From positions 151,964,001-152,028,000 of the forward strand of contig NC_086097.1 in the NCBI RefSeq assembly GCF_963921235.1: a stretch of DNA of 64,000 bases, in the 5' to 3' direction. Shown in pieces: positions 1 through 64,000 of this stretch (the stretch's first letter is position 1; the number at the start of each line of letters is the position of its first letter). Under the pieces are notes generated by a model, which was not told the DNA's origin, ran no database searches, and saw only the letters and a list, made by a program, of their open reading frames with translations. A program made the translations under genes and the position numbers. The stretch is from Mobula hypostoma (Eukaryota).

Positions 1-970
1 TACCTGGGACGAAGAGGCCGCAGCCGCTTTCGTTAAAACCAAAGAAGCCTTGGCAAACGCCGCGATGCTAGTGCACCGCAGAACGGACGTTCCTACTGCC
101 CTCACGGTGGATGCATCCAACACAGCAGTTGGTGGAGTGCTGGAACAACTCATCGAGGGTCGCTGGCAACCCCTGGCATTCTTCAGCAAACACCTACGAC
201 CACCTGAACTCAAATACAGTGCTCTCGACCGGGAGCTATTGGCACTATACCTGGCAATCCGGCATTTCAGATACTTCTTAGAAGGTAGGCTCTTCACCGC
301 GTTCACGGACCACAAACCACTTACCTTCGCATTCACGAAGGTGTCCGACCCCTGGTCGTCCTGCCAGCAGCGACATCTGTCCTACATCTCCGAGTACATG
401 ACGGACATCCGGCATGTCTCGGGAAAGGACAACGTCGTGGCAGACGCACTATCCAGACCTACCGTACAGGCCCTGTCCCAGGGGGTGGACTATGCAGCGC
501 TGGCAGAGGCACAGCAGGCAGACGCTGAGATCCCCAGTTACAGGACTGCGGTCTCCGGTTTGCAGCTCCAAGACCTCCCCGTAGGCCCAGGTGAGAGGAC
601 CGTACTATGTGACGTAGCTACCGGCCTACCCCGCCCCATCGTCCCAGCAGCCTGGCGCTGGCGGGTTTTCGAATCCATTCACAACTTAGCTCGCCCCTCC
701 ATCAGGACAACTGTCCAGCTGGTCTCCAACAGATTCGTGTGGCATGGACTGCGTAAACAGGTCAGTGAATGGGCCAAAACGTGCATGCAGTGCCAAACGG
801 CCAAGGTGCAGCGGCACACCAAGGCTCCGCCACAGCAGTTCGAACCCACCCGCCGGAGGTTCGACCACATTCATGTGGATATCGTGGGGCCCCTGCCAGT
901 GTCGAGAGGAGCGCGGTATCTCCTAACTATGATAGACCACTTCACCAGATGGCTAGAGGCAGTCCCGCTC
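1..970 (+). mobile_element. Gypsy LTR retrotransposon (CsRn1-like) pol fragment: RNase H, integrase zinc finger and start of integrase core; runs off the window start
   Basis: ORF 50-1087 contains LTVDASNTAVGGVL, FTAFTDHKPL, HVSGKDNVVADALSR, a degenerate HHCC finger (HNLAR...CMQC) and HIHVDIVGPLP. Homologous to 25660-26560. Ends abruptly at EAVPL. Confidence 0.93.
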
Positions 971-3900
971 AAGTTTGCAGATGACACCAGGATTGGGGGT
1001 GTAGTGGACAGTGAAGAATGCTATCGTGGTTTGCAGTGGGATCTGCGTCAGCTGGAAAAGTGGTCAAAAATGGCAGATAGAATTTAATGTGGACAAGTGT
1101 GTCATTGGGAAGGACCAACGAAGGTGGGTCTTACACAGTGAATGGTAGGGCACTGGGGAGTGTGGTAGAACAAAGAAATCTGGAAACACAGGTTCATAAT
1201 TCATTGGAAGTGGCATCACAGGCAGAAAAGGTGGTAAAGAAAGCTTTTGGCACATTGGCCTTCATAAATCAAAGTATTGAGTACTGGAGATAAGATGCTA
1301 TGTTGAAGTTGTGTAAGATGTTGGTGAGACCTAATTTGGAGTATTGAGTGCAATTTGGGTCACCTACCTACAGGAAAGATGTAAACAACATTAAAAGAGT
1401 ACCGAAAAAATTTACAAGGATGTTACCAGGTCCTCCAGACCTGGTTTATAAGGAAGGATTGAATAGGTTAGGATTTAATTCCTTAGAACGTCGAAGAATG
1501 AAAGAAGATCTGATAGGTTTTTTCCATTGATGTTGGGTGGGACTACAACCAGAAGGCATGGGTTAATGGTGAATGGTGAAAAGTTTAAGGGGAACATGAA
1601 AAGAAACTTCTTCACTCAGAGGGGTGTCAGAGTGTGAAATGAGCTTCCAGCACAAAAGTTGCATGTGAGCTCGATTTCAAAGTTTAAGAGAAGTTTGGTT
1701 AGGAACATGGATGGTGTGGGTATGGAGGACTAGGGTCCCATTCCATGTTGATAGGAGTAGGCAGTTTAATTAGTTTTTCATTTAAAAAAGCAAAAATAGC
1801 ATGCAGTCAGACTGCCAGGAACGGCAAGCAGATGTTAGAACATAATTGCAGCCAGCTGGGTGAGTATCAGTGCATTAGAGATGCAGAATCAAAAAGAGTA
1901 GCAAATGCAGCATGCAGACTGTTGTATCCCAATGATCAGAGTATAAGAAATAAGGTGGATGATCTTGTTGCACTATTACAACTTGTCAGGTCTGATGTTG
2001 TGGCCATCACTGAATCATGGCTGAAGGATTGTTGTAGTTGGGAGCTGAATGTCCAAAGTTACACATTGTATCTGAGGGATAGGAAGGTAAGCAGAGGGGT
2101 GGCGTGGCTCTGCTGGTAAAAATGACATCAAATCAGTGGAAAGATATGACATAGGACAGGAAGATGTTGAATTCTTGAGGACTGAGCTAAGAAACTGCAA
2201 GGGTAAAAGGACATTAATGGCAATTATATGTAGGCCTCCCAACAGTAGCTGGGATGTGGACCACAGATTACAACAGGAAATAGAAAAGGTGTGTCAAAAG
2301 GGCAATGTTATAATAGTCATGGGAGATTTTAACATGCAGGCGATTGGGAAAATCAGGTTGGTAATAGATCTCAAGAGAGTTTGTTGGATGCCAATGAGAT
2401 GGTTTTTTAGAGCAGTTTGTCTTTGAGCCTACTAGGGGATCAGCTTACTGGAGTGGGTGTTATGGAGGCAATTAGGGAGTTTAAGGTAGAAGAGCCTTTA
2501 GGAGGCAGTGATCACAATATGGTTAAGTGAGTAAAGTTTGACGTAGCAGTATTTCAGTGGAGTAAATGAAATTACAGTGGCATGAGAGAGGAATTGGTCA
2601 AAGCAGAGCAGCAAAGGTGTGAGTTTCCAGGAAAACTGAGGAAGGTGCAGGACATCTGTATTCCAAACACAAGGGAATACTAAAATGGCAAAATAGTACA
2701 ACCATGGCTGACAAGGGAAGTCAAAGCTACTGTAAAATCAAAAAGAGAGCTCACACAACAAAGTAAAAATTAGCAGGAAGATAAAGGATTAAGAAGCTTT
2801 TAAAAATGTACATAGAGGAACTAAAAGAATCATTAGGAGGGAAAAGATGAAATATGAAAGCAAGATAGCAAACAATATCAAAAGTGGATAGTAAAAGTTT
2901 TCTGAAATGTGTAAAGATAAAAGAGATGAGAGTGGATATACGATCACTAGAAAACGAGACCAGAGAAATAACAGGGGACAAGGAGATGGCAGATGAACTA
3001 AATGTGTTGCCAAGTTTGCAGATGATATGAAGATTGGTGGAGGGGCAGGTAGTGTTGAGGAAACAGGTAGGCTGTAGAAGGACTTAGACAGATTAGGAGA
3101 ATGGGCAAGAAAGTGGCAATTTAAATATAATGTTGGAAAATGCATGGTCATGCACTTTGATAATAGAAATAAATGTGCAGAATATTTTATAAATGGGGAG
3201 AAAATTCAGGAATCTGAGATGCAGAGGGAACTTGGAGGTCCTTGTACAGAACACCCTAAAAGTTAACTTGCAGGATGAGTCGGTGGTGAGGAAGGCAAAT
3301 GCAATGTTAGCATTCATTTCAGGAGGTCTGGAATACAAAAGTAGGGATGTGATGTTGAGGCTTTATAAGGCACTGGTGAGGCCTCATCTTGAACACTGTG
3401 AACAGTTTTGGGCTCCTCATCTAAGAAAAGATGTGCTGGCATTGGAGAGGTCCAGAGGCTCTTCACAAGGTTGATTCTGGGAATGAAAAGGTTATCATAC
3501 GAGGAATGTTTGATAGCTCTGGGTCTGCACTCACTGGAATTTAGAAGGATGAACAGAAATCTCATTGAAACCTTTTGAATGTTGAAAGGCCTAGACAGAG
3601 TAGATAAGGAAAGAATGTTTTCCATGGTGGGAGAGTCTAGGACAAAAGGGCACAGCCTCAGGATAGAAGCACATCCATTTAAAACAGATACAGAGAAATT
3701 TCTTCAGTCAGTGGGTGTTGAATTTACGTAATTTGTTACCATATGCAGCTGTGGAGGCCAGGTCACTGGGTGTATTTAAGGCAGTGATTGATAGGTTCTT
3801 GATTGGACATGACATCAGAAGTTACGGGAAGAAGACTGGGGAATGGGGTTGAGGGGGGGGAATAAATGATCAGCCATGATTGAATAGCGGAGCAGACTCG

Positions 3901-4005
3901 ATAGGCCAGATGGCCTAATTCTGCTCCTATGTCTTATCGTCTTATAGTCTTTGGCATGGACTAGATGGACCAAAGGGCCTATTTGTATTTCTTTATCTCT
4001 CTATG
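971..4005 (+). mobile_element. 5'-truncated CR1 LINE (971-1776 plus terminal piece 3951-4005), split by a second CR1
   Basis: KFADDTRIGG and VRPNLEY-VQFGSP motifs. The 3' UTR breaks at ggcagtttaattagttt and resumes at tggcatggactagatggaccaaagggcc (3951). Confidence 0.85.
1777..3950 (+). mobile_element. Decayed CR1 LINE (endonuclease plus C-terminal RT) with an internal deletion near 3004
   Basis: VAITESWL, CRPPNS and MGDFN endonuclease motifs. Sequence jumps from MADELN to VAKFADD. LYKALVRPHLE present. CTTATNGT-type tail at 3930-3950. Confidence 0.88.
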
Positions 4006-4029
4006 AAAGCGAATTCAATAGACCAACCA

Positions 4030-6660
4030 TGTTGTGTCTGTACAACTACATATCAAATAAAATAAAAGCAAGCACACGAGAAATGGCTTTAACTGGTGTA
4101 TTCACACTGTAGGGAGAGAGAAAGAAAGAGAGAGATCAATAGGTTGTCAATCCATACGCAGGCCTAAGTGGACTCATTGCTCTAAGTGAAATAGAGTCTT
4201 ACGTTACAGTTCCTCTCCTTTTAGATGAATGTAACATAAAACTATATATGTAAAAAACATTCAACTTCCCTTTAATAAACCATATTCAAATAAACATGAT
4301 TTCACAGTAACAGTCCATAACTAACCAGACTATACTAAATATTCAATCTTTTGGGTTGTACTCTGTTTCTTTCAGGACAGCACCTTTGGACCTGTGGAGT
4401 GGCATCAGGTTTGGCAAGTGTCTTATCAAAGACAACTTTCTCTGTTGCAGGTGTTACATTGCTGTTAGTGACATGATCATCACAGCGAGGTAATTCCAGT
4501 GACTGTAATGTGTCCGTCTCTTTGGATGCAGTCAACTCGTGTGGGTATTTTTGCAGAGCATTCAGTATCTGTCCACATGACATCTCCATGTATGATCCCC
4601 ACCATCCACTCTGTAAATCAGTGGTCCAGTTCTTGTAGCTATTCTACTGGGTGTCCACTTGTCTTCTCAGTAATCACACACCAGGGCTTCCTATCCAACC
4701 TCTAAACTCCTTGCTGATTCACTTGGCAACTGGTTGAACTATTTCTTCTGCATTTCCCTCTGTAGATCTGGTTTCAGGTGGTTTATGTGAGATCTATGTG
4801 AAATGCCTTCCTAGTCCATAGCTTTAATGGACTTCTTGAAAGTTTGGATAAACCATTCAGCTAACCCATTCATTGCTGGATGGTGAGGAGCTGACTTGAA
4901 ATGTTTGATGCCATTTTTCTTCATGAACAGCCTGAACTCTTCTGGCGTGTATTGTGGTCCATTGACACTCAGTTTGTTTTGGTAAGCCATTTCTGGGGAA
5001 GATAGTTCTCAGAGCAGAACCAGATTTTTCTGAGTGGCTGACTTCATTGGTATGACCTCCCCTCACTTCAAATGAGCATCCGCAGCAATCAGAAATATGG
5101 AGTCCATGAATGACCCAAAGTCAACATGTAATCTTTGCCTTGGAGATGATGACTCCTTCCACAGGTGTAACAATGCCTGTAGGGGTGCATTTTGAACTTT
5201 CTGGCATCCTGAACAGCTTTTAGTCAAGTTTTCAATTTGACTACCCATTCCTTGCCACCACATGTAGCTCTGGGAAAGACTCTTCATCTTGACTGTCACC
5301 AGGTGTCCTTCACACAAATCCTGTATCACTCTGGTGCACGGTTTAGAGGAAACCACAACACAAAATCAGCATCCTTTGACATACAGACAGTTGGTCTTGT
5401 CTCACTGAGAACTCTGGAAACATAGGATTACCATGAGATAGTCATCCTTGAATGTGGTTTCATAGACTTTTGAGAATGTTGGGCCATTCCTTGTTTCCCT
5501 TTGTCTTTCGGAATTTGTTACCGGTAACTGGTCTACCAATGTGGTATGGAACATTTCGGCTGGGTCACGGTATGAAGACTTTTCTTCTTCAGTGCCTCCA
5601 CCTTGCAATATATAAAGCTCTCACTGTTGTGTTTGGTTTCCACATGTCACATTCACTTTCAGTTTGCCTTTGGGAAGTACTTTTTGACTGTCTAGGTCTT
5701 TAGCATCACCGAGGTATTTTCTAATGGTAGCTTAGAAAACAATCTGTTGTAGTCAGCATCAGAAATTATAGACAAAGTTCCATTTTCAGTTTTACACTAA
5801 ACACATTTATTGTGATCCATATGATTTTGGGATCTGCTTCATTATTACTCTGCAGTTCTAGGGATAAGAGCTCACCTTTGTTAGACTCTGTGTTGTTGAA
5901 TTCTGTTGCACATTGAGTCACTTCGTTCAGTTGTTCAGTTTTGTGTTTGAAACTTTTTAAGTCTGTGTGGTTTTTCCCCTTTGGTTGTTGCACACTGTGA
6001 TGTTGTCTGTGACAATTTTGCAAACTTTCTCTTTGAACCAACAGTCATTTGCATGATGGGAAGATTTGCCATATCGATAACACTTCTGGCTTTTTGCACC
6101 CATTTAGGGACATTTTGTGCATTTTACAGTCTAAACTCCTTTTCTGTAATTCTGCTGCGTCCTTTTCTGCAGTCTCTAATGATATTATAATGGTCAATGC
6201 CTATTCTAAGGTTAGGTCTCTTTCTGACAGTAGCCTCTTTTGAGTGCTTTATCTATGCATGCCACATACAAGCCTATCCCTTAATGCATCTGATAGTCCA
6301 TCTCTAAAGTCACAGTATTGGGAAAGTTTGTGCAGTTCTGCAATGTATTTAGAAATGCTTTTATCCTTTGACAGGTTCATTTTGTAAAATCTAAATCTCT
6401 TAGACATTACCAGTGGTTTAGGGCTCAAGTGATTTTGTAAAGTTGTAACAATTATGTCAAACTTCTTGCTTGCTAGCTTTTCAGGAGTTGCTAGGTTGTG
6501 CAAAAGCTGATACGTTATAGCACCTATTAAGCACGGAGGCTTTCTTTTCCTCATCGACATTGCTTACGTCACAATACAATTCAACCCTCTCGATATATGG
6601 TTCCCAGTCCTCACGAGCACTATCAAGTTCATCAAATTTCCTGACCAAGGCCATCATCAC
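4030..6660 (-). mobile_element. Internally deleted Gypsy element (Mag/K02A2.6-like): gag, truncated protease, integrase, PPT and 3' LTR; RT missing
   Basis: Gag starts near 6654 (MALVRKFDELDSAREDWEPYIER; DALRDRLVCG). Integrase motifs LCEGH...SYMWW...CSGCQ and RLHVDF. PPT at 4209-4222. LTR 4030-4208 with TG...CA ends. No 5' LTR or PBS seen. Confidence 0.8.
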
Positions 6661-9569
6661 ATTATTTTCGCTTTAACATTGCTAGTTTTGCATCTTTCAC
6701 TGTGTACTATGCAGTTACTCTGGTGTCCCTTTGTTAGGGTCCATGACCGCCTTCTCCGTAATGGTTAAGTCTTTACCGTAACGGGGAGAGAGAAAGGGAG
6801 AGTGAGAGGGAAGGGGAGAAGTTAATTCTAATCTTCCTTTCATGCAGCATGAAACTAAATGGAAATGTTAGTGGGTTAGATTCAAACAGATTGAATGGGC
6901 ATTAATAATATAGTGTATTTATTATAAAGCAATGGTAAGGGTCAGAAAGAGGGAGCATTTTATTTGGCTGTAATTCCACTTAAACAATGGAATATCTGAA
7001 TCACACTTAAAACTCATCTTCAGATAACCTCTACAATAAATGCAATGAAGTGAGTAATATGAGCAGAATTCAATGCAATACCAAATTCTAGATTGATATT
7101 CAATAATGTTTGTGGCAGCCTGATAGAATTAGGGGAAGTGCCTAGTTTCACCTCTAACTATTAAACTCACTGTACTGGTCTAAGCTGAGGCAGCACACTA
7201 TGTAAGAGAAATACCAAATTTTGCAATAAATGTAGCTCAAGGATTTTCAGATGGATTTGGAACACATTTTTCTTGTTTAAGAGGTCTCAACTGGCTTCTA
7301 GATTATTACCCAGGCTTCTCATTTATCTGTGTGATCTGCTCTTCTGGAACCAGATCTGTGATTGATGAGATTGCTGGAGAATTGGGTCTGATAGATTAAA
7401 TGGTGGTGACAACATCTAACAGATAAAGAACATTTGTCCTCAACATGATCTATACACGTGGATTGACTATTTGTCAGTGCCAAATGCCTTGTTAAATTTG
7501 GCAATAAATATGATCACTGAGTGTATCACTTTGTCAGTTCATGTAAGCCTCTCACATATTTCATTAGGTGTGTAGGCTAATAGGACATTTCAATGGAGGT
7601 TAAAGGCAGTCATTCTCCAAGATGGATGATTATTCTGATATTAATTGAGGTTGAACACAATGACTTTCCAGATTGAGAGGCAAAATAATCCTTTTGTGCA
7701 AATAAGGTAATATAGAGTTGTAAACACAATTCTCTATTACAATTGAGAGTGACAATTTGCTCAATACTCACCTTGCAATTATTTTTATACAGAACATTTA
7801 TGGCATGAAAATAAATGTAAGAAGAGGTTCCAATTCAGACATGTTGAATGGACATTTATTGTACACAGAAAATATTTCCTCCACCTGTTTCTTTGATCAA
7901 AACCTGTGTTACACAAACTTGACCCAATCATTGTAATAAAGCAGAACTTAGAAGCCATGGATTGGGAGCCCTGACAGTATAACATGTTAGCTTGTTTATT
8001 TCTGTAATTATAATCGCATATAAGAATTGTGGAGACAAATAAATATCAAACAATCTCTTGCCAATATCTAAACAGAATATTATTTTCACAAATAAGGCTA
8101 AATATACACCACCATAAAAAATTGTGTAATACGAGTATATTTGTAAGCATAGTTAATTGCCTAGGCCACTAAAAAGCATAAATTAAAATGTCAGGTTCTG
8201 ACAATTACACACTAATGGAGAAATCTAAGACCGCAACAAAACAAACACATTAGGATTTTGTGGAATTCTGAAACAACTGATATTAATCACAGTCTATGTC
8301 AGCAGTACAACATAGGTGGGTATTTTTTTCTCACTGATACATACTTCAGCTATTGATGGACTCAAACCTGATCATCTCATAGATAAGTGGATGCTAAGAA
8401 TTCAATTTTTTTATGCAACATAGAGAAAATCACTGACTGTGGATGGCTTTCCAGTAGAATTTCATTAAAACCACACTGAGGTACTCTGTCCTGTGCGCCT
8501 GCATTCATATCAAGAAACACATAATCAAAAGAAAATTTATTTGCAGCAATCTTTGACTAAACCTTTAAGACCAGCTGTTTTCCAAATATATAAATTGTAT
8601 TATAAATCAGATTGTATTATAACTCATCAGGAAAACTTGAAAATTACTTTTTCATTCATCCTCCATTTCTGTTTTTCATTGCCTCCCTCAGACGATACCA
8701 GAGGAATTCTAAGTATTACTATTTCAGTGGGTATATGATAAAAACATTGTGTTGTAATGGTTAACTCACTAGGTAGATTTTACAAACTTGGATTCTTGGT
8801 GCAAAGCTTTGCTGAAAGGGGACTTATATTAATGAACTGGCATTAACAGCTGAATGCCTGAACTCAGGTTCCATTGCTCAAATTCCCAAATGCAAAATAA
8901 TACTATGCAAAATATCACAGATTTTTTTTCCTCTTTGTTAAATGTATTTTCATTCCATATACTCAATTCTTGCAGCATCGAAAATTAATAATTTATCTAG
9001 ATCTTTTAGGCAGCAGTTTAATGGTGTATACATAGTCCAGTGTGATCTGTGTGTGTTGATTACAAAATTATCTGGTATAGCTGTAAGCGTATTCACTACT
9101 TTTATTCACTGGCCTGAGAATATAAGTAGTAACAGGAGTAGATCATATAGTCCCTTGAGGTACACTCTCTGCCAGTACATTATTTGTGTCTCTCCATTTA
9201 AACAATGTACTGCTTTCTATTCTCCCTACCAACAATATATCACTACTATGCTAAGGCTGGTCTTTGTATGCTGAAAGAAGGCAGTTAACCCATTTGTGTA
9301 AGAGCACAATTTAGGGCTGGTAACCCGTGTTTCCCTGTTTTGTGATTTGATGAAGATGAATGATTATTAGCTTGCACTAAATGTGAACCCACAACACTCA
9401 CATTGTATGTATCCTTAGAATGGAACCAACAAGTTGCTAGAACACTGTCCTCAAGACTCAGGTTTTGTACTGAGACATTTATAGAGATGTTTTCTGCATG
9501 AGTAACATGGATGGCCCCAAATAAAGTGTCAACTTCAGTGATTTGACTCTTATCCCTGAATTAAATCAT

Positions 9570-9860
9570 TGTGGTTTCATGTCTGACAACAGGGACTTGA
9601 GTATATAAGCCATGCAGGCAGATCAAGCATTATAAGAGGACTCAATATTCATTTGACGTGTTTAAATTTCCTTTCAGAAGGAACAATGCAGTCAATAATA
9701 TCAAGGTCTTCATATTTATCCCTCAAGCTTCCAGATTACAATAAAGAGATTCTGCAGCATTAACCAGCTTGATGCCTACAAAATTGACAATGATCCTATA
9801 AATTCATTATTCAGAAAGGTTTCAGTGCTTTGCATCAAAAGTGGAAACAAAATTATGAAC
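9570..9860 (+). mobile_element. Very old Deu-domain SINE relic (tentative)
   Basis: Contains atatttatccctcaa, with weak flanking similarity to the Deu-SINE core as recalled. Confidence 0.35.
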
Positions 9861-10046
9861 TTGTGTGAAATAGGCTGCCATTAATTGGGTCTAATAGGGA
9901 ATGGATGCTGAGTATAACACATCTTCTCTGGGAAATATCAATAGCTTCACCATAACAACAAAAATATGCTCACTTTGTCTCTCCCTAAGACTTTGGACTT
10001 CTAATAATGTCAGATTCCCCCAAAAGTAGATACAGCTAGAATGGTT

Positions 10047-10055
10047 AATAAATAA

Positions 10056-10099
<44 letters not shown>
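10047..10099. repeat. (AAAT)n-(TA)n microsatellite
   Basis: Read directly from the sequence. Confidence 0.98.
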
Positions 10100-10103
<4 letters not shown>

Positions 10104-10109
10104 AGATTG

Positions 10110-13100
10110 GATAGGTTGCACTTAAACTCGAGGGGGAGCAATATCCTTGCAGGTAGGTTTGCTAGCATGGTTTGGGAGGGTTTAAACTAATTTGCAAGGG
10201 GGATGGGACCCAGAGCGATAGAGCAGTGAAAGAAGTGCATGGAGTAAAGCCAGATCTAACATACAGAGAGGCTTTGAGGAAAGAGAAGCAGAATAAAGGG
10301 TGTAAAGGTAGTAAGGTAGAAGGGCTAAAGTGCATGTACTCAATGTAAGAAGCATCAGGAACAAAGGTGATGAACTGAGAGCTTGGATACATACATGGAA
10401 TTATGATGTAGTGGCCATTACAGAGATATGGCTGGCACCAGGGCAGGAATGGATTCTCAATATTCCTGGATTTCAGTGCTTTAAAAGGGATGGGGGTGGG
10501 GGGAAGGGGAGGAGGGGTGGCATTACTGGTCAGGGATACTATTACAGCTACAGAAAGGGTGGGTAATGTAGCAGGATCCTCTTTTAAGTCAGTATGGATG
10601 GAAGTCAGGAATAGGAAGGGAGCAGTTACTCTATTGGGAGTATTCTATAGGCCCCCTGGTAGCAGCAGAGACACCGAGGAGCAGATTGGGAGGCAGATTT
10701 TGGAAAGATGCAAAGACAACAGGGTTGTTATCATGGGTGACTTTAAATTCCCAATATTGATTGGCACCTGATTAGTTACAAGGGTTTGGACGGGGCAGGG
10801 TTTGTTAAGTGTGTCCAGGATTGATTCCTGTCACAGTATGTTAACAGGCCGACTAGGGGGAATGCCATACTAGATCTAGTATTAGGTAACGAACTGGGTC
10901 AGGTCACAGATCTCTCAGTGGGTGAGCATCTGGGGGACAGTGACCACTGCTCCCTGGCCTTTAGCATTATCATGGAAAAGGATAGAATCAGAGAGGACAG
11001 GAACATTTTTAATTGGGGAAGGGCAAATTATGAGGCTATCAGGCTAGAACTTGTGGGTGTGAATAGGGATGATGTTTTGCAGGGAAATGTACTATGGACA
11101 TGTGGTCGATGTTTAGAGATCTCTTGCAGGATATAAGGGATAAATTTGTCCCGGTGAGGAAGATAAAGAATGGTAGGGTGAAGGAACCATGGGTGACAAG
11201 TGAGGTGGAAAATCTAGTCAGGTGGAAGAAGGCAGCATACATGAGGGTTAGGAAGCAAGGATCAGATGGGTCTATTGAGGAATATAGGGTAGCAAGAAAG
11301 GAGCTTAAGAAAGGGCTGAGAAGAGCAAGAAGGGGGCATGAGAAGGCCTTGATGAGTAGGGTAAAGGAAAACCCCAAGGCATTCTTCAATTATGTGATGA
11401 ACAAAAGGATGACAGGAGTGAAGGTAGGACCAATTAGAGATAAAGGTGGGAAGATGTGCCTGGAGGCTGTGGAAGTGAGTGAGGTCCTCAATGAATACTT
11501 CTCTTGGGTATTCACCAATGAGAGGGAACTTGATGATGGTGAGGACAATATGAGTGAGGTTGATGTTCTGGAGCATGTTGATATTAAAGGAGAGAACGTG
11601 TTGGAGTTGTTAAAATACATTAGGACGGCTAAGTCCCTGGGGCATGATGGAATATTCCCCTGGCTGCTCCATGAGGCGAGGGAAGAGATTGTTGAGCCTC
11701 TGTCCACGTTGTCTGTGGGAATGGTACCGGAGGACTGAGGGAGGCAAATGTTGTCTCCTTGTTCAAAAAAGGTAGTAGGGATAGTCCAGGTAATTATAGA
11801 CCAGTGAGCCTTACGTCTGTGGTAGGAAAGCTGTTGGAAAAGATTCTTAGAGATAGGATCTATGGGCATTTAGAGAATCATGGTCTGATCAGGGAGAGTC
11901 AGCATGGCTTTATGAAGGGCAGATCATGTCTAACAAGCCTGATAGAGTTCTTTGAGGTGGTGACCAGGTATATAGATGAGGGTAGTACAGTGGATGTGAT
12001 CTATATGGATTTTCATAAGGCATTTGACAAGGTTCCACACGGTAGGCTTATTCAGAAAGTCAGAAGTCGTGGTATCCGGGGAAGTTTGGCCAGCTGGATT
12101 CAGAATTGGTTTGCCTGCAGAAGGCAGAGGGTCGTGGTAGAGGGAGTACATTCGGATTGGAGGGTTGTGACTAGTGGTGTCCCACAAGGATCGGTTCTGG
12201 GACCTCTACTTTTCGTGACTTTCATTAACAACCTGGATGTGGGGGTAGAAGGGTGGGTTGGCAAGTTTGCAGATGACACAAAGGTTGGTGGTGTTGTAGA
12301 TAGTGTAGAGGATTGTCAAAGATTGCAGAGAGACATTGATAGGATGCAGAAGTGGGCTAAGTGGCAGATGGAGTTCAACCCGGAGAAGTGTGAGGTGGTA
12401 CACTTTGGAAGGACAAACTCCAAGGCAGAGTACAAAGTAAATGGCAGGATACTTGGTAGTGTGGAGAAGCAGAGGGATCTTGGGGTACATGTCCACATAT
12501 CCCTGAAAGTTGCCTCACAGGTAGATAGGGTTTTTAAGAAAGCTTATGGGGTGTTAGCTTTCATAAGTCGAGGGATAGAGTTTAAAAGTCACGAGGTAAT
12601 GATGCAGCTCTATAAAACTCTGGTTAGCCCTCATGGGGAGTACTGTGTCCAGTTCTGGTCGCCTCACTACAGGAAGGATGTGGAAGCATTGTAAAGGGTA
12701 CAGAGGAGGTTTACCAGTATGCTGCCTGGTTTACAGAGTATGGATTATGATCAGAGATTAAGGGAGCTAGGACTTTACTCTTTGGAGATAAGGAGGATGA
12801 AAGAAGACATGATAGAGGTATACAAGATATTATGAGGAATAGATAGAGTAGATAGCCAGAGCCTCTTTCCCAGGGCACTACTACTCAATATAGGAGGATA
12901 TGGCTTTAAGGTAAGGGTGGGAAGTTCAAGGGGGATATTAGAGGAAGGTTTTTTTTACTCAGTGGTTGGTGCATGGAGGCAGATACACTAGTGAAATTTA
13001 AGAAACTTCTAGACAGGTATATGGAGGAATTTAAGGTGGGGGGAGTATGTGGGAGGCAGGGTTCGAGGGTCGGCACAACATTGTGGGCCAAAGGGCCTGA

Positions 13101-13128
13101 ACTGTGCTGTACTATTCTATGTTCTATA
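10110..13128 (+). mobile_element. CR1 LINE with near-complete but disrupted ORF2 (endonuclease + RT)
   Basis: ORF pieces 10330-10771, 11094-11738 and 11759-12694 with [38 protein letters not shown] and KFADDTK. TTCTATG tail. Confidence 0.95.
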
Positions 13129-13129
13129 T

Positions 13130-13310
13130 AGTTGATAAGTATATAGTTGATTTCTATGTTATATTGACTATCCTGATGTGCATATTTATTATAAATTACT
13201 ATAATTGCACATTGCACATATGAATGGAGATGTAACGTAAAGATTTTTACTTCTCATGTATTTGAAGGATATAAAGTCAAGTCAATAAAGTTATAAAGTC
13301 AATTCATTTC
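13130..13310 (+). mobile_element. 3' end of a Rex1/Babar-type LINE (tentative)
   Basis: AT-rich 3' UTR ending in aataaag...gtcaattcatt, resembling Rex-type tails. Confidence 0.4.
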
Positions 13311-13699
13311 TCCACGGTAAGTGCTCCCCAGTTGCTTAAATACCAGAATACAGTCTTGGCGATCAAAATGACACATAAAATCAGCTGACGCATTAAATAT
13401 AGAGTTGGGGATTTACATTAGGGTTAGTAATTTGTGGGCATATTATGTTGGCACCAGAAGCATTGGGTCAATTTCAGGCTGGTCCAGCACATCTTTGGGT
13501 TGAGTTAGTCATTGATGCAATTGACATATTTCACTGTATGTTTCAATGTTACATTATATGTATGACAAACAAAGCTTATCTTCTTAAATCTTTAATGTTA
13601 GTAGTGAAGACATTCATTTTAGAATGAGCTGTGCCTCCACCAAGAAATGCCATTCAAAATAGTAGCACTTTTCCAAAATGAGTAACTACCACCCAATCA

Positions 13700-14330
13700 A
13701 TCTATTCTTAATTATCAGCAAAGTGAGGGAAACCATTGTCAAGAGTGTTATCAAGCAGTCTACCTCGTCAATAACCTAGTCACCAAGGTCCCATTTGGCC
13801 TTTGACAAAGCCATTCAGTTCATTGAAGCTTTGGGTCCAAGCATGAAGCAAAGAGCTGAATTCCAGAAGTGATGTGAGAATGACTGACCCTGACAGCAAG
13901 GTAGGGTTTGATAGCTTGTGACATCATGAAGTTCAATAGAACTACAGCCATTGGATATCATTGGAATAGTACTCAGTGACCAGAATTATTCCTTGTGCAA
14001 TTTATGAATGTTTGAAGTCAATCATTCCAGGCCAAAGTCATTATTGCAGAACCTATTCAGGGCAGTGACTAAAGCCCAACTCATTCATTAATGACTTTCC
14101 TTTCAACATAAGGTCAGATTTGAAGATGTTTGCTATTCATAATTTCTCAACAAATGAAGGACTCCATGCTTGCATCAGGCAAGACCTCGATGACAATCAG
14201 GCTGGTTTAATAGGTAGCACGCAACATCTGTGCCATAAAAGTGTTAGAAAATGGCCAACTCCAACAAAATGGTGTCTGTCCATCTGCCCTTTGCATTCAA
14301 CAAAATTACTGTCATTGTGTCCTATAGGCA
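13700..14330 (+). mobile_element. Ancient, highly decayed CR1-group RT fragment
   Basis: Residual ISKV..., D-K-GFD-L-H, QGS-L-P and MFA-like motifs in RT order. Confidence 0.5.
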
Positions 14331-14714
14331 TCATCATCTTCTCAATAGAAAATTGCAATGGATAATAAACAATGGTTTTTCTCTGAAATGACATTATTGA
14401 CAACTCTTCTCTCTTAATAACATTACATACAGTATTTTCTTTATATGCCATGGATTATGACCACAAAAGAGTTAAAGGAGATCCAGGTAACCAAGCAAGT
14501 GAAATGTATTAATACTATTCTTACTTTGATGCAAATCAAAACACAAAATCAGATGTGCAAGAACAGATTCACTTAGGCAGCTTTATTTAAAGTCTGTCAG
14601 TGTTATGAATTGAATTAAACATGACTATTTCCAATATATATTCAGATGCTGCAGTGCTGTTGGATATAAGTTTAACCATGCAAAACTAGAATTGTGTGCA
14701 CATATATACACACA

Positions 14715-15375
14715 CCCCAGTCCTCTTTGAGAAGTGCAAATGGTGAACAACTTTAAGTTCTTAGGCATCAACATCTCTGAGGATCCGTCCCAGGCCCAAC
14801 ACATTGATGCAATCACGAGGAAGGCAAGTTAGCAGCTATACTTCGTAAGGAGTTTGAGGAGATTTGGTAGGTCAGCAAAGATTCTAGCAAATTCCTACAG
14901 ATGTACAATAGAGAGCATTCTGACTGCTTACAACACAGCTTGGTATGGAAGCTCCAACATGCAGGATTACAAGAAGCTGTAGATGATTGTAGACTAAGCC
15001 AATTCCATCACGGCAAATCCTTCTTCATTATCAAAGACATCTTCAAGCGGTGGTGCCTCAAAAAGGTGGCATTCGTCATTAAAGACCGTCACCATGGAAG
15101 ACATGCCCTCTTCACATTACTACCACCAGAGAGAAGGTACGGGAGCCTGAAGGCCCATACTCATCATTTAATGAACAGCTTTTTCCCCTCCATCATCAGA
15201 TTTCTGAACTGTCCATGAACCCATGAATACTACCTCATTCTTTGTTTTTTGCACTGTTTTATTTATTTTTGTAACTTATAGTAATTTTTATGTCTTGTAC
15301 TGTACAGCTGCCACAAAACAATAAATTTCACAACATTTGTCAGTGATAATAAACCTAATTCTGGTTCTGTTTCTG
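14715..15375 (+). mobile_element. Rex1/Babar-type LINE, 3' portion
   Basis: FKFLGINISED, QLYFVRSLRRFG, HALFTLLPPERRYGSL and NSFFPSIIRFLN motifs. Tail aataaacctaattctggttctg. Confidence 0.85.
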
Positions 15376-15554
15376 TATGGACAGACTAAGAAAACAGCAG
15401 AAATAAAACTTTGGAATTAAATGGACGCATATTTATACAGCTTCTTGCTACTAGTTAAACATTTTTTTGACTATGCCATTAACTTGCTCCTTCCACTCCT
15501 TTGTGACAATATCCTCTCCTTTGACTATTGTGTCTCAAGAATCACTCCAGTCAA

Positions 15555-15845
15555 CTGGGGGAATTCACTGCTTTGTTGGAGATGCTACTTTCTGTAGAAG
15601 GTAATAAAACTGTCCTTTCCAATGAATACAAAGGTCTTGAAGGCACGATTTGAAAAGACTTCAATCTTGGCCAATATTTGTTCCTTAGCCAACACCGAGA
15701 ACAGATATCAGTTCATTCATTGCGAGTAGCATTTTCTATGCAAACCTGTTGTCCCAGTTCTTACAGTTCAACAAAGACTGGAGGGATGTCCTGAAATTGA
15801 ATTTTAGATAAAGTTTGTTATGACATAAAAGCAAGCAATTTTCAA
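15555..15845 (+). mobile_element. Ancient Deu-domain SINE relic (SacSINE1/AmnSINE1-like)
   Basis: Ordered blocks tgttggagatgc, ggcacgatttgaa, tggccaatatttgttcctt, aacagatat and gggatgtcctga follow the Deu-SINE core as recalled. Confidence 0.6.
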
Positions 15846-16019
15846 CCATCTCTACTATCATCACTATCAATTTTCTCTCTTTTCCAAAGTCTGACATATT
15901 TTTAAAGTGCTGTAAATGCTAATGGTGTTAACAGCAAATTATTGTTGGCACTAATGAGGAGGAAATCATGGAGCAGACTTAGAGAGAAGGAGATTACAGT
16001 GAAGTTACAGAGAAAGTTT

Positions 16020-16440
16020 GAAGAAGTTGGGTCTTTATTCTCTGGAACGTAGAAGGTTGAGGGGGGGACGAGAGAGGTATTTAAAATTATGAGGGGAAGA
16101 GATAGAGTTGACGTGGATAGGCTTTTTCCATTGAGAGTGGTGAGATTCAAATAAGAGGACATGAGTTGAGAGTTAAAGGGAAAAAGTTTAGGGGTAACAT
16201 GAGGGGGAACTTCTTTACTCAGAGAGTGGTAGCTGTGTGAAATGAGCTTCCAGCAGAAGTGGTTGAGGCAGGTTCGATGTTGTTGTTTAAAGTTAAATTG
16301 GACAGCTACATGGACAGGAAAGGAATGGAGGGTTATGGGCTGAGTGCAGGTTGGTGGGACTAGGTGAGAGTAAGAGTTCGGCATGGACTAGAAGGGCCGA
16401 GATGGCCTGTTTCCGTGCTGTAATTGTTATATGGTTATAT
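16020..16440 (+). mobile_element. CR1 3' fragment
   Basis: LYSLERRRLRG, RGHELR and GNFFTQRVV motifs. GTTATATG tail. Confidence 0.88.
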
Positions 16441-18220
16441 AGGAGATATGACAAGCAAAAACAAAGACAGAATAGCTTTGACTCAGAAGAAAAAAAATTC
16501 AGGCAGCATTTAAAGGGAAAGAGAAATAAAGAAGTCAGATAAAAGTGTTTTCATTGTTTTTTCACCACACAAAGGAAGAGAGATGAAAGAATGTACAAAT
16601 TAGAAATTATAGCCTTCACTCCATCCAACAGATGACTACCCAGTCTCTCATTTGATTTCCTAAATTCGAAGTTCATAATTGAAAGTAAACTTATTATTAA
16701 ATATTCTGTACTCTTTTCACGAGCTCATGTACTTGTGGAAGGTATGATCTGCCTGCATTGCTTGCAAACAAAGCTTTTCACTATCTCAGTACACGTGACA
16801 ATGATAAACCAATAATAACAATCAGGTAAGTTACTTTTAGAAATCACCAGTGATAATACATTGTAATTTTCTTTTTTATTTGTCATCTTTTTAAATTGCA
16901 CAGTATCAAAATAATATCAACCACACTCTCTATAAGAAATGTACCTCTTAGGTCCCCTTTAAAGCTTCCTCCCCTTAGCTTAAACCAATGACCCCTTGTT
17001 ATTGATACCTCTAAGGATGTAGCGTAGAGGTATCGATATTGGAATTGATAAAGCAATATTCTATGCACATATTCACGTTCTGTTCTTACACAATTCCATA
17101 TACTCTTTCTTGAAAATGTGAAGATTTTCAGGTCCTGAATGGGCTTTACCTAGGCAGATGCTTATTATAGTTCATTATTTATTCTCTTGTTCTTTCTTAT
17201 TGGACACTTAGAGCGGTAGGGATGCCAGACAGGATAATGGAACACTTTTCTTGTGGGAAGTCCTTGATGACTACACCTGTAAGAAATTCATCCAGCTGCA
17301 GCTTCTAACAGACCGTGTCAAGGATTTGAAGCTGGAACTGAATGAACTCTAGATTATTCTGGAGGCTGAGGGGTTGATAGAGAGGACATACAGGGAGGTA
17401 GTTACACCCAATATACAGGACACAAGTTAGAGGGTTACCATCAGGAGAGGGAAAGGGGATAGGAGGCCTGTGCAGAGTGCACCTATGGCCATTCCCTTCA
17501 ACAACAGGTGTACCATTTTGGATACTATTAGGGGTGGGGGGGGGGATGGATGACTTAGCAGAGGAAAACCACAGCATTCAGTGGCACTGAGTCTGGCTTT
17601 GTGGCTCAGAAGAGAAGAGGTGAGCTGTAGAGATAGGGATTCGTTGGTTGGGGAATAGACAGGAGGTTCGGTGGAGGAGAATAATTACTTTTTCATTGAC
17701 TCTCGATTAGTTTCATCTGTTACAGCCTGTAAGTATGATACAATTGCCGTCTCTGATCATGCACCCCTGAAACTATCAATCAAATTAACTGATGTAACTT
17801 TCAGTGCTAGACAATGGCGGTTCAATTCTACTCTGCTTCAGGACTTAAAGTTTGTTAGCTTTATTAAAGAACAGATTGCCTTTTTCTTCTCAACTAATTT
17901 TATGGAAGAAATTTCCAGTGGGATATTATGGGACACTTTTAAAGTATATATCCGTGGGCAAATTATTTCATATTCTGCTGGATTGAAAAAATGAATTAAT
18001 AATGAAATGCGTACATTGGTTGATAAAGTTAAAGAAATTGATAAAAGATATTCTGCTGGTCCTAATTTGGAGCTTTACAAAAAAGAGAGTTGAACTTCAG
18101 ATGCAACACGGTTTGTTATTAACATCCCCAATTGAAAATCAGTTACTTAAAACTAAGAGCAACACACATCAAAGTTGCTGGTGAATGCAGCAGGCCAGGC
18201 ATCACATCTAGGAAGAGGCA

Positions 18221-18258
18221 CAGTCTACGTTTCGGGCCAAGACCCTCCGTCAGGACTA
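18221..18258 (-). ncRNA. Minimal type I hammerhead ribozyme motif of the Penelope terminus (core variant)
   Basis: Minus strand reads UAGUC-CUGACGGA-GGGUCUUGGCCC-GAAA-CGUA-GACUG: stem I, a CUGAnGA-like core with one change, stem II and GAAA. Confidence 0.65.
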
Positions 18259-18480
18259 ACAGAAGGAAGAGCTAGTAAGAGATTTGAAAGTGGGAGGGGG
18301 AGGGGGAGATGCAAAATGATAGGAGAAGACAGGAGGGGGAGGGATGGAGCCAAGCGCTGGACAGGTAATTGGCAAAAGGGGTATGAGAGGATCATGGGAC
18401 AGGAGGCCCAGGGAGAAGGAAAAGGGGGAGGGAGGGAAAACCCCAGAGGATGGGCAAGGGGTATAGTCAGAGGGAGAAAA

Positions 18481-18728
<248 letters not shown>

Positions 18729-18820
18729 TGTGTGTATATAAATAAATAACGGATGGGGTAAAGGGGGAGGTGGGGCATTAGCAGAAGTTAGAGAAGTCAA
18801 TGCTCATGCCATCAGGTTGG

Positions 18821-19226
18821 TGATTATTAGTAAGTACAGAAGCCAAAGGTATATGATATATCAATTTAATCCAAGATAATGAATTTTGGGCTAAAATTGA
18901 ATTTCTCAAAGATGTTAAATAAATATTCCCATTCAACTTTATCAAACGCCTTCTTGGCATCAAGCAAAATAACACATTCTGGAGTTTTAGATGAAGTATA
19001 TATAATGTTCATCAACCTCCTAATATTAAAATACAAATAATGATTTTAATAAATCCTGTCTGGTCATCAGAGCGAATTTGTGGCAATACATTTTCCAATC
19101 TAATTGCTAATATTTTGGAAAAACTTTTGGAGTCCTCATTTAACAAGGATATAGGTCTATATGATGCACATTCAGTGGTGTCTTTATCTTTTTTAGGAAT
19201 TAAAGAAATAGATGCTTCATAAAAAG
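18821..19226 (-). repeat. Inverted copy of the host L1 segment 19741-20149
   Basis: The reverse complement aligns end to end, with about 17 substitutions and 3 small indels by manual count. Confidence 0.95.
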
Positions 19227-22200
19227 TTCACCAGCAACTTTGATGTGTGTTGCTTGAATTTCCATCATCTGCAGAATTCCTCGTGGTTACGACTTAATAC
19301 TAAGAGTCAATTTTAGGTACATGGTGATAAATCGGGTAAATTGCTGGTCAACCAATTGAAAGCTGCTTCGGCAAAATGTCAGATTATTGAAGTTGGTAAA
19401 CGGGATGGTACTTTGACTGTTGACCACGACAAAATTAATAAATCTTTTCAAGAATTCTATACCTCTTTATACCAATCAGAATTTCCTGACGGTTCTACCA
19501 TAATGCATGAATTTTTAAGAAAATTGAATATTCCGAAATTACCACTTAATGAATGTTTAACATTAGATGCACCCATTATGGAAGAAGAAATAAAGAAAGC
19601 AATTTCATCGATGAATTCTAGTAAAGCACCCAGCCTGGATGGATATACAGTAGCATTTTTAATATCTTTTTCAAGTCTACTTTCTCCTTGGTTATGTAGA
19701 ATTTTTAAAGATGCCTTATTTGTAGGTAAATTATCACAATCTTTTTATGAAGCATCTATTTCTTTAATTCCTAAAAAAGATAAAGACCCCACTGAATGTG
19801 CATCATATAGACCCATATCCTGGTTAAATGTGGACTCCAAAAGTTTTTCCAAAATATTAGCAATTAGATTAGAAAATGTATTGCCACAAATTGGCTCTGA
19901 TGACCAGACAGGATTTATTAAAAATCATTATTCATATTTTAATGTTAGGAGGTTGATGAACATTGTATATACTTCTTCATCTAAAACTCCAGAATGTGTT
20001 ATTTTGCTTGATGTCAAGGAAGTGTTTGATAGAGTTGAATAGGAATATTTATTTAACATCTTTGAGAAATTCATTTTAGCCCAAAATTCATTATCTTGGA
20101 TTAAATTGATATATCATATATCTTTGGCTTCTGTACTTACTAATAATCAGAGATCCTCCTTTTTTTAGGCTTTTTTGAGGTACTAGACAGGGCTGTCCTT
20201 TAAGCCCTTTACTATTTGATATTGCCTTGGAGCCCTTGGCAATCGCTCCTTGTGATTCACCCAATATATTCGGCATCATTTGTGGGAATGAGACACATAA
20301 GGTATCATTATTTGCAGATGACCTGTTACTATACATCTCTAATCCAGAGAAATCCATCCCTGCAGTAATATTATTACTTGCTGGTTAGTTTTTCTGGTTA
20401 TTAATTGAATCTTAATAAGAGTGAGCTTTTTCTATTAAATATGCAAGTCCCAATCTATAGACAATCACCATTTTGACTGGTTACTGACTATTTTACCTAT
20501 TTGGATGTTAAAATTACTTAAGAAGCATAAGGATCTATTTAAAGTTAACTTTTTACCCTTAATTGATCATGTTAAACAACTGCTTACTAAATGGTCCCCA
20601 TTGTCCCTATCATTGATTGGTCGAATCAATGCTATTAAGATGATTATTTAGCCTAAATTTCTGTATCTATTTTAGGCGGTACCAATCTTCATATCTAAAT
20701 CCTTTTTTGATATTATTGATTCTAAAATTTATTCATATATATGGCAGAATAAAAAATCCTAGATTAAAAAATATTTACAGAAATCTAAAAAGGATGGTGG
20801 TTTGGCATTGCTGAACTTTAGATTCTGTTATTGGGTAATTAATATCTGATATCTAACATTCTGGACACAAGATTTGGATGAAGTTCAATGTCCATGACAG
20901 GTGAACCTTGAGTGAGAGTCTGTACAGGGGTTCTCATTGGCTTCTATTTTAGGGTTTTCACTTCCCTTTGCACTTACTAATCTGAATAAACAAACGATTA
21001 ATCCAATAATTAAACATAAAATACGAATATGGTTTCAATTTCATAAATTTTTTGGATTGAATAAATTTATCCTATCAAGTCCTATTTTATCCAATTTTTT
21101 CTTCCAACCATCCAGAACTGATCAAGCTTTACTTTTATGGAAAATGAAGGGAATAATATGTTTTCGTGATTTATTCATGGATAATTGTCTCATGTCCTTT
21201 GAACAGTTGTCTAATAAATATTATTTGCCTAGATCACATTTTCTCAGATATTTGCAGATTAGAAACTTTTAAGGTTATTTTACCTACTTTTCCGATATCA
21301 CATCAAACTGAAATTACAGAAAATATTTTAGGTTTAAACCCCTATCAGAAGAGTTTAATAGCATTTGTTTATGATTTAATTTCAAAAATATGTTTAGGTA
21401 TGCCTGACAAAATTATAAATGGGAAGGAGAACTTCAGGTATCTTTACCATAGAGAAATGGGAGAAAATTCTCTAACTAGTTAACACTTCTTCAATGTTTT
21501 GATACAATTTAAGGTATGTCTAAAGATAAGTTAGCTTGTTTTTATGGTCATATAAATCCTGTCTGTGACAGGTGTAATTCTGAAGTAGCTTCCTTGACAC
21601 ATATGTTCTGGTCTTGCCCTCATTTGGAAAAATATTGGAAAGACATTTTTGATATTATTTATTTCAGTAGTTTTGCATATTGATTTACCACCTCATCCTA
21701 TTACTGCAATTTTTGGACTACCAATGATAGACTTCAGCCATTTATCCCCTTCAGCTTGTCATTTGATTGCATTTGTTACGTTAATAGCCAGAAGATCCAT
21801 TTTATTTAAATAGAAAGATTGTAATCACCCTACTACATTTCAATGGTTTTCCCAAACTTTAACATGTTTAAATTTGGAAAAAAATTAGGAGTGGTACCAC
21901 TGATCGTTCGGTTAAATTTGAAGAAACATGGAGGCCATTTAGTCAACATTTTCATATGATGTAAGCTGACCTTTTCCGAATCCTTTTTAATAACTTTTCG
22001 TTTGTGTATAGAGGAGCGGAGTTAATGACAAATAATGATCTTAACCGATGGAATATGGCAGCCCAGTCTTTATTTTGTTTTTTTTTGAGTGTAGGGGGTA
22101 AAAACTTAAAAAAAATCTTTTTCATCTTCAGTTATTAAGGGATTGGGAGGTTTAACTTAAATATGTTACTCGGAATCTGTGTCGGTATACGTTAACCGTT

Positions 22201-23419
22201 ACTAATGTAATCCCGATCTCTCTATTATTATCATTGTTATGTTTATCAATTTGAAACTCAATAAAAAAGATTGAAAAAGGAAAGAGAATGAGATTCATGA
22301 ATATATTGTTTTCTGCTGTGTGCTAGGGTCAGGGACATCTTGAATTGAGTCCACACCATTCTGAAGTGGAAGGGTGAGTATCTAGAGGTAGTAGGCCATG
22401 TCGGAACCAATGACACGGTTAGAATGGGTGACGAGGTCCTGCAAAGTGAGTTCAGTGAGTTTGGTGCTAAGTTAAAGGACAGGACCCACAGGGTTGTGAT
22501 CTCAGGATTGCTACCATGCCACTTGTTAGTAAGGCCAGAAATAGGAAGATCATACAGTTTAATATACGGCTAACAAGTTGGTGCAGGAGGGAAGGCTTCA
22601 GATTTTTGGATCATTGGGCTCTCTTCCAGGGAAGATGGGTCCTGTACAGAAGGGACAGTTTGCAGGAGGGGGCTAATATCCAAGTGGGAAGGTTTGCTAG
22701 TGCTACACTGGTGGTGTGGTGTTAAGCCAAGTTTCAGGGAACTGGAGTGCCAGAACAGATAGTGAAGTGGTTGTGGAGAAAGTTGTTGTTAAACCTAGAT
22801 ACACATTTAGGAATCAAAAGATTGAGCATGGCTGGAGTAATGTTCAGAGCTGCATATATTTCAAAGCAAGGAGCACTGTAGGAAAGGTGAATGAACCTAG
22901 GGCATGGATCAGCATGTGGAATTATGACATTGTAGACATTAGTGAGACTTGGTTGCAGGAGGACTGACAGCTTACTGTTTTGGGGTTCTGTTGTGCTAGA
23001 CATGATAGAGTAGGAGGGATTAAGGGAGAGGGGTTGAATTACGAGTCAGGGAAAATGTCACGGCAGTGCTCAGTCAGAATAGACTGGAGAGCTTGTCTTG
23101 TGAAGCTTTATGGGTAGAACTGAGGAATGGGAAAAGTATGACCACATTAGTGGGATCTTATAGACCACCCAACAGCCCGATGGATTTAGAGGAGCAGATT
23201 TGTAGAGAGATCACAGACTGTTGCAAGAAATGTTGAGGTTGTGATACTAGATAATTTCAACTTTCTAGACTGGGACTTCCCATACTGTAAAAGGGCTGGA
23301 TAGGAAAGAGTTTGTCAAATATGTACACGCGGGACTCAAACCGCCATCGGGAGCCGCAGGCAGACATGCTGTAGTGCGTTTCGAACTACCCACTCAGGGT
23401 GGACCTTCCGGGGACAGTC

Positions 23420-23427
23420 TGACGTCA
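23420..23427. promoter_or_regulatory. CRE-type palindrome TGACGTCA in the 5' LTR (also at 27455-27462 in the 3' LTR)
   Basis: Exact motif in both LTRs; function untested. Confidence 0.4.
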
Positions 23428-23563
23428 CGTCTGCCCCGAGGGTCGCAAGGGCCCAAGGGAGGGGAGATTTAAGCACATGATTTTGAATCAGTAAAGGCAT
23501 TCTGAGTTCAGCTCTCTCTGCCTCCGTGTGTTTCTTTAGTAGCGCGTTTGCGCGCGACTACAT

Positions 23564-23578
23564 TGGTGACCCCGACGT
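23564..23578 (+). promoter_or_regulatory. Primer binding site complementary to the tRNA-Trp 3' end
   Basis: TGGTGACCCCGACGT lies 1 nt after the LTR-terminal CA. Confidence 0.9.
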
Positions 23579-26500
23579 TCCAGACGGCATCTGGAGCCAG
23601 CGACTCAGCGACCAGCCACGAGTTCGAGCAACTTGCACAGCGTGGTCTCTCTGAAGCTCCCGACTTTCTGGGCCACTCAGCCCCACGTTTGGTTCGAGCA
23701 GACTGAGGCCCAGTTCAATATCAGAGACATTACAGCTGACGCCACGCGGTACTCCTATGTGGTCAGCACGCTCGACCAGGAGACGGCAGGCCAGATCATC
23801 AACGTCCTACGCCAGCCACCAACGGAGGACAGGTACACTAAGCTTAAGGCGCTCCTGATCCGTACCTTCGGACTTTCTCGCCACGAACGGGCTGCACGGC
23901 TCTTACACATAGATGGCCTGGGCGACTGCATGCCATCCGAGCTCATAAATGATATGCTGGCGCTCATGGACAGCCATAAGCTGTGCCTTTTATTTGAACA
24001 GTTGTTCCTTGAGCAAATGCCAGAGGTCATTCGCCTCCTCCTCGCGAGTGAGGATTTCAGCGACCCATGCAGGGTCGCAGCTAAAGCAGACGTCCTTTGG
24101 CAGAGCAAGCAACGTGGAGCAGCCTCCAATGGCCTAGCCATCATCACGCGCCCCAACGCCCAGGCCCTGCAACCAAAGCTGTCGAGACCCACGTGGGAAA
24201 AAGGCGAAAGTTCGGAACAATGGTGTTTCTATCACCAAAGGTGGGGCTCAGGAGTGCGCCGCTGCCGTCCAACATGTGCTTTTCCTGGAAATGCTGGGGC
24301 CAGCAGTCGCTAATGGCTACGACGGCTGGCCACCGAGACAGCCTCCTGTACCTCTGGGACCGACATTCCGGGCAGCGCTTCCTGGTAGACACCAGGGCCG
24401 AAGTCAGCGTACTCCCCCCCTCGAACATGGACACTCGTAACGCAGTCCCAGGCCCCGAACTCACCACTGCAAATGGCACCAGTATTCGGACGTACGGCCT
24501 GCGAACTATCTCACTGCATTTCGGGTCCAGTCGTTTCACTTAGACTTTCACGTTGGCAGCGGTGTCACAGCCACTACTAGGGGCAGATTTCCTATGAGGC
24601 AACTACCTCCTGGTCGACCTAAAAGGCCGGCATTTGGTCCACGCCAAGATGTTCCAGACTTTCCAACTCGGAGAAGCCAAACTATTGGCCCGCCACCTGG
24701 ATTCCGTGACCCTCTCGGGTAACAAATTCGTCAGGGTGTTGGTGGAATTCCCCTCCATAGTCACCCCGCAGTTCTCCACGGCCGAGCCCAACCATGGCGT
24801 GCAGCACCACATCCCCATGCAAGGACCGCGCCGCTGCAGGCCTGAGCTCGCAGGCTCCCACCCGACAAGCTCCACCTCGCCAAGGAGGAGTTCCGTAAGA
24901 TGGAAGAGATGGGAATCGTACGCCGCTGAGACAGCCCATGGACATCCCTGCTGCACATGGTGCCCAAGTCCGCAGGAGGATGGAGGCCCTGCGGAGACTA
25001 CAGAAGACTCAACGACGCCACAATCGCCGACAGATACCCGGTACCCAACATCCAGGACTTCACGGCGAACCTGCACAGAGCGACCATCTTCTCAAAAATC
25101 GACCTGGTCAGGGGATACCATCAGATCCCAGTGCACCCCGACGACGTTCCCAAGACAGCCCTCATCACCCCGTTCAGCTTGCCTTTCAGTCTCAAGATGA
25201 GGCCCAAACTTTCCAAAGGCTCATATACTCGGTGGGATGTGGCCTGGATTTTGTTTTGATTTACTTGGATGATATCCTGGTGGCCAGCAGTTCGCACCAA
25301 AAGCACGTGGCACATTTTGCGCCAGCTCTGCCACCACCTGAGCGACCATGGACTGGCAATCAATCCAGCAAAGTGCCAGTTCGGGCTGACGGAGATCGAC
25401 TTCTTGGGCCACAGAGTCAACCGACATGGCGCAGTTCCCCGACCAGACAAGGTCCAGGCCATCCACCAATTCCCCAAGCCCAGCACGGTCAAGGGCCTGC
25501 AGGAGTTCGTAGGGATGGTCAACTTTTATCATCGGTTCGTGCCGGCGGTGACACGCGTCATGAGACCCTTGTTCAGCCTGGTGGCCGGCAAGGCCAAAGA
25601 AGTGGCACGGGACGCGGAGTCCACGGAGGCATTTGAGCAGGCCAAGGAGGCACTGGCAAAGGTGGCCCTCCTAGTGCACCCGAGAGTCGATGTACCCACG
25701 GCACTCACAGTCGACGCTTCCCACACGGCAGTCGGCGGAGTCCTGGAGCAGCTCGTCGAGGACCAGTGGTGACCACTCACTTTCTTCAGCCGGCACCTAC
25801 GGCCACCAGAATTCACCTCAGGGGCTCCAACTGGACAGCGCTTTCGACAGAGAGTTGCTAGCGCTCTACCCGGCTGTCTGGCATTTCCGGTACTTCCTCG
25901 AGGGAAGGGAGTTCACCCTGTATACAGACAAGCCCTTCACCTTCGCACTGGCCAAGGTATCGGACCCATGGTCGGCTCGGCAGCAGAGGCACCTGTCCTT
26001 TATTTCAGAATTCACCACGGACGTCCACCACATCGCAGGGAAGAACAACGTCGTCACTGACACACTGTCTCGCCCCTGCCTCCACTCAGTAGGCATATCG
26101 TCCTCAGGAATAGACTTCGCAGCACTGGCGGAAGCACAACGGTCGGACATCGAGATCCCAGCTTACTGTACCGCCGTTTCGGGCTCCAGTTGGAGGACGC
26201 CTCCATTGGCCTGGCAGTGGATCATCTCCTGTGCGACATGTCTACCGGCAAACTCCGACCCGTGGTACCAGCAGCATGGAGGCGCCGGGTGTTCGACACG
26301 CTGCACGACTTGGCCCACCCGTCCATCCAGGCGTCCATCAAGCTGGTAGCGGACAGATTCGTCTGGCAAGTTTTGCGCAAATAGGCCAGACATTAGGCCA
26401 GGACCTGCGTACACTGCCAGACCGCTGAAGTCCTGCGGCAGGTGAAGGCTCCCCTCTAGCAGTTCCAGCCCACGCACAGGAGGTTCCAACACATCCATGT

Positions 26501-29129
26501 GGACATCGTCGGCCCCCTGCCGGTCTCCCGGGGCACCAGCTATATCTTTACCATGGTAGACCGCTCGCAGACAGGTCCACTGAGTCCTGCACCAGGACGC
26601 TCATTGCAAACTGGAATGCTAGATTCCGCCTCCCAACGGACATCACCTCCAACAGAGGGGTGCAGTTCACGTCTGGTTTGTGGACAGCACTGGCGCAGCT
26701 CCTGGGCACCCAGCTGCATCACACCACAGTGTACCATCCCTAGTCCAACAGTTTGGTACAGCGATTTCACTGGCATCTCAAGTCAGCCCTGATGGCGTGC
26801 CTCAGGGGCCCCAACTGGACAGATGAGCTTCCCTGTGACCTACTGGGCATCCGCACAGCCCCCAAGGAGGACCTGGACACCTCCTCAGCGGAATTGGTCT
26901 ATGGCACCCCCTGACAGTCCCAGGTGAGTTCGTACCAGAGGCCCGATGTTCGGAAGAAACTCTAGAGGCAGTGCTAACAAGGGTGCAGGACAGGGTAGGG
27001 ACCCTGGCACAAATCCCAACCTCCAGGCATGATCCCACACCATTCTTCACCCCTAAAGACCTCCGAGACTGTGAGGGTGTATTTATTCATAGGGGCATGC
27101 ACAGATCACCTCTACAGTGGCCGTACAAGGGACCCTTCAAGGTGATCCAGCACAGCAGAACCACGTGTCGTGGAGGTGGGTGGCCGAGAAGAGACTTTTA
27201 CAGTGGACCACCTCAAACCAACGCACTTGGACATTGAGCAACCAGAGAGGGTACCCGCACCGCGCCAGCGAGGCTGGCCACCCACACAGACTGGGGGCTC
27301 CACTCCCTCAATGGACGTTTCTGGGGCCGGGGGGGGGGGAGGGTGGTGCAGCGGCCCGCACACGCAGGGCTTGAACCGCCATCGGGAGCCGCGGGCAGAC
27401 ACACGGTAGCGCGTTTGGAACTACCCGCTCGGGGCGGACCTTCTGGGGACAGTCTGACGTCACGTCTGCCCTGTGGGTCGCAGGGGCCCATGGGAGTGGA
27501 GATTTAAACACGCGATTTTGAATCAGTAAAGGCATTCTGAGTTCAGCTCTCTGCCTCCATGTGTTTCTTTAGTAGCACGTTTGCGCGCGACCACAGTACA
27601 ATATTATGAAGGGTACAGATAGGGTAAATACAAGCAGGCCTTTTCCACTGAGGTTGTGTGAGACTACTTACTAGAGGTCATGGGTTAAAGGTGAAAAATG
27701 AAATGTGTAAAGGGAACCTGGGCAGAACTTCTTCAGAAAGAGAGTGTTGAAGGTGTGGAACAAACTGCCAGCACAGTTTGTGGTAGATATGAGACTGATT
27801 TCAACATTTACAAGAAATTTAGATAAATACATAGATAAAAGAGCTATGGAGGCTATGATCTGGATGTAGGTCAATGGGGTTCGGTCAAGTAATTGTTTAG
27901 CACAGAGTGGATGGGCCAAAGAACTTGTTTCTGTGCTGTAGTGTTCTATGACTCTATGCTGAGAAGATGGTTCTTCAAGTGAATGAATTCTAGTACTATC
28001 AACATGGTGTCAGGATAAGACATCACCCATGTAAGTATGAAATGAGGTACAATTTATTCTCTGAAAGAATTGTGAATCTTTGGAATCCTCTATGCCAGAA
28101 AACAATGGAAATAGAATCAAATATTTCTAAGGCTGAGAAAGACTTTTAGACTTTGGAAGAATCGAATTAATCTGCCACATTCTCAAAGAAGAACAGAACA
28201 ATTTGAAGAGTCAAAAAGGTATGCCTGATCCCATTTCTTACATTAAATGCCCTTTCACATAATCTCATTCATTCTTCCTCACATGATTTTTCTTTCCACA
28301 TTAATTCATATGTTCATGTTATCTGTGTACATAGATGGACTATAGCTACATGTGCTAGAAGGAGAATACTTATTAAGATACATAAAGATAGAGCTATTAC
28401 CATACATTACCATGAAAATGAGAGAATTAATTACAATTATGTTGTGGAACTGTAATCAATATTGCATATATATTCTAATGGCATTTAAACAAAAATATAT
28501 TGCAGAGATACACTGGCCTTTTAGACATCAATAAATGAATTTTGGAAGTGTTACCAATAAATATGGCATCATTAGCACAATATGATGAACATTTTATTAA
28601 TAAAATCTGGAAAATATTTAATTTAAATTATATGGAGAGGTAATTAATAACATTCAACTGACTTTAATGGGATATAATTCATATTAAATCAAAGTAATAT
28701 TACTAGAATGATGCACATAACATTTTATTAATGGTATATTGTCAGCTTAATACGCTGAAATGATTAGCTGAAATAATATTCTCAAAATAATGCAACCTTT
28801 TCTTTTCCTCATCATATAAAGTTGCAAACCTTACAGGATATGGCATTTTCCTAGGAAACTAGATGGTGTTGAATTTGTTCTTCTAAAGTGGCTTTGTTTC
28901 TCTGTCACCACATCTCTAAGTTCTCGGTTCTGTCAAACTTGAGAACTTAAGTCGACGTGCCTGATTACTGCTTCGCCAGGAAACAGTCCAGAGACAGCCA
29001 GAAAAATCAGGTGCATTACTGTTTTAGATACTGCCTGGCAAAGAGATAGGTGCTATCAATTCACCAAGCCCAAGAACTGCAAGCGAGCTGTGGCTTCTAA
29101 TGTTAGTGCAATGAACCAGAATTGATTAG

Positions 29130-31340
29130 AGAGCTTAGAGTAAAAAAACCCTTGGGGAAAGTGATCATATTATGATCAAATTCATCCTGAAATTTGAAAA
29201 GGAGAAGTTAGAGGCAGGTGTGTCAGTATTACAGTGGAGTAAGGGGAATTACAGAGGCATGAGAGAGGAGTTGGCCAGAACTGATTGAAAAGAACACTGG
29301 CAGGCAGAGCTGCAACAGCTGGAATTTCTGGAAGCAATTTGGAAAACATAGAATATATACATACCAAAGAGGAAGAAATATTCTGAAGGAAAGATGTCAC
29401 AACCATAGCTAACAAGAGCAGTGAAAGCCAACGAGGAGGCATACACAAGAGAAAAGATTAATGGGAAGTTAGAGGATTGGGAAGCTTTTAAAAACCAACA
29501 GAAGGCAACTAAAAAAAGTCAATAAGATGATAAAGATGAGATGAGAAGTTAAACCAGGCAATAATATTAAAGAGGACACCAGAAGTTTCTACAGATACAT
29601 AAAGTGTAAAAGACAGACAAAAGTGGATATTGGACCATTGGAAAATGATGCTAGAGAGGTAGTAATGAGGGATAAGGAAATAGCAGATGAACTGAATAAG
29701 CCTTTTACATTATTCTTCACTGTAGAAGATTATAGAAGTTCCTGGTCTCAGGGTGTATAAAGTGTGGAAGTTATCATAACTTCCTTGGGGTTCTTGGGGT
29801 CTGAAGGTAGATAAGTCATCTGGACCTGATGGTGTACACCCCAGAGTTCTGAAAGAGGTGGCTGAAGATATCGTGGAGGCATTAGTAATGATCTTTCAAG
29901 AAGATCGGAAAATTCCAAATGTCACTCCACACTTCAAGAAGGCAGAGAGGCAGAAGAAAGGAAACTATAGCCCAGTTTGTCTGACCTCAGTGGTTGTGAA
30001 GATGTTGGATTTGGTTATTAAGTATGAGGTCTCTGTGTACGTGGATGCACATGGCAAAATTGGCCGTAGTCAGCATGGTTTCCTCAAGGGAAAATCTTGC
30101 CCGACAAATCTGTTGGAATTCGTTGAAGTAGTAACAAGCAGGATAGACAAAGGAGAATCGGTTGATGTTGTGTACTTAAATTTTCAGAAGGCCTTTGACA
30201 AGGTGTCACACATGAGGTTGCTTAACAAGCTATGAGTCATGGTATTACAGGCAATATTCTAGCATGGATAAAGCCGTGGCAAATTAGCAGGAGGCAAAGA
30301 GTGGAAATAAAGAAGCCTTTTCTGACTGGATGCTGTGACTACTGGTGTACCACAGAAGTCTGTGTTGGGACCGATTCTCTTTCCATTATATGTCAATGAT
30401 TTAGATGATGGAATTTGTGTCTTTGTTGCAAACGATATGAAGAGAGATGGAGGAGCAAATAGTTTTGAGGAAGTAGAGAGGCTACAGAAAGACTTGCAGC
30501 ACATACAGATGAGGAGAAATGCAAAGAAATAGCAGATGCAGTACAGTGTCGAGAATGTACGGTCATGCACTTTGGTAGAAGAAATGAAAGATTGACTGTT
30601 TGGAGAGAGAATACAAAATAACAGAAACAAAGGGACTTAGGAGTGCTTGTGCAGGATTCCCTAAAGGTTAATTTACAGGTCGAGTCTTTGGTGAGGGAAG
30701 GCAAATGCAATGTTAGCATTCATTTCAAGAGGACTAGAATATAAAAGCAAGGTTGAAAGTTTATAAAGTACTGGTGAGGCCTCACTTGGAGTATTGTGAT
30801 CAGGTTTGGGCCCATTATCTTGGAAAGGATGTGCTGAAACTGCAGAGCGTTCAAAGGAGGTTCATGACATGATTCCAGGATTGAATGGTTTGTCATTTGA
30901 AGAGTGTCGGATGGCTCTGGTCCTAGTATTCACTAGAATTCAGAAGAATGAGGGGTGACCTCATTGAAACCTGCCAAATGGTGAGAGATCTTGAAAGAGT
31001 GGATGTGGAGAGGACGTTTCCTATGGTGGGAGAGTCTAAGACCAAAGGACACAGCCTTAAAATAGAGGGTTGTCCTTTTAGAATGAAGATGAGGAGGAAT
31101 TTCTTTAGCCAGAGAGTGATGAATCTGTGGAATTCTTTGCCACTGGCAGCTGTGGAGACCAGATCTTTAAGTATATTTAAGGAAGAGGTTGATAGATTCT
31201 TGATTGATCAGGGCATGAAGGGATATGGGGAGAAGTCAGGAGACTGGGGATGAGAAGAAAATTGGATCAGCCATGATGAAATGGAGAAGCAGACTCAATG
31301 GGCCAAATGGCCTAATTCTGCTCCTATATCTTATGGTCTT
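29130..31340 (+). mobile_element. Decayed CR1 LINE (RT and 3' end)
   Basis: NYSPVCLTS, SQHGFLKGKSC, YLNFQKAFDKV, TGVPQKSVLGP and NFFSQRVMNLWNSLP motifs. CTTATGGTCTT tail. Confidence 0.93.
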
Positions 31341-31344
31341 AATG

Positions 31345-31480
31345 GTCAGAGCAGTTGGTGGGCTATTGGTAAACTTCTGCTCTTCTTCAAGATAAGGTCA
31401 TAAAATACTTAAAGTTTACTTGTGACAACAGAAGAAGCCTCAGTTTAAAATCTCAAACAAAAGACAGTGCTTCCAGAGAG
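31345..31480 (-). mobile_element. Deu-domain SINE relic
   Basis: ctgctcttcttc...gcctcagtttaaaatctc...aaagacagtgcttcc matches the antisense of the Deu core as recalled. Confidence 0.55.
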
Positions 31481-31789
31481 CCGGGCTAGATCAGTTGCGG
31501 AATCGACAAAATGCTCAGAGATTGGAGTAATTAAAAAAAGACTCCAAATTTTCATATCCTTTTAAATCTAACAGTCAACAGCTCAACATACTAATTTACA
31601 AGCATTTCTGTACTTATGGCTGTGAATAAGAAATAAGAATGCATACGTAACGACTGAAACTTTCATTACAGACTTTTTTTAAAAATAAAAATTTGCTGGT
31701 ATTCTTCAAAGTTAATCTCTTTCTAAAGTAGAATATCCAAAAGCAGTTAGTGGAGACACATTAATCTAAAACAGAACACAGAAGGCAGA

Positions 31790-32110
31790 ATATGAAACAG
31801 AAGTGTGTAGCACAGTACAGGCCCTTCACCCACGGTGTTGTACCGACTTTTTTTTTTTTAACATCCACCAAGATCAATCTAACCCTTTCCTCCCACATAG
31901 CCCTCCACTTTTCTTTCATTTATGTGCCTGTCTAGGAACTCCTAATATATCAGCTCCTTCCACCATCTCTGGCAGTGTTCTCCTGTCACCCACCACTTTG
32001 TGTAAAAAAAAAACACTTGCCTCTGACATTTCCCCTAAGCATTCCTCTGTTGACCTTAAGAGTATGTCTTCTGGAATTAGCCGTTACTGTCCTGCCCCAG
32101 GGATTTATCT
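31790..32110 (-). mobile_element. CR1 3' fragment
   Basis: Begins with the antisense CR1 terminus tagcacagtacaggccctt. Confidence 0.75.
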
Positions 32111-32280
32111 ATCTTAATGTTTATCAAAAGCACCAATGTTATCCTCAATCCTGAGGGATGCCTAAGGAAAAGACCAGGACATACCAGAAAACATAGGGCA
32201 TTATGTTACGCTGTGGGTACAATGGCAACTATTGAGGACTGGTAGATACAGGAGAGAATTTAATTTGCTAAGTATCGAAA

Positions 32281-32588
32281 GGTTGGCGCGTGGCCAAGTG
32301 GTTAAGGTGTTCGTCTAGTGATCTGAAGGTTGCTAGTTCGAGCCTTGGCTGAGGCAGCATATTGTGTCCTTGAGCAAGGCACTTAACCACACACTGCTCT
32401 GCGATGACACCGGTGCCATGCTGTATGGGTCCTAATGCCCTTCCCTTGGACAACATTGGTGGTGTGGAGAGGGGAGACTTGCAGCATGGGCAACTGCCGG
32501 TCTTCCATACAACCTTTCCCAGGCCTGCGCCCTGGAAACCTTCCAAGGCGCAAATCCCTGGTCTCACGAGACTAACTGATGCCTATAT
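32281..32588 (+). mobile_element. tRNA-derived SINE with CORE-like domain
   Basis: Pol III A box TGGCCAAGTGG (32291-32301), B box GTTCGAGCC (32336-32344), then tgtgtccttgagcaaggcacttaacc. Confidence 0.85.
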
Positions 32589-32879
32589 AGTAAATCAAAA
32601 GGCTGAATTGCTTAACTTTTCTGTGCTTTGACTTTATTCCGGCCGTTGTTGTCACTGCACAATAAATAATGTGGAAGGGTTACTTATTTTCTATTGAAAT
32701 AATATTTTTATTAAACAGTATAGTGCTGGCTATAAATGACACATGTCAACTTTAGATTCAATGAGAACACACAATATTCATGTTCAGCTCAATGTTACAT
32801 ATCATCCTGACGATATGTACACAGTGGCCATTTTATTAGGTACTTCGGGTACTTAATATTGTGGCCACTGAGTATATGC

Positions 32880-33065
32880 CACCATTCCTTCATTGTCACT
32901 GGGCTTAAATATTGGAACTACCTCCACAATGATGTTGTATGTACCGTTAACAGAGGACTGCAGCAGATGATGAAAGCAGCTTAATACCACTTTCTGAAAG
33001 GCAGTTAGAATGAACTTATGAATGCTGGCCTTGCTGCCAAAGTTTAGATCCCAAGAAACAAACGA
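32880..33065 (+). mobile_element. Ancient CR1-group 3' end
   Basis: ggaactacctcc...ggactgcagcag...atgctggccttgc tail pattern. Confidence 0.55.
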
Positions 33066-33825
33066 GTAAACAGAAAGCAGAGAGAGTGCCAAGGCCGTTC
33101 TAGTGGGGATTGGAGCTGCAGTGGAACTCTACTGCCATCACTGTGCATGCGGACACAGCTTTGCTGCGAGCTAAACAACTTTTCAAAAATCACCTGAGAT
33201 GGAAGCATTCTTTAGGTTTTTAATGAGACTTCTTTTTATTTCTGTGAAATGATATTGCTGTTTCACAGGCAGATAAAGAGTGGATGAAGATGTATTTTTT
33301 TCTACCATTTGCTCCAAATTAGAATAAAAGCTTACTTGCGCAGGAAGTAGTACAAAAAACAGCTTACAGTGATGTTCATTCAAAATGATCTATGCCTCTA
33401 GAAGCTAGAACACTCCCTGTCTGGCATGTCAAACTTAACTACAGAAACTACAGGTCAAATAATCATTTCACTAAGTCTTCGACAAAGAAGAATAATCTCA
33501 GAATGGTCTTGACAAAAGCCTAACTACATCGTCTTTAACCATTCTCACTTCAAAAACGTCAGCCTTGATGACATACAGCAATTGTTTGTGAAAATTGTCC
33601 AGTGAGCACAGAGCTGACATGAAGTGTACCCAGAATGATGACTGGGTAAGTTTCCTCTGAAGTGCATTGTGCCTTCTTTATACGTCCTCTGACTTGCAGT
33701 AGTCCCTCAGAGTCAAGGAACGGGCAGTGTTTACTAAGTAGACTTTGTTTTGGGAGAGATTCCTGCCTTGTGATGCACTGCACTTCCTTGCAGAAGTCTG
33801 TCTTTGAACAACAGAGCAGGAACAG

Positions 33826-34598
33826 TGGATCCTTGACTTCCTAGCTGAAAGGTCACAATTTGTGCAGATCAGAAATAACATCTCCACCTTGCTGATTGGA
33901 AGCAAGATCTCTACCTTGCCAACAATCAACACTGGTGCACCTCAGGGACATGTGCTTACCCACTACTCTACTCTCTCTACACCCATGACTGTGTGGCTGG
34001 GTGCAGCTAAAATGCCATCTATAAATTTGCTGACAATACAGCTATTGTTGACAGAATTTCAGATGGTGATGAGAGGGCGTACAGGAGCGAGGTATATCAG
34101 CTATTTGACTGGGGTTGCAGCAACAGCCTTGAACACAACATTAGTAAGACTAAAGAACTGACTGTGGATTTCAGAAAGGGTAGGATGAGGTAACACCCCA
34201 GTCCTGAAAGAGGGATCAGAAGTGGAATGAGTGAGCAATTCCAAGTTCCTTGGTGTCAATATCTGTGAGGATCTATTCTCGACCCAACATATCGAGGCTA
34301 CGACAAAGAAGGCATGTCAATGGCTACATTTCATGAGGAGTTTGAGGAGATTTGGTATGTCACCAAAGACACTCATCAATTTCGACAGATGTACCATGGC
34401 GGGCATCCTAATTGGCAGCATCATGGTCTGGTATGGTGGGGTGGGGGGGGGGGGCGGTAGAAGGCTGGCTACTGCACAGGATTGAAATAAGCTGCTGAGA
34501 CTTAACAATCTAGTCAGCTCCATCACGGGCACTAGCCACTGTAGTATTCAGGATATTTTCAAGGAACGATGCCTCAAAAAAGGCAGCAGCAATTATTT
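33826..34598 (+). mobile_element. Rex1/Babar-type RT fragment within BEL (duplicated at 40017-40789)
   Basis: WILDFL, NTGAPQGHVL, YKFADNT and FMRSLRRFGMS motifs. Confidence 0.85.
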
Positions 34599-34749
34599 AG
34601 AAGTAAGTGGGAATTAGAAAAAGCATTCTAACCTTTGCATGACCTCAGTATTGTTGGGCATGATCCTATGTGCTGTGAGAGTAGACTGTGCCAAGATGTC
34701 TTGTGATTATTTTAGCATGCTGACTGCTTCTTCTGTTAGAAAATGATTA

Positions 34750-35687
34750 AAACATAGAAAACATACAACACAATATAGGCCCTTCAGCCCACAAAGCTGT
34801 GTCGAACATGTCCCTACCTTAGAACTACCTAGGCTTTACCCATAGCCCTCTATTTGTCCAAGCTCCATGTAGCCACCTAGGAGTCTCTTAAAAAACCCTA
34901 TCGTTTCTGCCCCCATCACCGCCACCAGCAGCCCATTCCATGCACTCACCACTCTCTGCATAAAAAACTTACCCCTGACATCTCCTCTGTATCTTCTTCC
35001 AAGCACCTTAAAACTATGCCCTCTTGTGCTAGCCATTTCAGCCCTGGGGAAAAGCCTCTGACTATCCACATGATCAATGCCTCTCATCATCTTATACACC
35101 TCTATCAAGTCAACTCTCATCCTCTGTCGCTCCAAGGAGAAAAGACCGAGTTCTCACAACATATCCTTATAAGGCATGCTCCCCAAACCAGGCAACGTCC
35201 TTGTAAATCTCCTCTACACCCTTTTTATGGTGTCCACGTACTTCCTATAGTGAGGCAACCAGAATTGAGCACAGTACTCCAAGTGGGGTCTGACCAGGGT
35301 CCTATATAGCTGCAACATTACCTCTCTGCTCTTAAACTCAATCCCACGATTGACGAAGGCCAATGCACCGTATGCCTTCTTAACCACACAGTTAACCTGC
35401 ATAGCAGCTTTGAGTGTCCTATGGACTCAGACCCCAGGATCTCCCTGATCCTCCACACTGCCAAGAGTCTTATCATTAATACTACATTCTACCATCATAT
35501 TTGACCTACCAAAATTAACCACCTCACACTTACCTGGGTTGAACTCCATCTGATACTTCTCAGCCCAGTTTTGCATCCTATCAATGTCCCGCTGTAAACT
35601 CTGACAGCTCTCCACACTATCCACAACACCCCCAACTTTTGTCATCAGCAAATTTACTAACCCATTCCTTCACTTCCTCATCCAGGT
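34750..35687 (-). mobile_element. Duplicated 3' part of the CR1 at 40941-43960, cut off at the L1 junction
   Basis: Identical to 40941-41878. Stops just upstream of KFADD, where the L1 begins. Confidence 0.93.
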
Positions 35688-38600
35688 TCCGGAGACTTAA
35701 AGCACAAATTTTATTTTTACAAGAGACCCATGTACGGAGGGGGGACAGACTACGTTTTTTCAAATTCTGGAAGGGACAACAATTTCATTCGAACTCCAAT
35801 GCTAAGATTCGAGGCGTCTCTATTTTTATAGACTCCTCAGTTACTTTTATACAACAGGATATTATCTCTGATCCGAATGGTAGATTTTTATTGGTTAGTG
35901 GTTTACTATTTAATAAAAAAGTAGTTTTGGTTAATGTTTATGCTCCTAATATGGATTGTCCGGAATTTTATAAATCATTGTTTGATCAGTTTCCGAATTT
36001 GAACGAGTTTTCATTGATTTGGGGCGGAGATCTTAATACCTGTTTATCTCCAGCTTTGGACCGTTCGGCTCCTTTACGGACTTTACCTAATAAATCTGCA
36101 AATTTGATTAATTTTTTCCTTTCTGATTCTGGGTCGACGGACATTTGGCGTTTTCTGCATCCTCAGGAAAAAGATTTTTCCTTTTTTTCACATGTTTATC
36201 ATTCCTATTCAAGAATTGATTATTTTTTCATTGATTCTCGTCTCATTCCTTCAGTGATTAAATGTGATTATGATTCTATAACCATTTCGGATCATGCTCC
36301 ACTTAAGCTTTCTATTAAAATTATGGCCAATATACCAAACAATAGACAATGGCGTTTTAATTCGCTGTTGCTTCAGGACTCGGACTTTGTTAATTTTATG
36401 AATGAACAGATTGAGCTTTTTTTTACAATTAACCATACAGAAGATATTTCGGTTAACACTCTTTGGGACACTTTTAAAGCCTATATTCGGGGTCAGATTA
36501 TTTCGTATTCCGTTGCTTTGAGGAAGAAACAGAAGCAGGAGGAGATGGCAATTGTGGACAAGATTAAAGAAATTGATAAGAAATATGTTATGGCTCCTTC
36601 TGAGGAGCTATACAAACAAAGAACTGAACTTCAAATGGAACACAGTTTACTACTCTCGTCCTCGATTGTAAACCAATTAAAGAAAACAAGAAGTGATTTT
36701 TATGTTCACAGTGATAAAATTGGCAAGCTGCTGGCTAATCAATTGAAATCTAATTATGTTAAATCTCAAATCAATCAGATTTATAACCAAAATGATCGAT
36801 TGATATTGGATCATGTGGGGATTAATCAAACCTTTTGTGATTTTTATTCTTCTTTATATCAATCAGAGTCTCCTCGAGATTCTAAATATATGAATGATTT
36901 TTTAGATAAGTTAGACTTCCCTCAGATTTCACAGGATATGTCTTCTTTATTAGATACTTCCATTACAATGGATGAGATTAAGAATGTTATTTTTTCTATG
37001 AATCTGGGGAAAGCTCCTGGCCCTGATGGGTTTACCGTTGAATTTTATAAATGTTTTGCTTCTTTATTGATTCCTTGGCTCTATAAGGTTTTTGAGGCTT
37101 CTTTGAAACTTGGTAAACTTCCGGAATCTTTTAATAGAGCATCAATTTCTTTAATACTAAAGAAGGATAAAGACCCTGCTCAATGTGCATCTTATAGACC
37201 AATATCTTTATTAAATGTTGATTCTAAAGTTTTTTCTAAGTTATTAGCAAATAGACTAGAAAAAGTACTTCCTTCTATTATTTCGGAAGACCAAACGGGT
37301 TTTATTAAAGGTCGTTACTCTTTTTATAATATTCGTACATTGTTAAATATCGTTTATACTCCCTCACAAAATGTTCCTGAGTGTGTTATTTCTTTAGATG
37401 CCGAGAAAGCTTTTGATAGAGTAGAATGGCCTTATTTATTTAAGGTGCTTGAAATGTTTAATTTTAGCTTGAAATTTATATCCTGGATTAAACTGTTATA
37501 TCACTCCCCTGTAGCCTCGGTTCGTACTAACTCCTTAAACTCACCTTTTTTTCCTCTCTTTCGTGGTACTCGACAAGGCTGTCCTCTTAGTCCCCTATTA
37601 TTTGATATTGCATTAGAACCTCTTGCAATTGCTATTCGAGAATCTTCAAATATTACTGGGATAACTCGGGGATTAAAGTCCCATAAATTATCACTCTATG
37701 CTGATGATTTACTTTTATATATTTCTAATCCTGAGAGATCCATTCCTGCTGTTTTAGAGTTATTAGCACAATTTGGTCTTTTCTCAGGTTATAAATTAAA
37801 TCTTAGTAAGAGTGAACTTTTTCCGATTAATAAACATCTTCCCTTATATTATAAATTTCCATTTAAATTGATTAATAATTACTTTTCATATCTTGGGATT
37901 AAAATTACTTGTAAACATAAAGATTTATTTAAGACTAACTTTTTACCATTAATAGACCATATTACTCAACTTTCATCTAAATGGTTTCCCTTATATTTAA
38001 CTTTGATTGGTCGTATTAATGCAGTTAAGATGTTTTTTTTGCCAAAATTTTTATATGTGTTTCAGGCATTACCAATTTTCGTTCCTAAATCTTTTTTTGA
38101 TAAAGTTGACTCTAAAATTTCTTCATTTATTTGGCAGAATAAGAATCCGAGACTGGGTAAAATACATTTACAGAAAGCTAAGAGAGATGGAGGTTTAGCA
38201 TTACCTAACTTTAGATTTTATTATTGGGCTATTAATATTCGACATATGAAATTTTGGTTACTTGACCGGGACATACTATCTATTCCTAAATGGGTAGCAT
38301 TGGAATTACAATCTGTTCAGGGTTATACACTTGGTTCTATTTTAGGTTCCTCTCTTCCTTTTGATTCGAAACGCCTTAAGCAGGTCTCTAACCCGATAGT
38401 TAAATATGCTTTGCGCATTTGGTTTCAATTCAGAAAATTTTTTGATCTTAATCAATTCGGGTTAGCGATTCCTATTTTAGGTAACATATTTTTTCCTCCC
38501 TCTTTTACGGATCGCGCTTTTCAAACTTGGAAGACTAAGGGTATTTTACGGTTTTTGGATTTATTTTTAGATGGTTCCCTTATGTCTTTTGAACAATTAT

Positions 38601-39382
38601 CTAATAAATATAACTTATCAAGAATACATTTTTTTAGATATTTACAAGTTAGAAATTTCCTAAGTACTATACTTTCTTCCTTTCCAATGCTTCCTCCTAT
38701 ATATATTTTAGATTCGATAATTAACCTTAATCCATGTCAGAAAGGTGCATCGGCTATGATTTATAATATTATTATGAAACTTAGGAAAGCTCCATTTGAT
38801 AAGATTAGGGTAGATTGGGAACAGGAATTGGGGCTTACCATTTCTGTGGATGATTGGGGGCAGATTTTACAATTAGTTAATACTTCCTCTATTTGTGCTA
38901 AACATTCCCTAATTCAATTTAAAGTGGTTCATAGAGCACATATGTCCAAAGATAAGTTAGCGCGTTTTTACTCGCATATTAATCCTTTCTGTGATAGATG
39001 TTCGGGGCAGATAGCCTCTTTAACTCATATGTTTTGGTCTTGCCCTACTTTGGAAACTTTTTGGAGAGATATTTTCAATATTATTTCTAAGGTATTAAAT
39101 ATAGATATCTCTCCTCACCCTATTACTGCTATCTTTGGACTACCTAAAATTTCTAGTAATCTTTCCCCTTCAGCCCGTAGAATGATTGCATTTCTTACTT
39201 TAATGGCGAAAAGATGTATTTTACAACATTGGAAAGAGCTTAATGCTCCAACTACCTTTTTTTGGTTTTCTCAGACGATTTTATGTTTGAATCTGGAGAA
39301 AATTAGAAGTAATCTTTATGATTCTTCATTTAAATTTGAACAGATTTGGGGACCTTTTATTCGATATTTTCATTTAATGTAA
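35687..39382 (+). CDS. L1 ORF2 (APE endonuclease, RT, CCHC knuckle), uninterrupted but lacking its N-terminus and start codon
   Basis: About 1,231 open codons with [71 protein letters not shown] and CDRCSGQIASLTHMFWSC. The first 16 residues of the called ORF (TTG at 35639) come from antisense CR1. Confidence 0.93.
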   Translation, partial: FRRLKAQILFLQETHVRRGDRLRFFKFWKGQQFHSNSNAKIRGVSIFIDSSVTFIQQDIISDPNGRFLLVSGLLFNKKVVLVNVYAPNMDCPEFYKSLFDQFPNLNEFSLIWGGDLNTCLSPALDRSAPLRTLPNKSANLINFFLSDSGSTDIWRFLHPQEKDFSFFSHVYHSYSRIDYFFIDSRLIPSVIKCDYDSITISDHAPLKLSIKIMANIPNNRQWRFNSLLLQDSDFVNFMNEQIELFFTINHTEDISVNTLWDTFKAYIRGQIISYSVALRKKQKQEEMAIVDKIKEIDKKYVMAPSEELYKQRTELQMEHSLLLSSSIVNQLKKTRSDFYVHSDKIGKLLANQLKSNYVKSQINQIYNQNDRLILDHVGINQTFCDFYSSLYQSESPRDSKYMNDFLDKLDFPQISQDMSSLLDTSITMDEIKNVIFSMNLGKAPGPDGFTVEFYKCFASLLIPWLYKVFEASLKLGKLPESFNRASISLILKKDKDPAQCASYRPISLLNVDSKVFSKLLANRLEKVLPSIISEDQTGFIKGRYSFYNIRTLLNIVYTPSQNVPECVISLDAEKAFDRVEWPYLFKVLEMFNFSLKFISWIKLLYHSPVASVRTNSLNSPFFPLFRGTRQGCPLSPLLFDIALEPLAIAIRESSNITGITRGLKSHKLSLYADDLLLYISNPERSIPAVLELLAQFGLFSGYKLNLSKSELFPINKHLPLYYKFPFKLINNYFSYLGIKITCKHKDLFKTNFLPLIDHITQLSSKWFPLYLTLIGRINAVKMFFLPKFLYVFQALPIFVPKSFFDKVDSKISSFIWQNKNPRLGKIHLQKAKRDGGLALPNFRFYYWAINIRHMKFWLLDRDILSIPKWVALELQSVQGYTLGSILGSSLPFDSKRLKQVSNPIVKYALRIWFQFRKFFDLNQFGLAIPILGNIFFPPSFTDRAFQTWKTKGILRFLDLFLDGSLMSFEQLSNKYNLSRIHFFRYLQVRNFLSTILSSFPMLPPIYILDSIINLNPCQKGASAMIYNIIMKLRKAPFDKIRVDWEQELGLTISVDDWGQILQLVNTSSICAKHSLIQFKVVHRAHMSKDKLARFYSHINPFCDRCSGQIASLTHMFWSCPTLETFWRDIFNIISKVLNIDISPHPITAIFGLPKISSNLSPSARRMIAFLTLMAKRCILQHWKELNAPTTFFWFSQTILCLNLEKIRSNLYDSSFKFEQIWGPFIRYFHLM

Positions 39383-39742
39383 TATTTACCCTTCTTGTTT
39401 TTTTTTCACTGTTTTAATGGAGGTCGGGATTGAGGACGTGATTTTAAGTTTAACTCTGTTTGGTTTCAAGTTAGCCCATTGCTTTGCTTTGCTTTTAGTT
39501 AGTTGCACGGTGGGTTTTTTTTTTGGGGTTTTTTTTTCTTTTTTTTTCCATTGATATATATAAAATCTAGTATACTATTATGTTATCTTGCTTTCTTATG
39601 CTTAAATTACATTGTTTGTAGTATTTTCTTTTTGGTATTGTTATCTTTTGGAATTTTATTATACTTTAACATTGTATTAATGTTTATATGGCTTACCTTT
39701 TTTGTATACTTACTCAATAAAAAGATTTAAAAAGAAAGAAAG
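35688..39742 (+). mobile_element. Young 5'-truncated L1 LINE (4,055 bp)
   Basis: Open ORF2, T-rich 3' UTR, AATAAA at 39716-39721 and tail AAAAAGAAAGAAAG. Confidence 0.96.
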
Positions 39743-41878
39743 AAAAACGTCAGCCTTGATGACATACAGCAATTGTTTGTGAAAATTGTCCAGTGAGCAC
39801 AGAGCTGACATGAAGTGTACCCAGAATGATGACTGGGTAAGTTTCCTCTGAAGTGCATTGTGCCTTCTTTATACGTCCTCTGACTTGCAGTAGTCCCTCA
39901 GAGTCAAGGAACGGGCAGTGTTTACTAAGTAGACTTTGTTTTGGGAGAGATTCCTGCCTTGTGATGCACTGCACTTCCTTGCAGAAGTCTGTCTTTGAAC
40001 AACAGAGCAGGAACAGTGGATCCTTGACTTCCTAGCTGAAAGGTCACAATTTGTGCAGATCAGAAATAACATCTCCACCTTGCTGATTGGAAGCAAGATC
40101 TCTACCTTGCCAACAATCAACACTGGTGCACCTCAGGGACATGTGCTTACCCACTACTCTACTCTCTCTACACCCATGACTGTGTGGCTGGGTGCAGCTA
40201 AAATGCCATCTATAAATTTGCTGACAATACAGCTATTGTTGACAGAATTTCAGATGGTGATGAGAGGGCGTACAGGAGCGAGGTATATCAGCTATTTGAC
40301 TGGGGTTGCAGCAACAGCCTTGAACACAACATTAGTAAGACTAAAGAACTGACTGTGGATTTCAGAAAGGGTAGGATGAGGTAACACCCCAGTCCTGAAA
40401 GAGGGATCAGAAGTGGAATGAGTGAGCAATTCCAAGTTCCTTGGTGTCAATATCTGTGAGGATCTATTCTCGACCCAACATATCGAGGCTACGACAAAGA
40501 AGGCATGTCAATGGCTACATTTCATGAGGAGTTTGAGGAGATTTGGTATGTCACCAAAGACACTCATCAATTTCGACAGATGTACCATGGCGGGCATCCT
40601 AATTGGCAGCATCATGGTCTGGTATGGTGGGGTGGGGGGGGGGGGCGGTAGAAGGCTGGCTACTGCACAGGATTGAAATAAGCTGCTGAGACTTAACAAT
40701 CTAGTCAGCTCCATCACGGGCACTAGCCACTGTAGTATTCAGGATATTTTCAAGGAACGATGCCTCAAAAAAGGCAGCAGCAATTATTTAGAAGTAAGTG
40801 GGAATTAGAAAAAGCATTCTAACCTTTGCATGACCTCAGTATTGTTGGGCATGATCCTATGTGCTGTGAGAGTAGACTGTGCCAAGATGTCTTGTGATTA
40901 TTTTAGCATGCTGACTGCTTCTTCTGTTAGAAAATGATTAAAACATAGAAAACATACAACACAATATAGGCCCTTCAGCCCACAAAGCTGTGTCGAACAT
41001 GTCCCTACCTTAGAACTACCTAGGCTTTACCCATAGCCCTCTATTTGTCCAAGCTCCATGTAGCCACCTAGGAGTCTCTTAAAAAACCCTATCGTTTCTG
41101 CCCCCATCACCGCCACCAGCAGCCCATTCCATGCACTCACCACTCTCTGCATAAAAAACTTACCCCTGACATCTCCTCTGTATCTTCTTCCAAGCACCTT
41201 AAAACTATGCCCTCTTGTGCTAGCCATTTCAGCCCTGGGGAAAAGCCTCTGACTATCCACATGATCAATGCCTCTCATCATCTTATACACCTCTATCAAG
41301 TCAACTCTCATCCTCTGTCGCTCCAAGGAGAAAAGACCGAGTTCTCACAACATATCCTTATAAGGCATGCTCCCCAAACCAGGCAACGTCCTTGTAAATC
41401 TCCTCTACACCCTTTTTATGGTGTCCACGTACTTCCTATAGTGAGGCAACCAGAATTGAGCACAGTACTCCAAGTGGGGTCTGACCAGGGTCCTATATAG
41501 CTGCAACATTACCTCTCTGCTCTTAAACTCAATCCCACGATTGACGAAGGCCAATGCACCGTATGCCTTCTTAACCACACAGTTAACCTGCATAGCAGCT
41601 TTGAGTGTCCTATGGACTCAGACCCCAGGATCTCCCTGATCCTCCACACTGCCAAGAGTCTTATCATTAATACTACATTCTACCATCATATTTGACCTAC
41701 CAAAATTAACCACCTCACACTTACCTGGGTTGAACTCCATCTGATACTTCTCAGCCCAGTTTTGCATCCTATCAATGTCCCGCTGTAAACTCTGACAGCT
41801 CTCCACACTATCCACAACACCCCCAACTTTTGTCATCAGCAAATTTACTAACCCATTCCTTCACTTCCTCATCCAGGT
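39743..41878 (+). repeat. Direct duplication, copy 2 (2,136 bp)
   Basis: Starts aaaaacgtcagcc directly after the L1 tail, ends catccaggt, and continues seamlessly into the rest of the CR1. Confidence 0.97.
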
Positions 41879-43960
41879 CATTTATAAAAATCACGAAGAG
41901 TAGGGGTCCCAGAACAGATCCTTGAGGCACACCACTGGTCACCGTCCTCCATGCAGAATATGACCCATCTACAACCACTCTTTGCCTTCTGTTGGCAAAC
42001 CAGATCTGGTTTCACAAAGCAAGGTCCCCTTGGATCCCATGCCTCCTTACTTTCTCAATAAGCCTTGCATGGGGTACCTTATCAAATGCCTTGCTGAAAT
42101 CCATATACACTACATCTACGGCTCTATCTTCATCAATGAGCTTAGTCACATTCTCAAAAAATTCATTCAGGCTCATAAGGCACGACCTGCCTTTCACAAA
42201 GCCATGCTGATTATTCCTAATCATATTATGCCTCTCCAAATGTTCATAAATCCTATCTCTCAGGATCTTCTCCATCAGCTTACCAACCACTGAAGTAAGA
42301 TGCACTGGTCTATAATTTCCTGGGCTATGTCTACTCCCTTTCTTGAATAAGGAAACAACATCTGCCACCCTCCAATCCTCCAGAACCTCTCATGTCCCCA
42401 TTGATGATGGAAAGATCATCGCCAGAGGCTCAGCAATCTCCTCCCTGGGTTACATCCCATCCGGTCCTGGTGACTTATCCAACTTGATGCTTTCCAAAAG
42501 CTCCAGCACATCCTCTTTCTTAATATCTACATTCTCAAGCTTTCCAGTCCACTGCAAGTCATCTCTACAATTGTCAAGATCCTTTTCAGTAGCAAATACT
42601 GATGCAAAATATTCATTAAGTACCTCCGCTATTTCCTCCTGTTCCGTACACACTTTTCCATTGTCACACTTGATTGGTCCTATTCTCTCACTTCTTATCC
42701 TCTTGCTCTTCACATACTTGTCGAATGCCTTGGCGTTGTCCTTAATCCTGTCTGCCAAGGCCTTCTCATGGCCCCTTCTGGCTCTCCTAATTTTATTCTT
42801 AAAGCTCCTTCCTATGAGCCTCATTATCTTCTAGATTCATATCATTACCTAGTTTTTTTGAACCATTCGTCAGCTCTTTTTTTCTTCTTGACTAGATTTA
42901 CAACAGCCTTTGTATACCGCAGATCTTGTACCCTACCATCCTTTCAATGACTCATTCGAACGTACCTACTCAGAACCCCACGCAAATATCCCCTGAACGT
43001 TTGCCACATTTCTTCAGTAGGTTTCCCTGAGAACATGTTTCCAATTTATGCTTCCAAGTTCCTGCCTGATAGCCTCATAGTTCCCCTTACTCCAATACAT
43101 TTCCCTAACTTGTCTTTTCCTATCCCTCTCCAATGCCATTGTAAAGGAGATAGAATTGTGATCACCATCTCCAAAATGCTCTCCCACTGAGAGCCCTGAC
43201 ACCCATGTTCATTTCCCAATACCAGATCAGTACAGCCTCTCTTCTTGTAGGCTTATCTACATATTGTGTCAAGAAACCTTCCTGAGCACACCTACAAACT
43301 CCACCTCATCTAAACCCCTCATTCTAGGGAGATGCCTATCAATATTTGGGAAATTAAAATCTCCCATCACAACAACCCTGTTATTATTACTCCTTTCCAG
43401 AATTTGTCTCCCTCTCTGCTCCTCGATGTCCTTATTACTATTGGGTGGTCTATAAAAAACACCCGATAGTGTTATTGACCCCTTCCTATTCCTAACTTCC
43501 ACCCACAGAGACTCCATAGACAAACCATCCATGACTTCCTCCTTTTCTGCAGCCATGGCACTATCTCTGATCAGCAGTGCCACGCCCCCACCTCTTTTGC
43601 CTCCCTCCCTGTCCTTTCTGAAACATCTAAAGCCTAGCACTTGAAGTAGCCATTTCTGCCCCTGCTCCATCAAAGTCTCTGTAATGACCACATCATAGCA
43701 CCAAGTGCTGATCCATGCTCTAAGCTTATCCGCTTTTTTCATGATACTCCTCGCACTAAAATAGACACATCTCAAACCATTGGACTGAGCGCATCCCTTC
43801 TCTATCACCTGCCTATACTCCCTTTCGCACTGTCTTGAAGCTTTCTTTATTTGTGAGCCAACCTCCCTTTCCTCTGTCACTTCAGTTTGGTTCCCACCCC
43901 CCAGAAATTCTAGTTTAAGCTCTCCCCAATAGCCTTAGCAAACCCTCCCGCCAGGATATT
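40941..43960 (-). mobile_element. CR1 LINE (endonuclease + RT, disrupted) inserted in the BEL RT just after YVDDGL
   Basis: ORFs 43269-43880, 42450-42824 and 42012-42368 carry CR1 motifs. Antisense TTTCTATG tail at 40941. Confidence 0.93.
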
Positions 43961-46900
43961 GGAGAGACCATCATCAACATAGAAATGCCTTTCTATATAC
44001 CTCTATGCTTCAATCCCGAATTCTTTTGCTCTCTCAATAGCTGTCCTCTTAAGACTATAGATTGCCACAGCTGCTGAGGGACATTTACCAAATACATGAA
44101 CTCTCCTGCAGTATTCCAGAGTCGTCTTCTCCAGTTGGTGGTCACGAAACCACAAGAATCTGAGGTAGCCCTGATGATCTCTCTCACAAGGATACTATAG
44201 AACATATGTTCGATATTTTCCATCACTGCGATGGACTCAGTTCTGAAGCACATGAGGGTGCCAAGCAGACTGTTATTGAGATCTGGACCCCAAAAAAACA
44301 TCTTCAGTGATGCGCCTTTAAACAATGCACTTAAATCAAAGATAGTTCGTATTTGTGCAGGTAGCCAGCAGTGGTAACACCCAAGTTGGGAAAATACCAG
44401 TTTTCTTTGTTGAGATGTAGTGGAGGGGTTAGCTTAGCTTTTTCTCTGTTCCATCTGAATGTATGACTGAGGGACATGAGTCGACTGAAGGCTGGCCCTC
44501 TGTTACTTAGTAGGAGTTGTTGTGGCAAGTGAAAAGGAAGGTGAGCTACCCAACTGTTGACTCGCCTTTGCTAAATTCTTCAGTCATGATTCAAAGGAAG
44601 AACTCATCTTCGATGGAAGGTGCCAGCTTGTATTCATCTTCTGAGTGAGAAAAGATCAACTTGCCTAAATCTGGTGAAGCAGAGGAAAGTAAGTCAGGGT
44701 GCTTGCTTTTCTTACCTAAACAACCTTCTCTTTCATACAGATTCTACTCTCACAGGGTCTTAAATGACTTAGGCACCCGTCCTCCAGGACATTAGTCTTA
44801 AATGTGCTGACAGTGGGCTAATAAGCACCGTCGAGGAAGACTTCGCCCAATATGATCCAACCCAGGTCTAGTCGTTAGGCATAAGTTGCATTGTGCCAGC
44901 CATTGCACTATCATGTACATTACGTGGATGGATGGTGACTCTGAAAAGCAACAGGAGAATCTCAGCAGAAGAGTTAAGTGGGGTATCTTGTCAGCTATGG
45001 TCTTAAGATGTGAATGCCCATGTGCAGTTTCAGGAGTTGGGTCTTTTCCCTTGTGTTTAGAAATATGGTTGCACTTAATGAGGGTTGGCAAGGGTAAGCA
45101 GACCTCCTCTCCTATTGACTCCATGACAAATCTATTGGCACTTCATTCGACAACATCTGACGTTCCTGAACGTGTCTTTAGAATGCATGGGGAAACAGAA
45201 CTTTGAATATTGAATGTCAAAGAATGTTGATTTTGCCAATGACATGTTGCTCTGCCCATCTAATATCACATATGCCTTTATTGCTCAGAATGTCTTTACG
45301 GGTAGATGTTGTCAGGACATACTTTAGAACAGGATTTGCCTTGTAAGCCTTCCCCGCATATGATACCTCTGTGCATGAGGTACATCCGATAGATGCTCAG
45401 TTGGCTCCCCACTATGCTCTGATGTGAGTGTGCTGGAACCAGTAATAACCCGCAGTGCTGGGCCTGACTGAAGTGCTGATAAGTGCCAGGCTCTGTGCAG
45501 TGTATGATAGCTTTACACTCTTTTCATTGGTGTGCTGTTGAAGCACGACACTTGAAACATATTGGGTGCTCTTTTAGAAAGTGGCTGGGGTCTGCAAGCA
45601 GATTTTCTCTGAATCCTCTGCTTCCTGAAGGGGTGACATTTCTTATGAACAAAGCATTGCTTATTGGGGTTCATAATATAGTTTTCTACTTCAGATTTGC
45701 AGACCGTGATATGGGTTTTGGTTTTCCATGATTTTTCTGGAGACCTCTTTGAATGAGCTGTTAACAGACGTTGAGAGCATAGGACTGGGGTCATTTTGCA
45801 TTTCTGTGTGGTACCAGATGAAGTCCACAAAGGATGAAAATGGCAGATGGGGGCCATGATGCTTCATTTTATACCTAAAACCTTCAAATATTCATTTTTC
45901 TTAGATACTGTTTAGTAATTTCTCCCCTGTAGGGTTTATTGCTCTTGCTCTGCCCAAGAAATTCATCTCTAGTAGCTAAACTTTGTTTTTATCTGCTTGC
46001 AGTTCTGACAACAGACCAGGGAATTCCTGTCACTTCTGAAATTCTTTGTGTGAGCGCTTTAGAGAATTATCAAGTTTACTGAAGAGAGATTCTTCAATTC
46101 TCTCCGAGAAGCCATAGTATTTGTCTAGTCTCTGCTACATCATTTGTAAAGCCATAGCTGGAGTATTAATATGAACTGCCCTAACTCTTCTGGCATGTTG
46201 CAGTGACTCCCCACCTAGCCAGTTACAAAGAAGGTCTAGCTCTTTGATAGGTTTGAAACTTGGTCTTTCCACAATATTGTGACAGCTTGACTTCCAGGAC
46301 AGATAACTGGCAGACTGAACACTTTTAATTCAACTGTGACGAGATCTTGACGAGCCAATATCAAGCCAAATCTAATGCGCCTGTGGCTTCTGAATGATGG
46401 CTTATGGAGACCAGGACAGATGGAAGTTCAGACTGTCCATATCTGTGCAGGTGGGATTGGCAACAGAACCAACTCTTGACTGAGGTCTTTGCTGTCATAG
46501 ACCTTGACTGTCAATTCATGGACTAGTGACAGACATGCTGGCTGAGCAGTGAGGACAGCTTCTCCTTGTAGACCTGAAGCCTTGTCCTTTTTATAGCCGA
46601 AATGCATTTGGACACATTCTTTAGTAAGATACATTACCTGTGTGACACCAAAGCATGACAGGTCCTGGTTATAGACTCATAATTGCTCATAATTGTCCAA
46701 GACAGCTACTGCTTCATACATATTTGCCTCTGCTGAGGCAGCCTCAGCTTCGCACTCTTCCTTGAGCACACTTAATATAGCCTATATACTGTATGTGCTC
46801 TCTCCATTTTTATACATGCTTACTCCATTTGAATCTCAATTTCACACTTAACATTCTTGCCACTTCAGCTTTGGCATGAGCTCGTGCTGCAGCTACGCCA

Positions 46901-47105
46901 ATTGTGGTTTCTCCTGAGCATCACGAAGACGCGGTAAATGAGCCACATGACCTGACCTGCTGGTCTTGGCAATCGATGTTGCTCAGATCAGAAGCTGACG
47001 TTATCAGCAATGGTGTTCAGATGCATCCCGATCTGGGGCAATGCCTTTGAAGATGAGCTATCTTTTCACTTTCCGGTCCTCACTGAGAGTATGAATACAG
47101 CTGTT

Positions 47106-47650
47106 GGGGTGTATGGGGTGTCAGGGAGGGGTAGCACCTCTGGTGGGGGAACATGTCACGTCCTTTTCAAGGCAGTTAGTCCAACTTTGGTCCCCACCTG
47201 GCACTCAACTCTCAGCTGTAGCTCCCCGTAGCTGTTTGCATGCGACAGCGGCCACACCCGAGGCAACGGCTTCGACAAGCCGGCTAAACCAGGTGAAGGT
47301 AACTCTCAAACCCTCGGTGAGATAAGGGAGTTTTCTATCCCAGCATGTGAAGACAGACTCCGGCAGATTGAGCGGACGAGACCAAAGGTCCAATGGTCAA
47401 GGCCGCAGTCTCTGCAAACATCGTGGAACGTGTAGAGTAGGACAAGACACAGAAGACATCCTGGTCATCCACTGTGCCTAGTCCCACCTCCAGTCGTCTC
47501 GATTGTCTTGCCACTGGATCCAGATGGGAATTGGGAAGAGAGAGTGAGGCTAATGCTGCGCAACTCTCCCTCACTTAAATCTAAACCATGCACTAATCTC
47601 AACACAATAATAGTGTCGAGGTCCTCAACGCTGACAATGGATGAACACAT
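47106..47650 (+). mobile_element. Non-autonomous RTE-related short element inserted in the BEL 5' LTR
   Basis: GC-richer ~550-bp block absent from the 3' LTR. Resembles RTE 5' UTR motifs (caggtgaaggta...caaaccctcggtgag). Family call is from memory. Confidence 0.55.
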
Positions 47651-47974
47651 GCAGTAAGATTAATAACTTCTCAAAAATACTGAAGGAAGTTTCTTCTAGG
47701 TTTTTAATTAGATCGGTTTTCTTTCTTCAGTTATTTCTGTGAAGAGATATTGCTGTTTCAAGAGTAGACGAAGAGTGGATGGAGACATATTCCTTTCAAC
47801 TGTGCACTTCAAATTAGAATAAAAGCTAAACTGCACAGGAAGTGGTACAAGAACAATTTACGTATAGGAAGTGATGTTCATACAAAATGAACTGTGCTTC
47901 TACAGTCCAGAACAGGAACTAAATGTTCATTGTAATTTGATCTTATCACTAAACATATCTTTACCTTTCCCACC

Positions 47975-48827
47975 CATCCCCTGCTCCCTCCATGATTCCC
48001 TTGGCCATTCGTCCCTCCCCACTAATCTCCTTCCTGGCACTTATCCCTGCAAGTGGCCTAAGTGCTACGCTTGTCTATACACCTCCTCCATCACCTCCAT
48101 TCTGGGCTCCAAACAGTTCTTCCAGGTGAGGCAACACCTCACCTGCAAATCTGCAAGGGCCATCTATTGTGTCCAGTGTTCTCAATGCGGCCTTCTCTAC
48201 ATTAGTGAGGCCCATCATAAATCGGGGGACCGCTTCGTCAAGCACCACTGCCACAAGTGGGTCTTCCTGGAGGCCAAACATTTTAATTCAAATTTCCCAT
48301 TCTCATTCTGACATGTTGATCCATGTCCTCCTGTTGTGCAAAGATGAGGGCCACGCACAGGGTGGAGGAACTACACCTTATATTCCATCTCGGTAGCCTC
48401 CAACCTAATTGGCATAAATATCGATTTCTCCTTCTGATAAACAAATTTCCCCCCCACCACCACCATCCTCTATTCCCCACTCTGACCTTTTACTTCTTCT
48501 CACATGCCTATTACTTCCCCCTGGGTCCCCTCTCCTTCCCTTCCCCCTAGGCTCCAATGGCCCACTCTCCTATCCTATCAGATTCTTTCTTCTCCAGACT
48601 TTGACCTTTCCCATCCACCTGGCTTCACCTTCCAGTTAGCCCCCTTCCTTTCTCCCCACCTTTCTATTCTGGCATCTTCTCTTTTCCTTCTCAGTCCTGA
48701 AGGGTCTTGGCCTGAAACATCGACTGTTTAATCTTTTCCATAGATGCTGCCTGACCTGCTGAGCTCCTCCAGCATTGTGTGTGAGTGTTGCTTTGGGCTT
48801 ACAGCATCTGCAGACTTTCTCATGTTT
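47975..48827 (+). mobile_element. Penelope-like element, 3' part with GIY-YIG endonuclease remnant
   Basis: PGTYPCKWPKCYAC...LTCKSARAIYCVQCSQCGLLYISE...DRFVKH, followed by a pyrimidine-rich UTR and hammerhead motif. Confidence 0.9.
48692..48726 (+). ncRNA. Degenerate hammerhead ribozyme motif (core deletion, probably inactive)
   Basis: CAGUC-CUGAA-GGGUCUUGGCCU-GAAA-CAUC-GACUG. Confidence 0.55.
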
Positions 48828-49914
48828 CTGGTAATCTAGAGATGGTTAGAGCTCCGAACCTGGAAAATGTCTGCAAGTGTCAGGGTATGTTAGAACAGTT
48901 GGTGGGGAGAGACAGATCAAAGAAAATTAGAATTGAAAGATAACAAACTAAACTCCATTGGGCAATAAAAACTTAAATGTTAGGTCTAGTGGAATAAAGC
49001 TACTAGGTAGTCACATTAAAATATCCAAGAATGTGTTGAAAGTTCCCTTCCAGAAATGCAACATCCCAAGCTGCCCTCTGGGAGCTTATCACCCTTAACA
49101 ACTCGAAGTGGAGAAGGAGCTTTCGGAATAATTCCGAGAAACTCGAGGCCATTTATTAGGAATGCTTACAAGCGCTGGCTATGTCCTGTCACCCACACTG
49201 TCTGTGAAATGTCTGTTTCCTACAATAATCTTGCGAGTTGTCATGGAAGCCATAAAACCAGAGTGGAAACATTAGCTCCCAGTAAGGTTGAAACAAAAAT
49301 CAGATTGATCATATTCTCCTTTACTTCTGTCCAAAATAAATTAATTCAAAATTACTTGTGTTGTAATCATCTGCTGCAGTTTCACCCACTGAATCCTTCA
49401 AATCTGTTTCATCCTTACAAAACTCATTGATGTCTTGCCTGGTAATTCTTTCAAGTAGGAATACACCTGTCTCTTAAGATGAGATAAACACTGGAGAGAA
49501 GAATTTTCAAAACATCTCCTCAGTCCATTAGAAAGAAATGGCCTTGCACATTTTTCTTTTCCATGCTTTCTTAAGTTTCTGTTTGGTTATTCTAACCGCC
49601 AATTATTCTGCACTAATTATCCTTGGGGATGTGACATGTCGTCTTTTGCAGCGAGACAAAAGGATTCATTTAGTTCCTAATCTTCTCATGCAGCAAAGCA
49701 AGTTATCTTAAGAAATAGAGAGAGACAAAGCACCCCATGAAATGAGTAATTGTCAATGTCTCCGTTAGCTCTGCATAAGTGGGACTAGATGTTGGAGCCA
49801 GAATGTAGGGTAAAAATTTCAAAGTTAAATGACTACCCTGATTAAAAGATTGCATAGTAAATCATGCATTGCCCTGGTTCTGGAAAAAAATCCATAAACC
49901 AACTGACCAAATGT

Positions 49915-50025
49915 ATAATAGAAACATAGAAAACCTACAGCACAATACAGGCCCTTTGGCCCACAAAGCTGTGCCGAACATGTCCTTACCTTAGAAACTA
50001 CCTAGGGTTACCCATAGCCCTCTAT
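49915..50025 (-). mobile_element. Short CR1 3' terminus
   Basis: Same terminus as at 34750 and 54875. Confidence 0.85.
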
Positions 50026-50119
50026 CATGTGACCTGGTTCTGATCCATATGATCTGAGAAACCCTCAGATCAAACCCTCACACTGTATTGGGTTATTCTG
50101 TCCAGCTGTACATTAATTT

Positions 50120-51480
50120 TCTATAGGACATAGGAGTATAATCAAACCATTCACTCATTGATTCTGCTCCACCATTCAACTGTGGCTGATTTATTCCTGC
50201 TCTCAACTCAATTATCTTGCTAATATTCCCTGTAACCTTTCACACTCTTACTAATCAAGAACTTATCAACCTCCACTTTAAATATACCCAATGAATTGAC
50301 CTCCATAACTGTCTGTGGAAATGAATTCCACAGATTAACCACCCTCTATCTAAAGACATTCCTCCTAATCTGTTATAAAAGAACCTCCTTTTATTCTGAG
50401 GCTGTGCCCTCTCGTCCTATACCCTTCAACTATTGAAAACATGCTGGCCACATCAACTCTACCCAAACCTTTCAATATTTGGTAGGTTTGATTGAAATCA
50501 CCCCTCATTCTTTTAAACTCCAGTGGATCAGAGTTATCAAATATTCCTCATACATTAACACTTTCATTCCTGGGATCATTGGTGTAAACGTCCTCTTGAA
50601 TGCCAGCATATTCTTTCTTAGATATGTGGCCAAAGTGTCCACAATTCTCTAAATGTGGTCTGACTAATACCTTACAAAGCCTTAGAATTACATCCTTACT
50701 TTCATATACTAGTCCTCTCATAAATCAATACTAACATTGCATTTGCTTTCCCTATTATCAATTCAATCTGCAAGTTAACCTTTAGGGGATTCTGCACTAG
50801 CACTCCATTGTCCCTTTGCACATCTGATTTCTGAATTCACTCCCCATTTAGAAAACAGTCTTTGCTTTTAATCCTTGTACAAAAGTGCATGGCCATGCAT
50901 TTCCCTATGTTGTATTCCATCTGCCAACTCTTTGTCCATTCTCCTAATCTGTCCAATTTCTTTTGCAGACTTCCTTCTTCCTCAACATTGCTTGTCTCTC
51001 CACCTATCTTTATATCATCCACAAACTTGGCCACAAAGCCATCAATTCCATCATCCATATTATTAGCATATAACATGGAACGTAGTGGACCCAATGTGAA
51101 CACACTGGTCATTCTCATTTTCTAGCATATAGCTGGTGTCATCCACAGTGAAGACGGATGCAAAATACTCATTGATATCATCCACCATTTCTTTGCTTCC
51201 CATTACTACCTCTCCAGCATTATTTTCCAGTGGTCCAATAATCACTCTCGCCTCTGACTGTTTGTATATCTGACAAAGCACACTATTAAGCTTACCTTCA
51301 TATTTCATCTTTTCTCTGCTTATTGCTTTTTTTTTTAGTTGCCTTCATTTAGTTTTTAAAAGCTTCCTACACCTCCAGCTTCCCATTAATTTTTGCTATA
51401 TTGTATGCCCTCTCTTTTACTTTAGTACTCTCTTTGACTTCCCTTGTCAGCCACAGTTGCCTCATTCTCCATTTTGATTG
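50120..51480 (-). mobile_element. Decayed CR1 with an internal deletion near 51110
   Basis: FVAKFVDDIKIGG and INEYFASVFT pieces are juxtaposed. Confidence 0.85.
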
Positions 51481-51679
51481 CTTCTCCTTCCTTGAGTTCA
51501 ACTGACCCCGTACCTTCCAAATTAGGCCCAGAAAGTTCAGATACTACTACTCTACTGTCAACATGTCCTTGGTTTCTCAGACAAAGGAAGGAAACTTCAG
51601 TAAACAAACATGTTCTTGATTATTATCAAAACCAACTCACTATTGATAAATATGCATCTGTCAAAACAAAGAATTAATA

Positions 51680-54600
51680 TACTCCGTGAACCAGGACCCC
51701 ATTTTGGGCCACCGGTACCATCTGGGGGGAATAATTCTTATAGTGATTTTTGGCAAGGTATACACCCCTAGTGCTAGAAAATATGTGATAGCATTGCAGC
51801 AGTGGTAGCTTTCTGTGAGGGGGACTGGGAGTTGCACCTCCATGCTATAAGAACCATGATCCCATGGTGCTTTGTCTATGATAAGATGAATTATGCCAGG
51901 TACCTGTCCCTTACTTTGCTCAGATGATGAACCTCCCAGAGAAGAATCCTTCTGTGTATGAGGCCTTCAAGACAGGCCAATTCTCAGTGCAGCTGTCAAG
52001 TAACAACCCCTTTGGGCAGATCCCTGTGGACTAGGCTATTGAAGCCACAGTGAACAATGACACACAGACTCCTGGAGGCACATCACAGTTCAGCCTGAAT
52101 GCTGGAGCTATCAAGCATTACTACATAACAGCTGAGCACCGCAGTGCCTTCCTGGGACAGTTAAGGAAGATGGTGCAAGGCAACAAATCAGAGCCTTGTC
52201 ATGCGGAGCTACAGCGGTCAAGAATCCAGAAAGATGAGGAAACAGTTTCAGCAGTGGTTAGCCTCATACATGAACGGGTCAACCCATTTGCACAGAAGCA
52301 GGACCTCATCAGCATCTCTACAGCAAAGGCAGCCCCCAAGGACATTGCCTCCGACCTGATGAAGGCGTATAAGATTGGTGAGCAATGTTATGCAACCTTC
52401 AAGGATGAGAGACTAGAGGAAGACCCACCAGCAAAGAAATTCCATGACCCAATGAAAACCAACAAGCTGAAAACATTCAGTGATGTGTAAGAGAAAAGTG
52501 AAATCAAATGGGAGGGCGATCAACCTGAAAGCAGACAGGTCTTTGTTTGGACGCATCATAGTGATGGCACAAGGGCGCAGTCTACTTATGGAGGATATCC
52601 TTACTCACCCCCTTGGACCATTGCCCTAGGCTCTGTCCAAACCAGAAGGATTGCTGAGAAAGACAAATAAAGCTACTTTAGCCACAACCTTGCAGAAAAA
52701 TGTAGCAGTAGAAGAGCAACTCCCAGGAAACTCTGCTACAGTGGTTGATGGAATGAACTTGGTCCAAAGAGTGAAAGGTGATCAAATTACTTTCAGAGAT
52801 GTTGCCACAACAGTCCTGGGTATGGCTCCGAGGGAAGGCAGTCAGAGTAGCAGAATAGATGTTGTGTTCGACACATACAAGGAGAACTCTAACAAGAATA
52901 GTGAAAGATCTCTATGGGGTGAAGAGACTGGTCATAAGTTGAAAGGTATGACAGGCACACAGATGGTGAGACAGTGGAGGAGCTTCCTGACCAAAGTTAG
53001 TAACAAAAATAGTCTCATTAGCTTCATAGTCCATGAATGGAAGAAGGCAGAGTACAGACCAAAGCTACAGGAGAAGATTCTGTAAGCAACTGTGAATGAC
53101 AAATGTTACAGAATCACATCTCAAGACAGTGAGGAGGTGTCAGCTCTTCAGTGTCAACAAGAAACAGCTGGCTGCCTACTTCTCCAGGCTGCCCACTCCA
53201 CAAGAGAGGGATACCTGTCTGTAGTGATCTGCTCAGAAGGCACAGATGTCTTTATCATTTTATGACAAGATTGAGGTCCCATTGTTCAAGTGTGGCACTA
53301 GAACCCATACAAGGCTCATAGACACCAGGAAGGTTGCTGCCACTGTTGGCATAGAGGTTTGTAGGGCTCTCCTTGGGTTGCACGCATATACAGGATGTGA
53401 CACTGTGAGCGCTTTTGCAGGCAAAGGGAAGACAAGTGCCCTAAAAGTTCTGACCAGCAACAGGAAAACTCAGGACGCATTCTTAGAGTTGGGTCAGGAA
53501 TGGGACCTCGCTCCAGAACTGATGGACAAACTGGAGGCATTTACATGTCTCCTGTATGCCCCAAAAGCATCGACCAAGATCAATGAGCTCAGGTATCACC
53601 TTTTCTGTGCCAAAAGAGTGAAATCGAAAGTCATCAACTCCCACCATGCAAGGACTGCTTAACAAAGCATGCACAGCTGCCAACTACCAGGCTGGTATAT
53701 GGAGAAGATGTTTGGAGAAGGACCCACAAGTGCCAAGCCCTGTTGGCAGAGGATGGAAGATGGAGAGAGAAGAGGAAGCTGAACAGTTGGTGGTGCACTG
53801 GATGGAAGGCCAGCCAGCACCCGATGCCATCCTGGACCTACTGGCCTGTAACTGTCCGAAAAAAATGTTCACTCCCAAGATGTATGTGTTGCAAACAGCC
53901 TCAGGTGTACTGACGTGTAGACTGGCAGACTGTGACAACCAGGCATCCACCTCAGAGTGTGGAAAGTTCAGATGAAGATGTGGAAGACTTGGAAAATTAT
54001 TCTGATTATTAATAGGTTATGAAAGTATGGAAAACAAAGCATGGAAAGCAGTCTTTGATTAAATATATTCATTTTACAACCAAATGGGGCCTAGGTTATG
54101 GCCATGTGGAACTCCACATTTGAATTATTATACTGTAATTCAATATGCTATGACAAAAACTTGTTTTGATTTGATACAACAATATGGAAAATATCATGAC
54201 ATTAATAAAACTCCAGAAATCTCTCCAAATGAGGTTTTTGACCTTTTGGGGGTTGGGGTAACATCTTCTGCTGTACTGTTGTTAATATGAATATATACAA
54301 AAAGTGATGACATTTGAATTCCTGAATAAATTCTTTACAAATTCATGTGTTTATGTGTGTCCTGGGGTTTTTATTGACTTCTCCCAAAATAAACAACAGA
54401 CAAATATTTTTCTAAAAATGAAATGATTCACTCTGCTGAAATTGGGCACCGTACTGCATGTGCCACCAATGATATAGTTTTCAATGTAGAATTTTGTAAC
54501 AACATTTGATGAAAAGTGCTTGAACTTTTGCGACAATTTTCAATGTTGAGGGATCACTGATGACAAAATATCACTAGGATGAATATATATGTTGTACTTT

Positions 54601-54787
54601 ATATTGGCCACTTTTCAGAAATGCTTATTTTAGGGTAATGTTATAAAATGCATGATAGTACACATAAAGCTATGACTGGTGCAATGCTATCACATTTCTA
54701 ACTCTAGAGATGTATACCTTGTCAAATATCACTATGAGCATTATTCCCCTCAGATGGTACTGACCAACCCTACTGGCTCATGGACTA
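51680..54787 (+). mobile_element. Academ (AcademX-type) DNA transposon, internally deleted; ~130-bp imperfect TIRs; 3-bp TSD ATA
   Basis: TIRs at 51680-51817 and 54661-54787 (TACTCC...GGACTA). ATA at 51677-51679 and 54788-54790. Disrupted protein with MNYARYL...PVD-AIE, XPG-like VVDGM, DVVFDTY and LHAYTGCDTVSAFAGKGK, and a Cys-rich C-terminus. Confidence 0.82.
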
Positions 54788-54874
54788 ATAGTAATTAATT
54801 TAGAATTAATAAAAAATTAATAAAGATAATTTAAACTGAAATTATATACCCAGGATGCCTTTCCCATAGGTTTA

Positions 54875-56795
54875 GAAACACAGAAAACCTACAACACAAT
54901 ACAGGCCCTTCGGCCCACAAAGCTACACTGAACATATCCCTACCTTAGAACTACCTAGGCTTACCCAGTGTCCTCTACTTTTCTAATCTCCATGTATCCA
55001 TCCAGGAGTCTCTTAAAAGACCCTATCGTTTCCACCTCCACCATCACCGCTGGCAGCCCATTCCATGCACTCACTCTGCATATTAAAAAAAAATACCCCT
55101 GACATCTCCTCTGTACCTACTTCCAAGCACCTTAAAAATATGCCCTCTCATGCTAACCATTTAAGCCCTGGGAAAAAAACCTCTGAATATCCACATGATC
55201 AATGCCTTTCATTATCTTGTACAGCTCTATCAGGTCACCTCTCATCCTCCATCACTCTGTTGCTCCAAGGAGAAAAGGCCAAGTTCACTCAACCTATTCT
55301 CGTAAGGCATCCTCCCCAATCCAGGCAACATCCTTGTAAATCTTCTCTGCACCCTTTCTATGGTTTCCACGTCCTTCCTGTAGTGAGGCGACCAGAACTG
55401 AGAACAGAACTCCAAGTGGGGTCTGACCAGGGTCCTAAATAGCTGCAACATTACCTCTCTGCTCTTAAACTCAATCCCACGATTGATGAAGGCCAATGCA
55501 CCGTATGCCTTCTTAACCACACAGTCAACCTGCATAGCAGCTTTGAGTGTCCTATGGACTTGGACCCCAGGATCCCTCTGATCCTCCACACTGCCAAGAG
55601 TCTTGCCATTAATGCTACATTCTGCCATCATATTTGACCTACCAAAATGAACTACCTCACACTTATCTGGGTGGAACTCCATTTGCCACTTCTCAGCCCA
55701 ATTTTGCATCCTATCAATATCCTGCTGTAAAATATGACAGCCCTCTGCACTATCCACAACACCCCCAACCTTTGTGTCATCAGCCAAATTTACTAACCCA
55801 TCCCTTCACTTCCTCATCCAGGTCATTTATAAAAATCACAAAGAGTAGGTGTCCCAGAACAAATCCCTGAGGCACACCACTGGTCACTGTCCTCCATGCA
55901 GAATATGATCCATCTACAACTGCTCTTTGCCTTCTGTGGGCAAGCCAATTGTGGATCCACAAAGCAAATTCCCCTTTGATCCCATGCCTTACTTTCTCAA
56001 TAAGCCTTGCAAGAGGTACCTGATCAAATGCCTTGCTAAAATCCATATAATTACATCTATGGCTCTACCTTCATCAATGTATTTAGTCACATCCTCAGAA
56101 AATTCAATCAGGCTTGTAAGGCACAACCTGTATTTGACAAAGCCAGGATGACTATTCCTTATCATATTACGCCTCTCCAAATGTTCATAAATTCTGCCTC
56201 TCAGGATCTTTTCCATCAACTTTCCAACCACTGAAGTAAGACTCACTGGTCTACAATTTCCTGGGCTATCCCTAATCCCTTTCTTAAATAAGGGAACAAC
56301 ATTCACAACCCTCCAGAACCTCTCCCGTCCTCATTGATGATGCAAAGATCATCACCTGAGGCTCAGCAATCTCCTCCCTCGCTTCCCACAGTAGCCTGGT
56401 GTACATCCCGTCCGGTCCTGGAAACTTATCCAACTTGATACTCTCCGAAAGCTCTAGCACATCCTCTTCTTTAATATCTACATGCTCAAGCTTTTCAGTC
56501 CTCTGCAAGTCATCCCTACAATCGCCAAGAGCCTTTTCCATAGTGAATACTAAAGCAAAGTATTCATTAAATGCGGGTTCTTTTTCAACATTTAAGAATA
56601 AATTGGACAGCTACATGGATGGGAGGTGTATGGAGGGTTATAGTCCGTGTGGTCAGTGGGACTAGGCAGAAAATGGTTCGGCACAGCCAAGAAGGGCCAA
56701 AAGGCCTGTTTCTGTGCTGTAGTTTTTCTATGGTTTCTATTAAGTAGCTCTGCCATCTCCTCCAGTTCCACACACACTTTTCCACTATCACACTT
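54875..56795 (-). mobile_element. CR1 LINE (RT and 3' end), same subfamily as 40941-43960
   Basis: ORFs 55242-55787, 55780-56046 and 55989-56306. Confidence 0.93.
56571..56738 (+). mobile_element. Short CR1 3' terminus nested antisense in a CR1; TSD ATTAA
   Basis: ATTAA at 56566-56570 and 56739-56743. TTTCTATGG tail. Confidence 0.85.
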
Positions 56796-56992
56796 GAATG
56801 ACTTTAGCATTCATAAAGTAGTAATTTTCTCTCAATGGAATCAACTTGAATCATTCCTTCACAAGAAGAGTAGATGAAATGGTGAAAAAATACATATATT
56901 ATTTTTAGTCCATTAATTCCATTCATCTTTTAGGAATAAGTTGGTCTGACAAACAACAATGTCCTGATTTTAGCAATGGATTAGGAATAGTA

Positions 56993-59120
56993 AAGACCAT
57001 AAGACATAGGAGCAGAATTGGGCCATCTGGCCCAATGAGTCTGCTCTGCCAATCAATCATGGCTGATCATTTTTTTCCTCTTCATCAACCCCAGTTCCCA
57101 TCCTTCTCCCTGTAACCTTTGATGCCATGTCCAATCAAGAACTTACCAATCTCTGCCTTAAATACACTCAATGACCTAGCCTCCATAGCTGAATGTTGCA
57201 ACAAATTGCACAAATTCACCAATGTTTGGCTAAAGAAATTTCTTCGCAACTCTCTTTTGGAAGGGCACCCCTCTATCCTGAGACTGTGCCCCTTTGTCCT
57301 AGACTCTCCCACCTTGGGAAAACTTCCTTTCCACATCTACTCTGTCAAGGCCTTTCAACATTTGAAAGGTTTCAATGAGATTCCCCCAATCTTTCTGAAT
57401 TCCAGTAAGTACAGACCTACAGCCAAAGGTTCCTCGTATGATAACCATTTCATTCCTGGAATCATCCTTGTGCACCTCCTCTGGACCCCCTCCAAAAGCA
57501 GCACATCTTTTTTAAGACGAAGTTGCCCAAAACTGTTCACAATACTGAAGGTGAGGCCTCACTAGTGTCTTATAAAGCCTCAGCATCACATCCTTGCTCT
57601 TGTATTCTGGACCTCTTGAAACAAATGCTAACATGGCATTTGCCTTCCTCACCACAAACTCAACCTGCAAGTTAACCTTCAGGGTGTTCTGCACAAGGAT
57701 TCCCAAGTCCCTCTGCATCTCAGATTCCTGGATTTTCTCCCTGTTAAGAAAATAGTCTGCACATTTATTTGTACTACAGAAGTGCATGACTGTGCATTTT
57801 CCAACATTGTATTTCATTTGCCCCTTTCTTGGCAATTCTCCTAATCTGTCTAAATCCTTCTGCATCCTACCCATTTCCACAACATTACCTGCCCCTCCAC
57901 CAATCTTCCTATCATCTGCAAACTTGGCAACAAAACCATTTATTCCATCATCTAAATCATTTATATACAGCATAAAAAGTGGTCCCAACACCAACCTCAT
58001 GTGAACAGCATTAGTCTCTGGCAGCCAACCAGAAAAGGATCCTTTTATTCCCATTTGTTACCTCCTACCAATCAGCCAATGTTCTAACCATGTTAGTAAC
58101 GTTCTTGTAATACCATGGGCTCTTAACTTCAAAGGTTTCAAAGATACATTTGATGTCAGCAATGTATACAGTATACATCCTGAAATGCTTTTTCTTCCCA
58201 ACCATCCATGAAAAAGAGGAGCGTCCCCAAGGAATGACAGTTAAATGTTAGAATCCCAAAGTCCTGTCCAGCTCCTTTCCCTCCCACGCACAAGTGGCAG
58301 CAAGCAACTAATCCCCACTCCCCCCACCAGCAAAAAAAAAATAGCATCGGCACCTGCCACTGAGCACTCAACTGTGAGCAAAGCAACAGCGAAGACACAG
58401 ACTTGCAGTACCCCAAAGACTACTTGTTCACCCTGTATTTGACATACCATAGGCGCTCACTCTCTCCCCCCCATCCCCAATAAAGGAGAAAGATGTCTCC
58501 GTTTCACAGCGAAAGTGGAGATGTAACAAATAACTCGCTGATTTATGATGTCATAAGTCCATTGCGTCACTTTTTCCAAGCTCTGTGCCCAAAGATCTCG
58601 GGTCTCTGGGCACACAGTCTTAGATCTATCATCTCCCATGACACACCAATCTCCTGCCCGGACACCAACCTTCTATTTGCCTGTCTCCAGAGGGCCGAGA
58701 TCTCATGGCTCTGAAGGTGAGCTGAGCCTTTTTAGGCTGAGCCCTCGGCATGTCGAATAACTGCCAGTCATGAAACCCTGAGAGCAGGTCCCATTCCTGC
58801 AAAGAACTGAACTCAGCGTGTAACTCCAGGTCAGGGTCTTCAAAAGAATCCTGAAAGGGAAAAATAGAGATATTAAAGATGAAAATAGAGCTGTTTCCAA
58901 AGATGCAAGCAAAGGAGTTACCGTTAGGTGCCATTAACCCTCCTAAGCTCCTCCTCCTTTCTTGTAAGCAGCCTCATGTGTAGCACCTTGTCAAAGGCCT
59001 TCTGAAAGTCCAAATATATAACATCCACTGCATCCGCTTTATCTATCCTACTTGTAATCTCCTCAAAGAATTCCAACAGGTTTGTCAGGCAGGATTTTCC
59101 TTGCAGGACACCATGTGACT
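56993..59120 (-). mobile_element. CR1 LINE (RT and 3' end), split by an ~830-bp insertion
   Basis: ORF 57512-58054 contains KFADD. YLDFQKAFDKV lies at 58980-59020. Confidence 0.9.
58130..58960 (-). mobile_element. Non-coding retroelement (SINE or non-autonomous LINE derivative) nested in CR1
   Basis: Interrupts the CR1 at cttaactt|...|gtaagcagcc. LINE-like tail on the minus strand. No coding motifs. Confidence 0.6.
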
Positions 59121-59549
59121 TTGTGCCGTGGTAAAGTGAACCATTAAGAATGTGGTATTGCAGAGGCCTAGCAGGTTGACAAAGTTGATCTAATTTATAA
59201 AATATTCTTGGAGTTCTACCCAAGAATAGATTAACTTTCTTTAGAAGGTTTTACAGTGGAGCTGGCTGATTTGAGGTGGAACCTTGGCTGAGAATTTCAA
59301 GAAATAGACAATGTGGAGAAGAATCTGTGGGTGATTACAGACATGATCAAGGAACAGGGGAATTGTTGCAACTAAATTAAGGAGCCTGGAGTGGCACTGC
59401 AGATGTAAATAGGAGTCAAATAGGCAGGAAGGAAGGTTTTAACAGATGTGCCAAGAAAATGTGGATGCATCTGGCCTCAACTATATGCTTGGAATGACCA
59501 GTACAAAACGCATTGAAACAAGATCCATTTCACACTGAATACATTAGAA

Positions 59550-60450
59550 CCTGCAACATAAAACAGTACTGAACAAGAACAGACTCTTTGGCCCAAGATG
59601 TCTGCCCTTACCATGGTGTATATTTAAATATCTGCCTGCATGTAGTCTATATTCAATTCCCCACTTATTCATGCACCTCTCTAAATGCTGTTAAATGTTG
59701 CTACCATGTCTGGTTCTGCCACTTCCCTGGTAGCATGTTCCAGGCATCTAGCATTTGTGTAAAAATCTTGCTCTGTAAGTCTCCATCAAATTTTCCCTTT
59801 CACACTTTAAATTTACACCCCCTTCTATTTGATATTTCCACCCAAGAAAGAGTCTTCTGACTACCTGTCTTGTTTATCCCTTCCATAATTTTATATATTT
59901 CTATATGGCCGTCTTTCAGCCTCCAATGTTCCAGAGAAAATTATCTATGTACAATTTTACAACCAAAATACTTCAATCCAGAAAACATCCCAGTTAAATT
60001 CTTGCACCTTCTCTAAACTCTACACATTCTTTCTATGCTGCAGTGATCTGAGGTGTAATAATGAGGCCCAGCTAAAATATTGTACAACTGCAACTTGACT
60101 TCCCTACTTTTATAATCAACACTCTGACTGATGAAATCATTCAGTGTGCCTTCTTTACCATTCTATCTCATTTAGATGCTGCTTTCAGGTTTCCAAGTTC
60201 TTGCAACTCCCAAGATCCCTCTCAAGATAAATGCTCCTTAAGATAATGCTGTATACTTGCCTCTTACATTTAACCTCCCAAAGTGCAATACCTCACTCTT
60301 GACCAGATTAAACTCCATCTACTATTTAGCTGCCCACATTTCTGATCTATATCCTGCTGAATACTTTTACTTATTATCCACAACCACAGATTTTTGTGTA
60401 ATCTACAAACTTACTGACCAGCCCATCTACTTACTTCCAAATCACATTTA
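59550..60450 (-). mobile_element. Old CR1 3' region
   Basis: Antisense KFVD-TK and MEFN motifs and the CR1 terminus. Confidence 0.7.
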
Positions 60451-61439
60451 TACATTTATGATTCTTGTGGGTAGTGTCCTTACAGGACAAATGACCCCAG
60501 CCATTATCAATATTCTTCAGAGATTGTCTGCCTGGTATCAGTAGTCACATAACCAGGACTTGTGATATGCACCAGCTGCTCAAACAACTATCCACCACCT
60601 GTTTCCATGGCTACATATAACCCTGATCAGGGGACCTCTGTGTTCTACAGATAAGCCAGTTTTGAATACATTCTATCAAACCTCCAGCGATCCCACGTGC
60701 CCTAATCTTCTGGGGCTGCCAGCTATGAGGTATTGTGTTGAAAGAAGCGCCCATAACCTCTCAATCTATTTGTGGGCTATACTAGATTAAATAGGACAGG
60801 TACAGCTACTCCTACCTCACCATCCATGAAAATCATAAGTTGAACATAACAGAAGATCGTCCCCATTGGAATCCGTAACTGCTTGGCCAAATACAAATCT
60901 TCTTATACTTGCTTCTATGTCAGAGATTAAAACCCGATTCAGTGAGATTTGCTGAAGAGCATATCAGAAAGAGCACTGGGTGGTAGGAAACTTGAAGTTA
61001 TGACTCAGTAAGTTATGCTTAGTAGCAGCAACTGTATGTTCTAGTTTATGAAGCAATCCCACATCATGAGATTAGATTAAAGTTATACAGCTACAATCAT
61101 GTGAAAAAGCCTGTAATCCCCATAGCGCCATGTTTTCTCTGTCCCTATGCACATCTTACAAATAAAAATTTGACTTTCTTGGAAATGAAAACATCAGAGA
61201 CATCATTTAATCCAACAGAACCTGGTGGACTAATAGTTACAAATGTCTCCTTTAAAACCTGAAATAGTGCATAGGCATAGAAACCATGCAAAGGAACAGG
61301 CCCCTTCAAAGTACAAAGAGAAGTTTATATCAAAGTATATGCATGTCACCATATACAACCCTGAGATTCATTTCCTTTTGGGCAAACTCAGTAAATCCAA
61401 GAATTATAATAGAATCAATGAAAGGCTCACAGTATTTGT

Positions 61440-61850
61440 GATACTGGACATTAGCACACAATATTTGTGACAAAAAATGATGCCAAACTAAACTAATTCT
61501 GCCTGCTTAAATGCTTTCTTAGTCCCTTCACTCCCTCCCTGTTAATGTGCCTGTCTAAGTACCTCTTAAACATTGCTGTCTTATCTGCTCCTATCAACTT
61601 CCCAGGCAGTATGTTCCAGTTACCTACTACTGTGTTAAAAACTTACCTTGTAAACTTCCTTTACATTTTTCCTATCTCACCTGAAAACAATTCCACCTGG
61701 CATTTCACATTTGCATACTGGGGAATTTAACATTCCTGACCTTTCTATGCCTCTTATAATTTTATATACACTTGTTAGGTCACCTCTCAGCCTCTAATAG
61801 TCTAGAGAAATCCAAATTTATACAACCTCCCCATGTAGTTAATACTCTCT
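61440..61850 (-). mobile_element. Old CR1 3' fragment
   Basis: Antisense LRGDL and WNILPGKL-like motifs. Confidence 0.6.
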
Positions 61851-61859
61851 AATCATCTA

Positions 61860-63060
61860 ATTGTTAGCTAATAGGTGATTGGCTAAGCAACTAATCAACA
61901 GCCCCTAAAAAAGCAGAGTGGACCAGTATAGGGCATGGTGATGGTGATTGTAATTGTGGGAGATTTAAAAAGGTGATTCTTGCAGATTGGTTAATAGGAG
62001 GGCACTTTATTCAATAAAAGATTAAGTTTTAAAGTAGTAGTTCTGAGATTAAAGAGGTGAGGCTTTAGTGCAGAGGTTAGTAAAAACAGGTAAGGTTTCA
62101 TTTTTTACTACTCATCCTTCTTACTTAATTTGGTGGTAGTTAGGACACTTTCTGCAAGGTGTGGGAGTTCAGGGAAACTTTTGGAAGTGCAGTCAGCTAT
62201 AGCTCCTGACAGCCCAGGTTAAGGAGCTGGAAGTGGATGTACTCAGGACCAATGGGGAGGCTAAGCACCTCAAAAATGAGACCTTCACTGAGGTACTCAC
62301 ATAGGAGGTACAGACTTCAAATTGAGGGTGAACACCAGGGAAAGAAGAATAGGTGGTCAATAGGATTCACCTATGGGCAACAGGTCTACCCATTTAGCTT
62401 CTGGAAAGGGGGTGTTCTCTGAGGGAAAGGATATAGTCAGACAGGGTGATGGTGATCAGAAACTTGGTAGTGAAGGGAACATGTAGGAAATGTGGCTGTA
62501 GATTAAGTGCCAGGGTTGTTGTCTCCGGGATGTTAGGGTCAGGAATCTGTGTGGCTATGGCAAAGTCTTGAGGGCGAAGATAAGCAGCCAGAAGTTGTTG
62601 TATGTGCTGGCACAAATTACATCAGCACAATGAAGGGTAAGGTCTTACAGAATAACTAAGAGTTGGGTAAGAAGTTAAAAAACAAGACCTTCAGTGTAGT
62701 GAACTCTGGGATTACACCTGATGCCAGGTGCTAATGAAGTCAGAGATAGGATAGACCAAATGAATTTGTGGCTGAGAATCTGGTGCAAGGAGACAGGAGC
62801 TTAGGTTCTTAGGCTATTGAAGTCTCTTCTTGGGCAGAGAAGACCTGCACAAAAAGGATGAGTTGCACTGGAACCAAGAAAGACGACCGTTTTCCTTGCA
62901 GCGGAAATTGCAAGTGATTTACAGGAGTGTTTAAACTTGATTGCTGGGGGAGTGGGGTGTGCTTGGAACATAAGCAAGTCATGGGATAAAGTAGTAGTTA
63001 GCAAGAGAGTCTAGTAATGAGGATAGCAGAACACAGTAAAGGCAGGGAAAGAAATGATTA
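61860..63060 (+). mobile_element. Old CR1 5' UTR and ORF1 region
   Basis: Similar to 17200-17680 and 22290-22720 (V--LELEVD, GTN, NLWL--WC motifs). Confidence 0.6.
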
Positions 63061-63093
63061 GTTAAACAATTATTTTGATGCTTCATGTTTAAA

Positions 63094-64000
63094 TGTAGGT
63101 TTTTGCAAATAAAACAAAGTGAGGTGTTCTATTTAATGAAACCCATAACACATTTTATTGAACTCCGAAACCTAAACATAAAAGCACACTAAATATCTTT
63201 ATGTACCATGTCATCAATTCAGAAGTCTCTTAAAGAGAAATTGCAGCATAATGTCAGTGGTTGTGAATTATGTACATTTCTTCCAATTACGTTACCCTAC
63301 ACAGGTTCCCCCGGAGTTCACTAAAACTGACATTGGGAGACTGTCTGGAGCTCAGATGAGCTGGCTGGCTCAGGTCCTGTGTTCCATGGGCTAAGGAACC
63401 TCAGGTGCCCCTGGCTTGTCCAGAGGTATGTTGACATGCTCACGATCATGTTGTGATGCAGGGCCTGGCAACAGAATATTCCAAATCTTACTGGGCTGGT
63501 TTAAGGCAATCTACCAGTATACGTTCTGGTTTATCCCTCATCGATGATAGGTCTTCTCTCCCCATTCCAAAAGCGGAACGGGCCACTGTAAGGGGACTAA
63601 GGGAATGTTGGTGTGAGTCATGGCAGACAAAACCAAACAAGGGGGATTACAGAACAGGAACCCAAGAGTGTTGTACACCATGATGGGAGGTTGGAATGGT
63701 TGAGAAGGAATTGAATTTGGTGAGGAGGATGGAATGCTGTTGGGAGGCCGACCAGGTTGTGAATGAAATAACCTGGCACTTGTAATGGCTGCCCATTTAC
63801 CAACTCTGCCACGGCTGACTGCAGGCCCTTTTTTCGGAACAGTTCTGAGCCCCAGCAGGACCCATGGCAGATGATTGTGTTAACACTCCCTGGTCAAAGC
63901 AGACTTTAAGGAGTGGTGAATCCACTCCTTTATGCTATTGGACTGCAGGTGATGCACTATGGTGTGATGTTGCCTAATGCCGAGGTTCTGGGCCATCGCA
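63094..64000 (-). mobile_element. CsRn1-like Gypsy 3' part: integrase C-terminus, PPT and 3' LTR (63094-63301); runs off the window end
   Basis: LTR ends TGTAGG...CCTACA, with gggggaacc PPT adjacent. HSLKSAL...LPWVLLGLRT and AELVNGQPLQVPG motifs. Confidence 0.85.

Follow-up and report, generated by a model that had tools for sequence, protein, structure and literature searches.

The locus considered here raises the question of how a young L1 element came to stand between two identical, kilobase-long copies of the same host segment (A), and whether this A-L1-A arrangement exists in the animal, was produced by the L1 itself as a very long target-site duplication (TSD), or arose in another way. 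It lies in a window of 64,000 nucleotides, the whole stretch of DNA that was analyzed, and had been picked out in an earlier note made from the letters alone.

Layout of the duplication and its empty site

Self-comparison of the window showed identity of the two copies of A at 2,136 of 2,136 positions with an offset of 6,191, the identity stopping precisely at the limits given in Table 1; the A-L1-A layout with a perfect duplication was thereby confirmed, including its ends. The window is without an N gap, and, apart from a microsatellite, no further dispersed exact repeat reached 40 bp among its top offsets. After in silico removal of the L1 and one A, the minus-strand CR1, whose 3' part makes up the last ~940 bp of A, ran without indels over the right boundary when aligned with a sister CR1 at 54876-56570, which identifies A as host DNA from which nothing was lost on the CR1 side. 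Direct identical host repeats abut both ends of the insert, and a loss-free empty site is demonstrated for the CR1 side.

The earlier note had described A as a mosaic of BEL, Rex and CR1 debris and had expected the empty allele to restore a continuous CR1 and a continuous BEL. The CR1 part of both statements stood, while the labels BEL and Rex found no confirmation by the tools used: the left-hand frame of A, which looks BEL-like by its motifs, gave no relevant Pfam match and none of its 564 candidates was homologous, and the middle piece ('Rex') gave only a weak match to PF09004. The other copy of the BEL-labelled piece within the window (47650-47939) has a match on the left side of the nick only. 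No exon was found in A.

Three simple readings of A were rejected. It is not an LTR, as it starts with AAAAAC and ends with CAGGT instead of TG...CA, CR1 homology crosses its right boundary and the interior is a LINE; its single-copy depth in a second organism (organism B, see below) also counts against an LTR. The view of A as host repeat debris is supported. A 3' transduction does not fit, since the second copy is not followed by a tail and no source L1 is present upstream. An older 2,136-bp A-A duplication, entered later by an L1 with zero TSD, would require insertion at the exact position.

Two further repeat structures of the window are recorded here as separate observations. The segments 49922-50025, 34750-34853 and 54876-54977 are ends of elements of one CR1 family, 87-90% alike and with a common terminus, one of which is inside A. 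A degenerate LTR retrotransposon with 238-bp LTRs of 88.7% identity and with matches to DUF7041, RNase H and, weakly, RT occupies 23325-27595.

Table 1. Coordinates of the duplicated segment, the inserted element and the sites discussed at its junctions
Feature	Position	Strand	Description
Inferred priming site	33546..33557	+	top C/AAAAA; bottom 5'-TTTTT/GA; L1-endonuclease-type
Copy 1 of A	33552..35687	+	debris of old retroelements (2,136 bp)
Look-alike of the 16-base flank (33536-33551) on the left of the priming site	35658..35676	+	7 exact bases plus gapped extension
Young 5'-truncated fish-type L1	35688..39742	+	4,055 bp; ORF2 until 39382, 3' UTR, AATAAA, (AAAG)n-like tail
Copy 2 of A	39743..41878	+	identical to copy 1; starts at the tail junction and continues into the intact CR1
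Second endonuclease-like site	41879..41890	+	palindromic TTTATAAA and, after it, an A5 run; 2-7 bases beyond the right end of A

The inserted element and its junctions

The ORF2 of the insert is open over 1,231 codons and contains an N-terminally cut Exo_endo_phos domain (PF03372, E 1.4e-7) followed in the same ORF by RVT_1 (PF00078, E 1.1e-38); a zf-RVT match reached 25.5 bits, which is below its cut-off of 27.5, and the CxxC...H...C pattern is visible in the translation. Residues 7-1203 are colinear with residues 38-1230 of the human ORF2p, including the C-terminal region (E 4.3e-179), as compared to only about 1e-24 for R2 proteins, and the nearest named matches are fish proteins annotated as 'LINE-1 reverse transcriptase-like' and a Hypanus sabinus model with 70% identity; a myliobatiform ray is the probable host. 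Judged by its sequence, the insert is an L1-type APE LINE in a broad sense that includes L1 proper and the Tx1 group. Its 3' end consists, in this order, of a T-rich 3' UTR, AATAAA and the A-rich tail. According to the alignment to 38 homologues, the N-terminus is short by ~27-40 residues (range 23-51), the 5' cut falling within ORF2, so the copy is 5'-truncated and was dead on arrival. The first base of the codon at the 5' junction belongs to A; this codon reads F, where the homologues have L (35/38) or I (3/38); at the protein level, a 5' microhomology of 0 or 1 base therefore fits equally well. The open ORF2 and the absence of differences between the copies of A indicate that the insertion and the duplication are both very recent, in agreement with the young age proposed before; by the rule of three (0 differences in 2,136 bp) the divergence between the copies would be bounded at about 0.14%.

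The L1 family seems to have undergone a burst in the organism that we call A, its near-identical copies numbering at least about a thousand. One 93-bp L1 contig had about 1,030 times the single-copy depth, and the summed depth of the five 5' L1 bins was ~28-fold higher in organism A than in organism B, as compared to a 1.3-fold difference in the CR1 bins (runs X1, X4 and X6; all these values are contig-based and rough). A search of metagenomes produced no exact match to the L1 tail word, and none of 131 pattern matches to the family was confirmed by tblastn. The older L1 of the window (17684-22283) does have the 6-bp TSD ascribed to it, GAGAAT being present at both ends (17677 and 22284), but, as it is merely 67% identical to the young L1, this TSD says little about the young family. 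The older element itself contains, at 18152-19306, a composite insert bounded by the 8-bp repeat ACTAAGAG and consisting of a SINE-like piece with a microsatellite, an inverted 410-bp copy of L1 sequence from close by (18821-19226 being the reverse of 19741-20149 at 94.6%) and an inverted 28-bp copy of its own start; it looks like a local capture of proximal DNA during insertion or repair.

At the 3' junction, the tail of the young L1 joins AAAAAC at 39743, the first base of A, which bears out the proposal that it joins the start of A at an endonuclease-type site (cttc/AAAAAc). The motif TTTT/ga is given as a potential ORF2p target in section 8 of bioRxiv 2024.12.14.628481. Two clues are present around the other end of A, both of them noticed post hoc. 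When the 20-base sequence on the left of the nick was compared with the 57.8-kb in silico empty allele, its best match proved to end at 35676, 11 bases short of the 5' junction; null trials gave such a look-alike 2, 2, 19 and 11 times per 4,000 under four scorings, and at a rate of 0.9% or less for the same nick within this CR1. The A5 run of the second endonuclease-like site begins 7 bases right of the A end; an A5 start lies within 10 bases downstream of 1.8% of positions by chance and Y/AAAA of 4.3%. In run X6 of organism B, two contigs overlap by 28 bases (33542-33569) at the very position of the priming site. This overlap is plainly explained by a 32-bp word that a paralogue has in common with the site, the alternative being an independent variant at the same site.

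Depth over the duplicated segment

Logan contigs of runs X1, X2 and X4, all from sample S1 of organism A, and of run X6 from organism B were compared with 31000-39800, using 25 of the 32 listed contigs (18 from S1 and 7 from X6) and leaving out the seven that lay inside the L1. The word share of 30000-35760 was 0.66-0.72 in four runs of one organism A sample and about 0.4 in four organism B runs; runs X9-X23, whose shares were small or zero, were left out and do not count as evidence. All 18 unique-sequence contigs of S1 were free of letters differing from the window, which makes it possible that S1 is the assembled individual; as such it suits a test for an assembly artefact and carries no population information.

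The depth of S1 over A relative to the flank was 1.43-1.44 in a joint fit and 1.23, 1.58 and 1.53 in the individual runs. When normalized per run, all five S1 contigs lying wholly in A were at 1.21-1.75 and all ten flank contigs at 0.73-1.15, the three mixed contigs implying scattered ratios of 2.06, 1.39 and 1.17. Organism B was flat over A (0.96; segments 0.91-0.99). The depth check proposed in the earlier note thus produced a gain of about 1.44-fold in S1, expressed as contig depth, which is not equivalent to copy number, the contigs in A being placed in old repeats and those of the same run not being independent. Summed depth bins were not used for the copy number of A because paralogues are added into them. 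In simulations assuming Poisson coverage, run with 150-bp and with 15-kb reads (the read type of the runs is not on record), the observed ratio was reached in none of 600 trials without duplication. With both alleles duplicated, none of 600 trials came down to this ratio, for either read length, and one duplicated allele gave mean ratios of 1.46 and 1.57. Most simply, this would mean three copies of A per diploid genome: one A-L1-A allele over an empty allele.

Unbroken contigs over position 33552 were present in all three S1 runs (X1 32560-33888, X2 32560-33884 and X4 33370-33888) and count against a duplication, since an unsimplified graph should branch at this point if A is duplicated. Logan contigs are, according to the available part of their description, SPAdes-like and involve a lossy simplification. 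Neither a tail-to-A contig, nor an A-to-L1 contig, nor a joint from 39742 to 33552 was among the 15 of 668 joints and 32 of 355,294 pieces that were listed. Assemblers may prune a short link of low depth beside a high-copy repeat, which would explain both observations. No information comes from the loose ends at 35687 that read into the right flank, as the CR1 is multi-copy. Supported indirectly by the depth, the A-L1-A arrangement probably reflects a real, heterozygous allele.

Origin of the duplication and its relation to known systems

With a probability of roughly 60%, the L1 insertion and the 2,136-bp duplication resulted from one recent retrotransposition event, probably on one of the two chromosomes; the coinciding breakpoints and the zero divergence make such a one-event origin likely. 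The arms of an L1 target are usually joined over a distance of 5-20 bases, which is also the usual TSD length. In the favored scenario, ORF2p would nick the bottom strand at 33551/33552 and reverse transcription from this nick would make a cDNA of 4.05 kb, but the upstream arm would not be joined at the usual distance: most likely, it would invade the sister chromatid, copy 2,136 bases and then be linked by end joining to the cDNA 3' end, a break-induced-replication route that has been proposed for the human cases of 1-10 kb. The same product sequence would also result from a second-strand nick made far away and followed by fill-in, and the two routes are indistinguishable here. Of the earlier reading, which placed the priming at 33552 and the resolution of the 5' end far downstream, the first part agrees with the TPRT-type 3' junction, and the route of the 5' resolution is what we infer.

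The look-alike and the second endonuclease-like site are left unexplained by this model and point to different cut positions. Both find a place in a two-break exchange, in which the break at 33552 primes the cDNA and a break of the sister chromatid near 35677-35695, whether cut by the same endonuclease or directed there by the look-alike, supplies the upstream arm, so that one chromatid would gain the duplication and its sister a deletion. We regard this as unlikely, yet worth keeping in view: a good bottom-strand endonuclease-like site is present 7 bases right of the A end (1.8-4.3% by chance), the look-alike ends 11 bases left of the 5' junction, a canonical stagger length (null 0.05-0.9%), and an exchange between paired L1-induced breaks, with trimming of 4-5 bp, is described for human translocations and inversions (bioRxiv 2024.12.14.628481). 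However, both clues are post hoc and differ in cut position, it is less economical to assume that both sisters broke within 2.1 kb of each other, and the 1-10 kb duplications are ascribed by the same source to a single break. An assembly artefact, i.e. an A that is single-copy on each chromosome and was duplicated by the assembler, for example through a haplotype switch within the high-copy L1, is improbable. It would leave the depth ratio at 1.0 instead of 1.44, a value unmatched by any of the 600 null simulations per read length, and it has to face the flat depth in organism B, the absence of an N gap and the clean TPRT features of the 3' junction; the 100% identity of the two copies, the contigs running over 33552 in 3/3 S1 runs with no junction contig among those listed and the very high copy number of the family are the observations in its favor.

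The remaining alternatives separate the duplication from the insertion. Recombination after insertion, either as an unequal exchange between two same-family L1s located 2.1 kb apart on different alleles or as a template switch of an L1 tail, from an element already present at 35688, to the 33552 A-run on the empty homologue, also predicts a depth of 1.5x; a separate insertion could have started from the endonuclease-like site 7 bases beyond the right end of A, and a thousand or more near-identical family copies are at hand. It nevertheless needs two rare coincidences, as opposed to long TSDs in a few percent of cultured-cell insertions, and over 2,136 bp at least one difference between two haplotypes would usually be expected. 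Moreover, in the available part of PMC12350158, L1-L1 recombination in 1,019 humans amounts to 219 deletions and 1 insertion, and we consider this origin quite improbable. Hardly probable at all is a microhomology-mediated tandem duplication coming first (unit 33552-35676, junction in the 7-bp shared word) and an L1 inserting later at the new junction, the insertion being extended by 11 bases copied from the second unit. This would make direct use of the look-alike, and the new junction would recreate a C/AAAAA site, but insertion at the exact site soon afterwards (0 differences) and a templated 11-base extension would both be required, and a normal TSD is absent.

Returning to the favored one-event origin, a thousand or more near-identical L1 copies combined with a long-TSD rate of a few percent would make cases like this one expected, and the kilobase duplication is most likely a rare outcome for this family, not its normal habit. 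It is very doubtful that the family, after a burst that followed its host's split from a close relative, routinely duplicates kilobases in the germline with the far end set by a look-alike of the priming flank and a normal 11-base stagger; if true, LINE insertion would lead to segmental duplication along a sequence-guided route.

Kilobase-long L1 target duplications are likely within reach of a natural vertebrate germline. The present case should be without direct functional effect, as A holds repeat debris as far as found, and perfect repeats of 2.1 kb should favor a precise loss of the insertion by recombination. With its fresh copies numbering about a thousand or more, the family could serve to measure how frequent large TSDs are in nature and what junction rules they follow, both of which bear on the completion of the second strand in TPRT.

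Comparison with known systems indicates that the surprise expressed about the size of the duplication was overstated, since kilobase TSDs have been published for human L1, for a zebrafish LINE and in tumors. Engineered human L1 produced TSDs of 5 bp-5.3 kb (median 1,495 bp) in NER-deficient cells and of up to 1.6 kb in complemented cells, while in HeLa cells up to 10% of the events had TSDs above 100 bp (PMC5223499, citing the earlier large-TSD work of Gilbert 2002/2005 and Symer 2002). A distant second nick was suggested there for the NER-deficient cells, and exon duplication by large TSDs was already stated (Servant et al., PMC5223499), which anticipates the idea of an exon-copying route, for which A, in which no exon was found, offers no example. 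The likeness to the ray locus consists in an endonuclease-site 3' junction together with direct repeats of hundreds to thousands of bases; those insertions, however, were made de novo in transfected human cells, in contrast to a natural, apparently constitutional allele of a fish-type element. L1-linked tandem duplications of 1-10 kb occur in tumors and L1-expressing clones, with a break-induced-replication route proposed (bioRxiv 10.1101/2024.12.14.628481), and an L1-bridged tandem duplication in tumors reaches 22.6 Mb (PCAWG, PMC7058536); these are somatic and human, while the ray case is probably germline and from a cartilaginous fish.

Among fish elements, the zebrafish LINE ZfL2-2 produced a 1,228-bp TSD in 1 of 25 wild-type inserts in chicken DT40 cells, which makes it a fish LINE with a kilobase TSD, yet of the L2 type and in a heterologous cell line, unlike the natural allele of the ray (PMC2666801). 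Human HERV-K (HML-2) offers natural, polymorphic insertions with abnormally long TSDs of 111 and 250 bp, but these are integrase-based and about ten times shorter than the ray duplication (PMC5488345). Human TSDs are typical in the available part of PMC12350158, with a median of 21 bp and no kilobase case found there, and a structure of the A-L1-A type is not described in the corresponding parts of PMC2671141 or bioRxiv 2024.11.22.624925. No natural germline kilobase TSD of a LINE in a fish was found in the literature covered, which lies mostly outside subscription papers. On its testable features, the A-L1-A locus thus likely belongs to the known L1 large-TSD class and does not represent a new mechanism; what is new is its host, a cartilaginous fish, and its apparently inherited state.
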